From assembly GCA_965246885.1 (NCBI GenBank), contig OZ251992.1, positions 1 through 64,000 of the forward strand: a stretch of DNA of 64,000 nucleotides, written 5' to 3'. Below, piece by piece: positions 1 to 64,000 of this stretch; the first letter of the stretch is position 1; every line of letters begins with the position of its first letter. The DNA comes from Abditibacterium sp. GTDB taxonomy: Bacteria; Armatimonadota; Abditibacteriia; Abditibacteriales; Abditibacteriaceae. The position numbers and the translations under genes were made by a program. A model generated the notes under the pieces. It was not told the DNA's origin, made no database searches, and saw only the letters and a program-made list of their open reading frames with translations.

Positions 1-9
1 CGGTAAACC

Positions 10-1947
10 ATGTCTCCACAACCACCTTCCTCGCCCGCCGCGCCCGAAGGCGCCGCCCCGCTCCTGCCGCCTACCGCTCCAGTTGACGCGGGCGACATCC
101 GATGCGCCGCGTGCGGCACGCTCAACCTGCCCGATTCCAAGTTCTGTCGCGGTTGCGGCCACTTGTTGCGCGTCCCGCCCGCCCCGGACGCTCTTAAAGC
201 CGAGGAACCGGGCAACGACGCCGATGCTGACGCTGCGCTCACTTCGCCCGCCGAGATAGACGCGCGCCGCTCGCGGCAGTTGCTGGAGCGCGCCATTGCA
301 CTATCCGATAAAGGCGACTTGAGCGCCGCCCTGATTGCCTGCCGCCAAGCCGTCGCGCTTGACCCATCGCACGCCCCGCCGCTTTCCTTGCTTGGCACCC
401 TGTTGGAACGCAGTGGCGACTTGCGTGGCGCCCTCGTTGCTTACGAGAAAGTGGCGCAACTTACCCCCGACAGCGCCGCCGCGCGCGAGGGCATCGGACG
501 TCTCCAAGACCGCTTGGCCAAAGCCCCCGCTTTCAACTTCAACCCCGAAGAACTGTTCGCCTCCGACACGGAAACGCCAGTGGCGGCGCCCCTCGCCGAG
601 GTGTCCAGCGAACGCGCCGAAGGCGTCGAAGCGCGCTTGCCGCCCACCAGCGCCGCGCTCAAAGAGGAACTTTCGGCGGTCAACGCCGCCGAAGCCAACT
701 CCACCGCCGCCCCCGTCGCCGTCCCTCCCACCAAAGCAGAAAAAACCGCGAGAGTGACTTCTCTGGCGGCGGCGCTCACGCCCGAACTCATCGCCAGCGC
801 CGCCGCCGAAGCTGCCGCTCCCTCCGTCGCGCCCGCTCCCAAAGTCGAACGCCGCGAAGTCAACGTGCCAGTTGCGACGGAGCGCCGCGCGCCGGGCAGC
901 AACCGCCGCGCCACGCCCGCCTCCGCCCTCCCCACCCCGGCGCCCGTTGCGCCACTCAACTTCTCGTTCACGCCCGATACGCCCGCCAGAGTGCCGTTCT
1001 GGGCGCAAATGCTGCGCGGCCCGTCGTTCTTCGGGCGCACCTTGCCGCTCGTTGGCGTGGCGGTGTTAGGATTGGGGTTCTTGAGTTGGGCGCGCTCGCA
1101 AGCCGTCGCTCGCGAAGCGGCGCAACCGGCGGTCGTGCAGACCGGCACGCCCACCATCGAAAACGCGAATGTGGCGATTAATCCTAGCCCCGTCACCATC
1201 ACGAACCGGCAAGTAGTGCCCGCCCCCGCGTCAAACAACAACGGTGGCGGCGTGGCTATCACCAACGCCACACCCACGCCCGCCCCGATAACGGCGCCCG
1301 CCATCAACCCGCCTGCTCCCAGCGCTCCCGCTCCAAGCGGAGGCCCCGCTTCCACGAGCGCCGCGCCGCGCCGCGCCGCCGCGCCCCTCAAAGTGCGCTC
1401 CAAAACCGCCGACGTGCCCCCGTTCCCCCTCGCGCCCGCCCCCGTTCCTAATCCCACCACGAGTGGCGGTGCGGGCAGTAACGGCCCGCTCATCTTGCCG
1501 CCGCCGCAAACTGGCGGTGGGGGCGACGCGCCGCCCGTCATCCAAGTCGGCGGCAACCCGCTTGTGCCCGGTGGCGGGCCGCAGACGGGACGGATTCGCA
1601 TCACGCAGGGCAGCATCGTCGGGCGTCCCGCGCCCCCACGCAGTGGCACCAAAGCGCGCGGCGACGAGCGAGACGCCGCCGCCGCCGCCGCTAACGGACA
1701 AACCGACCGCGCCATCCGAGGGCTGACCGATGCCATCAACGCTCCCGGCGCCGACCAAGGCTACTTGCTCCAGCAACGCGCGATGGAATTTCTCAAACGC
1801 GGCGACTCCTCGCGCGCCGTCGAGGATTTCAACGCCGCCATCAGCGCCTATCAAACCCAAATAGACCGGGGCGAGGGTATCCCTGCCGCCAAAGCCGGAA
1901 TCCGCTCCGCGCGCGCGGGCCTCAACTCCGCCATGGCGGGAGGATAA
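10..1947 (+). CDS. Zinc-ribbon + TPR single-pass membrane protein with Pro/Ala-rich linkers
   Basis: N-terminal CAACG..CRGCG ribbon; TPR-like helices (AALIACRQAVALDPSH, ALVAYEKVAQLTPDS); one TM segment (LPLVGVAVLGLGFLSW); C-terminal TPR-like helices. Confidence 0.75.
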   Translation: MSPQPPSSPAAPEGAAPLLPPTAPVDAGDIRCAACGTLNLPDSKFCRGCGHLLRVPPAPDALKAEEPGNDADADAALTSPAEIDARRSRQLLERAIALSDKGDLSAALIACRQAVALDPSHAPPLSLLGTLLERSGDLRGALVAYEKVAQLTPDSAAAREGIGRLQDRLAKAPAFNFNPEELFASDTETPVAAPLAEVSSERAEGVEARLPPTSAALKEELSAVNAAEANSTAAPVAVPPTKAEKTARVTSLAAALTPELIASAAAEAAAPSVAPAPKVERREVNVPVATERRAPGSNRRATPASALPTPAPVAPLNFSFTPDTPARVPFWAQMLRGPSFFGRTLPLVGVAVLGLGFLSWARSQAVAREAAQPAVVQTGTPTIENANVAINPSPVTITNRQVVPAPASNNNGGGVAITNATPTPAPITAPAINPPAPSAPAPSGGPASTSAAPRRAAAPLKVRSKTADVPPFPLAPAPVPNPTTSGGAGSNGPLILPPPQTGGGGDAPPVIQVGGNPLVPGGGPQTGRIRITQGSIVGRPAPPRSGTKARGDERDAAAAAANGQTDRAIRGLTDAINAPGADQGYLLQQRAMEFLKRGDSSRAVEDFNAAISAYQTQIDRGEGIPAAKAGIRSARAGLNSAMAGG

Positions 1948-1952
1948 ACACT

Positions 1953-2696
1953 CTACGGAGACGGCGCTGTTGGCGGCGCGGGCGGAAGCGTGGGAATCAG
2001 CGCGGCCACCGCCGCCGCCCGCCGTTTGCCTTCGGGGTGGTCGGATAGCCACCGGTCTAAGTCGTTGTTTGAGTCCTCGTTTGAGAGGCGCGTGAGCACC
2101 GTCACCATCGCGTTCGGGTCGAAGCCCGCGCGTTTCATGCGCGCCGCGCCGCGCGCGTCGGCTTCGGACTCGCTGCCGCGCGAATACTTCGCCGACAGGG
2201 AAGCGTCCAACACGCTGAGGCCGGTTTGCGCGAGGGGCGGTAAGCCGAGCAGAATCGAGCCGATGCCCAAGAGAGTGCCGCGCTTGGACGAGTTCGAGTA
2301 TTGCTTGGCGTAGTGGTGCTGCTCGGCGTGCGTGATTTCGTGCGCCAGCACCGACGCCAGTTCGTCGTCGGTCTTGACCACCTTGCGCAGACCGGTATAA
2401 ACGAAGATGTGGCCCCCCGGCAGGCAGAAAGCGTTGATTTCGGGGGAGTCAATGACGTGGAAGGAGTACTCGAACTCTGGGTCGGAGGCTTTGGCCAAGC
2501 GCTCTCCGATGCGGCTCACCCAATCGGCGACGGGGCCGGAAACGATGGGCGCCGCCTGCTCGATTTGCGCGCCCGCTTCTTGTCCCAACTTGCGCTCCTT
2601 GTCTGGGGAAATCGAGAACATCCCGGCATGCGCGGGCGCAACGGGAGCGAAAAGGAGCAAGGCGCCGGAAAGGGCGAGAAATGGCACGAGTTTCAT
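1953..2696 (-). CDS. M48 family zinc metalloprotease, exported
   Basis: Signal peptide; INAFCLPGG, LAHEITH (HExxH), ESEADARG, WLSDHP motifs. Confidence 0.9.
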   Translation of the reverse strand: MKLVPFLALSGALLLFAPVAPAHAGMFSISPDKERKLGQEAGAQIEQAAPIVSGPVADWVSRIGERLAKASDPEFEYSFHVIDSPEINAFCLPGGHIFVYTGLRKVVKTDDELASVLAHEITHAEQHHYAKQYSNSSKRGTLLGIGSILLGLPPLAQTGLSVLDASLSAKYSRGSESEADARGAARMKRAGFDPNAMVTVLTRLSNEDSNNDLDRWLSDHPEGKRRAAAVAALIPTLPPAPPTAPSP

Positions 2697-2720
2697 GAGA
2701 AGATGTGTTGGGGCGGGCGT

Positions 2721-3731
2721 CTACGGTTGCAATGCCATGTTGAGCGTGCCGGTGAAATCGAGCCACGACTTGGGGCCGCGCGTCCCGTCGGGCTTGAGGG
2801 TGTGCAATTGCGCGCGTCCGCCAACGACAAGCTGCGCTTTGGCGAGTTGTCCGGCTCTCGCATCGAGCCACAGGGTGCCGTTGACGGTCTGCGTCGCGTG
2901 GTCGAGCTTGGGCTGGGGATTGCCATCCTTAGGCGCGTTTGCGTTGGGCGGAAAAGCGGCTTCGAGGGTTTTGCCGTCGAGGTCGAGGTCGCCCTTGATA
3001 TGCACGCGCTGGAGCGATTTACCGCCGACAGTCTCGGCGCCTTCTAATTTCAAGTCGAAGGCGCCCAACGGTTTGGCTGGCGCATCGTCTTGAGCGGGGC
3101 GCTCCAAGCCGGGGAAGTCCACATCGGCTTTCCACGTGTCGCCGACTTGCACGTCGCGCGCGGGCCACAGCGAGGGCAGGGCGCGCAGAATGACTTGGGT
3201 GATGAAGGCGCTTTGCGCGATGGCCCCGGCGGGCGCTCCGTTGGGGGACGGTGCGACGGGTTGGAGTGGCTCGAAGCCTTTGAGTTGGCCACTCGGCGAG
3301 ATTTTCAGCGCCGTCGTGGGCTTGCCGTCGGTTTGCGGGAGGGCGCCGAGGCTGATGGGCTGTCCGTTGACGCGCAACGCGGTTTTGCCGTTGTCGAGCG
3401 TGAACTGCGCCGGTAGCCCCATCACCTGCGCGTTCATCTGCCACTGCGGAAGCGTGACGGCAACGGTGCCCGTCCCAGCGCCGTCCACTTTGAGCGTATC
3501 GAGCGCCGCGACGCCTTGGCCCTGCACCGGCACTTCCATCTGGATGCCCGCGAAGATCGCCATCCCCGGCGTGCCGGGCGGCAGTTGTACATTCGCCGTG
3601 CCGTCGAGGTTCACCGCGTAGGTCAGCTTCTGCCCCGCTTGCCACTTTTGCCGCAGCACCACAGCGCGCGAGGGCAACGAGAGCGCGAGTAACGCTGCGC
3701 CCGCCACGAGGGTTCGAGTCGAAAGAATCAT
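2721..3731 (-). CDS. Exported beta-rich hypothetical protein
   Basis: Signal peptide ending SRA; VGDTW and GTLWLD motifs; co-oriented with the M48 gene. Confidence 0.7.
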   Translation of the reverse strand: MILSTRTLVAGAALLALSLPSRAVVLRQKWQAGQKLTYAVNLDGTANVQLPPGTPGMAIFAGIQMEVPVQGQGVAALDTLKVDGAGTGTVAVTLPQWQMNAQVMGLPAQFTLDNGKTALRVNGQPISLGALPQTDGKPTTALKISPSGQLKGFEPLQPVAPSPNGAPAGAIAQSAFITQVILRALPSLWPARDVQVGDTWKADVDFPGLERPAQDDAPAKPLGAFDLKLEGAETVGGKSLQRVHIKGDLDLDGKTLEAAFPPNANAPKDGNPQPKLDHATQTVNGTLWLDARAGQLAKAQLVVGGRAQLHTLKPDGTRGPKSWLDFTGTLNMALQP

Positions 3732-3818
3732 TGCAATGTTAGAAGCCCCAACCGCCGCGCGGGTTTACTTTTTCCTAAAGGAAGCGCCGATTTTTGACAG
3801 GAGCCGCAAACTGAGCGC

Positions 3819-4313
3819 GTGCTGTCCCTACGCCGCAAGCTCTCGCCCCGCCAGAAGTTTTGGCTGGGGTTCGCGTGGTGCCCGTTGGTAAGCTGGACGG
3901 CGTTTGTGGGACAGTTCGTTTTGCCCACGATGGTAGGTCGAATCTTCCCCAAGTTGGCGCCCAGCAATCAGTTCTTGGCTTATGTGCTAATAAGTTGGTT
4001 GGCGTGCTGGGCCGCCGTCGCGCTGACTTGCGGGTTTGGCGCGGCTTTCTTTTGGAGTGATCCCATCCCAGACAGAGAGACACAGGGGAAGCCTATCTTC
4101 TGGAGCAACGCGCTCGCGTGGGCGCCCTTCCTGCTTTCCTCTTTTTCGGCAGGATTCTTCTTTTTTGCTCTGTGGATATTCTTGTTGCTGCCGTTCTCAA
4201 TCTTTGTGGCGCTCTATTGCGGCAGTCTCGAACGTGGCATCAGATTTTGGAACTCCAACAGCCCGCGCGAGTGGGTGGGCGACTTCTCTAATCCCGACCT
4301 GCCGGAGGTATAA
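3819..4313 (+). CDS. Hypothetical membrane protein (~4 TM)
   Basis: 164 aa hydrophobic, Trp/Phe-rich ORF filling the gap between neighbours. Confidence 0.55.
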   Translation: MLSLRRKLSPRQKFWLGFAWCPLVSWTAFVGQFVLPTMVGRIFPKLAPSNQFLAYVLISWLACWAAVALTCGFGAAFFWSDPIPDRETQGKPIFWSNALAWAPFLLSSFSAGFFFFALWIFLLLPFSIFVALYCGSLERGIRFWNSNSPREWVGDFSNPDLPEV

Positions 4314-4372
4314 AACCTCCGGCATCCGGCTTCGCCAAGTGTCCTGCCGGACACCCTACCAAACTCTTCCCT

Positions 4373-5179
4373 ATGAAAACCTACTGGAAAGTGGCGGTGT
4401 TGGGCTGGCAGGACTCGCTCGTTTACCGCTTTAACTCCCTCGTGTGGATATTGTATTCGCTGCTGCCTTCGCTGACGCTGATGCTTGTCTGGCTGGCGGC
4501 ATATGGGTCGCGCGGTGCGGGGAGTGCCGTCGGCGGTTTTAGCTTGTCCGGCATGATGACGTATTACCTGTTCGTCACTGCCCTTTCCGTCGCCATCACG
4601 CCCAACGCGGAGTGGGACATCGCCCAAACCATCCGCGACGGCAAACTGACGCAGTTCCTCTTGCGGCCCGTCGGATACTTCGGCTACCGCTTCGCGTGGG
4701 AGTCGAGCTATCAGGTCGTCAAAACCGCCATGATGTTGCCCGCCTTTGCGCTCTTGTGGTGGAGCTTTCGGGCGTATATCGCCCTCCCGCCGCTTGGCAT
4801 CGGGCGCGCTCTGGCGCTGGCGTTATCCTGCACCTTGGCGTATGTGCTTTTATCGCAGATGAAGTTCATGCTTGGTCTGACGGCGTTTTGGATTCAGGAG
4901 CCGGGGGGCTTACTGGAGATTTGGAACATCCTCTCCGGCCTGTTCGCGGGACGCTTGCTGCCGCTCGCCTTGCTTCCGGCGTGGGCGCGCTTGGTCGGCG
5001 ACGTGCTGCCTTTTGGCGTGTTGTATGGGTTTCCGATGGATATTCTGCTGGGACGCATTGGCGGCGCGGCCATCGGGTTCGGTTTACTGCGGCAAGTGTT
5101 GTGGATTGGCGTAATGGGCTTGGGCGTGCGCGCGATGTGGGCGCGCGGGTTGCGGCAATACGAATCGGTGGGCGGTTGA
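4373..5179 (+). CDS. ABC-2 family (DUF990-like) transporter permease
   Basis: YRFN N-terminal motif, IRDGKLTQFLLRP, C-terminal GLRQYESVGG, about 6 TM helices. Confidence 0.85.
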   Translation: MKTYWKVAVLGWQDSLVYRFNSLVWILYSLLPSLTLMLVWLAAYGSRGAGSAVGGFSLSGMMTYYLFVTALSVAITPNAEWDIAQTIRDGKLTQFLLRPVGYFGYRFAWESSYQVVKTAMMLPAFALLWWSFRAYIALPPLGIGRALALALSCTLAYVLLSQMKFMLGLTAFWIQEPGGLLEIWNILSGLFAGRLLPLALLPAWARLVGDVLPFGVLYGFPMDILLGRIGGAAIGFGLLRQVLWIGVMGLGVRAMWARGLRQYESVGG

Positions 5180-5197
5180 TACTACGCGCCTGAAGCT

Positions 5198-5950
5198 ATG
5201 AGAATTTTGCTTTTGTCCGATGTGCACGGCAACCGGCACGGGTTGCAAGCGGCCCTTGATGCGGCGGGGCGCGTGGAGCGCATCGTGTGCTTGGGCGATG
5301 TCGTGGGCTACGGCGCCTTCCCCAACGAGTGCTGCGAACTGTTGCGCGAGGTGGGCGCGGTTTGCTTGAGCGGCAACCACGACGCGGCGGCGCTCGGCCT
5401 TATCTCCATCGAGTGGTTCAACGAGTTGGCGACCGAAGCGATCCTGTGGACGCGCGCCCAACTGAGCGACACCAACCGCGACTGGCTCGCGTCTTTGCCC
5501 GCGCAGATGAACTTTCCCGACGCGCGCTTCCAAGCCGTCCACGCTTCCTTGCGCTCGCCTTGGGAGGAGTACATCTTGAACGAAGGCATCGCCCTCGGCT
5601 CCTTTGGCCAGATGGAGCAACCGCTCTGCTTTTATGGGCACACGCACGTGGCCGACCTGTATTGGATGCGCGCCGCCGATTTATCTTCCCCTGACCCCGC
5701 CATTGCGCACGAGGCTTTCCCCGGCGGTGGCGGCGTCGAAATGGAAGAGGGCGAGTTGTACTTGCTCAACCCCGGCTCGTGTGGCCAACCGCGCGACGGC
5801 AACCCCGACGCCCGCTTTGCCCTTTTCGACAGCGACGAGCGCGTCGTGGATGTCTTTTGCGTCGAATACGATACCCGCGCCGCCCGCCGCGCCATCATCG
5901 AAGCCGGGTTGCCGGAGTTGTTAGGGCAGAGACTGCTGACCGGGCAATGA
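5198..5950 (+). CDS. Metallophosphoesterase (calcineurin-like, YfcE/MJ0936 type)
   Basis: SDVHGN, LGDVVGYG, GNHD, GHTH, NPGSCGQPRDG motifs. Confidence 0.9.
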   Translation: MRILLLSDVHGNRHGLQAALDAAGRVERIVCLGDVVGYGAFPNECCELLREVGAVCLSGNHDAAALGLISIEWFNELATEAILWTRAQLSDTNRDWLASLPAQMNFPDARFQAVHASLRSPWEEYILNEGIALGSFGQMEQPLCFYGHTHVADLYWMRAADLSSPDPAIAHEAFPGGGGVEMEEGELYLLNPGSCGQPRDGNPDARFALFDSDERVVDVFCVEYDTRAARRAIIEAGLPELLGQRLLTGQ

Positions 5951-5970
5951 AAAAACGCTTTCGGCCCTTA

Positions 5971-6086
5971 GGGGGTGAATCTGCGGGCAACTCATGGTCA
6001 AGTCCGCCTGCGCGGACTGCGGTCACGATGGGAACCGGCGTAGGCCGGTTTTGCTGTGGGTTGCCCGCGACTTCAGTCGCTGGGCA
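5971..6086. repeat. REPIN-like inverted pair of composite two-hairpin units (copy 1)
   Basis: Minus-oriented unit with AGTCCGC-CTGC-GCGGACT at 6001-6018; plus-oriented unit AACCGGC-GTAG-GCCGGTT..GCCCGCGAC-TTCA-GTCGCTGGGC at 6033-6086. Confidence 0.6.
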
Positions 6087-6095
6087 TAGCAATGG

Positions 6096-6126
6096 AAAAA
6101 CCCCGGCTCGCGCGAGCCGGGGTGTT
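6096..6126 (-). terminator. Intrinsic terminator downstream of tRNA-His
   Basis: GC-rich palindrome CCCCGGCTCGCGCGAGCCGGGG followed by TTTTT on the minus strand. Confidence 0.75.
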
Positions 6127-6140
6127 CTACTTGACCTGAG

Positions 6141-6215
<75 letters not shown>

Positions 6216-6239
6216 GTTTGCCTCGAAAAGCAGGGAGAA

Positions 6240-6268
6240 AGGATACTCGATGGTGGGGCGGGTTTCAA
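6240..6268 (-). promoter_or_regulatory. Sigma70-like promoter of tRNA-His
   Basis: Minus strand TTGAAA-N17-TATCCT about 25 nt upstream of the tRNA. Confidence 0.6.
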
Positions 6269-6351
6269 GTCGCCCTCGCAGTTGAGGTCGAGTGTACGTT
6301 TACAACTCTTGCTCTGGGGCGTTGGCCCGCAATTTTCAAAGCGTGGGCGCG

Positions 6352-7239
6352 ATGGCACAATATTTTGAAGCAAACGGTGCGGGCGCACTCGCGCCGATGA
6401 ACCCCGTCAGGCGGCGCGTTGTGGTGACGGGCGCGGCGGGGCGCATCGGCTCCTATTTCGCCGAGCATATGCACGAGAGATACGACCTTGTTTTGTTCGA
6501 CCGCGACGCGCGCGAACTTGAACACGTCGCCGGGTGGGGCCGCGTCGTCGTGGGCGAACTATCCGACCTCGCGGGTCTTAAAGCCGCCTGCGAAGGCGCC
6601 GACACCGTGTTGCATTTGGCGGGGAACCCCTCGCCCGACCAAACGTGGGCCAGCGTGGTCGAAAACAATATTTCCGGCACCTATCACACTTTTGTCGCCG
6701 CCAAAAGCGCCGGTTGCCGCCGCGTGATTTTCGCTTCCTCGATTCACGCCGTTTCGGGTTATCCCAAAGATGTGCAGGTCAAAACCAGCGAGCCGGTCAA
6801 CCCCGGTGACCTGTACGGCGTGTCCAAGTGCTTTGGCGAGGCGTTGGGGCGCTATATGGCGGTGCAGGAAGGGTTGTCGGTCATTGCGATTCGCATCGGC
6901 GCCTTCCAGCCGCTCTCGACCGCGCAAAAGCCCGACCTTGCGATGATGGACGCTTTTGTTTCGCACCGCGACTTGCAACAACTGCTGGAAAAGTGTGTGG
7001 ATGCCGAAGGCGTGCGCTTTGCAATTCTGCACGGCCTGAGCGACAACCGCTTCAAGCGCATGGACCTTTCCGACGCGCGCGAACTTGTCGGCTACGCGCC
7101 GCAAGACGATTTCACCGGGCTTAATCCGCTACTGCGCGGGCTACACCTTAGCGAAGCGGTGGATTCCAACGCGGCGGTGCGAGACGGGGGCGAGGGCGTG
7201 TCCGGCCTGCGCGATGAACTGCGCGAATTGGGAAGCTGA
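6352..7239 (+). CDS. NAD-dependent epimerase/dehydratase (extended SDR, uronate-dehydrogenase-like)
   Basis: VTGAAGRIG, FASSIHAV, YGVSK (YxxxK), IRIG; start uncertain (ATG 6352 or 6397). Confidence 0.85.
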   Translation: MAQYFEANGAGALAPMNPVRRRVVVTGAAGRIGSYFAEHMHERYDLVLFDRDARELEHVAGWGRVVVGELSDLAGLKAACEGADTVLHLAGNPSPDQTWASVVENNISGTYHTFVAAKSAGCRRVIFASSIHAVSGYPKDVQVKTSEPVNPGDLYGVSKCFGEALGRYMAVQEGLSVIAIRIGAFQPLSTAQKPDLAMMDAFVSHRDLQQLLEKCVDAEGVRFAILHGLSDNRFKRMDLSDARELVGYAPQDDFTGLNPLLRGLHLSEAVDSNAAVRDGGEGVSGLRDELRELGS

Positions 7240-7275
7240 TGCAACTCGCGTTGTGGCGCGGTTTCTAACCCCGCG

Positions 7276-7749
7276 ATGAACCACGACGACCAGTCCCTTT
7301 CCCGCCGCCAACTGATAAGCGGCGCCGGTGCCCTCAGTGGCGCGCTTTTGCTTTCCCGCATTGTCCTCGCTGATGGCGACGAAGATGGCGGCGACGGCAA
7401 AGCGACCGAAGGCAAAACCACCAAAATCGCCGACGGCCAACTGGTGTTGCGCCTTTCCGACAACCCGGAACTGGGCAAAGTCGGCGGCTGGAAACTGTTC
7501 GAGGTGGGCGCCGATCAGGTCATCGTCGCCAACACGAGCAAGGGTTTGGTCGCGCGCTCGGCGGTGTGCCCGCATCGCGGTTGCCCCGTCAATTACAACG
7601 CCGAAGCGAAGCAGTTCGTCTGCCCCTGCCACAATTCGCGCTTCGACGAAGACGGCAAAGTCGTGCGTGGCCCCGCCAAGACCGACCTCGCGCCCTACGA
7701 GTGCGAGCAAGCGTTGATTGTCGCCGCGCCCGCCAAAAAGAAGGCGTAG
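7276..7749 (+). CDS. Tat-exported Rieske [2Fe-2S] protein
   Basis: SRRQLI twin-arginine signal; CPHRGC and CPCHNSRF boxes; GPA motif. Confidence 0.9.
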   Translation: MNHDDQSLSRRQLISGAGALSGALLLSRIVLADGDEDGGDGKATEGKTTKIADGQLVLRLSDNPELGKVGGWKLFEVGADQVIVANTSKGLVARSAVCPHRGCPVNYNAEAKQFVCPCHNSRFDEDGKVVRGPAKTDLAPYECEQALIVAAPAKKKA

Positions 7750-7782
7750 CGCGGCACGCCGTTGGCTTCCCCGCGAGGGGAA

Positions 7783-8442
7783 ATGACCAACGACAAAGTA
7801 ACCGGCCCGTCCGAAACCGGCGTTCACGACCGCGACCTGACCGCCAACGTCCTCGCTTCGACCGAGGGCACCCGCGCGCCTGACATCAACGAGATGGGCC
7901 AGTCGCTCGACGCGCCCGTTGACCATACCTCTGGCGCCCTCAACCAAAACAACGCCGGTCAGGGCTACGCTGCCGACAACAACTTCGAGGGTGATGCTTT
8001 CCGGGCTTCCGCCGGGATGGGGATTCATGCGGATACCAACCTCGCCCCCACGCGCGATATGTATTCCGGCACGACCTCAATCGGCGCCGTAGACGAAAAC
8101 GCCGACACTGCCGTCGTTGGCGGCTTGGGCACCAACTCCACCCCCGGCGTGCGCTCGGACACCGCGCTTCCCGGCACGCAAAGTGGCGGCGTGCCCGAAG
8201 ATTTGCGACGCGCCGCGACACCCTTTGAACACGCCCAAGACCCCCTCGCGGGCGACCGCATGACTGAAAAGCGCGGAAGCATCGAGTTCAACGACCCCGC
8301 CTTGCGCGAAGGCGAAAACGCCGCCCACAACGCGGGCAGTGGCACCAACGGCGCCGTTCACGGCGCAGTTGGCGACGTCACGCAACCCGGCGGCCCCGCG
8401 CCCGACGACCGCACCATCGCCGAAGTCGTGGCGAACTTGTAG
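7783..8442 (+). CDS. Hypothetical acidic, hydrophilic low-complexity protein
   Basis: GAGGGG SD before ATG 7783; host-like codon usage; Gly/Asp/Thr/Asn-rich. Confidence 0.65.
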   Translation: MTNDKVTGPSETGVHDRDLTANVLASTEGTRAPDINEMGQSLDAPVDHTSGALNQNNAGQGYAADNNFEGDAFRASAGMGIHADTNLAPTRDMYSGTTSIGAVDENADTAVVGGLGTNSTPGVRSDTALPGTQSGGVPEDLRRAATPFEHAQDPLAGDRMTEKRGSIEFNDPALREGENAAHNAGSGTNGAVHGAVGDVTQPGGPAPDDRTIAEVVANL

Positions 8443-8695
8443 GCCACCATGAGCGCCCACGAAAAACAACATCGGCGGCCTCGTCCGTCAAGACGACCAC
8501 CGGAAGGCGCCACGCGGACACAGACCGCGCGGCGCCTTCTCTACGCCGAGCGTCCACACGCATCGGTGAAACAGTGACCGGCATAATTTCCCCGTTCCCG
8601 CATGCGCGCGAGCGTTCCACCGAACTAATTCTCTCGTTCCCGCGCATGGGCGAACGTTTTGCCGGGGCCGCTTCGCGGCTCCTACACTTCCGGGA

Positions 8696-9250
8696 GTGCT
8701 TCCCTCGCCTGCCGAACTGCTTGGTTTGTATGCGCAACTCAATGCCGAGTATTTCGGCGGGGAGTTGCCACCTTGCTCGCTCAGGTGGAGCCGCCGCTTG
8801 ACGCGCGCGGCGGGCAACATCCGCGTCGAGCGGCGCCTGATGACGCTGTCCCTCCCGCTTCTTCTTGACGCATGGAGTCCCGGCGCCCGTTTCGAGGTTT
8901 GCGGCATAATGTGCACAAGCGCGCGGCAAGCGTTGGAGGAGATTGTCAAGCACGAAATGATTCACTTGTGGCTTCATGTTCAGGGCTTGCCGTGCGGCCA
9001 TACTCCGGCGTTTCGGGCCAAAGCGCGGCAAATCGGGCAACCCAAGACGCGGCATGGCATCGCGCTTCCGCTCCCGCTCGCGGGGTGGGTGTATGAGTGT
9101 CCGGCATGCAAAACCGCGCTTCACCGGCGCCGCCGCTTCGGGCGCCGTGTGGCGTGCGCGGGGTGTTGCAGGGCGTTTGGAAGTGGCGGATACGAGGAGC
9201 GGTTCCGGCTCCGGGGGCGCAGAATCGAAGCGCGCGGCGCAACCCGTTAA
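8696..9250 (+). CDS. SprT-like zinc metalloprotease with C-terminal zinc ribbon
   Basis: [22 protein letters not shown] (HExxH), GHTPAF, CPAC..CAGC. Confidence 0.85.
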
Positions 9251-9338
9251 ACTGGCGCGCCGAGCGGGAAAATCTCCCTTTGTCAATCGCACTCGCGGCG
9301 TTTGGGCGCTCGCATTTTCAGGAGACATCAACACACGA

Positions 9339-10454
9339 ATGGCACAAAGTCGACCCACTGGGCAAGCCGTGATTAAAGTCATCGGCGTCGGCGGCGGCGG
9401 CTCCAACGCCGTCAACCGCATGATCGAAGCCGGAGTTACCGGCGTGGAATTTATCGTCGTCAACACCGACAAACAAGCGCTTGACCGCTCGCAGGCCGAG
9501 CACAAAATCCAAATAGGCACGGGCGTCACAAGCGGTTTGGGCGCGGGCGGCAACCCCGAAGTCGGGCACCGCTCCGCCGAGGAATCGCGCGACGAAATCG
9601 TCGAGGCCATTGCCAAAGCCGATTTGGTCTTCGTGACCGCCGGAATGGGCGGCGGAACCGGCACGGGCGCCGCGCCCGTTGTCGCCGACATCGCGCGGCA
9701 AACCGGCGCCCTCACGGTCGCTGTCGTGACCAAGCCCTTCAAGTTTGAAGGCCCGCAACGCCGCGACGCGGGCGACAACGGCATCGAGAAACTGCGCAAC
9801 GTCGTGGACTCGTTCATCGTTGTCCCCAACGAGAAGCTGCTCGAAGTGCTCCCGCGCAAAATCAAAATCCGCGAGGCTTTCGACGCCGCCGACGACGTGC
9901 TCCGTCAAGGAGTGCAGGGGATTTCTGACCTTATCACCATCCCCGGCGACGTCAACCTCGACTTTCAGGACGTTCGCACCGTGATGGGCGGCGCTGGCCC
10001 CGCCCTGATGGGCATCGGCAAAGGCGCGGGCGAAACGCGCGCGATGGACGCCGCCAATCAAGCCATTTCGTCGCCGTTCTTGGAAATCCCGATTAGCGGC
10101 GCCAAGAAATTGCTCATCAACGTCACGGCGGGCGACGACCTTGGCATCGGCGAAGTGGACGAGATCGTCGAACTTATCCGCGAGCAGTGCGGCACGGACA
10201 CCAACGTCTTCTGGGGCTTGGCGTTCAACCCCGCGATGGAGGACGAAATCATCGTCACCGTCGTAGCCACAGGCTACGAGCACGGAAGTCTACCCGCCAA
10301 TTTGTCCTTTCCCACAACCGCATCGGGCGCCATCAACGCGATGGGCAGCCTCAACTCCAACCGGGGCATCCAACCCCAAAGCCAAAGCGGAAACCGCCAA
10401 ATGCCCGCGATGGACGACGTGGACGTCCCCTCCTTCCTGCGCCGCCGGGACTAA
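9339..10454 (+). CDS. ftsZ: Cell division protein FtsZ
   Basis: [26 protein letters not shown] tubulin signature, C-terminal [16 protein letters not shown]. Confidence 0.97.
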
Positions 10455-10471
10455 GTTTTGGAGGGGAAAGC

Positions 10472-10505
10472 AGAGGAAGAAGGGACACCCTTTCTTCCTC
10501 TTTTT
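10472..10505 (+). terminator. Intrinsic terminator after ftsZ
   Basis: AGAGGAAGAAGG..CCTTTCTTCCTCT stem followed by a T run. Confidence 0.65.
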
Positions 10506-10545
10506 GGTTGGAATGGTTGGCGGGAACAATGGAGACTGGGCTTCC

Positions 10546-10974
10546 ATGCAGCGTTCCAAAATCGAGGTGTTCGTGCATTATGTATGGACGACCAAGAACC
10601 GCGCGTTTCTGATTGAGCCGCATATGGAGCGGCTCCTAAGCCGCGTCATCGGCCACGAGATTATCCGCTTGAAGTGCAAGCCACTCGCGCTTGGCGTGTT
10701 GCCCGACCACGTTCATGTCGCGGTGAAGATGCACTCGACGGTGGCGATCGCGTCGCTCGCTCAGAGCATGAAGGGAGTGTCGTCGAAGATGTTGGCGACG
10801 CAGTTCAATTTAGGCGGCGCCTTCGACTGGCAAGACCGCTATGGCGCGTTCAGCATCGGTCGCGGCGAGGAGTTGGCGCGGGTGCTGGCGTATGTTCGCA
10901 ATCAAAAGGAGCATCACGCGCGCGGGGATGTGTGGGACGAATGGGAAGAAGCGGAAACGGAGGTAACTTCTTGA
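10546..10974 (+). mobile_element. tnpA: IS200/IS605-family Y1 HUH transposase (TnpA/RAYT-like), no tnpB
   Basis: HYVWTTKNR, PDHVH (HUH), KGVSS, WQDRYGAFSI, YVRNQKEHH (catalytic Tyr). Confidence 0.88.
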
Positions 10975-10990
10975 GGGATGGTTGCCCCTG

Positions 10991-11152
10991 TGAACACGCC
11001 CTGAAGGACGTGGCACGGAGCCATTGGCTGGTCGTGCTCCGCACGAGTGGTAGTTGCGACAACCTTGCGCGAGCGCAGCAAAGTGGCGCCCGGAACTCGT
11101 GCGGAGCACGACCAGCCAATGGCTCCGTGCCACGTCCTTCAGGGCGTGTTCA
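10991..11152. repeat. Perfect 58-bp inverted repeat (REPIN-like, copy 2) directly downstream of tnpA
   Basis: Arms 10991-11048 and 11095-11152 are exact reverse complements with a 46-nt spacer; each arm holds two small hairpins. Confidence 0.9.
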
Positions 11153-11186
11153 GCATTGGCAGGCTATCACTGCCACACTCCTTCCC

Positions 11187-11879
11187 ATGAAAATCGCCCT
11201 CTCCGTTTCTTACCCCGCGCCGCCGTCCGACGACAAGGACAAGTGGCGCATCGCGTGTTACCTCGACGCCATCCGCATCGGCGGCGGCGAGGGGACGGTG
11301 TTGTTCTTGGACGAGTGGGAACACCGCGCCGCCGAAGTCGCGCGAGAGTTCGGGGGGTTGGTGCTGAGTGGCGGCGCCGATTTGCCGACGAGTTGGTATG
11401 GGCAAGAGCCGCTCGAAGGCGCGGGGTTGGACATCGTGTCGCCGCGCCGCCCGGAGTTCGAGCGGCAGTTGGTCGGGGAATTTCTGGCGGCGAAGAAGCC
11501 GGTGCTGGGCATCTGCTACGGGCTACAGTTCCTCAACGTCTACCGGGGCGGGGCGCTTTATCAAGACCTGCACCTGCAAACGGGCGCGACTTATCCGCAC
11601 GAGAACGGGGAGTTGCACACCGTCCGGCTCGCGCGCGACTGCCAGTTGTTCGGTATCATCGGCGAGGAGGAGTTCGCGGTGCCCTCGTTCCACCATCAGG
11701 CGGTTTCGGAGGTGGCGCCGGGAGGCCGCGCCGTCGCGTGGGCGGACGACGGAACAATCGAAGCAGTCGAGTGGGCGGGCGAGTCGTGGTTTCTGGGCGT
11801 GCAATGGCACCCCGAACGCGCGCCGGACTCGAACGCGACGAAGCGGCTGATGCGGGCGTTCGTGGCGGCGTGCTCTTAA
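11187..11879 (+). CDS. Peptidase C26 / gamma-glutamyl-GABA hydrolase family (class I glutamine amidotransferase)
   Basis: LSGGAD, PVLGICYGLQ, SFHHQAV, GVQWHPE. Confidence 0.9.
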   Translation: MKIALSVSYPAPPSDDKDKWRIACYLDAIRIGGGEGTVLFLDEWEHRAAEVAREFGGLVLSGGADLPTSWYGQEPLEGAGLDIVSPRRPEFERQLVGEFLAAKKPVLGICYGLQFLNVYRGGALYQDLHLQTGATYPHENGELHTVRLARDCQLFGIIGEEEFAVPSFHHQAVSEVAPGGRAVAWADDGTIEAVEWAGESWFLGVQWHPERAPDSNATKRLMRAFVAACS

Positions 11880-11900
11880 AACCCGTGCGCTAACCTTTGG

Positions 11901-12767
11901 GTGTTGAAACGCGATTTCTGGGTGGGTTTGACTGCGGGCGCCGTCGCGGGGTGGGGTCTGGCGGAGCCGTATTGCGTGCGCATACGGCGCTTCGAGGTGC
12001 GACTCCAAAACCTGCCGCGTGCGGCGGAAGGGTGTCGCGTGGTGCAAGTGTCCGACTTGCACGCGGGGATGGTCGCGCCGCTTTGGTTGACGCGACATAT
12101 TTTGCGCTTGGCGGGACGCGAGAAGGCGGACGTGATTGTGCTGACGGGCGACATGGTGTCGCGGCGCGGGTCATATTTCCCTTGGATACGGGCGCTGGCG
12201 CCGCCGATTACCGATTACGCGCGGCACTTGGAGCCGATGCTGCGCGAACTGGCGACGCCGCTTGGCGTGTGGGCCATCGTGGGCAATCACGATTTGTGGA
12301 AGGGCGAGCGGGGCGAACTTCAGGTCGGCGACTTCGCGCCCGTCGCGCGGCACTTGACGGCGGCGGGCGTGCGGGTGCTGCGCAACGAAGCGGCGACTCT
12401 TTCCAACGGTTTGGCGCTTGTCGGGATGGACGACCTGCGCGAGGGAGCGCCCGATGTCGGAAGGGCGACGCGCGGCATCGCGCCCGACGCGGCGCAACTC
12501 GTGCTTTCCCACAACCCGCGCTTGGCGGGACTGTTCGCGGGGCGAAACGCTCTGGTTCTGAGCGGCCACACGCACGGTGGGCAAGCGCGACTACCGCCGC
12601 CCTTCGCGCTTTATCCCGTTGACGCGGTTTCGAGCCGTTGGCAACGCGGCTGGTGGCAAGTCGGGCGCGCGCAGCTTTACGTTTCGACCGGCGCCGGACA
12701 CATCGGCGCCCCGTTCCGCTTGGGCGTCCCCCCCGAAATCGCCGTCTTCACCCTGCGGCGGGCCTAA
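11901..12767 (+). CDS. Metallophosphoesterase (YkuE-like)
   Basis: SDLH, LTGD, GNHD, LSHNP, SGHTHGGQ, PPEIAVFTL. Confidence 0.88.
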   Translation: MLKRDFWVGLTAGAVAGWGLAEPYCVRIRRFEVRLQNLPRAAEGCRVVQVSDLHAGMVAPLWLTRHILRLAGREKADVIVLTGDMVSRRGSYFPWIRALAPPITDYARHLEPMLRELATPLGVWAIVGNHDLWKGERGELQVGDFAPVARHLTAAGVRVLRNEAATLSNGLALVGMDDLREGAPDVGRATRGIAPDAAQLVLSHNPRLAGLFAGRNALVLSGHTHGGQARLPPPFALYPVDAVSSRWQRGWWQVGRAQLYVSTGAGHIGAPFRLGVPPEIAVFTLRRA

Positions 12768-13653
12768 GCAGCGCCTCTATCTCCGCGTCCGGCATCTTCC
12801 CCCGCAAAAAGTCGCGCCAGAGGAGAAGAGCTTCAAGGCGCTCGTGGGCGGTGGGTGCAGCCCGCTCAATCCCAATGGAGAAGTCAAGATGATAGCCGTT
12901 GCGAGCGTAGCCCTTTGGAAATTCACGCGGGGCAACATGGAAGGCATCAGCAAACAAAGCGCGAAACGCTGTGAGAGCGTATGCGGAGACGCCGGGATTG
13001 CGACTCGGCATGAAGACATTGGAAAAGTTGGAGCGACCATCATCTGCGAAAGGAGGAAAGTCAACTCGAAGCATCCCGCGACTTTGAGCCGGGAGAAACA
13101 AAAGCGCGTAACCTCGCATAAGCTGTTCAAATTCCCGGCGTGACCCTTTGTTCCAGTCCACATAATCGCAAGCGTTGGTAGGGTTTTTAATCCAAGGCCG
13201 CGCTTCCGCGAGTTCTTCTTCGGAGATGAAAGACACCAGCGACTGAACAGCATTTGGCTTCAGGTGCAGGCAATCGTGGGCGTTGCGCGGACGTGGAAGG
13301 GGCATCTCGATTCGCGCGAACCGCTCGCCATCGAGAAAACCGAAGAGAAAGAACTTGTGCCGAAAGAAGACGCACTCGTCGTCGTTTAACGGCCACACGC
13401 GCCAGAAATTTGCGCTTGCCAGCACTTTGTTGAGTTGCTCCCGAACGTCCGTAGGTATATGGCTCCCCTTCACAAGACCGTCTTGGTTGCCTCGCCCAAA
13501 GTAGCGCCACACGACGCCGACTTCGGCTTCTGCGGGCCGCAAGTAGAAGTCGCGCCCAATGGTTGTCCACTCAACGGGGAAAGGTTCTCCTTTAGCGCCC
13601 GCTAATTCCAACTCATTCTCAAACCGCCGAAAGAGCGGGTGTTCGCTTTGCAT
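12748..13653 (-). CDS. Hypothetical protein, lower GC
   Basis: About 300 aa ORF with GGGAGG SD before ATG 13653; no recognised motif. Confidence 0.6.
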   Translation of the reverse strand: MQSEHPLFRRFENELELAGAKGEPFPVEWTTIGRDFYLRPAEAEVGVVWRYFGRGNQDGLVKGSHIPTDVREQLNKVLASANFWRVWPLNDDECVFFRHKFFLFGFLDGERFARIEMPLPRPRNAHDCLHLKPNAVQSLVSFISEEELAEARPWIKNPTNACDYVDWNKGSRREFEQLMRGYALLFLPAQSRGMLRVDFPPFADDGRSNFSNVFMPSRNPGVSAYALTAFRALFADAFHVAPREFPKGYARNGYHLDFSIGIERAAPTAHERLEALLLWRDFLRGKMPDAEIEALLRPAAG

Positions 13654-13768
13654 CCTCCCAGTTTGGTTCACGAAGCGCGGGACGGTTTAAACTGGCGGGC
13701 CTCAGTTCCCGGTGTGTTTGGCTCTCGTTCCGCGCGGGACGGGAGTTTTTGCTGCGCGGCGCCCTTTT

Positions 13769-14071
13769 ATGAACAAGCAACTCGAACTCATCCCGCCCGA
13801 ATGGTCGCCCTACTTGGTGCTGGCGGCGAGCGTGCTGCTGTCCCTCGTGTGCGCCCTCTTGGGGTTTATCGCTCGTAAGGCGCGCGGGTTGATCGCCGTT
13901 TTGGTGGGGCCGATGGTGCTTGGATTGTGGGCGCTGCACGGGGCGCTGGTGGCGCGGTGGGGGATGGATTCGCTGGGGCTGTTAGCCTTTGAAGGGCTGG
14001 TTTTCGTCGCGCTGGGCGCTTTGGTGGGCTGGGGCTGGAAGCGAATGGGCGCGGCGGAACTGGAGAATTAA
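13769..14071 (+). CDS. Small hypothetical membrane protein (3 TM)
   Basis: Hydrophobic ORF ending 8 nt before ilvC. Confidence 0.6.
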
Positions 14072-14079
14072 CCACGATC

Positions 14080-15069
14080 ATGGCTCAAATTTACTATGAC
14101 GCCGACGCCGACTTGGGCGTCCTCGAAGGCAAAACGGTCGCCGTTATCGGCTACGGCTCGCAAGGGCGCGGACAATCATTGTGCTTGCGCGACTCCGGGA
14201 TCCGCGTCGTCATCGGCGCGCGACCCGGCAAGTCGTTCGACCTCGCCAAGCAAGACGGCATGGAAGTCGTCTCGACCGAAGAAGCCGCCCAGCGCGGCGA
14301 CGTGATTCAGATTCTGGCGCAAGACCACTTGCAAGCCGAAATCTACGACAAGCAGGTCAAGCAGTTCCTGACGCCGGGCAAAGCCCTGCTCTTTTCGCAC
14401 GGCTTCAACATCCACTATGGCTACATCAAACCGGCGGCGGACATAGACGTGCTGATGGTGGCGCCCAAAGGCCCCGGCCCGTTCGTGCGCCGCCAGTTCG
14501 AGGAAGGCAAAGGCGTTCCCGCGCTCATCGCCATCCACCAAGACGCGACCGGTCACGCCCGCCAAATCGGGCTGGCCTACGCCAAGGGCTTGGGCGCCAC
14601 GCGCGCGGCGGTCTACGAGACCTCGTTCCGCGAAGAAACCGAGACCGACCTTTTCGGCGAGCAAGCCGTCTTGTGCGGCGGCATGAGCGAACTCGTGCGC
14701 GCCGGGTTCGAGACCCTCGTCGAAGCGGGCTACGCGCCGGAAATGGCGTACTTCGAGTGCTTGCACGAGATGAAGCTCATCGTGGACTTGATGTATGAGA
14801 AGGGCATCACCGGCATGCGCGCCGCCATTTCCGACACCGCCAAGTGGGGAGATGTGACCGTCGGCAAGCGCATTATCACCGCCGCCACGCGCGAAGAAAT
14901 GAAGCGCGTGTTGAACGACATCCAAAGCGCCCGCTTCGCCAAGGAATGGATGGCCGAAAACGCGGCAGGCCGCCACAACTTCGACGGGCGCTTAGGCGAA
15001 GAGAAAGACCACCAAATCGAAACCGTCGGCGAAAAACTGCGCGGCGATATGTCGTGGATGAAGAAGTAA
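14080..15069 (+). CDS. ilvC: Ketol-acid reductoisomerase (class I)
   Basis: [46 protein letters not shown]. Confidence 0.97.
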
Positions 15070-15076
15070 ATCTTTT

Positions 15077-15149
15077 AGCCACCGATGGACACGGAAAACA
15101 CGGATAGGTTTGGATGCTTTATCCGTGTTTTCCGCGTTCATCGGTGGCT
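15077..15149. repeat. Imperfect ~30-bp inverted repeat built from CACGGA units
   Basis: AGCCACCGATGGACACGGAAAACACGGATA / TATCCGTGTTTTCCGCGTTCATCGGTGGCT. Confidence 0.75.
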
Positions 15150-15174
15150 GATGAAGTAGTTGGGGTAAGGCACT

Positions 15175-15681
15175 ATGGGACAGCCATACAAGACAATCGT
15201 CGCGAAAATAGCCGAGCGCGTGCCGGAAATTGCGCCCGCTTGCCAGCCTGAAACCGAATCGTTTTTGCAGCGATGTCAGCGTGGTTCGAGCGCGCCCCTC
15301 ACGGCTGAGGATGTCGAGTATCTGCGCGCGCTCCAGAAACAGCATCCCAGTGCATTATCGGATCGAGTGGAGGAGCCGCTTACCTATATAGTTTTCGAGA
15401 ATGATTTCATCCGGTTCTTTGTCGAAACACTTCACGACCCAACGAAGCATTCACGGCTACAAGAACTGCTGCAATGGCTCGAAGAACTAAGCACGGACTC
15501 TGATGTGGATGTGCGTAATTTAGTCGGCGTTGGTTTTTGTGAATGGTTGGTGAGTAGTGGCCAAGAACATTTGCAACAGTTGTGGCCCTTGATGGGCGAC
15601 GCGCTTCGCCAAGACTGCCGTGAGTTCGAGCCGCACTTCCGCATGAGCGAGGAGAACCGTCACTTGCTACGACAACGTTAA
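15175..15681 (+). CDS. Hypothetical alpha-helical protein, lower GC
   Basis: 168 aa ORF between ilvC and leuA; VRNLVGVGFCEWL motif; atypical codon usage. Confidence 0.65.
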   Translation: MGQPYKTIVAKIAERVPEIAPACQPETESFLQRCQRGSSAPLTAEDVEYLRALQKQHPSALSDRVEEPLTYIVFENDFIRFFVETLHDPTKHSRLQELLQWLEELSTDSDVDVRNLVGVGFCEWLVSSGQEHLQQLWPLMGDALRQDCREFEPHFRMSEENRHLLRQR

Positions 15682-15702
15682 AAGGAGGTTTGCACAACGT
15701 CC

Positions 15703-17388
15703 ATGAATCACACACACGACACTCAACAGGTGGGCGGGCAGCTTCCGTCCTTTGTGAAATACCGGCCTTTTCCGTCGGTGCATTTGCCCGACCGGACTTG
15801 GCCGGACAAAACGCTAACGGCGGCGCCGCGTTGGTGCAGCGTGGATTTGCGCGACGGGAATCAGGCGCTCGCCATTCCGATGAGCGTCGAGGAGAAGCTG
15901 GAGATGTTCGCGCTTCTGTGCGAGATCGGCTTCAAGGAAATCGAGATCGGCTTCCCTTCGGCCAGCCAAATCGAGTTCGACTTTTGTCGGCGCTTGATTG
16001 AGGAGGGGCGCATCCCGGATGGGGTGTCGGTGCAAGTGCTCGTGCAAGCGCGCGAGGAGTTAATCCGCCGCTCGTTCGAGGCGCTGCGCGGCGCGAAGCG
16101 GGCCATTGTCCACCTGTATAACTCGACCAACCCGGCGCAACGCAAGATTGTCTTCGGGATGTCGAAGGAGCAGGTGCGCGCCATTGCCGAAAACGGGGCG
16201 CGGCTCATCCGGCAATTGGCGGACGAGAACCCTGCCACGCAGTGGGTCATGCAGTATTCGCCGGAGTCGTTCGTCTTGACGGAGTTGGAATTCTCGCTCG
16301 AAGTGTGCGAGGCGGTTGCCGCCATCTGGGGGCCGACGCCGGACAACAAGATCATCCTGAACTTGCCGACGACGGTCGAGTCCTCGACGCCCAACGTTCA
16401 CGCCGACCAAATCGAGTGGTTCTGCCGCCATTTGAAGCACCGCGAATCGGCGGTTATCTCCCTGCACACGCACAACGACCGGGGGACGGGCGTGGCTTCG
16501 ACCGAGTTGGCGCTGCTTGCGGGCGCCGAGCGCGTCGAGGGCACCCTGTTCGGCAACGGCGAGCGCACGGGGAATCTGGACATCGTGACGGTCGCGCTCA
16601 ATATGTTCACGCAAGGCATCAATCCGGGTCTCGACTTCTCCGACTTGCCGCGCATCCGCGAGGTTTACGAGCGCACCACGCGCATGGAAGTCCCGCCGCG
16701 CCAGCCGTATGCGGGCGATTTGACGTTCACCGCCTTTTCCGGCTCGCATCAGGACGCCATCAACAAGGGCTTCGCCGCGCAGGACGCGAGCGGGGCGTGG
16801 GAAGTGCCGTATTTGCCCATTGACCCCAAGGACATCGGGCGCGATTATCAGGCCATCATCCGCTACAACTCGCAGTCGGGCAAAGGCGGCGCGGCGTTCT
16901 TGTTGGAGCAGAACTACGGCTTCGATTTGCCCAAAGCGATGCGAGTGGAGTTCGGCAAAATCCTCAACGCCTACGCCGACAAACTGGGGCGCGAGGTCGC
17001 CGCGAGCGAAATCTATGCGGAGTTCGAGCGCGAATATCTCCGCGTGGCTGCGCCCCTTGAACTCGAATCGTTCCGCTCGTTTGAGCGCGCCGAGGGGGTG
17101 CGAATCGCGGCGCGGGTGCGCGAAAACGGCGCATCGCGCGAGTTGGTCGGCAACGGCAACGGCCCGATTGATGCCTTCGTCGCGGCGCTGCAAACCGTTG
17201 GCATGGACGGCTTCACTTTTGAAAGCTACGCCGAACACTCGCTCGGAAGCGGCGCGAACGCGACGGCGGCGGCCTATGTGCAAATCGAGCGCGGCGGAAG
17301 ATTATTCTGGGGCGCGGGTGTGGACGCTTCCATCGAGCGAGCCTCGATTAAGGCGGTTTTGTCGGCGCTTAATCGGAGCGCGGTGTAA
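15703..17388 (+). CDS. leuA: 2-isopropylmalate synthase (yeast/actinobacterial-type LeuA)
   Basis: DRTWPDK, SVDLRDGNQAL, SLHTHNDRGT, GNGERTGN, regulatory domain GNGPID; AGGAGG SD. Confidence 0.97.
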   Translation: MNHTHDTQQVGGQLPSFVKYRPFPSVHLPDRTWPDKTLTAAPRWCSVDLRDGNQALAIPMSVEEKLEMFALLCEIGFKEIEIGFPSASQIEFDFCRRLIEEGRIPDGVSVQVLVQAREELIRRSFEALRGAKRAIVHLYNSTNPAQRKIVFGMSKEQVRAIAENGARLIRQLADENPATQWVMQYSPESFVLTELEFSLEVCEAVAAIWGPTPDNKIILNLPTTVESSTPNVHADQIEWFCRHLKHRESAVISLHTHNDRGTGVASTELALLAGAERVEGTLFGNGERTGNLDIVTVALNMFTQGINPGLDFSDLPRIREVYERTTRMEVPPRQPYAGDLTFTAFSGSHQDAINKGFAAQDASGAWEVPYLPIDPKDIGRDYQAIIRYNSQSGKGGAAFLLEQNYGFDLPKAMRVEFGKILNAYADKLGREVAASEIYAEFEREYLRVAAPLELESFRSFERAEGVRIAARVRENGASRELVGNGNGPIDAFVAALQTVGMDGFTFESYAEHSLGSGANATAAAYVQIERGGRLFWGAGVDASIERASIKAVLSALNRSAV

Positions 17389-17393
17389 GGGAG

Positions 17394-17490
17394 GACTCCC
17401 AGCCAAGAGGATTGGAAGAGGGCGGTAGCCCCACTTCAGCAAAGTAGCGACGGGGCTACCGCCCTCTTCCAATCCTCTTGGCTGGGAGTC
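17394..17490. repeat. Perfect 39-bp inverted repeat after leuA
   Basis: Arms 17394-17432 and 17452-17490, 19-nt spacer. Confidence 0.9.
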
Positions 17491-17637
17491 ACTTTATTTC
17501 CCTTCCGCCTTGCATACCCCAGAAACGGTTACACTGCGCGCGTCTTTTGGGCGGAGCGAGTACGAATCGTCGCAGAGGATGACTCGAAATAGTCGAGTGT
17601 GTTTGGCACCAACTGGTGCGAGGTATTGAAAGAGATA

Positions 17638-18141
17638 ATGGGAAAACGTTTGTTTGTGGGGAAACTCCCCTATTCGTTCCGCGACGCGGAATTGTCCGAG
17701 TTGTTCGGACAGGCAGGAACCGTGACCTTTGCACAGGTCATCATGGAACGCGATTCTAATCGCTCCAAAGGATTTGGATTCGTCGAGATGAACTCGGACG
17801 ATGAAGCGACGAAAGCCATTGACATGTTCAACGGCTACACGGTCAACGGTCTGCAACTCGCGGTGAACGAAGCGCGGCCCAAAGAAGATCGCGGTGGCGG
17901 CTTTGGCGGCGGCGGTGGCGGCGGTCGCTCTGGTGGCGGCGGCTACGGCGGGGGCGGCGGTCGCTCAAGTGGCGGTGGTTATGGTGGCGGTTCCCCGTCC
18001 TATGAGCGCGGCTACGAGTCGGGCGGCGGCGAAGGCGGCTACGGTGGCGGACGCTCTGGCGGCGGCTACGGTGGCGGCGGCGGACGCGGCGGAGATCGTC
18101 GCGGCGGCTCCGGTGGCGGTGGCCGCGACCGAGGCTACTAA
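17638..18141 (+). CDS. RRM RNA-binding protein with Gly/Arg-rich tail
   Basis: RNP2 LFVGKL, RNP1 KGFGFVEM, VNEARPK, long RGG/YGG tail. Confidence 0.93.
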   Translation: MGKRLFVGKLPYSFRDAELSELFGQAGTVTFAQVIMERDSNRSKGFGFVEMNSDDEATKAIDMFNGYTVNGLQLAVNEARPKEDRGGGFGGGGGGGRSGGGGYGGGGGRSSGGGYGGGSPSYERGYESGGGEGGYGGGRSGGGYGGGGGRGGDRRGGSGGGGRDRGY

Positions 18142-18159
18142 ACCAAATCATCAACCGAC

Positions 18160-18195
18160 GCGCCGGGGAACGAAAGTTCCCCGGCGCTTTTGTTT
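18160..18195 (+). terminator. Intrinsic terminator after the RRM gene
   Basis: GCGCCGGGGAAC-GAAA-GTTCCCCGGCGC followed by TTTTGTTT. Confidence 0.85.
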
Positions 18196-18375
18196 ACCAG
18201 CGTGCGCCGCGCAATGACAGAGGTGGGCGCGGCAATCCCCGACGTGCGCCGCGCAATCCCAGAGGTGCGGGATTGCACGGCGCACGTGGGCGAGACAGTG
18301 ACAGACGTCGGGGATTGAGCGGCGCACCTCTGTCATTGCATGGCGCACCTCTGTCATTGCGTGGCGCACGCTGGT
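18196..18375. repeat. Degenerate 21-bp-period array (8 units, mixed orientation) with a 30-bp terminal inverted repeat
   Basis: Units start at 18204, 18225 ... 18351; 18196-18225 and 18346-18375 are 29/30 reverse-complementary. Confidence 0.8.
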
Positions 18376-18447
18376 TATTGCGTCGCCGCATCCCGCGCGC
18401 GGCGCGACACTTTCGCAGGGGCGGAACTTTTGTTAAGATAGCGGGCG

Positions 18448-20718
18448 ATGTTCTCTCGCAATCTTCTCCTGATCCTCATCGGCGCGACGTCGGGGGCGGC
18501 GCCTGTTATGGCTCAACTGCGCGTTGTTCCGCCCGTCACGGTTGCTGCCGCACCCGGAGCGGCGGTGGCTGTCCCGGCGCCCCCTGCCAAACCAACGCGC
18601 TACGACCTCATCAACGCCGCCAACAGTGGCAATTTGGAAAAGGTCAAGGCCATCGTCGCGTCCAACCCCGAATTCGTGTCGGGCAACGACGGCCAAACGC
18701 CTCTTGGCGCTGCCATTGGCAACGGACAATTGGAAATCGCGCGCTTCCTCTTGGAGCACGGCGCCGATGCCAGCGCTGGCTCGTACGGCTCCTCGCCGCT
18801 TTCGCAGGCATTCGGGCGCTACAACGACGACTGGAAGCCCTTGGCTGAACTGCTCGTCGCTAAGGGAGCCGACGTCAATGCTCCCGACGATTCGGGCCAG
18901 TCGCTTCTCGTGCGCGCGCTGCAAAACGGGAGCGACCGCCAGAAAGACCGCGTGGCGTGGCTTCTTGCGCACGGCGTGGACGTCAACACCCCGACGCGCG
19001 GGGTGGCGCCACTCAATACGGCGTTCGCTTCGTCCAACATAGAAGTTGTCAAGTTGCTGCTCGACAAAGCCGACGTCAAGCACCCCGACGACGCCGGACA
19101 GACGCCGCTTTTTGGCGCCGTGCAGTCTGGCAAAATAGACATCGTGCGCGCCGTGCTGGAGCGCGGTGCTCCCGTCAATGCGCAGGACGTGGATGGCAAC
19201 AGCGCGCTCCATCTCGCGGCGCGCGGGGATGGGCGCGGAGCGCCTAACGCCGACCTGCTCAAGACCCTGCTGGACGCGGGTGCGGACGCGAATCTGGCCA
19301 ACGCGCGCGGCGACTTGCCGCTCCACATCGCGCTACGCCGCGACATCGCCCTCGACCGCACTTTCAACGCGCAAACCGGCGACTACGCGGCGCCCACCGA
19401 CGCCAACACCACTCCGCGCGGTGTGCAACTGGCGCCTCTGATAGATAAGACCGACATCAACGCCCGCGACGGCGGCGGGTTCTCGCCGCTTCTGCTGTCC
19501 ATCATCACTCGCGACTCCGAAAGCCGCGACCTCATCCGCGAGAAAGCGCCCAAGACTGACGCGACTACGGCGCTTTTTGACGCCATTGCGGGCGGCGAAT
19601 CGCAGACCGTGACGACTCTCCTCAAGGCCAAGCCGTATCTGGTCTTTTTTCGCTTGCCCGATGGCTCGACGCCGCTCCACATCGCCGCGCTGTGGGGCAC
19701 CCTTTCGACGGCGACGGAACTGGCCAAAGGTGGCGCCGATGTCAACGCCCGCGACGGGCGCGGCAACACACCGCTCCACCTCGCGCTGCAAAATCCGACG
19801 GGCCGCTTCGCGCGCCGCGCGGTCAACATGACGACGTTTCTGCTGGGCAAAGGCGCCAAGCCCAACATCGTCAGCGCGACCGGCGACGCGCCGCTCCACT
19901 TAGCGGCCCGCGCAGGAGACGCCGAACTCATCACTCTCTTGCTCGATAAAGGCGCTCTCATTAACGCGCGCGGCATGGGCGGCGAAACGGCCCTGCTCAT
20001 TTTAACCAACCACTCTACGCCCATCGGCCTCTACAAGACCGTATTAGATCGCAAAGCCGATGTCAACGCCCGCGCCAACACAGCCGCGACGCAAGGCCCA
20101 TACACGGGCACCCCATATGGAGGCGTCTACACGAGCGGCAACGGTAATGGCTCGCTCCGAGGAACACCGCTCCACCGCGCCGTCGTGACGCGGCGAGCCG
20201 ACTTGGTGACGGCGCTCCTCGAACACGGCGCCAAGGTGGACGCCCTCGATGCGGCGGGCCAAACGCCCTTTGTGACCGCCATCACCAGCAGCGCCAACTA
20301 CGGCGGGCAAGGCGAGGGCACGAGCGAGATACTGACCCTGCTCCTCGCCAAAGGCGCCAACCCCAACGTCAAATATAACAACGGCGACCTGCTTTCGTAT
20401 GCCGTCGAGCGCGGCAACACCGACCTCGTGCAAACGCTGTTGGCGACCAAAAAGATTTCGCTCAAATCGTCCGCGCGCCGCAACCCGCTTCTGGTGCAAG
20501 CGGTGGGAAGCGGGCGCACCGACATGGTGCGCGCCCTGCTCGATGCCGGGGCCGACCCGCTCGAAGCCGACCAAAATGGGCGCACGCCCCTGCAAGTCGC
20601 CTATTCGGAGGAGATGAAAAAACTCCTCACCGAACGCATCGCCGCCAAAGCAGGGACGCCCGCAACCCCTGCCACCCCAGCGACGGCTCCCGCGCCCAAG
20701 CCCGTCGCCGTCCCGTAG
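18448..20718 (+). CDS. Exported ankyrin-repeat protein
   Basis: Signal peptide; many G-x-TPLH-x-A / LL-x-x-GADVN repeats. Confidence 0.92.
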
Positions 20719-20765
20719 AGCCAAGGGAACCTCGCGCGCGCACAGTCGCCAAACTATTCCCCATC

Positions 20766-22196
20766 ATGTCCAACCAACCGACCACGCTGTTCCAGAAACT
20801 GTGGGATTCCCACGTCGTCCACGAAGACGAGAACCGCGCGCTACTTTATATTGACCTGCACCTCGTGCACGAAGTCACCAGTCCCCAAGCCTTTGAGGGC
20901 TTGCGCTTGACCCATCGCAAGGTGCGGCGCCCCGACCTCACGCTGGCGACGATGGATCACAACGTGCCGACCTCCGACCGCTCGCTTCCGATTGTTGACC
21001 AGATTTCGGCCAAGCAAATCCAAACTCTGCGCGACAACTGCGCGGAGTTTGGCGTGGAGCTATACGGTCTGGAAGATATACGCCAAGGCATCGTGCATGT
21101 AATTGGGCCGGAGCAAGGGATTACCCAACCGGGTATGACGATTGTGTGCGGCGACTCGCATACCTCTACGCACGGCGCCTTTGGCTCGCTCGCGTTTGGC
21201 ATTGGCACGTCCGAAGTCGAGCACGTTCTGGCGACGCAGACACTGCCCCAAGGCCGCCCGAAAACGATGGAGATTCACGTCGAAGGCGACGGCGCCCTGC
21301 CGCCCAGTGTGACGGCCAAAGACATCATTCTCGCCATCATCGGCAAGATTGGCACGGCGGGCGCGACGGGTTATGTCGTCGAGTACACTGGCGCACCCGT
21401 GCGCCACTTGAGCATGGAAGCGCGCATGACGATCTGCAATATGAGCATCGAAGCGGGCGCGCGCGCGGGCATGATTGCGCCCGACGACACCACCTTCGCA
21501 TACCTCAAAGGCCGCCCGTATGCTCCCAAGGGCGCCGAGTGGGACGAAGCCCTTGCCGTGTGGAAGACGCTTCGCACCGATGAAGGCGCCGCTTACGACG
21601 CGCGCATCGTCATTAGCGAAGCCGAGCTTGCGCCGATGGTGTCGTGGGGCACGAACCCCGGCCAGACCTCGCCCATCCACTCCGTCGTCCCCTCGCCCGA
21701 CGACTTCGCCGACGAAACCGACGCCAAAGCCTGCGCGGGCGCCCTCCAATATATGGGCCTCGAACCGGGCACGCCGCTCGAAGGTTTGGCGCTTGACCGC
21801 GTCTTTATCGGGAGTTGCACCAATGGCCGCATTGAAGACCTGCGCCTCGCCGCCCACCTCACCGAAGGCAAGACCGTTTCCCCAACGCTGCACGCGATGA
21901 TCGTTCCCGGCAGTGGTTTGGTCAAACAGCAAGCCGAAGCCGAGGGCTTGGACAAAGTCTTCAAGGCCGCCGGTTTCGACTGGCGCGAAGCGGGTTGCTC
22001 GATGTGCTTGGGCATGAACCCCGACATCCTCCGACCCGGCGAGCGCTGCGCCAGCACCAGTAACCGCAACTTCGAGGGACGCCAAGGCAAAGGAGGACGC
22101 ACCCACTTAGTCTCCGTCCCGATGGCAGTCGCGGCGGCCATCGAGGGGAAGTTGGTGGACGTGCGCCAGTGGGATCGAGAAAAGTTCTCGAAATAG
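20766..22196 (+). CDS. leuC: 3-isopropylmalate dehydratase large subunit
   Basis: [48 protein letters not shown]. Confidence 0.97.
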
Positions 22197-22250
22197 GCGC
22201 GCTACCAATGCGCCCGTTTGGGAGCGACGCTTGCAAAGAAGGAGTTATCT

Positions 22251-22505
22251 ATGATGTGGGCCTCGATACAACGCATGGGATGGGGAGCTTTCATCGGCTC
22301 CCTCGTGGGAACGATAGCACCGGTCGTGTGGTGGGCCGTGCAGTTGGGGTTAACCAAAGCCCATCTTCTCGCCCCCATTCCGGCAGAGACCGGCTTCGGG
22401 CCGCTCCTCCAATCTTTCACGGCTTCCGTGTATGGCACCGCCATCGGCGCCGTCGTGGGCGCGTTCTGGCCGCTCGTTACCGCCCGAACAACGAAGCGCC
22501 GATGA
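22251..22505 (+). CDS. Small hypothetical membrane protein
   Basis: AAGGAG SD before ATG 22251; two Gly-rich TM segments. Confidence 0.5.
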   Translation: MMWASIQRMGWGAFIGSLVGTIAPVVWWAVQLGLTKAHLLAPIPAETGFGPLLQSFTASVYGTAIGAVVGAFWPLVTARTTKRR

Positions 22506-22541
22506 GCATGCGCCCACCCATTAGGGCGCTTAGTATCTTTC

Positions 22542-22820
22542 ATGGATGAACCAAAGGGTGGTTGCGCCGCTTCGGGGTGCATGGGAAGCGCCACCGGTTG
22601 CGCTTGCGGTTGTTTGCTGCCTCTGGCTCTCATGGCGATTTCGTCCGCCCTAACGCCTCAGGACAATATGGGGGGTGTTCTGATAATTATGGCGGTTTTT
22701 CTGGGGGTTGGCGGCGCCATAGGCGGGGGTATCATCGGCGCTATTGGCGGATTCTTCCGCTCGTCGCGCGCTAAACAGCCAACCGAAGACGAGGACGCGC
22801 CGCCTATTGCCAAGCCGTGA
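22542..22820 (+). CDS. Small membrane protein with Cys/Gly-rich N-terminus and glycine zipper
   Basis: GGCAASGCMGSATGCACGCLL; GVGGAIGGGIIGAIGG. Confidence 0.55.
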   Translation: MDEPKGGCAASGCMGSATGCACGCLLPLALMAISSALTPQDNMGGVLIIMAVFLGVGGAIGGGIIGAIGGFFRSSRAKQPTEDEDAPPIAKP

Positions 22821-22838
22821 ACTCCTAAACTCCCTTCC

Positions 22839-23438
22839 ATGAGCGCCGCCCGCCAGTTCGAGTTCCCCATCCACACGCGCGATGAGTTTTACGAACTCGA
22901 ACGGTTCTCGAATGTGCAGCACGAGTTCCACGCAGGCGCCGTTGTGGTTCGCTTTGGAAATAGTCCCCGGCATGCGCGTATCGTTGGCGCAGTGACAGGC
23001 ATCCTTGGCGCGGCGATGGAAGAGCGCCCGTGCTTCGCCGTCGCTTGCGAGCAGATTATCCGCATCGAGCGCGCGGATTTGGACGCATATCCCGATGTCG
23101 TGGTGTATTGCGAGGAAGCGGCGTTTGACTCGCGCTTTGAGCGGACGCTGTTGGAGCCGCTCGTATTGGTCGAGGTCTTGTCGCCTTCGACGCGAGGCGT
23201 TGATTTGGGCGCCAAGCGCGCGGCTTATTTCCAGTTGCCCATGCTCACGGACTACCTCATCTTCTGGCAGGACAAGATACGCTGCGACCAGTTCACCCGC
23301 GTCGCGGGCGCCGAGGAGCCAGAATTGCGCCACCACTTGCTGCGCGATTCGCGGGTTAGTTTGGACGCGCTGGGCGTGCAGTTCCGCTTGGGCGATTGTT
23401 ATCGGCGCATGGATGACCTGCCCGAAGGCGCCGTGTAA
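22839..23438 (+). CDS. Uma2 (DUF820) family PD-(D/E)xK endonuclease-like protein
   Basis: YPDVVVYC, LVEVLSPST, K..Y...L.DYL motifs. Confidence 0.85.
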   Translation: MSAARQFEFPIHTRDEFYELERFSNVQHEFHAGAVVVRFGNSPRHARIVGAVTGILGAAMEERPCFAVACEQIIRIERADLDAYPDVVVYCEEAAFDSRFERTLLEPLVLVEVLSPSTRGVDLGAKRAAYFQLPMLTDYLIFWQDKIRCDQFTRVAGAEEPELRHHLLRDSRVSLDALGVQFRLGDCYRRMDDLPEGAV

Positions 23439-23450
23439 AACTGAGGAGCG

Positions 23451-23858
23451 ATGCAACTCGACTACCTTGTGAAGTGGAACGGCGCCGACGTGCCGCTTTC
23501 GATTGAGCCGGAAGAGGATGGCGAAGTGTCGCCCGTGCAACGCGAGGCGCTACGGCTGGCGTTAGGGTTTCCGCCGGACATCTTGGAGCGGTGCGCGCCC
23601 GCCGCGCTCCAGAACTACGAGGTCTACCGCGAGAACTGGGGCGACGAAGATTACCCGCCGCTCGCCCGGCCCAGTGACGTGTGGACTCTGGTCACGCCGC
23701 GCAACTTCACCATCCCGCCGCACTACGGTTTGGACGTGCCAACGTTTTTCCTCAACGCCGAGTGCGACTGGGATGTTGAGCACGGCTTGACGGTGCGCTT
23801 TAAGAACGGCGTCGCGGACGAGTCGAATCAAGCGGGGGAGATTGGCCTCGATGACTGA
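23451..23858 (+). CDS. Hypothetical acidic protein (DUF6985-like)
   Basis: ECDWDVEHGL motif; GAGGAG SD. Confidence 0.65.
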   Translation: MQLDYLVKWNGADVPLSIEPEEDGEVSPVQREALRLALGFPPDILERCAPAALQNYEVYRENWGDEDYPPLARPSDVWTLVTPRNFTIPPHYGLDVPTFFLNAECDWDVEHGLTVRFKNGVADESNQAGEIGLDD

Positions 23859-24198
23859 CCGCGAGCGGCTCACCGCCGCGTTTCCCGACGCGCCCGACCG
23901 GGAACTTGTGTTCAAAGCGATGTTCGGCGGCGCGTGCGCCTACGTCAACGGGCGCGTTTTCGCGTCGCTCTCGAACGTGGGGTTGGCGCTCAAAGCGGAC
24001 AGCGCGACGAGTGAGCATTGGCGCGCGGCGGGCGCGACGCCGTTGCAGTACGAAGCGGATGGGCCGGTCTCCAAGTCGTATATGCGCGTGCCGGACGCGG
24101 TGCTGGCGGACGAAGTGAAATTCGCGCGTTGGGTGGCGGTGAGCGCGGAGTATGCTCTGTCGCTACCCGCGCCGAAGAAGCGCAAAAGTTCGGGATAG
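23851..24198 (+). CDS. TfoX/Sxy N-terminal domain protein
   Basis: KAMFGG..Y.NGRVFA, LALK, SY..VP, Lys-rich tail. Confidence 0.85.
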   Translation: MTDRERLTAAFPDAPDRELVFKAMFGGACAYVNGRVFASLSNVGLALKADSATSEHWRAAGATPLQYEADGPVSKSYMRVPDAVLADEVKFARWVAVSAEYALSLPAPKKRKSSG

Positions 24199-24227
24199 GA
24201 ACAGACTTTGCCGTGTGTGGCGCCACT

Positions 24228-24584
24228 ATGCTTCGCATCATTCCCCGCCCTTTGCACGCCGCGACCGATTATCTGTTTTCCGGCTTGCTGGCCGCTTCGC
24301 CCTCCCTCGTTGGCTTTGAAGAGGACGAGCAGGCCGTGCTCGCCGCGCGCGCCATCGCCGCCTCAACGACCACCATGTCGGCGCTCACGCGCTATGAACT
24401 GGGACTCGTCCGCGTCATTCCGTTCAACGTGCATCTGATTCTGGATGTCGTATCGGTCTTCCCGCTTTTGTTGGCGCCTTGGGTGCTGGGCTTTTCGGAA
24501 AACAAGCACGCGCGCAACACCTTTGTGGCGTTTGGCATCTTCGAGATCATCGCCATCCTCTTGTCCAAGCGCGACGGGGAGTAA
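24228..24584 (+). CDS. Small membrane protein (SPW-repeat-like)
   Basis: LHAATDY, LTRYELGLVRVIPFNVHLILD, APWVLGF. Confidence 0.7.
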   Translation: MLRIIPRPLHAATDYLFSGLLAASPSLVGFEEDEQAVLAARAIAASTTTMSALTRYELGLVRVIPFNVHLILDVVSVFPLLLAPWVLGFSENKHARNTFVAFGIFEIIAILLSKRDGE

Positions 24585-24586
24585 GG

Positions 24587-25381
24587 TCAGTCCGTTCGTA
24601 GCGCGCGCGAGACCGCGAGGAGAACGGCGTCGCGCGACGCGCTTTCCGCCGCGTCGGAGTCGTGCGCGATCCACCAGCGCACGCCCGCGACCGGGCCAGT
24701 GTCGCGGATTTCGGCGAGAAAGACATCCGGCGGCGGCGCGGCTTCGATGCCCGATAAGTCAGCGAGCGACGTCATCAGGCGCGGCTTGACGCTCGACCAA
24801 TCAGCGGCCCCGCTCAATGGAACAGTTACCTCCATCCGTCGGCGCCCGAAGGCGCTCACGACTTCAATTGGCTCGGAAAACACGACGGTGTTGGGCACCA
24901 CGACGCGGCGCCCATCGCGCGTGCGGATGGTCGTGGCGCGCGTTTGCACGTCCTCGACCTGCCCCTCGAAGGTGCGCACAATGATGCGGTCGCCGATGCG
25001 AAACGGCTCGCTCGCCAATATAACCAAGCCACACAGCCAGTTGCCCAGAACCTCGCGCAGCGCGAACCCCGCCGCCACGCCGCCAAAGCCCAGCACCGAT
25101 ACCAGCGTCGCGGGTGTGAATGACGGGAAGGCAATTGTCGCCGCCACGAGCGCCCCGCCCACCCACAGCGCGCCGCTTCCCAGCCGCGACACCAGCGCCG
25201 AAAAGTTCGCGCCCCGCCCCGCCCGCTCCGCGCCCCGATGCAACACCCCCCGCATCCGCCGCGCCGCGAACGTGAATACGCCCAGCACCAGAAGCGATAC
25301 CACGAAGTAAGGAATCCGCGCAATGGCATCGAGCGCCATCAGGTGGAGCGTGCGGAGAGCGGGCGAAAAGTCAGGAATCAT
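24587..25381 (-). CDS. Small-conductance mechanosensitive channel (MscS family)
   Basis: GFALREVLGNWLCG, PFRIGDRI, GQVEDV, DGRRVVVPN. Confidence 0.88.
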   Translation of the reverse strand: MIPDFSPALRTLHLMALDAIARIPYFVVSLLVLGVFTFAARRMRGVLHRGAERAGRGANFSALVSRLGSGALWVGGALVAATIAFPSFTPATLVSVLGFGGVAAGFALREVLGNWLCGLVILASEPFRIGDRIIVRTFEGQVEDVQTRATTIRTRDGRRVVVPNTVVFSEPIEVVSAFGRRRMEVTVPLSGAADWSSVKPRLMTSLADLSGIEAAPPPDVFLAEIRDTGPVAGVRWWIAHDSDAAESASRDAVLLAVSRALRTD

Positions 25382-25398
25382 CGGCGGGAGTTTGAAGC

Positions 25399-25506
25399 GA
25401 GCGAATGATTCGCAGCCAGCAAAAACGTCAACCTTCGTTGACGAGGTGGCAAGCGAGTAGTGTCGGCGAAGGCCAACAGTTCTGCTGGCTGCGACTTCAG
25501 TCGCTC
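25399..25506. repeat. REPIN-like inverted pair of composite two-hairpin units (copy 3)
   Basis: Minus unit CGTCAAC-GAAG-GTTGACG..TGCTGGCTGCGAATCATTCGC; plus unit TGTCGGC-GAAG-GCCAACA..TGCTGGCTGCGACTTCAGTCGC. Confidence 0.7.
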
Positions 25507-25670
25507 CAAATGTCAAGGGCGGCGCCCCCGCACCCGCGCTCATCGGGTACAATGAAAGGGCGCGATATTTCCGTTGTTTGCCGCACGGTCAGTTTTCCGG
25601 CTCCATTTTCCGTTGGTTTGCACTTGTTTGCCCACCCATTTCGGATCGAGGGGTGGGCGCGCACTTGTTT

Positions 25671-27389
25671 ATGAACCAATTTGAAACCCAGACGGCGCCC
25701 GACGCCGCCACTTCTTTTGTCACGCCCGCCGCCGAAATGTCGGCCCCGGCCAAACCCAAATCGGCCCGTGCCGCCGCGAAAATCGCCAAAGCCAGCCCGC
25801 GCAAATCCGCCGCGCCGACGACACCCGCCGTTCCCTCGACCGACGCCGATGTCGCCGAAATGATTGGCGCTCCCGCCAAAACGCGCAAGCCCAAGGTGCC
25901 CGTCGCGGATAAACCCGCCGCAAAACCTGCTGAGGCACCCGTCGCCGCCAAGCCCAAGTCGCCCAAGGCCGCCGCCCGCGCTGCCGTTGCCGCGCAAATG
26001 CCCGAAAAGCTCGCTGAAGTCGCGCCCCTTGTCGAAGTCGAAGCGCCCGAAACCATCGAGGAAATCGAAGCGCCTGCCCCCGTCATCGAAGTTCAAGCCG
26101 AGGCCGAAACTGTCGGCACCACGCCCGTCATGGCCTTGGCCGAAGGCGAGGACGCTTCTTCGTTCCACCAACTGCCGCTTTCGCCGCCCATGCTCGCCGT
26201 GTTGGACGAGAAGGGTTTTACCACGCCCACGCCCATCCAAGCGCGCGCCATCCCCATCGTGGCAACGGGCGCCGACCTGCTCGGCATCGCCCAAACCGGC
26301 ACCGGCAAGACCCTCGCGTTCGGTCTCCCGATCATGGAGCGCATCTTTTCGGGCCAGTCGAAAGGCCGCGCCCTCATGCTGCTCCCGACGCGCGAACTGG
26401 CACTACAAGTCGAGGAGGCGCTCTCGAACATCGGACGCCAATTCCGCCTGCGCACCGCCGTGCTGATCGGCGGCGCGCCCGTGCGCCCGCAACTCACGCA
26501 ACTGCGCAACAACCCCGACATCATCGTCGCCACACCGGGACGACTCAACGACTACCTCACCAACGGCGACGTGGATTTGCGCGCCGTTGACACCGTCGTC
26601 CTCGACGAGGCCGACCGCATGTTGGACATGGGCTTCGCGCCGCAGATTCGCCGCATCTTGGATCAAGTCCCCGAAGACCGCCAAACGCTGCTGTTTTCGG
26701 CGACCATGCCCGACGAGATCGTCGGCTTGACCAAGCAGTACATGCGCGACCCGCAACGCATCGAAATCGAGCGCCCCGGAACCGGCGCGCAGAACATCGA
26801 GCAGCGTTTGTATGTCGTCGAGCAGGACGACAAAACCGCGCTTCTCGAACGCTTATTGGGCGAAGTCGAGGGCAGCGTGCTCGTGTTTGCGCGCACCCGC
26901 TCCCGCGCCAACAAGGTCGCGCGCTTCGTGTCCAACATCGGCATCCGCGCGGCGGAGATTCACTCCGACCGCTCGCTCGTGCAGCGCCGCCAAGCGCTCG
27001 ACGGCTTCAAAGCGGGGCACTACCGCGTCCTCGTCGCCACCGACATCGCGGCGCGCGGCATTGACGTGACGGGCATCGAGATGGTCGTGCAGTTCGACTT
27101 GCCCGACTCGCCCGATGATTACGTGCACCGCATCGGACGCACCGCCCGCGCCGGACGCAGTGGCATCGCCACCTCGTTCGCCGCGCCCGAACAGTGGCGC
27201 GACGTGCGCGACATCGAGAAGCTCACCGGCCAACCGATGCCCTTCGCTCCCGACAACCAAGGCCGCTTCCCGATGGCCGCAACCCACGCTGCCCGCGCGG
27301 GTGGCAACCGCAACGGCGCGGGCAATGGCAATCGTGGGCGCAGCTTCGGCGGCAATCGCGGCGGCGGTCGCCCCAACCGGGGCCGATAG
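25671..27389 (+). CDS. DEAD-box RNA helicase (RhlE-like) with long Ala/Pro/Lys-rich N-terminal extension
   Basis: PTPIQ, AQTGTGKT, PTRELA, TPGR, DEAD, SAT, ARGID, HRIGRTAR; RGG tail. Confidence 0.95.
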   Translation: MNQFETQTAPDAATSFVTPAAEMSAPAKPKSARAAAKIAKASPRKSAAPTTPAVPSTDADVAEMIGAPAKTRKPKVPVADKPAAKPAEAPVAAKPKSPKAAARAAVAAQMPEKLAEVAPLVEVEAPETIEEIEAPAPVIEVQAEAETVGTTPVMALAEGEDASSFHQLPLSPPMLAVLDEKGFTTPTPIQARAIPIVATGADLLGIAQTGTGKTLAFGLPIMERIFSGQSKGRALMLLPTRELALQVEEALSNIGRQFRLRTAVLIGGAPVRPQLTQLRNNPDIIVATPGRLNDYLTNGDVDLRAVDTVVLDEADRMLDMGFAPQIRRILDQVPEDRQTLLFSATMPDEIVGLTKQYMRDPQRIEIERPGTGAQNIEQRLYVVEQDDKTALLERLLGEVEGSVLVFARTRSRANKVARFVSNIGIRAAEIHSDRSLVQRRQALDGFKAGHYRVLVATDIAARGIDVTGIEMVVQFDLPDSPDDYVHRIGRTARAGRSGIATSFAAPEQWRDVRDIEKLTGQPMPFAPDNQGRFPMAATHAARAGGNRNGAGNGNRGRSFGGNRGGGRPNRGR

Positions 27390-27405
27390 ACGCCCGCACA
27401 CATGA

Positions 27406-27475
27406 AAAGCGGGGCTACCCCCCACTTCCAATCGAGCTTCATCACCCGATTGGAAGTGGGCGGCAGCCCCGCTTT
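27406..27475. repeat. 29-bp inverted repeat related to the 17394 element; may also act as a terminator
   Basis: Arms 27406-27434 and 27447-27475 with 2 mismatches; followed by a T-rich tract. Confidence 0.8.
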
Positions 27476-27506
27476 CTGTTTTGGCATGATGTAAAACTAC
27501 GAAGCT

Positions 27507-27968
27507 ATGGCAGGAACGCGCCCATACACCAGAGTCATTATAGTTCTCGGTTCTGTCTTCCTCGTGGGGATCGGGGTTGTGGGATGTGTCTCCACGCGCA
27601 CGCCCAACCTCTACTTGATGCGAGATGGATACGTCGGCTGGGTCATCATTAAATATGACCGTCCGCACGCCGCGCCCTTGAAAGTCGTGGGCGGCTACCG
27701 AATCCTGAACGCCGCCACCGGAGTCATCGAAACCTGCAACAGCTTGCAAGGTGGCAGGGCCAAGGACATGTATTGCTACCAGCGCGGCAAGCGCCGGGTG
27801 GAGTTGCGGTGGGAGCCGGACGCGCCCAATCAAATGATATGGCAGCCGACGACAGGGTTTAAGGAGTGGCCCAAACCCGATGGCAGTGGAACACAAAGAG
27901 GAACTATGGTCGAGAGTTTTTACGTCGGCACCCGCGCGCAGTTCTACAAAGCCGCTGGATGGGAGTAG
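27507..27968 (+). CDS. Exported/lipoprotein-like hypothetical protein (DUF6843-like)
   Basis: Hydrophobic N-terminus ending VVGC; YLMRDGYVGWVIIKY motif; C-terminal FYVGT. Confidence 0.65.
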   Translation: MAGTRPYTRVIIVLGSVFLVGIGVVGCVSTRTPNLYLMRDGYVGWVIIKYDRPHAAPLKVVGGYRILNAATGVIETCNSLQGGRAKDMYCYQRGKRRVELRWEPDAPNQMIWQPTTGFKEWPKPDGSGTQRGTMVESFYVGTRAQFYKAAGWE

Positions 27969-27977
27969 TCAATCTCT

Positions 27978-28238
27978 ATGGGCGACCTTTCCTCTTCCCG
28001 CCTGATTATCTTCAAGGGTTTCTTGTTTCTGCTTGCGGGCGTCGTCGCGGCGGGGGTGCTGTTGGGTGAGAACTTCTCGCTTCGCACGGCGTTCCTGCTG
28101 GGCGTGGCGATTTGGAGTTTCTGCCGCTTTTATTATTTCGCGTTCTACGTGCTGGAGCGCTACGTTGACCCCGCGTTTCGCTTTTCGAGTTTGTGGGCGT
28201 TCGCGGTTTACTTTTGGCGGCGGTGGCGCGGCAAATAG
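27978..28238 (+). CDS. Small conserved-looking membrane protein
   Basis: KGFLFL, IWSFCRFYYFAFYVLERYVDP.FRFS. Confidence 0.7.
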   Translation: MGDLSSSRLIIFKGFLFLLAGVVAAGVLLGENFSLRTAFLLGVAIWSFCRFYYFAFYVLERYVDPAFRFSSLWAFAVYFWRRWRGK

Positions 28239-28328
28239 GGCATCCAATTCTCACCCCGCCGCCCTCAACCCTACCAGCCCTTTAGCTGCATGGGGACTTC
28301 CTCAAGAGACAATTTTGGCGAGCGCCCG

Positions 28329-30455
28329 CTAAACGGGGGTGCCTTGGAGCCAAACGGCACAGGCGCTCCATTCATCGGGCAAGGGGCAGTGGAGAGTGCC
28401 GTTCGCGATGCGCGGCGCGGCTTCGCTTCCGGCCTTCGCAAAGACGGCGGCGATGCGCCACTTTTGGCCGTCGGGCAAGGGGACGTCAAGGGTGTCAGGG
28501 GCGGCACCTGCGAAGCGGTGGCACACGACGAGGGCGCCTGCGTCGCTCCAACGGAGCACGCCCTGCCAGCCGGTCGGGTGGCTATGGGAGGCCACTTCAG
28601 GCCCAAAGCGGCGCGTGCACCCGTGCGCGATGACGGGCCACACTGCCCGATAAAAGGCGCTTCCGCGCATGACGATATCCCACTGAGAAGCGTCCAATTG
28701 GAGCACATCGCCCGACAAGCACATGCGACCCAGTAGCGTGGCGGCAAGGGAGTAGACTATGCGCGCCTCGTCGTCCTCGGCGCGCACGACGGCCCACACC
28801 TGCGACTTGCGCGGCAAGATGGCGCGGTGCAAGTTGGCGGCGATAATGGGAATAGAGCGGAGTTCGTGCGCGTCGGAAAAGGAGGCTTGGTCGCACAAAG
28901 CCATCATGGACGGCTCTAAACGGTGCCCGCCGGACGCGCAGTTTTCAATCACAAGGTCGGGGAGTTCTTCGCGGATGCGGCGCCAGAAGCGTTGCACTCC
29001 GTCCAAGTGCTCGCGCAACGCTTCACCCAATGACTCACTTCCGTCGGCGCCCAAGCCGATGGTGTCATTGTAGTCCACCTTCAGGTAGCCAATGCCGGTG
29101 CGCCGCAGAAGTCCGATGACGCGCTCGGCGAAATAGTCGTGCGTCCACTCGTCGCGGAAGTCGAAGAAGCGGCGCGTTTGCGTGGTCAGGGGAACGCCGT
29201 CGCGGGCGAGGAGATGGGCGGTGTGCTCGTGATACGCGCGCGAGTTCGGCTCGCAGTTCTCGAACTCGAACCAAATACCGACCCCCATGCCGCGCTCACG
29301 GATGGCGCGCGCAGTCGCCGCGAGGCCATGCGGGAACCTATCGGTGTTTTCGTCCCAGTCACCGTGCCCGATGTACCAACCGGCGTCCATCACCAGCACC
29401 TGAGCGACGCCTTGCAAACGGTCAGCGAGGGCGAGCAAACTTTCGTGCGTGGGATTGCCCCAACTGGTGCACCACTCGTTGAACACAATGGGCAAATCGG
29501 CTTCAACGGGCGCAGGGCGGGCCGGTTCGCGCTCTTGAAAAGAGACGAGGCGCTCGCAAATGGCCTCCACGCCGCACGCCGCGCACGCGAGAACCGCAAC
29601 AGGAGTTTCGAAAGTCATGCCGGGCCTCACCAGCTTTTGCCAATGTCCCAACTCGCGGTCGGCCAGCCCCCCGGAAAGCGAGAGCTTGTCGTCGCGGCGC
29701 CCCGCTTCCAGTTGCCAAGAGCCGGGAAGCGCGAGGTGAACGCCCCAACTCACGCCCGCCCCGGTGTCCTCCAGCGCCACAAAGGGGAAATGCCCGCGCA
29801 CGGGCATCGAGCCGACTTGCCCCCAGCGCAAGGAGTTCTCGACCGGCCCCGCGTGGAAGACTTCAAGCTGCAAGTCTTCCAAAGGCTCGCTCCTCAGCCT
29901 TCCTTCGGCGCACCACGCGCTTGCCAAACGGTGCAACACCAAGCGTCCGCTTGCATCGTCGGGCGCAAAGGGTGACAAGCCGCCGATGCAAAAGCTCGAC
30001 AGCATCTCCAAAATGAGATCGGCGCCCCCGGTGTTCTCGAAAACGGTGTGGGACACGAGGAAATTCTCTCCGGCGCGCCATGAAAGATGGTGGTGGCAGG
30101 CGAAACCGCCCGCGCCCGCGAGTGTCGTCACGACGGTCGTTGCGTTGCCCTCGCGCTCAACGTGTTGCCCTTGGAAAGCAAGCCCCGCGACCGATGCACC
30201 GTTGCGGAGCGTCTTGCCTCCAGCGAAAAAGGGCGGGTAGGCGTCGCCGCCAACGTGGAGTTGAACGAGGCTGTCCACGCCCCAAGCGGGCGCGCCCGAC
30301 GCGGCTTTTTCCCTTGCGGGCGTCAAATCTGCCTCGCGTGCCGAGGGAAAGAGCAGCAGACCAACGGCGCCGCGCGCCGCGTCGCGCACAAAGACGACGG
30401 CGGTATCGCCCGCCGCGAAGCGGGACAAAAGGGAAAGGTGCGAGGGAAGTTGCAT
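28329..30455 (-). CDS. Alpha-galactosidase, GH36
   Basis: FNEWCTSW, MDAGWY, RFPHGL, GIWFEFE, YLKVDYN, IENCASGG.R, SFSD; no signal peptide. Confidence 0.9.
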   Translation of the reverse strand: MQLPSHLSLLSRFAAGDTAVVFVRDAARGAVGLLLFPSAREADLTPAREKAASGAPAWGVDSLVQLHVGGDAYPPFFAGGKTLRNGASVAGLAFQGQHVEREGNATTVVTTLAGAGGFACHHHLSWRAGENFLVSHTVFENTGGADLILEMLSSFCIGGLSPFAPDDASGRLVLHRLASAWCAEGRLRSEPLEDLQLEVFHAGPVENSLRWGQVGSMPVRGHFPFVALEDTGAGVSWGVHLALPGSWQLEAGRRDDKLSLSGGLADRELGHWQKLVRPGMTFETPVAVLACAACGVEAICERLVSFQEREPARPAPVEADLPIVFNEWCTSWGNPTHESLLALADRLQGVAQVLVMDAGWYIGHGDWDENTDRFPHGLAATARAIRERGMGVGIWFEFENCEPNSRAYHEHTAHLLARDGVPLTTQTRRFFDFRDEWTHDYFAERVIGLLRRTGIGYLKVDYNDTIGLGADGSESLGEALREHLDGVQRFWRRIREELPDLVIENCASGGHRLEPSMMALCDQASFSDAHELRSIPIIAANLHRAILPRKSQVWAVVRAEDDEARIVYSLAATLLGRMCLSGDVLQLDASQWDIVMRGSAFYRAVWPVIAHGCTRRFGPEVASHSHPTGWQGVLRWSDAGALVVCHRFAGAAPDTLDVPLPDGQKWRIAAVFAKAGSEAAPRIANGTLHCPLPDEWSACAVWLQGTPV

Positions 30456-30461
30456 GATAAT

Positions 30462-31799
30462 TTATGGGCGCGCATCCATCGAATACACTTGGGCGCGCGT
30501 GAGGCGCGCGCCCCGCCCGACGAAGGTGATGCCCTCGCTTCCCTCGGACGGAAAGACAAGCGCCGCGCCATACAGGGCACCGCCCTCGGCGAAGACTTCA
30601 ACGGAGCATCGGTCAACGAAAAAGTGCAAGTGGAACCGCCCATCGCGCACATCCAATGGCGCGCTGAAACACTGCGCGAAGTCAGTTTCAAAGCCGCTTT
30701 GTCCCGCTTGGCGCCGGTCGAGACGCAATTCGCCGGACGGCACGTGATAGACCACGCGCGTCGCCTCATTTTCGCCCACCCGCAAGGCAAAGCCGACTTC
30801 TTCTTCTTCGAGCGCAGAAATATCTATTTCGGCTTCAAGCGCGTACGCTTCGCCGCGAAAGGAAATGCCACGCTCGTCGAAAGTCACCGACTCGCCGCGT
30901 GCGGCCAACAGTTCGCGCGGCGGGTGTTGGCGCAGGGTGCCATCGCGCAATGACAATTCGCGCGGAAGCGTCATGGCGCCGCGCCAGTTCTCGGCTTCGG
31001 TGGGGATTTTTCCGGCATAAGCCCAGTGGCTCATCCAACCGATGATGACGCGGCGTCCGTCGGGGGCGTCGCTCCAACTTACGGCGGCGTAATCGTCCGG
31101 CCCAAAGCTCAGGGCATGCGGCCCAGAGTGCGGCGTGAAGCGGGTGCCGTCGAAGTCGCCCACGTAATAGCGGGTGCAACTGGCGCCAACGGGCGCGTTT
31201 GGCACGATGAACGAAACAAGCAGCACCCAACTCCCGTCTATCTCGAACAAGTCGGGGCACTCCCATATCCAAGTCGCATCGGGCGCGGGGAAAGAGGAAA
31301 GCAGCGTCCAAACTAGCAGGTCGGGCGAAGCATAAAACTGCGCGTCGCTGCCCGCCGCCACGACCATCCGCCAACCATCGGCGTAGCGGAAGATTTTCGG
31401 GTCGCGGAAGTCGGGCCGGTCGCTTGTTAAAACGGGGTTGCCGGTGTATGTCTGCCATGTGCGGCCCTCGTCGTCCGAAAAAGCGAGGCTTTGCACTTGG
31501 CCATACGCGGCGTGGGCGTGCGTAAAGCAAGCCACCAACTGCTCGCGTCCATTACGCTCGCACACGGCGGCGCTGCCCGACCAAATATCGCCCAAGGCAT
31601 CGGGCCAAAGCGCGACGGGGAAGTGTTGCCACGTCACCAAATCGCGCGAAGCGGCGTGCCCCCAGTGCATCGGCCCATGCTTGAGTTGCGTCGGTTCGTG
31701 CTGATAAAACAGATGCCACCAGCCCTTTTGGCAAACAAGGCCGTTCGGGTCGTTGAGCCAGCCGCGCGGCGGCGCAAAATGATAGATCGGGCGATACAT
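30462..31799 (-). CDS. Beta-fructofuranosidase/levanase, GH32
   Basis: WLNDPNG, HLFYQ, WGHA, WSGSA, FRDP, WECPD, D.CSVEVF; no signal peptide. Confidence 0.93.
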   Translation of the reverse strand: MYRPIYHFAPPRGWLNDPNGLVCQKGWWHLFYQHEPTQLKHGPMHWGHAASRDLVTWQHFPVALWPDALGDIWSGSAAVCERNGREQLVACFTHAHAAYGQVQSLAFSDDEGRTWQTYTGNPVLTSDRPDFRDPKIFRYADGWRMVVAAGSDAQFYASPDLLVWTLLSSFPAPDATWIWECPDLFEIDGSWVLLVSFIVPNAPVGASCTRYYVGDFDGTRFTPHSGPHALSFGPDDYAAVSWSDAPDGRRVIIGWMSHWAYAGKIPTEAENWRGAMTLPRELSLRDGTLRQHPPRELLAARGESVTFDERGISFRGEAYALEAEIDISALEEEEVGFALRVGENEATRVVYHVPSGELRLDRRQAGQSGFETDFAQCFSAPLDVRDGRFHLHFFVDRCSVEVFAEGGALYGAALVFPSEGSEGITFVGRGARLTRAQVYSMDARP

Positions 31800-31837
31800 G
31801 GGTTGATTCAGTCTTCCATTTAGTTAATTTTTCGGTT

Positions 31838-32032
31838 GACGCACACAGTTTTGTCGTCGGCGCGCATAAATCAACGGTTGGCGCGCATAAATCAACGGTT
31901 GATACACCTCTATCGGTCGTTGGCGCGCATAGTTCTTTCACTGACGCACCTCCATCCCTCACCGACGCGCATAGTTCTTTCACTGACGCACCTCCATCCC
32001 TCACCGGCGCGCATACCTCTTCGGTTGGCGCG
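31838..32032. repeat. Degenerate 21-bp-period tandem array (9+ units) containing a 42-bp higher-order duplication
   Basis: GGCGCGCATAAATCAACGGTT x2; [G(G/A)CGCGCATAGTTCTTTCACT + GACGCACCTCCATCCCTCACC] x2. Confidence 0.85.
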
Positions 32033-32042
32033 GGTCTCTGTC

Positions 32043-34229
32043 TCATGGCGCCAGTTTCATGCGGCCCCAATGGGTGCGGTCAGTGGAGTTTTTGTCGCTG
32101 CCGTTCCACATCAGTTGCCGCTCGCGTCGGTTCGCGGCGCCGTCGTCTACAGCCAAATCGAAGCGTAGCTCCCGCCCCGCGCGCGGGGCGGGAGCTACGC
32201 CCAGAGCCGCCCAAGGGATGGCGGCTTCAAGGGTATACCCTTTGCCGTCCACACCCGGCACGACGACAGTTTTGCACTGGGTGGGCGCGAGCGCATGGGC
32301 GATAAAGGCTTGGCCGGAGTGTCCCGCGCCCAAAAGCACTTGGCGGTCGGAAAACAGCAGTGGGCCGCCGCCGTCTAAGCCCTCGCTGCCAATGAACAGT
32401 TCCAAGCCGTCCCCGTTCCACAGGTTCGCGCCTTCTTGCGCGTTGTTCATGGGCGTGGGGTCTTTGACGATGGCGAGCAAGTAGAAGTTGTCGTCGTCCC
32501 AGCAGGTCTTGAAAGCGGCCCCCAAGTTCTCGCCGCCAGTTCCCTGCACCATCCGGGCAGGCGAGATGGTCTGCGCGGGCAACCCCCCAAAGCCCGCGCC
32601 AGTGCCGTCGAAGGCGACGGGGCCAATTGCATGGGGGCAGACAAGTGTTTTGGCGGCGTCGCTTCCAAGTTGGAAGCGTGGGTTATTCCACACAAACGGC
32701 GCGCGTTCTCCCAGAGAGACGCGGTAGATGTCGCTATTGGTGCGGGTCATTTCGGAGAGGGCGTCGCTCCAAGGGCGGTCAGCGACGCTGAGCAGTCCGG
32801 TGTTGTTGCCTTCGCCGTGCAAGCCCTCGAACCAGCGCCCGGTCGCGCTTTGGTCAACGAGGGTGAACCACTCCGTTCCCACCACGAACCCCAGCGAAGC
32901 GGCACCCTCGACGTAGTTCCGGTAGGCCAAGCCGCGCTCGCGCTGGGTGTTGACGGCCTGCACGCCGCCCAAACCCGACTGCGCGGGCGCGCTCCAATAG
33001 AACTCCGACAGCATCAGGGGCCGCTCGCCGCTCCACCGGTAGATGCGCTTCAACAGGTCGCTATCCAGAGCATCGGTGTAGTAGTTGAACGAGACGACAT
33101 CGCAGTAGCGCCCCATCAAGCGGCACAGCGTTTCGTTGTTGATGGTGCCCGCTTGCAAGCGGTTGCCAAGCAGCAGATGGTGCCGGTCGTAGCGGTGGAA
33201 GGTGTCGGCGAGCAGGCGGAAGTAGGAATTGAGAAAGAGCGCGGTGTAATCGCCCATATCCGCCGCCGCGCGGGGCGTGCGCACGGGTAAGGGCGCGTCG
33301 TCCAGCGCCTCGAACGAGGCGTAGTTTACTCCCCACGCCGCGTTGAAAGCGGCGATGGTCTGGTATTTGGCATGGAGCGTCACCACCAGTTCGCGCTTGC
33401 AAGCGTGGCTCCGGTCGAGAGTGGGCACGACGCGGGGCACATCCTCCAGCAGGGGTTCGTTGGACAAATAATAGCCGATGAGAAGTGGGTCGTCTTGCGC
33501 GGGCGCGACGTATTTAGCGAAAGCGGCGGCAAGTGTGGGCGCGTTGGACGGCTCGAAAGGGTCGAAGACGCCGTTCACGCCGGGGAGAATCGGCAGGTTA
33601 ACCGGCAGATGCCCGACGAAAGGGAAGTTGGCGGCGTGCTCGCTTTGCGTGGGAGGCGAGAAGGCGCCCGCCGAGTTGAAGCCCCACCCTTTGAGCCGCC
33701 CAATCATGCGCGCGGTGTAGCTTTCGAGGTCGTAGGGCCTGCCGGTCTTGCGGATGAGGTTGGCGAGGTGGAAGGAGAACGCGCGCGGGTCGTCGGCGCG
33801 ATACGCGGAAGCGTAAGCGCCCGCGCGTGGGGGGAGCCACTCGTAAGCGCTCTCGCGCCCCGCGACGAGGGTATATTCGTCGCCCGGCGCGAGCACGCAC
33901 ACGCCCAAATGAAAGAAGGCGTCGCCCATCGGATCAACGAGCAACCAGCGCCCGCCGTGCCGCTCGACGTGGAAAAAACCCGTTGCACGCAGTCTTAACG
34001 CTTTGCCGCTTCCGCTTAGGCCGCCGAAACGGTTGGCTTTGAAGGCGGGCGCAGGTTTGGCGCGCGCTTTGAGGCGCTCGTCGGCGCGCAGTTGCGCTTC
34101 GTCGCTCACCTTGCCGGGGTAAGCGGCGCCAACGGGCTGGCCGAAGCGGTCGAGGAGCGGCGCGGCGCGGGCCAAGGGGGGAGCAAGCAACGGCGCCAGA
34201 AGCAAAGCGGCAAGAAACAAGCGGTTCAT
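32043..34229 (-). CDS. Exported GH50 (beta-agarase)-like clan GH-A hydrolase with C-terminal CBM9-like domain
   Basis: Signal peptide; DRFGQ, ATGFFHVE, WLLVDP.G, WGFN, IGYYLSNEP, VSFNYY, LSEF, WF..VDQ..GR; C-terminal WDDDNFY, DGLELF, YTLEAAIPW. Confidence 0.75.
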   Translation of the reverse strand: MNRLFLAALLLAPLLAPPLARAAPLLDRFGQPVGAAYPGKVSDEAQLRADERLKARAKPAPAFKANRFGGLSGSGKALRLRATGFFHVERHGGRWLLVDPMGDAFFHLGVCVLAPGDEYTLVAGRESAYEWLPPRAGAYASAYRADDPRAFSFHLANLIRKTGRPYDLESYTARMIGRLKGWGFNSAGAFSPPTQSEHAANFPFVGHLPVNLPILPGVNGVFDPFEPSNAPTLAAAFAKYVAPAQDDPLLIGYYLSNEPLLEDVPRVVPTLDRSHACKRELVVTLHAKYQTIAAFNAAWGVNYASFEALDDAPLPVRTPRAAADMGDYTALFLNSYFRLLADTFHRYDRHHLLLGNRLQAGTINNETLCRLMGRYCDVVSFNYYTDALDSDLLKRIYRWSGERPLMLSEFYWSAPAQSGLGGVQAVNTQRERGLAYRNYVEGAASLGFVVGTEWFTLVDQSATGRWFEGLHGEGNNTGLLSVADRPWSDALSEMTRTNSDIYRVSLGERAPFVWNNPRFQLGSDAAKTLVCPHAIGPVAFDGTGAGFGGLPAQTISPARMVQGTGGENLGAAFKTCWDDDNFYLLAIVKDPTPMNNAQEGANLWNGDGLELFIGSEGLDGGGPLLFSDRQVLLGAGHSGQAFIAHALAPTQCKTVVVPGVDGKGYTLEAAIPWAALGVAPAPRAGRELRFDLAVDDGAANRRERQLMWNGSDKNSTDRTHWGRMKLAP

Positions 34230-34261
34230 TGGGAAGAGAAAAGGGCGCCCCCGCCGCACCC

Positions 34262-36670
34262 TTAAGGGACGCGCGGAGCAGTGGAGGGATGCACCACAAG
34301 CGGGTCGTTGCCGGTGATGGGCGCGAGGGGAAAACCGGGAAGCGCGGAGATGGCATCGCCCCGGTCGTCATAGACGGCGTTGTCGGTTCCGGCCTGAGCT
34401 TTAGTGGTGTCGCGTCCGCCGCGCGCGCCCGGTGCGCCCGCCAGATAGGTCACGACGACCGATTTGGACGCGGGCGCTGTCGCCGTGAGTCGGATGTGTG
34501 TCGCGTCCACGATGCGAACACTCGCCGGATTGCCGAGCGCGCCGCCGTCTATCCCGATTTGAAACCCGGAGGGCGTGCCACCCGCCGCGCTCACCAGTTT
34601 GGTGCCGCCGTTGGGCACGACGACCAAATCCACGACGGTCGCGCCGTTCTCGATGTGCCAAGAGGAGCGCGCCCTGTCCACTTCCGGGCCAAGGCCGGAA
34701 AAGGGCGCAGCGCCAATGGCATGGGCGAGGGTTTGCGCGGCGCGACTGGCGAGGATGCCAAGCCCGGAATCGTCGTCGGAAAGATGGGTGCCGTCTTGCG
34801 TTGTCTCATCGAGGGCAAAGCAAAGCACGCCGACGGGCTTGCCTTGCGCGGCGCGCGAGCGCGCCCATTCAACATCGAAGGAGCGGATGCCGTCGGCGTT
34901 GCCGCCCACGCCCCAATCGCCGTTGAGGGGAAATATGAAGAACTTGTAGGGCCAAGGGCCGCCCGGCGCGCTTTGCACGGCGGCGTCGTATTGTGCGAGC
35001 AGTTGGTCGAGGGCCGCGTAGCGCGCTTCGCGGCTCATCCCGACATCGCCCTGACCGTTGCCCCACACCCCGAACTGCGGGCGGGCGCGCTGAATGAAGC
35101 GCTTCCAGCGCGCCCAACGGTCGGTGTCGCCCAAGAACTCGTGGATGGGCGAGCCGCCGACCGCGAAGTTGCCCACGCCAACCGGCCCTTGTGACAGCAA
35201 GGCGAGGCGCTCACTTAAGCGGTTTTCGCCCCAGTTGTCGCGCGACGTGTTGGGCGCGGCGGGCGTCCAGCGCGTTTGCCAGCCTTGCGGCTGCGAGTTG
35301 TCCTGATACCCGGCAGTGTTTTGGTTGAGGTCGGAATAAGCGCGCACATATCCGCCGACTTGCGGGGCGAACGAGCGCCCGCCGCCGCCGTCGTCGCGCA
35401 TCTTTTGCAGGATGGATTGCCCGCCAACGCCCACCACGACACCGAGGGAAAAGCGGCGGTGCAAGCGCTTGGCGGGCGACCATTCGCCCCCGCTTTTCCA
35501 TGACACTTCCGCGTCGTAGTCGGCGAAGCCGTTGGGGATGCCCGCCACGTCGCCCCGCCAACTTTGCCCGTTGCCAACGGCTTGGGCAACCGTCGCCCAA
35601 GCGGTGCCGCCCTTGGCGGCGTCGGGGAGCGGTTCGGGCGCGCCCCAAGGCACGACGCGCATCCGAATATCGGCGCCCGGCCCGACGCGCGTGCCCCAAA
35701 AGCGCGCCTTGGACGTGGCGGCGGGAAAGGGCGCGCGTGGCAAGACCTGCCCAAAGCCGTCCATGTCCACAAGGACATCGTCGCCGACCTTGGCGGGGAG
35801 AAGCGAAGGCGACGCGGCGAATTTGCCGCTTATGGTGCCCGCTTTGCCGCTCACCAGTTCGTCCAACTTGCCATCGGTAATGGTGCCGGGGTAATAACGG
35901 TCGTCGCGGGCGGCGCTCAAGGCGACGACATCGCGCGCGTCGGCCCCCGCGAAAAGGCGGCTCATCTGGGGGCGCGTCAGAGCGCCGCCGTTCCAGATAA
36001 CAACCCCTTGCACCGGTTGCTTCCAGAAGGTGAAGGGCCATTCCGGTTGCGATTTGAGGAGCGCGCCGCCGATGCGCGCGGTTTTTCCGGTGATGCCCTT
36101 GAAGCCGCCGTTGGTAATGCCGCAGTCCATCAAGCGCGCCCCCGCTTCGTCCACGCCCCACAGTTCGACGCGCCCGCTTCGACAGAGCAGGGCCAGCCCA
36201 TGCACGCGCCCGTCGTCCATGCCCGCTTGCCCGACCAAGGGCGTCGCGCCGCCCTCGCCAAACAGCAGGTCGCCCCCGGCAGGAACGCGCGCCGAAGCGC
36301 TCGTGCCCGCGTCATCCTTGGCCGTTGCCACGCAAGTGTTGGCGAAGTGCCCGTATTTCCAAGCGTTGGGGTATTGCGCGCACCACGTGAGAGAGAGGTG
36401 TCCGGCGTCAGTAAAAAGTGTGTTGGAGGGCGTTCCGATGGAAAGCACGGTGCCGGTTTGGTAGTTCCCCGGCGCGATGCGGGTCACGAGGAACACGCTC
36501 CAATCGCCATCGGAGCGCAGCGACACGGCGGGGAGTTCGACGCTGCCGTCCTTCTTTTCGGCGCTGTCAAAAGCAAAGGCGGAAGCGGGGGCGGCGCGCT
36601 CGGTGTGGAAGGGCGCGGCGGGGGCGGCACCCGCGCAAACGGCGGCGAGCAGGAGGGGAAGGAGTTTCAT
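34262..36670 (-). CDS. Exported multidomain protein: LamG/ConA-like N-terminus + SGNH (sialate O-acetylesterase/CE6-like) esterase
   Basis: Signal peptide; GGQS, NFAVGGSPI, WGNGQGD and DGTHL blocks of the SGNH fold. Confidence 0.65.
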   Translation of the reverse strand: MKLLPLLLAAVCAGAAPAAPFHTERAAPASAFAFDSAEKKDGSVELPAVSLRSDGDWSVFLVTRIAPGNYQTGTVLSIGTPSNTLFTDAGHLSLTWCAQYPNAWKYGHFANTCVATAKDDAGTSASARVPAGGDLLFGEGGATPLVGQAGMDDGRVHGLALLCRSGRVELWGVDEAGARLMDCGITNGGFKGITGKTARIGGALLKSQPEWPFTFWKQPVQGVVIWNGGALTRPQMSRLFAGADARDVVALSAARDDRYYPGTITDGKLDELVSGKAGTISGKFAASPSLLPAKVGDDVLVDMDGFGQVLPRAPFPAATSKARFWGTRVGPGADIRMRVVPWGAPEPLPDAAKGGTAWATVAQAVGNGQSWRGDVAGIPNGFADYDAEVSWKSGGEWSPAKRLHRRFSLGVVVGVGGQSILQKMRDDGGGGRSFAPQVGGYVRAYSDLNQNTAGYQDNSQPQGWQTRWTPAAPNTSRDNWGENRLSERLALLSQGPVGVGNFAVGGSPIHEFLGDTDRWARWKRFIQRARPQFGVWGNGQGDVGMSREARYAALDQLLAQYDAAVQSAPGGPWPYKFFIFPLNGDWGVGGNADGIRSFDVEWARSRAAQGKPVGVLCFALDETTQDGTHLSDDDSGLGILASRAAQTLAHAIGAAPFSGLGPEVDRARSSWHIENGATVVDLVVVPNGGTKLVSAAGGTPSGFQIGIDGGALGNPASVRIVDATHIRLTATAPASKSVVVTYLAGAPGARGGRDTTKAQAGTDNAVYDDRGDAISALPGFPLAPITGNDPLVVHPSTAPRVP

Positions 36671-36688
36671 GGGGTGGGCGCCCGCGCC

Positions 36689-38665
36689 TTACGGAGCCGG
36701 ATAGAGTTGGCTCATCGGCACGACCTGCGCGCTTTGATGGCCGGGGCGCATCCACGACAAAACGGCGTTGGCGCCTTGGGTGTCGTCGAAATACTCCATC
36801 TTGAGCGCGTATCTGCGCCCCGCTTCAAGGGCGATTGTCCCGCTGCCATTGGAAAAGGGGCCGCCGACCCAATGATCAATGAGGGGTTTCCCGTCCACCC
36901 ACAAGCGCACGCCGTCGTCGGTGTTGGTTTGGAAGGAATAGGTGCCGCCTTCGAGGGCTTGGACTTGCCCTGTCCAACGCACCGACCAGTGGTCTGGCCC
37001 CACGCCCGCCATCGGTTTGCCGTCGCTTCCGCTTGGGCTGCCCTCGCCCCACCAGTAGTTGACGTTGGCGTCGGTGCGCGTGGCCATCAACTTCTCAAAG
37101 TTCTGACCGGCATAATACTCCGCGTGGAGGCCCGTTCCGTCCCCCAACGCGGGGTAAAGCTGACTGGTAGGAACCGTCTCGAACCCCTTAGCGCCGGGAC
37201 GCTTCCATTCCAATGTGCCTTTGCCCGCACCGAGCAGTTCGGCTTTAAAGGGATAGCGCTGTCCAGCCACAAGAGGGATAGCCTGAGCGCCCACCGTCTT
37301 GCCGTTCACCATCACGCGCAATTTGCCGCTTGCGGGGGCGCGAAAACTGTACAATCCGCCTTCCAAGGCTTGCAATTCTCCGGCGAAGCGGGTTGCGGGA
37401 GCGGTTCGGGCGCCAAAATCAACCGTTGCGGCTTGTGCCGTCCCGATCGGTTTATGCCATCCTTTGTCGGAATAGTATGTGGCGGTCACTCCGGCACCCA
37501 ATCCGGGGATAGCGGCGCTTGGGTCGGCGAACAAGGCGCGAAAACGCGCCGCCGATTGCGGGAACTCGTTGGTCTCGTCCTCGCTCAGGCCGGGGGAGAG
37601 TTGATGGTGCCCATCGCCCGCTTGCACGTCGAAGTGGCAGGCGAAATACACGTTGTTCGTGGGGTCGTTGATAAAGGCGTGCATCTTGTCCACGAACGCC
37701 ACGTTATCCAAACCGCCGTGCCCGTCCTCGCGTTTAGAGATGCTCCATTCCGGCAGCGCGAAGAGCTTACCGTGCGCGCGGGCGAAGTCGCTCCACTCTT
37801 TGAGTCCCATCTGTCCGCCATACGTGAAGTCGTTCCAAGCGCGCTCGCGGCGCCCTGCGGCTTCTTCTTTGGTGGCGCCGTCGGGGATGGGGTAGGTGTC
37901 TTTGGCCCACGACTCATCGTAAACGTCTAACCCCACGATGTCCACCACGTCGTCGCCGGGGTAGGCTTGAGCGGAAGGGAACTGTTGCCAGCCCAAGGCG
38001 GGGTTCCAGCAGAACTGGAGCTTTTCGGCGCCCTTAACGGCGTGCATCGTCCCGACGATTTGGCGCCAATAGGCGGCCCACGCTTTGGGGTCGTCGCTGG
38101 CGCGGTGCGTGTACCAGCCGCCGTTGAACTCCCAGCCCAAACGCAAGACGCTGTCACCCAGCCCGTAGTCCACGAGGTTTTGCGCGAGGGCTTTGAAGTG
38201 CGCGTTGTAGTCCCCCTTGGCACCCGCTTGCAACGAGACGGGCTTGCCCGCATCCGCCCCACGCTTGGCGCCGCTCCTGTCCCAGCCACCGGGAAGAAGC
38301 GGGATGGACAAAATCAGGCGGCGGCGCGGGTCGGCGTGCTTCCAGTCGCGCCATTCGCCCAGTTGCCAGCCGCCGCCCTCGATGTTGTTTTCCCACGCAT
38401 CGTTTGGCTCGAAGTCTTCGGCCCACACGACGGGTCGGTTAATCCACCGGCTGTATGCCAAGTTCGCCTTGGCGCCGCCGCTCTGATTGGCCGCGCCCCA
38501 CCGATACGCCGCTATATAAGGCGCCTTAGCGAGGGGAAAATCGGCGAGAGCGGGGTGCGGCGCGGGCGCGGTGTCACCGGGCGCTCCGGCGGCGGGCGCG
38601 GCGAGGGTGCAGCCGGAGGACAACAGCAACGCAGCGCCCGAAAGAAGCAGGGGGAGAAGTTTCAT
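36689..38665 (-). CDS. GH26 glycoside hydrolase with two PA14 domains, probable lipoprotein
   Basis: LSSGC lipobox; LRLGWEFNGGWY, WNP, YPGDDVVDIVGLDVYD, HGK..ALPEW; PA14 motifs WSVRWTG, TDDGVRLWVDG. Confidence 0.88.
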   Translation of the reverse strand: MKLLPLLLSGAALLLSSGCTLAAPAAGAPGDTAPAPHPALADFPLAKAPYIAAYRWGAANQSGGAKANLAYSRWINRPVVWAEDFEPNDAWENNIEGGGWQLGEWRDWKHADPRRRLILSIPLLPGGWDRSGAKRGADAGKPVSLQAGAKGDYNAHFKALAQNLVDYGLGDSVLRLGWEFNGGWYTHRASDDPKAWAAYWRQIVGTMHAVKGAEKLQFCWNPALGWQQFPSAQAYPGDDVVDIVGLDVYDESWAKDTYPIPDGATKEEAAGRRERAWNDFTYGGQMGLKEWSDFARAHGKLFALPEWSISKREDGHGGLDNVAFVDKMHAFINDPTNNVYFACHFDVQAGDGHHQLSPGLSEDETNEFPQSAARFRALFADPSAAIPGLGAGVTATYYSDKGWHKPIGTAQAATVDFGARTAPATRFAGELQALEGGLYSFRAPASGKLRVMVNGKTVGAQAIPLVAGQRYPFKAELLGAGKGTLEWKRPGAKGFETVPTSQLYPALGDGTGLHAEYYAGQNFEKLMATRTDANVNYWWGEGSPSGSDGKPMAGVGPDHWSVRWTGQVQALEGGTYSFQTNTDDGVRLWVDGKPLIDHWVGGPFSNGSGTIALEAGRRYALKMEYFDDTQGANAVLSWMRPGHQSAQVVPMSQLYPAP

Positions 38666-38677
38666 GGCGATGGAGGG

Positions 38678-40516
38678 TTAGTTGACGACGACATCGTCGA
38701 GGTTGATCCACTGGTTGCCCGCCGCGTTGGAGTAGAACGAAAGTTCCAAAGTTCCGCTTGTGACGTTGACGGTGGTGGTTATTTTCTGCCACGTGCTCGC
38801 GGCGGGAATGTTGACGACGGCCACGTTGCTTCCGTCATAGTATTTGACGGCCATCTGGCAGGCCGCTTGTCCGCCACTGCTTTTAATCCACGCGCTGATG
38901 GTATGGGGGCCGTTGGGAACGGTGACTTGCTGATAGAGCGTGGTTTGGTAGGGGTTGGGCGACCAGTTGTCGCAGCCCCAACTGCCGGTGTGCGCTTCGC
39001 CCGCGCCGTTGGCCGCGAAAACAGCGTTGCCGTTATTGCCGACCCACAAGTTCCAGCCGCTCAGGTTGCCGGTCTCGAAGCCGGAGTTCTGGAGGTAGTT
39101 CGAGATGACGGTGGGAACGGCGCTGACCTCGGAAGAGAAGGCGCTCAGACCGTTGGAGTTGACCGCCTTGACTTTGTAGTAGTAGCGCGCGCCGGGAGAG
39201 AGGCCGGTATCCGCAAAGGAGGTGGCGGTCACGCCAGTAGCGATGGGCGTGGCCGCTTCGCCGCCTGCGCTTGTGCCGCGATAGACGTTGTAAGTGACGG
39301 CACCGGGCGCCATCGTCCACGACAGCGCGACTTGTCCACCGCCTGCGGTGGCTTTGAGTCCACCGGGAACATTGGGCACCGCCGCGCTGCCCGCGTCGGA
39401 AAACAAGCGCTTGTAAAGAGCCGCCGAGTTGGGGAAGGTCGTGGCGCCAAAGATACCCGACAGGCTGCTGTTGCCATCGGCGGGCGCTTCAAAGTAGCAG
39501 GCGACGGCGACGTTCTTGGCGGGGTCGTTCAGCCAGTTATACATCCGTTGGATATAGGAGGTGTTGTCGCCGCCACTGGGGTGGTTGCCGTCGTTCAGTT
39601 GCCACAAGCCCCATTCGCCCACGACGACCGGTTTTTTGTGGGCGCGCGCCAAGTCCGCGAGAACGTTGATGCGCGGCAGTTCGGAGTTAAACCATGCGGC
39701 ATCGCGCTGGGCCTGCGTGGGCTGCGTGGTGCCAACGGGGTAAAGGCCGCCGTAGGCAACATCGTAGGTGTCGAAGCCCACGTAGTCCACCCAAGCGTCG
39801 CCGGGGTAGTAGTTGGGCGAGTAGACCTGCACGTTGGAATCGGTCGGGTTCCAGCAGAACTTGAGGACGCCGCCACTATCGTTGGCGCGCATGGTGTTGA
39901 CGATGTTGCGCCACGCCGCGATGTAGTTGGTGGGCATGTTCGACATCGCGTTGAGGTTGCCAAAGGGGTTCCAACCGCCATCGAACTCGTAGCCCAAGCG
40001 GATGATGACCTTTTTAAAGCCGAGCGAGTTCACTTCCTTGGCGTAGTTGGCGAAATACGCCATCGTCGCGGGGTCGTTGTTGGCTTCGAGTTGCCACTCT
40101 TGGTTTTCCCACGCGAGCTTTTGATCCCACGTGTCGTTGCCGTTGGGGTCGGCGGGCATTTGGCCCATCCCTAAAATGACGGTGGGAAGGTTGGCGCCCT
40201 TGCGCGTCTGCATCGTAGACCAAGGGATGTTCCAGTTGACGTGCTGGGCGCAATCGTACCAATCGCCCGGCCCCCATCCCGGATCGGCTTCGGCGCCCAA
40301 ATTGGCGGTGCCCAACCAAGCGCGGTATTTGGCCCAGTTGCCCGTCCCCTGCCCGGCGGGGCCGGAAAGGTCGGCATCGTAGGCTTGGTTGTAAAGATAA
40401 ACCGACTGCTCGAAGCGGGTAGCGGCGGGTGCCTTGGCGGGCGCTCCGACAAGGGCAAGGGCGCCGAGGGCGCACGCTGTTACTGTAACTTTGGCGGAAA
40501 AGCGGATGGTGTTCAT
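38678..40516 (-). CDS. Exported GH26 glycoside hydrolase + fibronectin type III + galactose-binding-like CBM
   Basis: Signal peptide; IRLGYEFDGGW, WNP, YPGDAWVDYVGFDTYD, KPVVVGEWG; FN3 (VALSW, YNVYRG, YYYKVKAVN); NSGFE..NLSGW CBM ending LDDV. Confidence 0.88.
   Translation of the reverse strand: MNTIRFSAKVTVTACALGALALVGAPAKAPAATRFEQSVYLYNQAYDADLSGPAGQGTGNWAKYRAWLGTANLGAEADPGWGPGDWYDCAQHVNWNIPWSTMQTRKGANLPTVILGMGQMPADPNGNDTWDQKLAWENQEWQLEANNDPATMAYFANYAKEVNSLGFKKVIIRLGYEFDGGWNPFGNLNAMSNMPTNYIAAWRNIVNTMRANDSGGVLKFCWNPTDSNVQVYSPNYYPGDAWVDYVGFDTYDVAYGGLYPVGTTQPTQAQRDAAWFNSELPRINVLADLARAHKKPVVVGEWGLWQLNDGNHPSGGDNTSYIQRMYNWLNDPAKNVAVACYFEAPADGNSSLSGIFGATTFPNSAALYKRLFSDAGSAAVPNVPGGLKATAGGGQVALSWTMAPGAVTYNVYRGTSAGGEAATPIATGVTATSFADTGLSPGARYYYKVKAVNSNGLSAFSSEVSAVPTVISNYLQNSGFETGNLSGWNLWVGNNGNAVFAANGAGEAHTGSWGCDNWSPNPYQTTLYQQVTVPNGPHTISAWIKSSGGQAACQMAVKYYDGSNVAVVNIPAASTWQKITTTVNVTSGTLELSFYSNAAGNQWINLDDVVVN
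40478..40490. promoter_or_regulatory. Candidate LacI-family operator (copy 1)
   Basis: TGTTACTGTAACT; perfect GTTAC-T-GTAAC palindrome sharing 10 bp with the site before the LacI gene. Confidence 0.4.
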
Positions 40517-40548
40517 GGGTGTGTGGCGGTCATTCATATCTCCCCAGA

Positions 40549-40581
40549 TAAAAGCGCGCCGGGGATTGTAATCCCCGGCGC
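40549..40581 (-). terminator. Intra-locus stem-loop/terminator after the second prepilin-like gene
   Basis: GCGCCGGGGATT-NN-AATCCCCGGCGC followed by GCTTTTAT on the minus strand. Confidence 0.6.
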
Positions 40582-40603
40582 CAGACAAGTTCGCACGCGC
40601 GGC

Positions 40604-41404
40604 TCAGTCGGCGTCCACGCTCCACGCGGTGTAGGCGCCATTAGGCGCTTCGTGGACGAGGCGGTCGTCGTTGAGGGCTTTGACGTGGCCATCGGTGAAG
40701 AGAACGTTGGTCGTGTTCAAATGGCGCTCGGAGGCTCCACTGCCCCACTGGCGCAAGCAGTAGCGGTGCCCGTCGTCGCCGATTTGGAAGTCGGGGCCAT
40801 AAGCGGTGTCGAAAATCACGGCGTAACCTTGGTCTGTTGAGACGTTGGGAACGCAGTAACCATCCACGACCCAGATCGTGCCGGAGGGGTCTTGCATCTG
40901 GGACAGGGTCGAGTAGTTCGCAGGCCCGCCGCCGCCCGCGCCGTAGTAAGCGTTGATGGCGTAGGAGCCGTATGAGGTGTTGGGGACGCCCGACGTGTAG
41001 TCGTACTCCTTATAGGGGATGTAGGCCTTGTTGCCGCTCTTGGTCGAATCGAACGGCAGCAACGTGTCGCTGGGGCACACGAACAGTTGCTTGCTCTTGA
41101 GGTAAGGGGAAACGGCGTCCATCCACTTGTAGTTGTCGGCGTCCGAGGCGCCATCCCCGCCGGGGCCGTAGCGCTTCTGCACTAACTGCTCGTCGTAGTC
41201 CTGCGAGTATTGCAGCAGACCCAAACCGATCTGCTTGAGGTTGGATTGGCAACTGGCGCGGCGGGCGTTCTCGCGGGCGCGTGCAAAGGCCGGGAACAAG
41301 ATAGCGGCAAGAAGGGCGATGATGGCGATAACTACCAAAAGTTCCACCAAAGTAAATCCTTTCCGGGTGCCCGAAGTAGCGGTTTTGAAGGTGCAAGTGT
41401 TCAT
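40604..41404 (-). CDS. Prepilin-type N-terminal cleavage/methylation protein, DUF1559 / H-X9-DG family (paralogue 2)
   Basis: [47 protein letters not shown]-terminal [15 protein letters not shown]; 16-aa leader. Confidence 0.93.
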
Positions 41405-41440
41405 GGTTGTGGGTTGCCTCATAGAGACGAAAACGGTGGG

Positions 41441-42265
41441 TTACCCGTTGTTGGTTTGCGAAACTCCCAACGAGGTGTTCCAGTTGCCATCGCAGGCACT
41501 GGGTGCGGTGGCTCCGTCAACATTGGCGTTGTTGATTGTCCACATGCAAACGGGACTGCCCGTTGCAACGGGCTTGAGGGATTTGACATGACCGTCCATG
41601 AAAAGGAAGTTGGTGGTGCCCAAGTGCCCTTGCAGGTTTTCCATGTTGCCCTTGTCGTAAGCATCGGGATTGTCCGCGTTCTTGCTTTCGGTAATCATGA
41701 TGACGGTCGCAACGCTGGGTATTTCCGCCATGCTCCGCGTCTGAAAGGCACCGCCGCTATACAGTTCGATCATCGGCCTTCTCGAACCGGGGCCGTTGCT
41801 CGAAGCCGCTTCTTGCCCACCGTTGGCCATGTAGGAGATGGGCATCGCTTGCGTTGCAACCGCGCCCGTATCGGAAAAGCGGGTGTCGTAACCGCCGGGG
41901 TCGGGGGCGCCGTTCATGTTGCCACTGGCTGTGTTGGAAGGGCACTTGAAGATTTGCGCGCTCTTGACGTAAGGTTGCAACAGGGTTTGAAAGGGCACGC
42001 GGGAAACGCCGGGAGTGCCGCCGTAATACCAGCGCACCGGCAGAACTTTCTCGTCGTAGTCCTGCGAGTATTGGAGAGCACCTAATCCAATCTGCTTGAG
42101 GTTGGATTGGCAGGAACTGCGTCGGGCGTTCTCGCGGGCACGCGCGAAAGCCGGGAACAAGATAGCGGCAAGTATCGCTATGATAGCGATAACTACCAAT
42201 AATTCTATAAGGGTAAATCCTTGGCGGCTCAAAGCCTTTGGTTGAAAGTTGCTGAATGTGTTCAT
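41441..42265 (-). CDS. Prepilin-type N-terminal cleavage/methylation protein, DUF1559 / H-X9-DG family (paralogue 1)
   Basis: [61 protein letters not shown]; 16-aa leader. Confidence 0.93.
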
Positions 42266-42316
42266 GGGTCTCTCTAAAGTAAATAAAAGAGGCAGTTGCT
42301 TTTGTTTGGTGGCGAG

Positions 42317-43330
42317 TTAAACTGAGCGCGGCGCGCTCACCGAAGCGCGCTCGACCAGATGAACCGGAGCGACGCGGCAGCAGTTCGCGGCCTCCTCGCC
42401 GCGCCCTAACCCGATCCACGCTTCGACGGCCAAGCGCCCGATGTTGGCGTAGCCAAAGCCCACGCTTGAAAGGCCGCGATGCCGCGTGTCCTGATCGTCC
42501 ACGCCAATTAAAGACAGGTCGCGCGGAACATGAAGCCCCGCTTGAGCGGCGGCATCCCACAATTGGAGCGCCAGAAAGTCGTTGATGCACGCCACGCCGG
42601 TGATACCGGCGCCCTTTAGATGTGCCAGCACGTCGGGCCGCAATTCCCATGCGGCAGTCGCGCCCTCAATGATGGGCGCAGCAGATAAGCCCAGCCGCTC
42701 CGCTTGCAACGCGAAGGCCCGTTGGCGGGCGAGGTCGTCAAAAGCGCCCAGTGAACTGGGGCCGGACAGATAAGCGATGCGCCGATGGCCGTGCGCGTGC
42801 AAATGCTCGACGGCCAAACGCATGATCTCTTCGTTGTCCGGGTCAACCCACGCCACGTTCGCGGGCACGTCGCGGCGGTAACACGCCACCGCCGGGATGC
42901 CGTGCTCTTCCAGCTTTTCCAAGATGTCGTGCCATTGAAGCACATCCGGCGAAATGAAGATGAAACCATCAGAGCGCCGGTCGAGAAAGCGGATGGACGC
43001 GTGGCTCATCCAATCCTGCGCGTCGCGTAGCATCACCACCAAGTCGTAAGAGTGCGCGTGCGCTTGCGAGCACAGCCCCTCGAAGGTTTGGGAGTCAATC
43101 GGGTTGCCCGACACGTTCGAGGTGAAAGGAACAATGCCAATCGAGCGCGTTTGCACGTGGCGATTTTGCAGCGCCGACGCAACGGGCACATACCCCAAGT
43201 CGCGCACCGAAGCCATCACGCGCTCAAAAGTGTCATCCGCCACAAGTCCCTTGCGCCCGCGCAACACACGCGACACCGTCATCGGAGAAACGCGGGCATG
43301 TTCGGCTACTTGTCGGATGGAAGGACGCAT
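42317..43330 (-). CDS. LacI-family transcriptional regulator
   Basis: SIRQVAEHARVSPMTVSRVL HTH; GHRRIAYL, NDFLA, VPRDLSLIGVDD, LVERAS. Confidence 0.93.
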   Translation of the reverse strand: MRPSIRQVAEHARVSPMTVSRVLRGRKGLVADDTFERVMASVRDLGYVPVASALQNRHVQTRSIGIVPFTSNVSGNPIDSQTFEGLCSQAHAHSYDLVVMLRDAQDWMSHASIRFLDRRSDGFIFISPDVLQWHDILEKLEEHGIPAVACYRRDVPANVAWVDPDNEEIMRLAVEHLHAHGHRRIAYLSGPSSLGAFDDLARQRAFALQAERLGLSAAPIIEGATAAWELRPDVLAHLKGAGITGVACINDFLALQLWDAAAQAGLHVPRDLSLIGVDDQDTRHRGLSSVGFGYANIGRLAVEAWIGLGRGEEAANCCRVAPVHLVERASVSAPRSV

Positions 43331-43336
43331 CGGGGA

Positions 43337-43349
43337 TGTTACTGTATCA
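43337..43349. promoter_or_regulatory. Candidate LacI-family operator (copy 2, possible autoregulation)
   Basis: TGTTACTGTATCA 6 nt upstream of the LacI start codon. Confidence 0.45.
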
Positions 43350-43412
43350 GAGTATGCCCAAAAAAATGGGGCTTCAAACATTTTCGCCCACTTTTTTTTG
43401 CGCGTCCCCTGC

Positions 43413-43615
43413 ACGCGCCGATGACGGAGAGACGCGCGCCAACAGTTGAACGGTACGCGCCAACAGTTGAACGGTACGCGCCGACGGTTGAACGGTGCGC
43501 GCCAACAGTTGAACGGTACGCGCGACGACCGAATTGTACGCGCCGACGATTGAACGGTACGCGCCGACGATTGAATGAGGCGTGCCAACCGAAGATAGAA
43601 GCGCGCCAACGACAG
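43413..43615. repeat. Degenerate 21-bp-period tandem array (~9-10 units)
   Basis: (A/G)CGCGCC(A/G)AC(A/G)GTTGAACGGT repeated; one 20-bp unit at 43518. Confidence 0.88.
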
Positions 43616-43639
43616 AGCCGGGCAATTTTCGGGTTGGGT

Positions 43640-45703
43640 TTAGCCGCCCGGTTCGGAGCGGGTCATTCGTTGGAAGTTGCGGGCGGTGAGGGCGAACATC
43701 CCCAAAGCGGCGAGAGCGTAGACCGCCAGAACGGGCAAAGGCCAGAGGGGAAACAGCCAAGGGCGCGCGCCGCTCACCAGATATGACGGGGCGGGGGGGA
43801 TGGAACTGGTGTTATACAGCGAGGAGAAGAAGTCGCCCGTGCTGGGGAACAACAAGGGCACCGGGAGAACGGCGGCGATGGTTTGGGCGAGCGAGTCGTT
43901 GGACACAATCTTCAGGCTGCGGAGCAAGTCGAAGAGGGGGGGAATCAGCCCATGCGCCATTAGAAGCGCTGCCGCTCCGCCCATCGCCATTGCTAAGGCG
44001 CGGCGCACGTTGGGCGAGTTGAATGAACAGAGCACGCCCCAACTCGCCGCAAACGCGCCAAAGACGGCCTCGGCCAAGGGGAACCACAGCGCCGTTGCGG
44101 GTCGCACCAACCCCAAAACCGCCACCAGCACCGCCGTCGGAACCGCCAGCATCCACACGTACAGCGAGAACGTCAGCACCGCGCCAATCTTGCCGCCGAT
44201 GATTTGCGAGGGGCGCATTGGAATAGTGAACAGTTGCTCCAACGTTTGCCCTTCGCGCTCTGGCGCGATGGCGCGCGCGCCGAACCACGCCGCGAAGATC
44301 ATCAGCAGCCCCAAATGCACGCGCCCAAAGAAAATAAAAAGCGGCTCGAAGTCGGTCGTCAGCGACAACGGATTGACAAATCCCCACAGCATATACAGCA
44401 GGAGCGCCACTTCCGTGAGGATGGTGATGGCGTAGCCGAAGGTGAATAGGTAGCGCGTCTTGCCCAGCAATCCCGACCGCATCTCGCGCGCGTAGATGGG
44501 GTTCACTTTGTCCGACAGAAACGGCGTGACGCCATACGTCGCTTTTTGCTTTTTGGGCGCGGCAAGAGGCGTGTTTTGCGGCGGCAGGAGCGGCGCCTCG
44601 CCCGCTTGGAGCGCGCCGGGAAGCGCGGCCCAATTTGCGCTGTGGGAGGGAACAGGCGCCATCGGCACAACTCCGCTTGCGCCAAACGAGGGCGCGGCGA
44701 CTTTTTCTTCCTGCACCATCATTGGCGCCGTTGCCACGCCCCACTCGGTTTGCAAGTCCTCGACGCGCTGGCGCAGGTTCGGCTCGGCGTCGGCACGGTT
44801 CATTAGCTCGCGCGCGGTCTGGAGCAACCCCCAATGCGCCACCAGCAACAGATACGATAGCGCAAACGCCACGCACACGACGATGTAGCCAATGCTCTGG
44901 TCGTACAGCATCCAAACGAGGAGCGCGACGAGAAAGATGGGCGCCACTACATATACCATCGGGCCGTACATCTCGCCCATCATGCGCGCCGCCTTTGACT
45001 TGTCGCCGCGTTTCCACAGGTTCACAATGGCGTAGAACAGCCCCACCAGCACGAAGAAGCCGCAGATAATCACCCCGAACGGCGCCAGACAGACCATCAG
45101 AATCGAAGCGACGGGCAGCAGCAAGTAACACATTAGCATCGCCCGCGTCGCGCCGTGCCAGCGCGCCGAGCAGTACAGCCCAAACCCCGTCGTGAAGGCC
45201 GCCAACCCGAAAATGACCGCATATGCCCCGACAATCAACCCCACATCCACACCGCCCAGCAAAAAGCACAGCGACGTGAGCGGCATCGTTCCCATAAGCA
45301 ACAACCCCACAAGCGACAGCACCCCACCCGCTTTGCCCCACACGATTTGAAGCGGCGACAACGGCGTCAGCAGCAGCGGCTCCAACGTTTGCCGCTCCCG
45401 CTCTTGCGCCAGCGCCCCCGTAGCGAGTGCCGGGATAATGATGAGAATCAACCCGATCTGCCCCCAAAAGATTTTGGAAAACAACTCCGTTGCGCGCGCG
45501 CCGCCGTCGTGCTGCAAGTTGAAGGTTTGATCCGCCGGAAAATATGCCGTTACAAACGCGCCCAGCAGCGCCACATACAGCGCCAGTAGCGCAAACGCGC
45601 GCGCGTTGCGAAGTCCCGCGCGCAGTTCCCGCGTGAGGACGGGGTTGGAGAGGTTGATCGCCACACGCGGGAGTTTAGGCAGTGAGGACGCTTGCTCCGA
45701 CAT
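43640..45703 (-). CDS. ABC-2/GldF-like permease with two tandem permease domains
   Basis: Duplicated NPVLTRELR / NPIYAREMR and ERERQTLEPLLLTP..IVWGK / EREGQTLEQLFTIP..IIGGK motifs. Confidence 0.85.
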   Translation of the reverse strand: MSEQASSLPKLPRVAINLSNPVLTRELRAGLRNARAFALLALYVALLGAFVTAYFPADQTFNLQHDGGARATELFSKIFWGQIGLILIIIPALATGALAQERERQTLEPLLLTPLSPLQIVWGKAGGVLSLVGLLLMGTMPLTSLCFLLGGVDVGLIVGAYAVIFGLAAFTTGFGLYCSARWHGATRAMLMCYLLLPVASILMVCLAPFGVIICGFFVLVGLFYAIVNLWKRGDKSKAARMMGEMYGPMVYVVAPIFLVALLVWMLYDQSIGYIVVCVAFALSYLLLVAHWGLLQTARELMNRADAEPNLRQRVEDLQTEWGVATAPMMVQEEKVAAPSFGASGVVPMAPVPSHSANWAALPGALQAGEAPLLPPQNTPLAAPKKQKATYGVTPFLSDKVNPIYAREMRSGLLGKTRYLFTFGYAITILTEVALLLYMLWGFVNPLSLTTDFEPLFIFFGRVHLGLLMIFAAWFGARAIAPEREGQTLEQLFTIPMRPSQIIGGKIGAVLTFSLYVWMLAVPTAVLVAVLGLVRPATALWFPLAEAVFGAFAASWGVLCSFNSPNVRRALAMAMGGAAALLMAHGLIPPLFDLLRSLKIVSNDSLAQTIAAVLPVPLLFPSTGDFFSSLYNTSSIPPAPSYLVSGARPWLFPLWPLPVLAVYALAALGMFALTARNFQRMTRSEPGG

Positions 45704-45760
45704 TGGGCGCGAAAGTTAAACTCGCGCGCACAACTGGCCCGCTTCTGGGGCCATACCATT

Positions 45761-46714
45761 ATGATCGTCACTACCAAAGACCTCTTCAAACTCGCGTATG
45801 GCAAATACGCCGTCGGCGCTTACAACATCAACAACCTCGAACAAACGATGGGCCTGTTCCGGGGCTGCATCCAATCGCAGTCGCCCTTCATCATCCAAAT
45901 TTCCAAGGGCGCGCGCGCTTACACCGACAAGGAGATGCTCGAATCCATCATTCGCGGCGCCGACAAGGTGTTCCCCGAAGCCATCTTCGCGGTGCACCTC
46001 GATCACGGCGACGAGCAGACCTGCTACGACTGCATTGATTCCGGCTTCTACTCGTCGGTGATGATAGACGCCTCGCACGACCCCTTCGAGGAAAACGTCG
46101 CCATCACCCGCCGCGTCGTCGAGCGCGCGCACGCCAAGGGCTTGTCCGTCGAAGCAGAGATAGGACAACTCGGCGGCGTCGAAGAGGACATCCAAGTGGA
46201 CGAGAAGAACGCCAACCTCACCGACCCCGACGAGGCCGAAGCGTTCATCAAGCAGTCCGGCTGCGACAGCCTCGCGGTTGCCATCGGCACCTCGCACGGC
46301 GCTTACAAGTTCTCCGGCAGCCAAGGGTTGCACTTCGACCGCATCGAAGAAATCGCCAAGCGCGTCCCCGGCTTCCCGCTTGTGATGCACGGCAGTTCCA
46401 GCGTCCCCCAAGAGGAAGTGCGCCGCATCAACGAAGCAGGCGGTAAGCTCAAAGAAGGCGCCAAGGGCGTGGACGAAGAGCAATACCTGCCCGCCGCCAA
46501 ACTCGGCGTCACCAAAGTCAATGTGGACACCGACGGCAGATTGGTGTGGACGCGCGTGCACCGCGAGTTCTTCCAAGACAAGCCCGAAGAGTTCGACCTG
46601 CGCCCCGCCGGAAAAATCTTCATGCAAGCCTACGCCGACTTCATCGCCCACAAAAACGAGAAGTTAGGCAGCGCCGGGACGCTGCCGGAGATACGCAAGG
46701 CGCTGGGGTTGTAA
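45761..46714 (+). CDS. fba: Class II fructose-1,6-bisphosphate aldolase
   Basis: AVGAYNINN, VHLDHG, SSVMIDAS, VEAEIG, AIGTSHGAYK, VMHGSS, KVNVDTD. Confidence 0.95.
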   Translation: MIVTTKDLFKLAYGKYAVGAYNINNLEQTMGLFRGCIQSQSPFIIQISKGARAYTDKEMLESIIRGADKVFPEAIFAVHLDHGDEQTCYDCIDSGFYSSVMIDASHDPFEENVAITRRVVERAHAKGLSVEAEIGQLGGVEEDIQVDEKNANLTDPDEAEAFIKQSGCDSLAVAIGTSHGAYKFSGSQGLHFDRIEEIAKRVPGFPLVMHGSSSVPQEEVRRINEAGGKLKEGAKGVDEEQYLPAAKLGVTKVNVDTDGRLVWTRVHREFFQDKPEEFDLRPAGKIFMQAYADFIAHKNEKLGSAGTLPEIRKALGL

Positions 46715-46726
46715 GACGGAGTGCCC

Positions 46727-48331
46727 TCACCCAGCCCGGTGCTCACGCAGCATAACCCCGTAGTCCGCACGCCAGATGTCTTCGTCGGCTTGGGCGTTTT
46801 GGAGGGACTGGAGCGGGGCGGTTTGGTCTTCGGGCTTGTCCGCTCCGGCGAGGGATTGCAGGGCTTGGAGCTTGGCGGACTCGGCGTCGAGGAGTTGGTC
46901 GCGCGACCAGAGGGCCTCGTCGGAGTGGGGCGCGAGCGCTTGCACGGCGTCTACGACGGCTTGTTGGGCGGGCACGACTTGCGCGCCAACGGCGGCGGCG
47001 AAGCGTTCGGGTGTGGTGCGGTCGGATTGGTCGAGGGCGGTCTGGACGGCTTTGGACTGTCGCACTATCGGGCGCACGTGGGCGGCGAAGGCGTTTAAAT
47101 CGGCGCGGTTGGGGTCGTAAAAGAGCCACCACCCCAGTAGTAGCAAGGGAACGCCAAAGACTGACGGCCAAAACCAAAGTGGCGTGCGCGCTTCGGGCGG
47201 TAGCTCGGAGGCGCGCGGAAAAACGCGGTCGGGCGGGGTTGGCGCTTCGATGACCGGTACCGGCGGCGCGATGGCCGGTACCGGAGGGCGGGTCGCCGGT
47301 ACCGGCGACGGGATGAGCGACGTCGCTGACGGGATGAGCGACGTCGGCGCTTTGGGCGCCGGGGCAGGCGCGGGGCGCTGTGCGGCACGCAGTTCTTGCA
47401 GCCATGCCGTTACGGTTTGCGGGCGTTTGGGCGCGGGGATTTCGAGCGCCCCCGCGACGGCGCGGGCGAGTTGCATGGAGATGAGCGGGTTGCGCTCGTT
47501 GAGCGGCGGGAGCGATACGCCGCTCGCGCGGTCGGGCGAAGGCGGTGGCGGGTCGCCGCACAGGGCGTGGTAGAGCGTCGCGGCGAGCGCATACACGTCG
47601 GTGAAAGGGCCAAAACGCGCGCGGCGCCCGTATTGTTCGAGCGGCGCATACCCCGGCGTGAGCAGTTGCGTCATCGGGGTGGTGCGGTCGGGCGCAAACT
47701 CACGCGCCGTGCCGAAGTCAATCAACACCGCGCGCCCCTCGCAAAGCAGGATGTTGTCCGGCTTGATGTCGCGGTGCAACAGCCCCGCTTCGTGAACGCG
47801 CGACAGCGCTTCGCCGACCGTGTAAATAATGCCGAGCGCCTCGTCGGTCGGCAACGGCCCGCCGTTCGCCAAGCGGTGGCCCAGCGACTCGCCGCGCAGG
47901 AACTCCATCGCAAAGTAGGCCGTGCCTGCTTCGGCCCACACGCCAAACGCCCGCACGATGGAAGGGTGCGAAAAGCGCGCGAGCGTGGCCGCCTCATCCC
48001 GAAAAGCGGCCAACTCGTGCGCCCACTCCGCTTCCGTCACGCCGCGCGGGGGCAATACTTGCCCCCCTTGCCGCGTCGAGCCGAAGGGGAAGAACTCCTT
48101 GACCGCCACCTCGCGCCCCAGTGCCACCTCGCGCGCCCGATAGGTCAGGCCAAAGCCGCCCGCACCGAGCAACTCCTCCACGACAAACGCGCCGCCGCGC
48201 AAGGGCGTTCGGGGCGCGAGCGCGGGCGCCAATGGCTCCAGCGCCGCGCCCGCCAAGTCCAACGGCGAGCCGCACGCCGCGCACACGAGCGCGCCGTCGG
48301 GGTTGGGCGTTTGGCAGACCGGGCAAAGCAT
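46727..48331 (-). CDS. Hanks-type Ser/Thr kinase: zinc ribbon - kinase - Pro-rich linker - TM - helical domain
   Basis: CPVC..CAACG; LGAGGFG, VAVKE, HRDIKPDN, DFG, TPGYAPLE, DVYA. Confidence 0.93.
   Translation of the reverse strand: MLCPVCQTPNPDGALVCAACGSPLDLAGAALEPLAPALAPRTPLRGGAFVVEELLGAGGFGLTYRAREVALGREVAVKEFFPFGSTRQGGQVLPPRGVTEAEWAHELAAFRDEAATLARFSHPSIVRAFGVWAEAGTAYFAMEFLRGESLGHRLANGGPLPTDEALGIIYTVGEALSRVHEAGLLHRDIKPDNILLCEGRAVLIDFGTAREFAPDRTTPMTQLLTPGYAPLEQYGRRARFGPFTDVYALAATLYHALCGDPPPPSPDRASGVSLPPLNERNPLISMQLARAVAGALEIPAPKRPQTVTAWLQELRAAQRPAPAPAPKAPTSLIPSATSLIPSPVPATRPPVPAIAPPVPVIEAPTPPDRVFPRASELPPEARTPLWFWPSVFGVPLLLLGWWLFYDPNRADLNAFAAHVRPIVRQSKAVQTALDQSDRTTPERFAAAVGAQVVPAQQAVVDAVQALAPHSDEALWSRDQLLDAESAKLQALQSLAGADKPEDQTAPLQSLQNAQADEDIWRADYGVMLREHRAG
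47247..47351. repeat. In-frame 21-bp tandem repeats in the kinase linker
   Basis: CGGGATGAGCGACGTCG x2 and CCGGTACCGG x3 at 21-bp spacing; encodes TSLIPS x2 and PVP heptads. Confidence 0.7.
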
Positions 48332-48371
48332 CAGGGAGAAGGGTGTAGCAATTCGCGGGGCAGGGACAGTT

Positions 48372-49883
48372 TCACCTCAGCCAAGGTTCGTCGGCGCCCG
48401 TCGTTCTGCCGCCCAAGACGTTGCCCTTGGCGTCGGTGATTTGAAACGGCGCGGGCAACGGTGCGCGGGTTTGGCGCCACCCATCGGCCCACTCTTTGGC
48501 GATTTGCAAGCGGTCGTCGCGTCGGAGGCCTTGCCACGCGGGGGTAGCGACGATGCTGACTTGGCCGTGCCCGAAATCGGGGCGCACCGACTGCACCCAC
48601 TGCGTGCCTTGCAAAGCGCGGCGAAGAGTCGTGCCTTGGGTGCGCAGGTTGGTCGGCGAATCGGTGTAGGGGTCGCCGGTAGTCGCGTTGGGGTGAAGCT
48701 CAGGGATGGCGCGTCCGATGCGCGCCAAGCCGCCCACCACTAAAATGGCGACAAGCGCGATGCCAAAGACCCACTTGCCCACCGTCCACGAGCGCTCGAT
48801 TTCCTCGCGGCGGCGCAGGTGTTCGCCGGGCACGTATTCTCGCTTGCGGCGGCCACAGCCGGGGCAAACGTTGTCGAGGATGTTGTTTGGGCGCCCACAC
48901 CGGGGGCAATTGGTCTTGTCGGGCGCGGTCGTCCAAGGCAGGGGCGTGGGCGCGGGCGGGGCAACGGGCACAACCGGGGCGGGCGGTGGCGGCGCGGGGT
49001 TGCGGATGGCGTCAAGGGCGCGCTCCAAGGCTTCGGAGAACGCCTTGGCATCAGCGAAGCGCGCGTCGGGCTTGAGTTCAAGAGCGTGCCCGATGGTTAC
49101 GACAAGCGGCAACGGCCCTTTGACATCGGGCAAGGGAGCGCCCAACACGCGGTCGGTCGCGTCGGGCGGGGCAAACCCGCTCAGGCACTCCCACAGCGTC
49201 GCGCCAAGGGCGTAGAGGTCGCTCGCGGGCGTCATTTGGGCGCGCGTGGCGTAGGCTTCGGGCGGGGCGTAGCCGGGCGTGAGAGCGAGCGAAGTGGTCT
49301 GCGTTTGTTGGGCGATGAGGCCGCGCGCGTTGCCAAAATCAATCAGAACGGGCGACTCGTCGGAGTTAAAGAAGATGTTGTCGGGCTTGAGGTCGCGATG
49401 CAAGAGGTTGCCGCGATGAAGCAGGTCGAGCGCGCGGCATAGCGCGATGCCCAGTTCGGCGACGCGCGCGGGCGAGAGGGGGCCGTTCGCCTTCAAGCGC
49501 GCGGCGAGCGAGCCGCCGTCAAGCGCTTCCATCGCCATGTACGCCGTATTGTTCTCCTGCCACGCGCTATACACGCGCACGACGGCGGGGTCGGAGAAGG
49601 TGGCCAAGCGCCGCGCTTCTGTCTCGAAGGCGCGCTTGGCCTTATCCCACTCGTCGGGCGACACGCCGCGCGGCGCGACGACATCGGCGCCGTTTCGGGT
49701 CGCACCGGGAGGGAAAAGTTCCTTGACGGCCACCCAGCGCAGAAGGGCAGGCTCGGCGCACAAATACGTGAGGCCAAAGCCGCCGCGCCCAAGGAGCGAG
49801 TCCACCGCAAACGCGCCGCTTTGAAGCGGCGTCGCGGCGGGCAAGGCGTCAGGGGGAAGCGGGGGAGCGACGGGAGGGGACAT
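48372..49883 (-). CDS. Hanks-type Ser/Thr kinase: kinase - Pro linker - zinc ribbon - TM - small domain
   Basis: LGRGGFG, VAVKE, HRDLKPDN, DFG, TPGYAPPE, DLYA; CPRCG..CPGCG before the TM. Confidence 0.93.
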   Translation of the reverse strand: MSPPVAPPLPPDALPAATPLQSGAFAVDSLLGRGGFGLTYLCAEPALLRWVAVKELFPPGATRNGADVVAPRGVSPDEWDKAKRAFETEARRLATFSDPAVVRVYSAWQENNTAYMAMEALDGGSLAARLKANGPLSPARVAELGIALCRALDLLHRGNLLHRDLKPDNIFFNSDESPVLIDFGNARGLIAQQTQTTSLALTPGYAPPEAYATRAQMTPASDLYALGATLWECLSGFAPPDATDRVLGAPLPDVKGPLPLVVTIGHALELKPDARFADAKAFSEALERALDAIRNPAPPPPAPVVPVAPPAPTPLPWTTAPDKTNCPRCGRPNNILDNVCPGCGRRKREYVPGEHLRRREEIERSWTVGKWVFGIALVAILVVGGLARIGRAIPELHPNATTGDPYTDSPTNLRTQGTTLRRALQGTQWVQSVRPDFGHGQVSIVATPAWQGLRRDDRLQIAKEWADGWRQTRAPLPAPFQITDAKGNVLGGRTTGADEPWLR

Positions 49884-49916
49884 GGCGGGGCGTTGCGGGC
49901 GGGCGCCGAAGGGCTG

Positions 49917-51779
49917 TTAACTTTGTATGGCACTGAGAAGCCCGAACAGCAGCAGGGTTCCACACACGACGGTGAGCGCGATGCCTATGGCGCGCGCCCA
50001 GACGACAGTGCTCTTGTCGCCGGGATCGTGCGGGCCATAATCGGCGAGGATGCTGTTGGCGCGAATCCACACCATCGGCGCCACGAGGGGGCAGCAGAAA
50101 AGAGACATGAGGGCGTAGGCCATCACTTCGCCGCCCTTGGCGGTGGGCATGCGTTGCGAATACCCGTTGCCCGGCCCGCCGTAGGGAAGCGGGCCTCCGC
50201 CATACGGCGCGGGGATGGGCGGGCCGCCGCCGTAGGGCGAACTGGCCGGGATGGGCGCGGCAGAAGCGCCCGCGTGCACGCTCAGGCCACCGGGCATGTA
50301 GCCGGAGGGCGGCGCGAGGAGCAGGGCTTGCTCGACGTGCTCCGTTAGCCCGCGTTGCTCGCCACTGGAGCGGCCCAAGTCGGTGAGGTTGAACGGCACG
50401 CCCGACTGCGACTTGATGAGAACGAGCGTGCCGCGCGGGTCGGGCGCAACCGTCCCGGTGACGACTTGGCCGTAGGAGCGCAAATCGAGGGGCGTCGAAC
50501 CCACGACGCGGTTGCCCGCGATGTCAATGGAAGGGTTGGTGACGCCAAAGGTAGAAAAGCCGCGCCAAATGGCGCTCAGAGCGATGGGAAGCGGCGCATT
50601 GGTCACGAGTTGCCCATCTCCCACGCGCGAAGCGGAGTAGCCACCGCCCAAATTGAGAGCACCGCCATACGCGGGCGTGGGCGACGGCGCATTGGGCGCC
50701 ATAGGCGGCGCAACGGGAAGCGCGACCGGAACGGGTGGGCCGGGGATGGGCGGCGGGGTGGGGCGCGGCGGGACGGCGGCGGGGCGTTCGAGTTCTTCGA
50801 TGAACTGCGCCATTGATTGGGGCCGCTCGGTCGCCTTGATTTGCATGGCGTGCATCACGGCGCGGCTGACGCCGGGGGAGATAGCGGGGTTGACCGCCTC
50901 AGGAGAGGGCACTTCGACGCCCGACACGCGGTCAGTCGCGGGCGCGGGCATCCTTCCGGTCAGGCAGTGGTAAAGCGTGGCGCCGAGGGCGTAGACATCG
51001 GAGAACGAGCCAAAGCGGGCTTGTTGTCCGTATTGTTCGAGCGGCGCGTAGCCGGGGGTGAGCATCGCGGTTTGGCGGACAGTTTTGCCCGACGCGAAAG
51101 CGCGCGCGGTGCCGAAGTCAATGAGGACGGTGCGCCCGTCATCGGTGACGCAGATGTTGTCGGGCTTGATGTCGCGGTGGATGAGACCCGCCGCATGGAC
51201 GGGTTCGAGCGCGAGCGCGACGGCTTTGATGTGCACGACGGCGGCGCGTTCGGGGATGGAGCCTTTGTCGTCTATTAACTTTTGAAGGGTCTTGCCTTCG
51301 AGGAACTCCATCGCCATATACGCGGTGTTGTTTTCTTCCCACACGCCATAGACGCGCACGATGCCGGGGTGCGAGAAGCGGGCGAGGGTGCGCGCTTCCT
51401 CGATGAACTTGCGTTTGGTGTCTTCATAGGCGGCTTGCGTCATGCCGCCCGTTGGAAGCACCGTTCCGCCGCGCCGTCCGGCGCCAAAAGGGAAGAACTC
51501 CTTGATGGCCACGAAGCGGCGCAGGTTGGTGTCGCCCGCTTTATAGGTGATGCCGAAGCCGCCTTGTCCTAAAACGGGGCCGACGACGTAGCCACCGCCG
51601 CGTAGCGTCGAGTCGCGGGCGAGGGCGAACCCATCGGCGGCCCCGCTCGCCCCATGAGCGGCCCCGCTCGCCGCTCCACCGCCTCCCCCCGAAGGAGGAG
51701 CGGCGAGGGCGGTGCCGCAAGCGGAGCAAACCCGGCTTCCGGGGGGGTTGGCGGTGCCGCAGGTGGGACAGATGAGCAT
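49917..51779 (-). CDS. Hanks-type Ser/Thr kinase: zinc ribbon - kinase - small domain - PYGG repeats - DUF4190-like 2-TM tail
   Basis: CPTCG..CSACG; LGQGGFG, VAIKE, HRDIKPDN, DFG, TPGYAPLE; LMSLFCCPLVAP..ARAIG. Confidence 0.93.
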   Translation of the reverse strand: MLICPTCGTANPPGSRVCSACGTALAAPPSGGGGGAASGAAHGASGAADGFALARDSTLRGGGYVVGPVLGQGGFGITYKAGDTNLRRFVAIKEFFPFGAGRRGGTVLPTGGMTQAAYEDTKRKFIEEARTLARFSHPGIVRVYGVWEENNTAYMAMEFLEGKTLQKLIDDKGSIPERAAVVHIKAVALALEPVHAAGLIHRDIKPDNICVTDDGRTVLIDFGTARAFASGKTVRQTAMLTPGYAPLEQYGQQARFGSFSDVYALGATLYHCLTGRMPAPATDRVSGVEVPSPEAVNPAISPGVSRAVMHAMQIKATERPQSMAQFIEELERPAAVPPRPTPPPIPGPPVPVALPVAPPMAPNAPSPTPAYGGALNLGGGYSASRVGDGQLVTNAPLPIALSAIWRGFSTFGVTNPSIDIAGNRVVGSTPLDLRSYGQVVTGTVAPDPRGTLVLIKSQSGVPFNLTDLGRSSGEQRGLTEHVEQALLLAPPSGYMPGGLSVHAGASAAPIPASSPYGGGPPIPAPYGGGPLPYGGPGNGYSQRMPTAKGGEVMAYALMSLFCCPLVAPMVWIRANSILADYGPHDPGDKSTVVWARAIGIALTVVCGTLLLFGLLSAIQS

Positions 51780-51867
51780 TGGCGTGGCTTTCAGTGTCTA
51801 AGATTTGGCGCCGCGCGGGACAGGAAACGCACAAAGACGCGCCGTTGCGTTATATTTCCCCTTGCCC

Positions 51868-52212
51868 ATGAACCCGCAACCGCCCTCCGGCCAACCCCCA
51901 TTCAACGCGCCGCAGTCGCCCTACGGCGCCCCGCAACCGCCGTATGGCGGCCCGCCCGCGCCCATTCCCGGCGCCGACAAAAAACTGCCCGCCGGTTTGT
52001 GCGGCCTCTTGCTCGGCGGCTTCGGCGTCCACAAATTCGTGCTGGGCTATACCAACGAGGGGTTAATCATGCTCGCGGCCAGCCTGTTCACTTGCGGCAT
52101 CGGCTATCCCATCGTCCACATTATCGGCCTCATCGAGGGCATCGTGTATCTGACCAAACCCGACGAGCAGTTCGTGCAAGAATACGTGCAAGGCCGGAAG
52201 CCTTGGTTCTAA
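51868..52212 (+). CDS. TM2 domain protein
   Basis: KKLPAGLCGLLLGGFGVHKFVLG, IEGIVYLTK.DEQF..YV..WF; Pro/Tyr/Gly-rich N-terminus. Confidence 0.9.
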   Translation: MNPQPPSGQPPFNAPQSPYGAPQPPYGGPPAPIPGADKKLPAGLCGLLLGGFGVHKFVLGYTNEGLIMLAASLFTCGIGYPIVHIIGLIEGIVYLTKPDEQFVQEYVQGRKPWF

Positions 52213-52216
52213 GCAA

Positions 52217-52249
52217 CAAAAAGCGCCCGCAACGGGAGTTGCGGGCGCT
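52217..52249 (-). terminator. Intrinsic terminator downstream of tRNA-Lys
   Basis: AGCGCCCGCAAC-N4-GTTGCGGGCGCT with TTTT following on the minus strand. Confidence 0.75.
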
Positions 52250-52263
52250 GGGGGTTTTGGGAT

Positions 52264-52336
<73 letters not shown>

Positions 52337-52379
52337 ATTTGAAGGCGCATTCCAGATGCCTGCGCAATTCGCCCGTTCC

Positions 52380-52409
52380 ATCTTAGCAAGAATCGGTGGG
52401 CGACGGCAA
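52380..52409 (-). promoter_or_regulatory. Sigma70-like promoter of tRNA-Lys
   Basis: Minus strand TTGCCG-N18-TAAGAT with extended -10 (TGc). Confidence 0.5.
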
Positions 52410-52438
52410 CTCCCGATTACCCCAGTCACACTCTCCTC

Positions 52439-52900
52439 ATGCCCCGCGCCCGCCGCTTGTTGCTCCTCATCCCGCTCCTCGTGCTGACGGCGTTCTTTGC
52501 GGCGTGCGGCTGGCGCAACTGGCATTTACAAAAAGACGAGCGCGGCGCGTGGCTCGAAGGCACGGGTTGGGCAATGGCCCAAATGCCGGGGCAGAAGGTC
52601 TGGAACGGCGATTTGGACGTTAGCGGCAAGGACGAACCGGAAATTTATCGCGTGATGGCGCAGAACTATCCGGGGGCAACAGCCCGCTTTGTGTCGGGCA
52701 CTCCCAATTTCGACCTCATCAGCGTCCCCCAGATTTCGGTCGGCGCGCCCAATATCATCAACCAATTCCGCGCCGACAACCAAATCACGTTCTCTTCTCC
52801 CGGCGGCGGCGACAAGTATGTGGACATCGTTTTGACCCGCTCGCCCATCAAGTTCTGGGACAACGGGTGGCACATCACGCGCGCGAGCAACCATCGCTGA
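52439..52900 (+). CDS. Membrane-anchored/exported hypothetical protein
   Basis: N-terminal hydrophobic segment ending FAAC; host-like codon usage. Confidence 0.65.
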   Translation: MPRARRLLLLIPLLVLTAFFAACGWRNWHLQKDERGAWLEGTGWAMAQMPGQKVWNGDLDVSGKDEPEIYRVMAQNYPGATARFVSGTPNFDLISVPQISVGAPNIINQFRADNQITFSSPGGGDKYVDIVLTRSPIKFWDNGWHITRASNHR

Positions 52901-54274
<1,374 letters not shown>

Positions 54275-54292
54275 GGGCGAGGCGCCTTCTCT

Positions 54293-54886
54293 ATGGACTC
54301 GCACGAGCAAGAAATCGCCGCCTTGGGGCGCCGCTACGCCGAGCAACCGACGGGGAGCGTCGTCTTCTACGGCTCCAGTTCCATCCGCTTGTGGCCGGGG
54401 TTAGGGCGCGAGTTTCCCGGCGTAGTCATCGAAAACTGGGGCTTTGGCGGCTCGACGCTGCGCGAGTGCGCCCACTACTTCGCGCGCGCCATTGTTCCGC
54501 GCCGACCGCGCGGCTTCGTGTTCTTCGCGGGCGAGAACGACCTCGCACTCGGTAGCGCCCCCGACGCGGTGTGGGAAACGCTCTGCGACTTGCTTGACGC
54601 GCGCGACGTTCTGTTGCCGGGCACGCCCTTCGCGTTTGGCGCGCTTAAGCCCTCCCCCGCCCGCGCCGCTTTGTGCGCCGCAATCGAGCAGACCAACGAC
54701 TGGTGCGCGAGGGAACTCGCCGCCCGTCCCGCGTGCGAATGGCTCGACTTCTTCACTCCCATGCTCGACGCCGCGACTGGATGGGGCCGCCCCGATTTAT
54801 TTATGGCCGACCAAATGCACCTGTCGCGCGCGGGTTACGAGGTGTGGAATGGGGTACTGCGGAGGGAATTGAGTTGGCTCGGCTGA
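54293..54886 (+). CDS. GDSL/SGNH hydrolase family protein
   Basis: FYGSSSIRLW, GFGGS, AGENDL, DQMHL. Confidence 0.85.
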   Translation: MDSHEQEIAALGRRYAEQPTGSVVFYGSSSIRLWPGLGREFPGVVIENWGFGGSTLRECAHYFARAIVPRRPRGFVFFAGENDLALGSAPDAVWETLCDLLDARDVLLPGTPFAFGALKPSPARAALCAAIEQTNDWCARELAARPACEWLDFFTPMLDAATGWGRPDLFMADQMHLSRAGYEVWNGVLRRELSWLG

Positions 54887-54910
54887 GCAGAGCGTTTGAC
54901 GCACGAGCGT

Positions 54911-55417
54911 CTACAGCCCGCGCAATACGCCCTGCAACTGCCGCCCATGATAGGCGTTGTGGACTTCGCTGAGGCGCAGCATCTCCGCGCCGCTCAGGGC
55001 GCCGATGACCGGGTGGAAGAAGGAGCGCTCTTCGTTGGGCGTTTCGAGGGAAGCACGCATCCCCGCCCGCGCCGCTTCCCAACGGGCGCGCAGTTCGGGC
55101 CAAGGCGTTGCGCCGCGCGGCTCGAACTGCGCGCCGGGAAGCGGGAGCGTGATGTCGCGGCGTAGCGCCCACGAAATGAGCGCGAAGACGGCGCGGCGGT
55201 GGCGGGGAAGCTTGCCGCCTTTGGCTTGCGAAGTTGCCCACTCGCCGGAGCCGACGGTTTCGTCGCCGATCACCAGATGCTCGGCGATTTGGAGCGGCGA
55301 CCAGTCGGAGAGCTTGGCTTTGCCCATGCGAGCCGCGTCGTCTAAGGCGTCGAGCGCGGCCACTATCTCGCGGCGCTGGGCTTCGATGGCGTCAAAAGAG
55401 GAAGGAAAAGAAGGCAT
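54911..55417 (-). CDS. DinB-family protein
   Basis: WSPLQIAEHL, HPVIGAL, H..YH..Q. Confidence 0.85.
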   Translation of the reverse strand: MPSFPSSFDAIEAQRREIVAALDALDDAARMGKAKLSDWSPLQIAEHLVIGDETVGSGEWATSQAKGGKLPRHRRAVFALISWALRRDITLPLPGAQFEPRGATPWPELRARWEAARAGMRASLETPNEERSFFHPVIGALSGAEMLRLSEVHNAYHGRQLQGVLRGL

Positions 55418-55432
55418 TGTCGAGGGGGCAAT

Positions 55433-56332
55433 TCACGCCTTGAAAAATTTGCGGCGCAGTTGGCGCAGTGTCAGGCGCGGCGCGTGTTGCAAAGCGTAGC
55501 GGAAATGGACGCGAGACTCAGCGGCCCGTCCCTCTTTTCGCGCGCTCAAGAACCGCTCCCACGCTTGGCCACCGTAGTTGACCTCGATAGCAGCCAAACC
55601 CTGCGACGCGGCGCGGATGGCGGGTTCGTCCCCTTCAACAAAGGCGAGCGCCAGATGTTGCTCCAAGATATGACGAGAAGCGCGGTGCAATACGGCGTAA
55701 CGGCGCGAAACGCCGCCCGCGTGAACGCGGTAGCTCGCCAAGGATTCGGGGCACGCGCCAAACGGCGATTCGTGGTAGGAATCGCGGGCCATTTTCAGCC
55801 ACAAATCGTAGTCTTGGCTCGCCTTGAGAAGAGAGTTGAAGTTGCCTACCCGCAGGCATGCTGCGCGCCGTGCCATCACCGTAGACGCGCAAATGCCACA
55901 GCCCGTCAGTAGCTCGATGTAAGTCGTCATCCTTCCGCCATAGCCTGCGCGGAAAACTTCGCCCTGCTCGTTTATCATGTCGAAATCCGTGTGACAAAAA
56001 GGCACGTGAGGATTGGCCTCAAGGGCTTGCAGTTGCTTTGCGAGCTTTTCCGGCTTCCACAAATCGTCATCATCCAAAAAAGCGAAGATTTCTCCGTGCG
56101 CATGCGCCATCGCCACATTGCGCGCGATGGCGTGCCCGCTGTTGCGTTGGCGGAACACGCGGACGCGCGGGTCACGGGCGAAAATCGGCGTGACGTCGGT
56201 GTGCGAGCCGTCGTCCACCACGACCCACTCCCAGTCGGCGTACGTTTGCGCCAAAACGGACGCGACGGTATCTCCGGCAAAGGGTTTGGGATTGAAGGTC
56301 GGCGTGATAATCGAGACCAGAGGCGTGTTCAT
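55433..56332 (-). CDS. Glycosyltransferase family 2
   Basis: VSIITPTFN, VVDDGS, ARN, FLDDDD, QDYDLW. Confidence 0.9.
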   Translation of the reverse strand: MNTPLVSIITPTFNPKPFAGDTVASVLAQTYADWEWVVVDDGSHTDVTPIFARDPRVRVFRQRNSGHAIARNVAMAHAHGEIFAFLDDDDLWKPEKLAKQLQALEANPHVPFCHTDFDMINEQGEVFRAGYGGRMTTYIELLTGCGICASTVMARRAACLRVGNFNSLLKASQDYDLWLKMARDSYHESPFGACPESLASYRVHAGGVSRRYAVLHRASRHILEQHLALAFVEGDEPAIRAASQGLAAIEVNYGGQAWERFLSARKEGRAAESRVHFRYALQHAPRLTLRQLRRKFFKA

Positions 56333-56338
56333 AGCGGT

Positions 56339-57466
56339 TTACGGACGCATCCACAACCGCAATACGCGCTCGCTCGCGGTTTCGACTAAGGCGGCGCCCT
56401 CCGCTAAGCACGAAGCCAACGCGCGCGGGCCGTCTACAATCGAAAAGGCGCTGCGCAGCCCCAAAGCGTCCAACTGCCCACCCGAAAGGGCGACCCGTCC
56501 GCCTAAAGCGACGACGGGCACCCCGGCGTCTGTCGCAACGCGACAGACGCCAGAGATGGTCTTGCCGTTCAGGGTTTGCGCGTCGAGCGAGCCTTCCCCT
56601 GTCAGAATGAGATCGGCGCCCGCGATGCGCTCCCCGAAGCCCGTCGCTTCGAGCACGGCGTCTATCCCCGAACGAAGCGTCGCGCCGCCAAACGCCATCA
56701 GGCCGAACCCCGCGCCGCCCGCCGCGCCCGCGCCCGGTTCGAGGGAGAAATCCCGCCCGAATTGTGCCGCCGTTACTTCAGCCAAGCGCGCCAAACCCGC
56801 GTCGAGTTGAGCCACTTGCGCGGGTGTGGCGCCCTTCTGGGGGCCGAAAACCGCCGCCGCGCCGTTGTCGCCGCACAGGGGGTTGGTGACATCGCACAGC
56901 GCGGTAAAGCGGCAATTGGGAAAGCGCCAGTCGAGAAACTTCATCTCAATGCGCGCCAGCCTTGCCAACTCACCGCCGCCCGGTGGCAAAACGCAGTCGC
57001 GCTCATCGTAGAAGCGCACGCCCAGCGCCGACATCAAGCCCGTCGCCCCGTCCGTCGTCGCGCTGCCGCCCAAGCCGACCAAAAACCGCCGCGCCCCGAC
57101 GTTAATGGCCGCGCTAATCAGTTGCCCCACCCCGTAGGTCGAAGCGCGCCCGGCATCGCGCTGGTCGGGCGGCGAAAGGTTCAGCCCCGCCGCGCTCGCC
57201 AGTTCAATCACCGCCGTTCCATCGGGCAAGATGCCCCAATCGGCGTCTATTTCCTCGTCGAGCGGCCCGCGCACCCGCGCCGTTTTGCGCTTGCCGCCCG
57301 CGCCAAGAAGCAGGGCATCCAGCGTCCCCTCGCCGCCATCGGCAAGGGGAATTTCGACCACTTCGGCGTCCGGCACCGCCCGCCCGACGCCGCGTTTCAT
57401 CGCCGCGCAAACCTCCAAGGCCGTCAAAGAGCCTTTGAAACTGTCGGGCGCGAGGATGATTTTCAC
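56339..57466 (-). CDS. glxK: Glycerate kinase (GlxK/GarK family)
   Basis: APDSFKGSL, ADGGEGT, GGSATTDG, DVTNPL, FGPQKGA, GAAGG, TGEG..D.QT..GK. Confidence 0.93.
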   Translation of the reverse strand: MKIILAPDSFKGSLTALEVCAAMKRGVGRAVPDAEVVEIPLADGGEGTLDALLLGAGGKRKTARVRGPLDEEIDADWGILPDGTAVIELASAAGLNLSPPDQRDAGRASTYGVGQLISAAINVGARRFLVGLGGSATTDGATGLMSALGVRFYDERDCVLPPGGGELARLARIEMKFLDWRFPNCRFTALCDVTNPLCGDNGAAAVFGPQKGATPAQVAQLDAGLARLAEVTAAQFGRDFSLEPGAGAAGGAGFGLMAFGGATLRSGIDAVLEATGFGERIAGADLILTGEGSLDAQTLNGKTISGVCRVATDAGVPVVALGGRVALSGGQLDALGLRSAFSIVDGPRALASCLAEGAALVETASERVLRLWMRP

Positions 57467-57472
57467 GAGATT

Positions 57473-58531
57473 TTACAGCCGCACTTCGGCGCCCGTGCGG
57501 GCCGATTCGTAGATGGCGTCAAGGATGCGTTGCAAGTTCAGCGATTCTTCTGGCTTAATGTAAGCCTCCGTCTCGCCTTGCAGAACGTCTATAAAGTGCG
57601 CCATGCGGTTGGGGTCTACCGTCGTGGGGAGCAAGGGCGCCTCCTCAGTGACTTGGCCGGTTCCGGAAGCGTCGGCGTGCGTCCACTTCATGGAGGGCAC
57701 AATCAGCCCGCCTTCGCTGCCGAAGACCTGCGTGTAATCGGCGCCGTGTTCAAAGTAGGCGGCCCACGACGCTTCGAGGAGCACCGTCCGTCCGCTTTTG
57801 AGTTTGATGAGCGCAATGGCCAAATCGTCCACGTCAAAGGGCTTGGCGGGATCAATTTCGCCCTTGCCCCAGTTGCCATCACCGATACCGCGCGGGCCAA
57901 ATTGGGCGTAGGTTTGGCCCGAAACAGACGCCGCCTCGAACTCGCCCATCAGGAACAAGCACCTGTCCAGCGCGTGCACGCCGATGTCGTAAATGGAGCC
58001 GCCGCCCGCGAACTTGGTTTGGGTAAACCACGAGCCGATGCGCGGAATGCCACTGGGCCGCATCATGGCGGTCTTGGCGTGGTAAAGTTCTCCCAAATCG
58101 CCGCGCTCAATCATCTGCTTGGCGGTCTGGACTTGCGGCACCATGCGCAAATTCTGCCCGACCATGAGCAACACGCCCCGCTTTTTGGCTTCCTCGACCA
58201 ACTTGGCGGCGTCGGTTGCGTTGGTCGCCATCGGCTTGTCTATCATCACGTTCTTGCCCGCTTGCAGAGCCTCCAACCCGACGGGAGCGTGCAAGTAATT
58301 GGGCAAGGCGATCGAGACAACGTGAATATCGTCGCGCGCGAGGAGTTGTTTGTAGTCGGTAACGAGTTCGGCGATGCCGAACTTATCGGCGGCCTCGCGC
58401 CCACGTTCAGGGGAAACTTCGGCAAGCGCGACAACCCGCGCGTCAGGGTGCTTTTGGAACGACTCGATGTGGTTAAGGCCAATGGCCCCCGCGCCAATGA
58501 CGGCGACATTGTATGTTTGAGAAGCTGACAT
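57473..58531 (-). CDS. Gfo/Idh/MocA family oxidoreductase
   Basis: VIGAGAIG, PNYLH, DKPMA, GGGSIYDIGVHALD, DVDD. Confidence 0.9.
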   Translation of the reverse strand: MSASQTYNVAVIGAGAIGLNHIESFQKHPDARVVALAEVSPERGREAADKFGIAELVTDYKQLLARDDIHVVSIALPNYLHAPVGLEALQAGKNVMIDKPMATNATDAAKLVEEAKKRGVLLMVGQNLRMVPQVQTAKQMIERGDLGELYHAKTAMMRPSGIPRIGSWFTQTKFAGGGSIYDIGVHALDRCLFLMGEFEAASVSGQTYAQFGPRGIGDGNWGKGEIDPAKPFDVDDLAIALIKLKSGRTVLLEASWAAYFEHGADYTQVFGSEGGLIVPSMKWTHADASGTGQVTEEAPLLPTTVDPNRMAHFIDVLQGETEAYIKPEESLNLQRILDAIYESARTGAEVRL

Positions 58532-58576
58532 GAAGCCCGCAGTTTAAACAGGCGACGACGGGGGCCATTGATTAGA

Positions 58577-59794
58577 CTACGAAGCGAGTCTAATCATGCG
58601 GTCTAAGGCCAGTTTCGCTTCGCCCGCGATGGGTTCGGGGACGATGATTTGGTTGACGACGCGGCCCTCCAGAAGGTTGTCCATTACCCACAGGAGGTGC
58701 GGGCCGTCCACGCGGTACATGGTGGAGCACACGCACACATTGGGGTTGAGGGAAAGCACGGTGCGGTCGGGGTATTCGAGCGCGAGGCGGGACACGAGGT
58801 TGATTTCCGTGCCGACGGCGAAGACATCGCCGGGCTGGCCGTCGGCAATGATGCGCCGAATCTTCTCGGTGCTGCCGTAGCTGTCAGATGCGACGACGAC
58901 ATCGTGAGTACATTCGGGATGCACGACAACATGCACGCCGGGGTGCTGACGGCGGATATTGCGAACGTGAATGGGCAAAAACGTCCCGTGAACCGAGCAA
59001 TGACCCCGCCACAGCAGCATCGGCGCCGCGCGCAGTTGTTCGGGCGTGTTGCCGCCGTAGTTCTCGTTGGGATCCCACACCAAGCAGTCTTCGAGCGCGT
59101 AGCCCATTTCCAACACAGCCGTATTGCGGCCCAAGTGCTGGTCGGGGAAAAAGAGCAGCTTGTCCGCTCCGGCGCCGCCTTCGGCAACGGGTTTGAGCGC
59201 CCATGCCATAATTTTCTTGGCGTTGGAACTGGTGCAGACGGCGCCGCCGTTGCGCCCCACGAAAGCCTTGAGGTTCGCCGCCGAGTTCATGTAGGTGATG
59301 GGGATAATGGTCTGTCCCGCGCAGGCATCGGCGAGGGCGTCCCACGCTTCTTCGACTTGGTCTATGTCGGCCATGTCCGCCATCGAGCAACCGGCATGGA
59401 GGTCGGGCAAAATCACCTTCTGGTGCGGCGCGCTGAGGATGTCGGCGCTTTCGGCCATGAAGTGCACGCCGCAAAAGATGAGAAACTCCGCGTCAGGCCG
59501 CGCCGCCGCGTCCTTACACAGCTTGAAACTGTCGCCGCGAAAGTCGGCCCAGCGAATCACTTCCTCTCGCTGGTAATGGTGGCCCAAGATAACCAAACGA
59601 GCGCCCAGTTTGGCTTTGGCTTCGGCAATGCGCACCGCGATTTCTTCGGCGCTCAGGCGCAGATATTTTTCGGGGAGCGGCACTTGTAGCTGCGCGCCGC
59701 GCTCCATCGTGATGGGGCCGGAAAAACCCTCGCCACCGGGGTGTTGCCGTTGGAACGCCGTCGCTAATTCGCCTTGAAGTTGAAGTGTCGCCAT
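58577..59794 (-). CDS. nadA: Quinolinate synthase (GHHYQ subtype)
   Basis: ILGHHYQ, GDSFKL, FCGVHFMAES, AGCSMAD, CTSSNA, PDQHLG, CSVH, HPEC, C.TM. Confidence 0.95.
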   Translation of the reverse strand: MATLQLQGELATAFQRQHPGGEGFSGPITMERGAQLQVPLPEKYLRLSAEEIAVRIAEAKAKLGARLVILGHHYQREEVIRWADFRGDSFKLCKDAAARPDAEFLIFCGVHFMAESADILSAPHQKVILPDLHAGCSMADMADIDQVEEAWDALADACAGQTIIPITYMNSAANLKAFVGRNGGAVCTSSNAKKIMAWALKPVAEGGAGADKLLFFPDQHLGRNTAVLEMGYALEDCLVWDPNENYGGNTPEQLRAAPMLLWRGHCSVHGTFLPIHVRNIRRQHPGVHVVVHPECTHDVVVASDSYGSTEKIRRIIADGQPGDVFAVGTEINLVSRLALEYPDRTVLSLNPNVCVCSTMYRVDGPHLLWVMDNLLEGRVVNQIIVPEPIAGEAKLALDRMIRLAS

Positions 59795-59817
59795 GATGGT
59801 TTTGCTCGCGCGCAGGA

Positions 59818-59835
59818 TTGTGCATTATTTCACAA
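59818..59835. promoter_or_regulatory. Rex-like (or Crp/Fnr-like) palindromic operator upstream of nadA
   Basis: TTGTGCATTATTTCACAA versus Rex consensus TTGTGAA-N4-TTCACAA (1 mismatch). Confidence 0.6.
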
Positions 59836-59901
59836 CCTCTGTGATTGCATGGACGCCCAACTTCGGCGAGTGTTGCAAGAGATTTTCCGAGCCGCCGGCC
59901 T

Positions 59902-60006
59902 GCGCCACTGAGTCACGCATATGCGCCACTGAGTCACACGTATGCGCCACTGAATCACACGTACGCGCCGCCGAGTCACACGTACGCGCCACTTGGCGGC
60001 GCACGG
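59902..60006. repeat. 21-bp tandem array (4-5 units)
   Basis: GCGCCACTGAGTCACACGTAT-like units at 59902, 59923, 59944, 59965, 59986. Confidence 0.88.
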
Positions 60007-60071
60007 CGGCGAATGTGGTGCGCAAGGCAAACTTCCGGCGCGCGGCGGCGTCCAAGGCTTCTCCGGCTTCT

Positions 60072-62780
60072 ATGCACAAATTCTTTTTGGCGGGCGCGGC
60101 CCTACTCGCTTCCTTTTCTTCTTCCGCGCGCGCCCAAACGCCTGCGACGACGGCGCCCGATGCGCCGGAGCGTTTTCCCTTCGCCCTGCCTTGGGACGAC
60201 GTCAGTCCCACTGCCATGAGCGCCGCCGACCTGAACCCGGCGCCGCTCACGGACGCGCACCGCGTAAAGGTTCAGGGGGCGCATTTCGTGGATGGAACGG
60301 GGCGGCGCGTGCGCTTTTTCGGCACCAACGTCACGGCGAGCGCGCCCTTTTCGCGGGCCGCCGATGCGGGGAAGTGGGCGGCGCGGCTGCACAAATTCGG
60401 CTTCAATTGCGTGCGCTTGCATCACATGGATGCGCCTTGGGCGCACCCGAACATCTTCGGCGATAACCGCGACAACTACGCCGCTTCCAACGCGCAAACC
60501 TCGCCGGAATCGCTCGACTTGCTCGATTCGACGGTCGCGGCGCTCAAGAAGAACGGCGTGTACGTTGATTTAAACCTTCATGTCGCGCGCGCGCCAATGG
60601 GGGCCGACGGCTTTCCCGACGCCGATAAGCTGCCGGAAATGGGCAAAGTGACCGCCTATTTCGACCCGCAGTTCATCGCGCTCCAGAAAGACTATGCGCG
60701 CCAATTGCTCACCCATCGCAACCCCTACACGGGCCAGAAGTGGGCCGACGACCCCGTCGTGGCGCTTGTCGAACTCAACAACGAGGACAGCTTGGTGGGT
60801 GAGGCGTGGTCGGGCAAGTTGCAGGCGCTCCCGCCGCACTATCGGGACATCCTCAGTGGCGGTTGGAACCACTTTCTCCGCGCGCGCTATGGCACAACAG
60901 CCGCTTTGCGCGTCGCGTGGAACGCGCCGTTGGACGCGGCGCAAACGCCCAATCTCTTGCGCAACGCGCAGTTTGCCGAAGGCACTCAGGAGTGGCAATT
61001 GGAAACCCAAGCGGGCGCCGAGGGAAAAGCGACGGTGGTTGACCTTCAAGGCGCACCCGTCAACGGGCCAACGGGCCGCGCGCTGCGGGTCGAGATCGCG
61101 CGCAAGCCGGACGAAGGGTGGAAGTTGCAACTGAATCAGACGGGCCTTGACCTCCATCCGAACGCGCTGTATACGCTGAGTTATTGGCTCCGCGCCGATG
61201 CGCCGCGCCGCGCCGGAAATTACTTTGCGCTCGACCAAGAGCCTTGGTCGCAACTGGGCGGCGGGCGCGACGTTGCTCTCACGAAGGAGTGGCAATACGT
61301 GCGGAGCGTGTTCAAGGTCGGCGCGAGCGTGCCCGCACATTCGCGCTTGTCGTTTATCCTTGGCGAGGCGAGCGACGCGGTCGAGATTGCCGATGTGCGC
61401 TTGACCGAAGGGGCGCTCGCGGACGTTCCGGCCTCGCAGACCCTCGAAGCGGGGGGCATGGGCAACCTCGATTTACCCCCGGCGCAGGGAGCAGCGCCGA
61501 TGCAAGCGCGCGATTGGGCCGAGTATCTGATGAGCGTGGAAGCGGCCTACGTCCAAACCATGCGCGATACCGTCCGGCGCGAGTGCGGCTATCGTGGCCC
61601 CATCACCTGTTCGCAAGCGAGCTACGGCGGGATGGGTGGGGTTGCCCGCGAGTCGGCGAGCGATTATGTGGACATGCACGCGTATTGGCAACACCCGGAA
61701 TTTCCGCACCAGCCCTGGGACGCCAAAGACTGGCGCATCTCCAATACGCCCATGCTCGATGACCCCAAAGGCGGCACGCTGCGCGAGTTGGCGACGGCGC
61801 GAATCGCGGGCAAGCCGTTCACCGTCTCGGAATATAACCATCCCGCGCCGAGCGATTATGCGAGCGAAACGCTGCCGGTCATTCTGAGCTACGCGGCGTT
61901 GCAGGACTGGGACGGCGTGTTTTTGTTCAGTTGGAACGGCGACCGCGACAATTGGAACCCCGGCAAGATACGCGGCTTCCTCGATGCCGACGCTGACCCC
62001 AACAAGACGGTCTTCGCCCCACTTATGGCGCGCGCGTTTTTAAGTGGGGCGCTCGCTCCGGCGCCAATGGGTGCAACGCTATCGGTGCCAACGGGCGGCT
62101 TAGTGGAGTTAACGGCCTCCACGCAAGCGGACGGTAATTTTTGGAACAGCATCCCCGGCGCATGGGAGAAAAACGGCATGCTGGCCGGCGAGTTCCTAAA
62201 CTCGCGCTTCGCGCTGAGTTTAACACGGGGTGCTGTCCCCGCGTCCACAACTCTCGAACGCTCCGGCCCGCGCACGGTGCCCGGAGCCAACCCCGCGTTC
62301 AACTGGGGCTTTACGGGCGGCAAGGGGCACTTAGTAGTGGACAGCCCATCGTTTAAGGAGTTGGTCGGGCACGTGGCAGGGGCGCCTTGGCCGTTGGGCG
62401 CCCTTACCATAGAAGGCGCCTCGTCCTCAAACGGCTGGATGAGTCTGGTCGCCATCGCGCGCGATGGCAAGCCGTTGGAGCAGTCGGCCTCCATTGTGGT
62501 GGCCGCGCTCAACCGCGCCGAGAACGCGGGCATGAAGTGGAACGCCGACCGTACCAGTGTCGGTGACGGCTGGGGCGATGGCCCGCCGCTCCTCGAAACG
62601 CCGCGCGCCACGCTCTCGCTCAGCACGAGCGCAACAGGTGCCCAAGTGTGGCGCTTGGACGCGACGGGCGCGCGCCTCAGCCAGATTCCGGCCACGCTTG
62701 AAAACGGCACATTGCGCTTCGAGATTAGCCCGACCGACCGCACGCCTTGGGTGGAGATAGCCCTTGCGGGTGTACGGTAG
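60072..62780 (+). CDS. Exported GH5-like (clan GH-A) hydrolase with inserted CBM4/9-like domain
   Basis: Signal peptide; FFGTN, GFNCVRLHH, H.NPYTG, ELNNE acid/base; inserted NLLRNAQF..W module; DMHAYWQHP, KPFTVSEY nucleophile. Confidence 0.75.
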   Translation: MHKFFLAGAALLASFSSSARAQTPATTAPDAPERFPFALPWDDVSPTAMSAADLNPAPLTDAHRVKVQGAHFVDGTGRRVRFFGTNVTASAPFSRAADAGKWAARLHKFGFNCVRLHHMDAPWAHPNIFGDNRDNYAASNAQTSPESLDLLDSTVAALKKNGVYVDLNLHVARAPMGADGFPDADKLPEMGKVTAYFDPQFIALQKDYARQLLTHRNPYTGQKWADDPVVALVELNNEDSLVGEAWSGKLQALPPHYRDILSGGWNHFLRARYGTTAALRVAWNAPLDAAQTPNLLRNAQFAEGTQEWQLETQAGAEGKATVVDLQGAPVNGPTGRALRVEIARKPDEGWKLQLNQTGLDLHPNALYTLSYWLRADAPRRAGNYFALDQEPWSQLGGGRDVALTKEWQYVRSVFKVGASVPAHSRLSFILGEASDAVEIADVRLTEGALADVPASQTLEAGGMGNLDLPPAQGAAPMQARDWAEYLMSVEAAYVQTMRDTVRRECGYRGPITCSQASYGGMGGVARESASDYVDMHAYWQHPEFPHQPWDAKDWRISNTPMLDDPKGGTLRELATARIAGKPFTVSEYNHPAPSDYASETLPVILSYAALQDWDGVFLFSWNGDRDNWNPGKIRGFLDADADPNKTVFAPLMARAFLSGALAPAPMGATLSVPTGGLVELTASTQADGNFWNSIPGAWEKNGMLAGEFLNSRFALSLTRGAVPASTTLERSGPRTVPGANPAFNWGFTGGKGHLVVDSPSFKELVGHVAGAPWPLGALTIEGASSSNGWMSLVAIARDGKPLEQSASIVVAALNRAENAGMKWNADRTSVGDGWGDGPPLLETPRATLSLSTSATGAQVWRLDATGARLSQIPATLENGTLRFEISPTDRTPWVEIALAGVR

Positions 62781-62870
62781 GCGTCAGAACTACCCTGCAA
62801 ATTGCCGCCGTTGGCACGCGGCTTGAAAAGGGGAGTTTCCTGTATGCGCCCACGCGCATGTGGACGAACT

Positions 62871-63617
62871 ATGCAACTTAAAACTACCCTGTTGGGCGCC
62901 GCCGTGATGCTGGGCGCCGCGCTTCCGATGGCGGCCCACGCTGCGCCCACCACCGGCACAATGACCCCAACCGCCATGACCGCGCTGTCGGCGCAAGACC
63001 AAGTTTTCCTCGTGCGCGCCGCCGAAGGCAACATGGCAGAAGTCACCCTCGCGCAGTTGGCCCTCGACAAGTCGAAGACCCCCGGCGTGCAAAGCGTCGC
63101 CCGCACCATTATTGATGGGCACGGTCGGGCGCAAACCGAACTGCTGGGCATCGCGCGTGGTAAGGGCATGACGGCCCCGCCGATGCTCAGCCCCACGCAT
63201 ATGGCAGTGCAAAAGTCTCTCGGCAAGGCACGCCGCGCCAACTTCGACAAGATGTATATGGCGAACCAGACCGACGACCACGAGAACACCATTGCCCTCT
63301 TTCAAACCGAGGTGGCCAACGGGCAGGACGCCGACCTCAAAGCCTATGCCGCGAAGTATCTGCCGGACATCGTGGGCCACACGATTATGATTTACCAAGT
63401 CGCCGCGCAGGTCGGGGCGCCCGGTAGCGAGATGCGCCCGCCGTCGCCGCCCGTCCCGCCCGGCGTGACGCCAACCATGATGCCCATGCCGGGAATGGCG
63501 ATGGGCGGCGGCATGACTTCGGGCGGCACGACTTCGGGCACAGCGCAAACAGGAAACTCGTCCCGTCCCTATCCCCCGACGAACAGTGGCGGCATGACAG
63601 CGCCAATGACCCAGTAG
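62871..63617 (+). CDS. DUF4142 (ferritin-like) exported protein with Met/Pro-rich tail
   Basis: Signal peptide; DQVFL..AA.GNMAEV.LAQLA, FDKMYMANQ..DH, DADLKAYA..LP. Confidence 0.85.
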   Translation: MQLKTTLLGAAVMLGAALPMAAHAAPTTGTMTPTAMTALSAQDQVFLVRAAEGNMAEVTLAQLALDKSKTPGVQSVARTIIDGHGRAQTELLGIARGKGMTAPPMLSPTHMAVQKSLGKARRANFDKMYMANQTDDHENTIALFQTEVANGQDADLKAYAAKYLPDIVGHTIMIYQVAAQVGAPGSEMRPPSPPVPPGVTPTMMPMPGMAMGGGMTSGGTTSGTAQTGNSSRPYPPTNSGGMTAPMTQ

Positions 63618-63638
63618 GAGGCGCGCCAAAAATGCCGT

Positions 63639-63680
63639 CAAGCAAAGCCCCCGAACTGCCGCTGTTCGGGGGCTTTGCTT
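63639..63680. terminator. Stem-loop between convergent genes
   Basis: AAGCAAAGCCCCCGAAC..GTTCGGGGGCTTTGCTT. Confidence 0.65.
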
Positions 63681-63732
63681 GGGCCAATGTCGTGGCTTGG
63701 GTCAATGTCATGGTTTGGGCCAATGTCGTGAC
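63679..63732. repeat. Three 18-bp tandem repeats
   Basis: TTGGG(C/T)CAATGTC(G/A)TG(G/A)(C/T) x3. Confidence 0.75.
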
Positions 63733-63733
63733 C

Positions 63734-64000
63734 CTACTGCGACAAACGGAAGCCGATGCTGCCCGTCGAGCGCCCGCCGAAGGTTTCGGCTCCGGCGCGC
63801 AGTTGCAGGTTGGGCGTGAGTTTATAGCCGCCGTAGAGGTTGTAGCTGGCGTGATTGGGGTCGTAGGCGTTGCCTTCGATGGAGAAGCGCCCACGCCGCA
63901 CTTCCAAGCCCGCGCCCAACTTGGAGCGATACACGCCGTAGCGAAGCGCGGCACCCTTGCCGAAGAACTGGCCGCTTTGGAGGGTGAAGCTGTTGGTTTC
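63734..64000 (-). CDS. C-terminal part of a beta-strand-rich protein, possibly an MlaD/MCE-family C-terminus (truncated by window edge)
   Basis: Frame open to the window end: ETNSFTLQSGQ..RYGVYRSKLGAGLE..YDPN..GFRLSQ; amphipathic beta strands. Confidence 0.55.
   Translation of the reverse strand, partial: ETNSFTLQSGQFFGKGAALRYGVYRSKLGAGLEVRRGRFSIEGNAYDPNHASYNLYGGYKLTPNLQLRAGAETFGGRSTGSIGFRLSQ

Follow-up and report, generated by a model that had tools for sequence, protein, structure and literature searches.

Pilin-like DUF1559 proteins encoded behind sugar regulators are candidates for substrate capture in an Abditibacterium glycan locus

A gene cluster of Abditibacterium sp. (Armatimonadota) raises the question of what two pilin-like proteins do between a sugar regulator and a set of glycoside hydrolases, in a locus that encodes no importer. 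The cluster occupies positions 28329-43330 of the window, by which we mean the whole stretch of 64,000 nucleotides that was analyzed (assembly GCA_965246885.1, contig OZ251992.1, positions 1 to 64,000 of the forward strand). Reading-frame analysis and profile searches identified nine genes, all on the minus strand, in the order LacI, two DUF1559 pilin-like proteins, two GH26-like proteins, a LamG-like/SGNH protein, a GH50-like protein with CBM9, GH32, and GH36 (Table 1). This co-oriented order had been claimed in a preliminary description of the DNA, and the reading frames and domain matches bear it out. The same description placed the exported enzymes first and signal-less GH32 and GH36 last; inspection of the translations by eye agrees, with signal peptides present on the four middle enzymes and absent from the last two. 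Pfam searches detected no TonB-dependent receptor, SusD, solute-binding protein, or MFS domain in the nine locus proteins, in line with the earlier statement that the locus lacks an importer, and no TonB-dependent receptor or SusD-like lipoprotein was found in the flanking genes. No counterpart of the neighboring ABC-2-type permease gene was detected upstream of the LacI orthologue in the congeneric genome G161. The latter is syntenic for LacI, the two pilins, the two GH26 genes, the esterase, and GH36, and its orthologous locus is missing the GH50-like/CBM9 and GH32 genes.

Table 1. Coordinates of the locus genes and associated features within the window
Feature	Position	Strand	Remarks
ABC-2-type permease	43640-45703		687 aa; no adjoining ATPase gene
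Tandem array, 21-bp period	43435-43606		6.8 copies (TRF); separates the ABC-2 gene from the LacI start
LacI-family regulator, HTH + Peripla_BP_3	42317-43330	-	337 aa; ATG at 43330
Pilin-like protein 1	41441-42265	-	274 aa; class III signal peptide, DUF1559, H-X9-DG
Pilin-like protein 2	40604-41422	-	272-aa ORF (database form 266 aa); class III signal peptide, DUF1559
Terminator-like hairpin	40556-40581	-	11-bp stem, 9 G-C pairs, T-rich tail
GH26 + fn3 + CBM4_9	38678-40588	-	Exported (by eye); true start probably 40537 or 40516
GH26 + PA14	36689-38665	-	Exported (by eye); Pfam
LamG-like sandwich + SGNH/SASA-type (CE20-like) esterase	34262-36670	-	802 aa; exported (by eye)
GH50-like + CBM9	32043-34259	-	Exported (by eye); CBM9 65 bits
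Tandem array, 21/42-bp	31859-32015		TRF; in the 244-bp gap upstream of GH32
GH32, beta-fructosidase/sucrose-hydrolase-like	30462-31799	-	No signal peptide (by eye); 279 bits
GH36, melibiase-type	28329-30455	-	No signal peptide (by eye); Melibiase 113.8 bits

The cluster is likely a LacI-controlled hemicellulose locus, with acetylated galacto(gluco)mannan as its substrate. Both GH26-like proteins matched the Pfam profile in part (37.5 bits for the first, a weak match, and 37.0 bits for the second, cut-off 20.2), and solved mannanases match at E about 1e-4, including CjMan26C for the first; the CBM of the first resembles 2xom (E 1e-10). The second is probably a lipoprotein, as judged by eye from a lipobox-like LLSSGC. 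It had been described with two PA14 domains; Pfam confirms one such stretch, and the other, which is degenerate, was recognized by eye alone. The 802-aa protein had no sequence match in Pfam, NCBIfam, or the PDB. Its AlphaFold model (pLDDT 74.9) was matched by Foldseek to 7kmm (XAC1771; E 1.6e-17) and to 9ega (1e-11), and also resembles sialate esterases, CE20, CE2, and LamG/pentraxin sandwiches. On this fold evidence, which agrees with the earlier LamG-SGNH call, the protein is predicted to be an SGNH/CE20-like carbohydrate acetylesterase; residues G417, Q418, and S419 (GQS) and the D626-x-x-H629 pair are invariant in 17 homologues. The GH50-like protein matched Aga50D (4bq2) at E 6.9e-40 over residues 158-518. 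Identity to the G161 orthologues was 74% and 67% for the two GH26 proteins, 76% for the 802-aa protein, and 71% for GH36.

The regulator matches Pfam LacI (44.4 bits) and Peripla_BP_3 (83.9 bits) and an NCBIfam LacI/RbsR-like model across residues 4-332, and is 73% identical to its G161 orthologue. The 430-aa reading frame originally listed for it is too long because it runs into the upstream 21-bp tandem array, which supplies a repetitive false N terminus; the array itself is a candidate that may represent a phased regulatory site. The terminator-like hairpin lies behind the stop of pilin 2 and ahead of where the first GH26 gene probably starts, and because it separates the pilins from the enzymes, a single nine-gene operon is doubtful.

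Both pilin-like proteins have an N-terminal class III signal peptide (G at position -1, F at +1, and E at +5) and behind it a hydrophobic helix, and they belong to the prepilin-type, paralogous DUF1559/H-X9-DG family. N_methyl scored 34.4 bits in pilin 1 and 32.5 bits in pilin 2 (Pfam cut-off 21.2); DUF1559 (PF07596) scored 52.1 and 57.4 bits (cut-off 23.3), in matches that span just profile positions 2-65 of 268. TIGR02532 also exceeded its cut-off in the pilin-like proteins. The H-X9-DG model TIGR04294 was matched by pilin 1 (21.9 bits, cut-off 19), and in pilin 2 the motif was identified by eye; its residues H228, D238, and G239 are invariant across 57 homologues. Weak N-terminal matches to GspG and GspH were seen as well. 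Identity with the major pseudopilin GspG was rejected, as the match to TIGR01710 was below the cut-off (33.5 and 34.9 bits against 88.85) and confined to the N terminus (model positions 1-55 of 134), in a locus without a gsp machine gene. Pfam and NCBIfam searches found no signaling domain in either pilin. The two proteins share 92.7% of their N-terminal 55 residues and 30.5% of the head, and a similar division was evident among 56 paralogues of the genome, where identity has a median of 83.6% over the N-terminal 55 residues and 26.5% over the head, with H-X9-DG retained in 52. Pilin 2 is 63% identical to its G161 orthologue and pilin 1 about 40%, below the 67-76% of the enzymes; this lower conservation is compatible with a role in capture as well as a role in export. 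The AlphaFold model of pilin 2 (pLDDT 88) comprises a long N-terminal helix (residues 19-69) and a beta-sheet head. In VIA-align, 24 of the 25 top rows were pilins or pseudopilins, led by PilA4 (Z 5.3), EpsG (4.6), and PulG (4.0), all modest values, and Foldseek likewise returned pilins and pseudopilins at a modest best E of 0.037. The two-lobed periplasmic-binding-protein fold was absent from 50 VIA-align rows and from the Foldseek rows listed. For this model, the matches indicate a pilin fold with an enlarged head rather than a sugar-binding site.

The position of the pilins behind a regulator is repeated across the genome, where the DUF1559 family has 62 matches and the counts below take 60 DUF1559 genes among 2651 called. 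For 15 of the 25 Peripla_BP_3 regulators, the next gene on the same strand encodes a DUF1559 protein (binomial P 5.5e-19; 15 such pairs arose in none of 20000 label shuffles), and for 17 such a gene lies within two genes. CAZyme domains were present in 27 of 270 DUF1559 neighbors versus 4 of 142 random genes (P 0.005). By these counts, the arrangement exceeds chance, and the genome-wide association with LacI-type regulators and CAZymes anticipated in the preliminary description holds. The conserved core is the regulator and the pilin, followed by variable genes, and a transporter was absent from all 15 regulator-pilin loci; about half of the DUF1559 loci in the genome have neither a regulator nor a CAZyme alongside. 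Terminator-like hairpins follow 21 of 60 DUF1559 genes versus 57 of 400 genes taken at random. A single cobalamin riboswitch (3011030-3011139) and a single TPP riboswitch (852282-852399) were found in the genome, each located directly upstream of a DUF1559 gene, which favors uptake over enzyme export. Two exported proteins are encoded after the pilin in the cobalamin-riboswitch operon; the TPP-controlled gene has no same-strand successor and thus no co-encoded enzyme cargo. The only SSF symporter gene directly follows another DUF1559 gene, and an ABC permease gene adjoins one. Because the regulator-pilin-enzyme order and the riboswitch placement recur, the pilin-like proteins likely aid nutrient capture or uptake. 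In the literature searched, no placement of DUF1559 genes after sugar regulators or riboswitches was found, and the publications that mention DUF1559 yielded no functional test of the family.

A pilus- or T2SS-like machine shared by these proteins had been postulated elsewhere in the genome, and its genes were located: T2SSE ATPases (8 matches in total), T2SSF, prepilin peptidase, and 6 secretin matches. PilB- and PilT-like ATPases, T2SSF, and prepilin peptidase (Peptidase_A24) are encoded in a single cluster outside the locus, together with one DUF1559 gene. A search for the TonB-dependent receptor barrel and plug gave 0 matches in the genome, which is 92.7% complete. Inner-membrane importers are encoded elsewhere, in two ABC sugar-type clusters, about 10 MFS genes, and 1 SSF gene, and solute-binding proteins are few (5 SBP_bac_1 and 2 SBP_bac_8 matches genome-wide).

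DUF1559 proteins are distributed among Planctomycetota, Verrucomicrobiota, Lentisphaerota, and Armatimonadota. In three further genomes, one from each of three families of Armatimonadota, the pilin N-terminal motif directly follows the regulator in 16 of the 30 best-scoring regulators taken 10 per genome (5/10, 8/10, and 3/10). Starting instead from DUF1559 loci of other species, a regulator was located directly upstream in 5 of the 67 (out of 80) that could be assessed, in a search that used the regulators of this genome as queries at E 1e-8 and misses distant ones; by group, these were Armatimonadota 3/16, Lentisphaerota 2/12, Planctomycetota 0/27, Verrucomicrobiota 0/7, and unassigned 0/5. 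Among other genomes of the family, 9 of 9 encode TonB-dependent receptors, as do 62 of 100 in the phylum. Since relatives with the same architecture carry these receptors, the pilins do not simply replace them.

The reading that we prefer, with a probability of roughly 40%, is that locus-specific pilin-like proteins bind, at the cell surface, the substrate or fragments of it and help in their import. Both pilins would be cleaved by prepilin peptidase and assembled by the shared machine into a pilus or pseudopilus, whose variable heads may recognize a mannan-type glycan or oligosaccharides derived from it. Degradation of the polymer outside the cytoplasm would fall to the exported GH26, esterase, and GH50-like enzymes; retraction would bring the cargo to or through a secretin, in a manner resembling DNA uptake by competence pili or the dextran-binding fibers of Planctomycetes; and an importer encoded elsewhere would pass oligosaccharides over the inner membrane to GH36 and GH32 in the cytoplasm. 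The regulator-pilin pair may owe a separate expression level to the hairpin behind pilin 2. The preliminary description had proposed substrate-specific capture on a shared machine. Co-location and the machine genes uphold this in part; the TonB-dependent receptors of relatives, the importers elsewhere, and the hairpin count against it.

A role in the secretion or display of the co-encoded enzymes agrees with most of the same data. The private pilins would then be cargo-specific pseudopilins that adapt a shared T2SS to the downstream enzymes without binding any glycan, a possibility we regard as doubtful. Exported enzymes do come after each regulator-pilin pair, two exported proteins follow the pilin under the cobalamin riboswitch, the genome encodes secretins with T2SSE and T2SSF, and the structural matches include EpsG and PulG. 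The Pul system provides a precedent, as its pseudopilin genes are co-regulated by a sugar regulator with the secreted glycosidase pullulanase, and the pseudopilins serve export. However, the TPP-riboswitch pilin is accompanied by no cargo, another DUF1559 gene precedes a symporter gene rather than an enzyme, and the GspG and GspH matches that might speak for export are weak and N-terminal (34.9 bits at best for GspG). To our knowledge, no substrate-specific pseudopilin has been described.

Two further proposals dispense with export. Instead of forming filaments, the pilins could stay in the inner membrane, anchored by the N-terminal helix, and act as periplasmic binding proteins or chaperones that feed shared inner-membrane transporters in the manner of the archaeal bindosome. 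Consistent with this, Sulfolobus sugar-binding proteins are reported to carry class III signal peptides (PMC3047682), the Pfam name of PF07596 is SBP_bac_10 and passages of PMC2754498 and PMC4807772 term the family solute-binding, DUF1559 genes adjoin the SSF symporter and an ABC permease, and few solute-binding proteins are encoded here. The proposal is nevertheless distinctly improbable, given the pilin fold of the model with no periplasmic-binding-protein fold among the listed structural matches, the 84% identity of the paralogues in the N-terminal 55 residues, which exceeds the needs of a mere anchor, and the lack of a transporter in 15/15 regulator-pilin loci. Alternatively, the pilin might bring in or report an inducer for the adjacent cytoplasmic repressor with no bulk capture. 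The constancy of the regulator and pilin ahead of variable genes would suit such sensing, as would the hairpin that closes the pair here and recurs after other DUF1559 genes (21/60 versus 57/400), but riboswitch-controlled copies require no protein sensor, the pilins have no signaling domain, and no precedent is known to us, so that we consider sensing highly improbable.

Capture by locus-specific pilins could also be one case of something broader, in which DUF1559/H-X9-DG proteins are interchangeable but substrate-specific subunits, at the tip or in the shaft, of a retractile type IV filament serving general nutrient import through a secretin, with one pilin per sugar regulon or vitamin riboswitch. 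We judge this extension unlikely; if true, it would constitute a third outer-membrane route for nutrients beside porins and TonB-dependent receptors and would supply a function for a family that is among the largest of unknown function in PVC bacteria and Armatimonadota. The preferred capture reading, if true, would account for glycan capture without Sus-like systems in these bacteria, among them many polysaccharide degraders, and would extend the roles of type IV filaments to nutrient acquisition. An export role would be likewise new, as the pilins would be the first cargo-specific pseudopilins. With tens of DUF1559/H-X9-DG paralogues per genome (about 60 here; published copy numbers are 68 in Planctopirus and 74 in Rhodopirellula), the fixed position supplies a concrete functional hypothesis, and since each copy comes with a predicted ligand, the hypothesis is open to simple binding and knockout work.

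Several known systems share features with the arrangement described here. In Planctomycetes, Boedeker et al. (2017; PMC5394234) reported binding of gold-labeled dextran to the pili-like fibers of crateriform structures, with uptake as a proposed role. Those bacteria are likewise rich in DUF1559 proteins; they belong to another phylum, and that study did not identify the subunits of the fibers. The link is one that we infer. The Sulfolobus bindosome, in which sugar-binding proteins are assembled by the Bas system, is similar in its nutrient-related surface proteins, pilin-type signal peptides, and dependence on type IV filament-like assembly. Its components are ABC binding proteins encoded with their transporters, whereas the proteins considered here have a pilin-like fold and a locus without a transporter. 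The SusC/SusD loci of Bacteroidota have in common with the present locus a layout of regulator, locus-specific capture slot, and exported glycoside hydrolases, and the presence of many parallel loci per genome. The likeness is one of layout only, as the slot here holds pilin-like proteins in place of a TonB-dependent receptor and SusD.

Competence pili import a polymer, DNA, through retraction. The pilins of such pili and the pseudopilins of the Pul T2SS share with these proteins the pilin fold, prepilin peptidase, ATPase, and secretin. In Pul and competence systems, the pilin genes form part of the machine operon, with no multiplication by substrate, in contrast to the about 60 DUF1559 genes of this genome, which are scattered among nutrient loci.

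The window covers the initial 64 kb of contig 1 in a genome of 3.55 Mb (two contigs, 62.5% G+C), and ORF listing together with Pfam matches placed nine minus-strand ORFs at 28329-43330 in the gene order proposed by the preliminary description. As judged by eye, signal peptides are present on the four enzymes that precede GH32 and GH36 and absent from these last two. The regulator ORF as listed (430 aa) is over-long and runs into a tandem array. Scores for the two GH26-like domains were modest (37 bits), with solved mannanases matching at E ~1e-4, and Pfam calls one PA14 domain in the second of these proteins where two had been claimed.

Positions of the features discussed; coordinates below 64,000 lie in the window
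Feature	Position	Strand	Remarks
LacI regulator	42317-43330	-	337 aa from 43330, aligned end to end with LacI/RbsR-type models
Pilin 1	41441-42265	-	G/FTL(I/V)ELLVV; N_methyl and DUF1559 above cut-off; TIGR04294 (H-X9-DG) passed
Pilin 2	40604-41422	-	G/FTL(I/V)ELLVV; N_methyl and DUF1559 above cut-off; H-X9-DG by eye
Strong hairpin with T-rich tail	40581-40556		between pilin 2 stop and likely GH26a start
GH26a		-	GH26-like + fn3 + CBM4_9
GH26b		-	GH26-like + PA14
Esterase-like protein		-	802 aa
GH50-like + CBM9		-	Aga50D match, E 7e-40
GH32		-	no signal peptide, by eye
GH36		-	no signal peptide, by eye
21-bp tandem array	43435-43606		upstream of LacI
21-bp tandem array	31859-32015		upstream of GH32
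21-bp tandem array	18197-18383		upstream of ankyrin gene
21-bp tandem array	59901-59993		near start of GH5-like gene
Ankyrin gene	18448-20718	+	756 aa, nearly all ankyrin repeats; 3' of 21-bp tandem array
ABC-2-type permease	43640-45703	-	687 aa; double ABC-2-type, weakly GldF-like
Ser/Thr protein kinase genes	46727-51779	-	three consecutive, 534, 503 and 620 aa; two with N-terminal zinc ribbon
GH5-like gene	59793-62780	+	995 aa; weak GH5 (cellulase) + CBM4_9; no adjoining regulator or pilin-like gene
Cobalamin riboswitch	contig 1, 3011030-3011139	+	only one in genome; 120 bp upstream of DUF1559 gene
DUF1559 gene after it	3011259-3012122		followed by genes for two exported proteins
TPP riboswitch	852282-852399	-	only one in genome; directly upstream of DUF1559 gene
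DUF1559 gene after it	851451-852290		no same-strand gene after; appears monocistronic
SSF symporter case (L026)	contig 1, 1989828-1992332		sole SSF symporter of genome, directly 3' of DUF1559 gene; terminator-like hairpin between
T2SSE ATPases	2398241, 2400236		in one cluster with other assembly genes

The AlphaFold model of pilin 2 (pLDDT 88, pTM 0.83, from 57 homologues) consists of a 50-residue N-terminal helix and a β-sheet head of about 200 residues. In Foldseek against the PDB no row reached E ≤ 0.001, and pilins ranked best; in VIA-align, which is independent of Foldseek, 24 of the first 25 rows were pilins or pseudopilins, led at modest Z scores by PilA4 (5.3), EpsG (4.6), ComP, PilE and PulG (4.0). 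No periplasmic-binding-protein fold appeared among the rows of either search. Across 56 paralogues, median identity is 83.6% over the N-terminal 55 residues and 26.5% over the heads, and the H-X9-DG motif is kept in 52; the family thus has a common assembly stem with locus-specific heads. In the alignment of pilin 2 orthologues, C52, C110, W94, G146, Y148, R227-H228 and D238-G239-H240 are invariant. The shared pilus or T2SS-like machine that had been postulated to lie elsewhere is represented in the genome by 8 T2SSE and 6 secretin matches in total; two of the T2SSE ATPase genes share a cluster with genes for T2SSF and a prepilin peptidase, a DUF1559 gene and another N_methyl protein.

The association of such pilins with glycan genes extends well beyond this locus. 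PF07596 gave 62 matches in the genome, one of which was dropped because it lay inside a strong opposite-strand gene; with a simple custom gene caller (2651 genes) the family comprised 60 DUF1559 genes, which fall into 43 neighbourhoods after merging. Every other gene located up to three genes from a DUF1559 gene (270 in all) was scanned with Pfam, with 142 genes from random regions as the control. Degradative CAZyme or CBM domains were found by hand tally in 27 neighbours and 4 controls (Fisher P 0.005; 11 further borderline neighbours are omitted), and Peripla_BP_3 regulators, likewise tallied by hand, in 18 and 1 (Fisher P 0.003). From the regulator side, a DUF1559 gene is the very next same-strand gene after 15 of 25 Peripla_BP_3 regulators, with gaps of 18-364 bp, and lies within two genes of 17; the binomial P for adjacency is 5.5e-19, and in 20000 label shuffles the count never rose above 5. 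The predicted genome-wide co-location with CAZymes and sugar regulators was therefore borne out. Genes downstream of the pilins encode GH5, GH9, GH10, GH13, GH39, GH44, GH71 and GH81 enzymes, GH74-like BNR proteins, pectate-lyase-fold proteins and large proteins without a family. The regulator-pilin-CAZyme rule is incomplete: about half of the DUF1559 neighbourhoods contain neither regulator nor CAZyme, and in one case a GH71 gene comes immediately after a regulator, without an intervening pilin gene. Phytanoyl-CoA dioxygenase family (PhyH-type) genes also recur beside DUF1559 genes, at 8 of 270 neighbours vs 1 of 142 random genes in the Pfam tables (neighbourhoods L002, L003, L017, L024, L033 and L042).

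In three other genomes, representing three families of the phylum, 16 of the 30 best Peripla_BP_3 loci have the pilin N-terminal motif immediately downstream in the same orientation (5/10, 8/10 and 3/10 per genome). From the pilin side, 80 DUF1559 loci were drawn from named public genomes and searched by tblastn with the regulators of the window's genome, 13 loci falling outside the count. A regulator was directly upstream in 3/16 Armatimonadota and 2/12 Lentisphaerota loci, and none was detected with these queries in 27 Planctomycetota, 7 Verrucomicrobiota and 5 unassigned loci. Given these low counts, either the link to Peripla_BP_3-type regulators is lineage-limited or the query was not broad enough to detect distant regulators. 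Family records come from Armatimonadota (including Capsulimonas, Chthonomonadales, Fimbriimonadales, Abditibacteriaceae and Fervidibacter), Planctomycetota, Verrucomicrobiota, Lentisphaerota and WS1.

The enzyme content of the locus was examined further. The 802-aa protein has no family match in Pfam, NCBIfam or PDB sequences, and BLASTP against the LamG + DUF642 + GDSL protein of the same genome gave nothing (best E 0.58). Seventeen homologues were collected and aligned, and an AlphaFold model (pLDDT 74.9) was searched with Foldseek. The top matches were carbohydrate acetylesterases (XAC1771 at E 1.6e-17, sialate esterases, CE20 and CE2), LamG/pentraxin sandwiches were also among the matches, and G417-Q418-S419 and D626..H629 are invariant in the alignment. 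On account of these fold matches and invariant residues, its identification as a LamG-SGNH esterase holds at fold level.

Clear orthologues of the pilin 2 head share 45-65% identity; at E ≤ 1e-20 it was found in 19 of 201 genomes of the phylum, among them 16 of the 18 that belong, besides the window's own genome, to the family. The best orthologue (63% identity) lies within a syntenic locus of a congener (G161:C19:108000-132000). Identities between the two loci are 73% for LacI, about 40-50% for the first pilin, 74% and 67% for GH26a and GH26b, 76% for the esterase and 71% for GH36. The GH50-like and GH32 genes are missing from the congener's locus, where GH36 directly follows the esterase, so the conserved enzyme core comprises two GH26 proteins, an acetylesterase and a cytoplasmic GH36. 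This set would fit acetylated galacto(gluco)mannan as the predicted substrate. The CBM of GH26a resembles the galactan-binding module 2xom (E 1e-10). The gap between the GH50-like and GH32 genes, with its tandem array, may mark an insertion, both genes being missing in the congener.

Terminator-like hairpins are more frequent after DUF1559 genes (21 of 60) than after random genes (57 of 400; Fisher P 2e-4). Judging by this enrichment and the hairpin after pilin 2, the regulator and pilins may constitute a separate unit, or the hairpin may raise the level of pilin; a single nine-gene operon is not established. A search of the intergenic regions for a shared LacI-type palindromic operator detected none, only the terminator-like hairpin and the tandem arrays. 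The four arrays in the table have a 21-bp period, equal to two helical turns, and occupy promoter-type gaps; their units differ around a common GCGCGC/GGCGCA-type core. Outside its own site, the exact unit of the LacI array seldom occurs in the genome (36 loose matches, only 2 clusters of at least 3 copies).

The claim that there is no conventional importer applies to the locus, none of whose nine proteins contains a transporter or receptor domain, but not to the cell, since the inner-membrane step must use a transporter encoded elsewhere. Genome-wide, importers are few: 14 BPD_transp_1 matches (including two pairs beside SBP_bac_1 genes), 5 SBP_bac_1 and 2 SBP_bac_8 matches, about 10 MFS genes and the one SSF symporter. 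Candidates for carrying the GH36/GH32 substrates over the inner membrane are these MFS and SSF genes and two ABC sugar-type clusters, located around 1.285 Mb and 2.03 Mb. The ABC-2-type permease upstream of the locus was considered as the missing importer and rejected: no ATPase gene adjoins it, its NCBIfam matches to GldF-type and CPBP-type ABC permease models are far below cut-off, and no counterpart was found ahead of the LacI orthologue in the congener. Neither barrel nor plug of a TonB-dependent receptor was found in the genome, which is 92.7% complete; this is a weaker point than it looks because such receptors, at 1-6 copies each, are present in 62 of 100 further genomes from the phylum, in all 9 counted for the family and in all 3 counted for the genus.

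The best-supported explanation, to which we assign a probability of about 0.4, is that both proteins serve as private pilin subunits. They would be assembled into a filament by a shared type IV filament or T2SS-like machine and would bind the locus substrate, or fragments of it, and assist uptake. The preliminary description had cast them as a substrate-capture module analogous to SusC/D; co-location with regulators and CAZymes and the presence of machine genes elsewhere support this in part, but importers do exist in the cell. The main rival, which appears rather unlikely, is that the pilins tailor the shared machine to the co-encoded enzymes, for their export or display. The layout of most loci does not speak against it, but the riboswitch and symporter cases do. 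Cobalamin and TPP riboswitches usually control genes for vitamin synthesis or transport, and because a pilin-like protein is not a biosynthetic enzyme, their placement favours an acquisition role. A bindosome-like anchored binding protein is a less probable reading, and a role in sensing is more doubtful still.

Searches for a link between prepilins and glycoside hydrolases in Armatimonadetes, or for pilin-based uptake in Planctomycetes, found no relevant publication, nor was one found for the H-X9-DG motif. No published description of the regulator/riboswitch-pilin-enzyme layout was found in the literature searched either. The papers found to mention DUF1559 contained no test of its function. 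The proposed arrangement would amount to a type IV filament system whose subunits are specific to individual nutrient loci. The Pul system is a known related case, and polysaccharide-binding pilins are known from Ruminococcus and Caldicellulosiruptor, a paper on the latter reportedly mentioning a type IV pilin. In two papers, DUF1559 is called "solute-binding", following the Pfam name (PMC2754498, PMC4807772). Dextran binds to pili-like fibres of Planctomycetes, for which uptake was speculated and subunits were not named (Boedeker et al. 2017, PMC5394234). The closest parallel found for nutrient-related proteins that carry signal peptides of the pilin type is the archaeal bindosome (PMC3047682).
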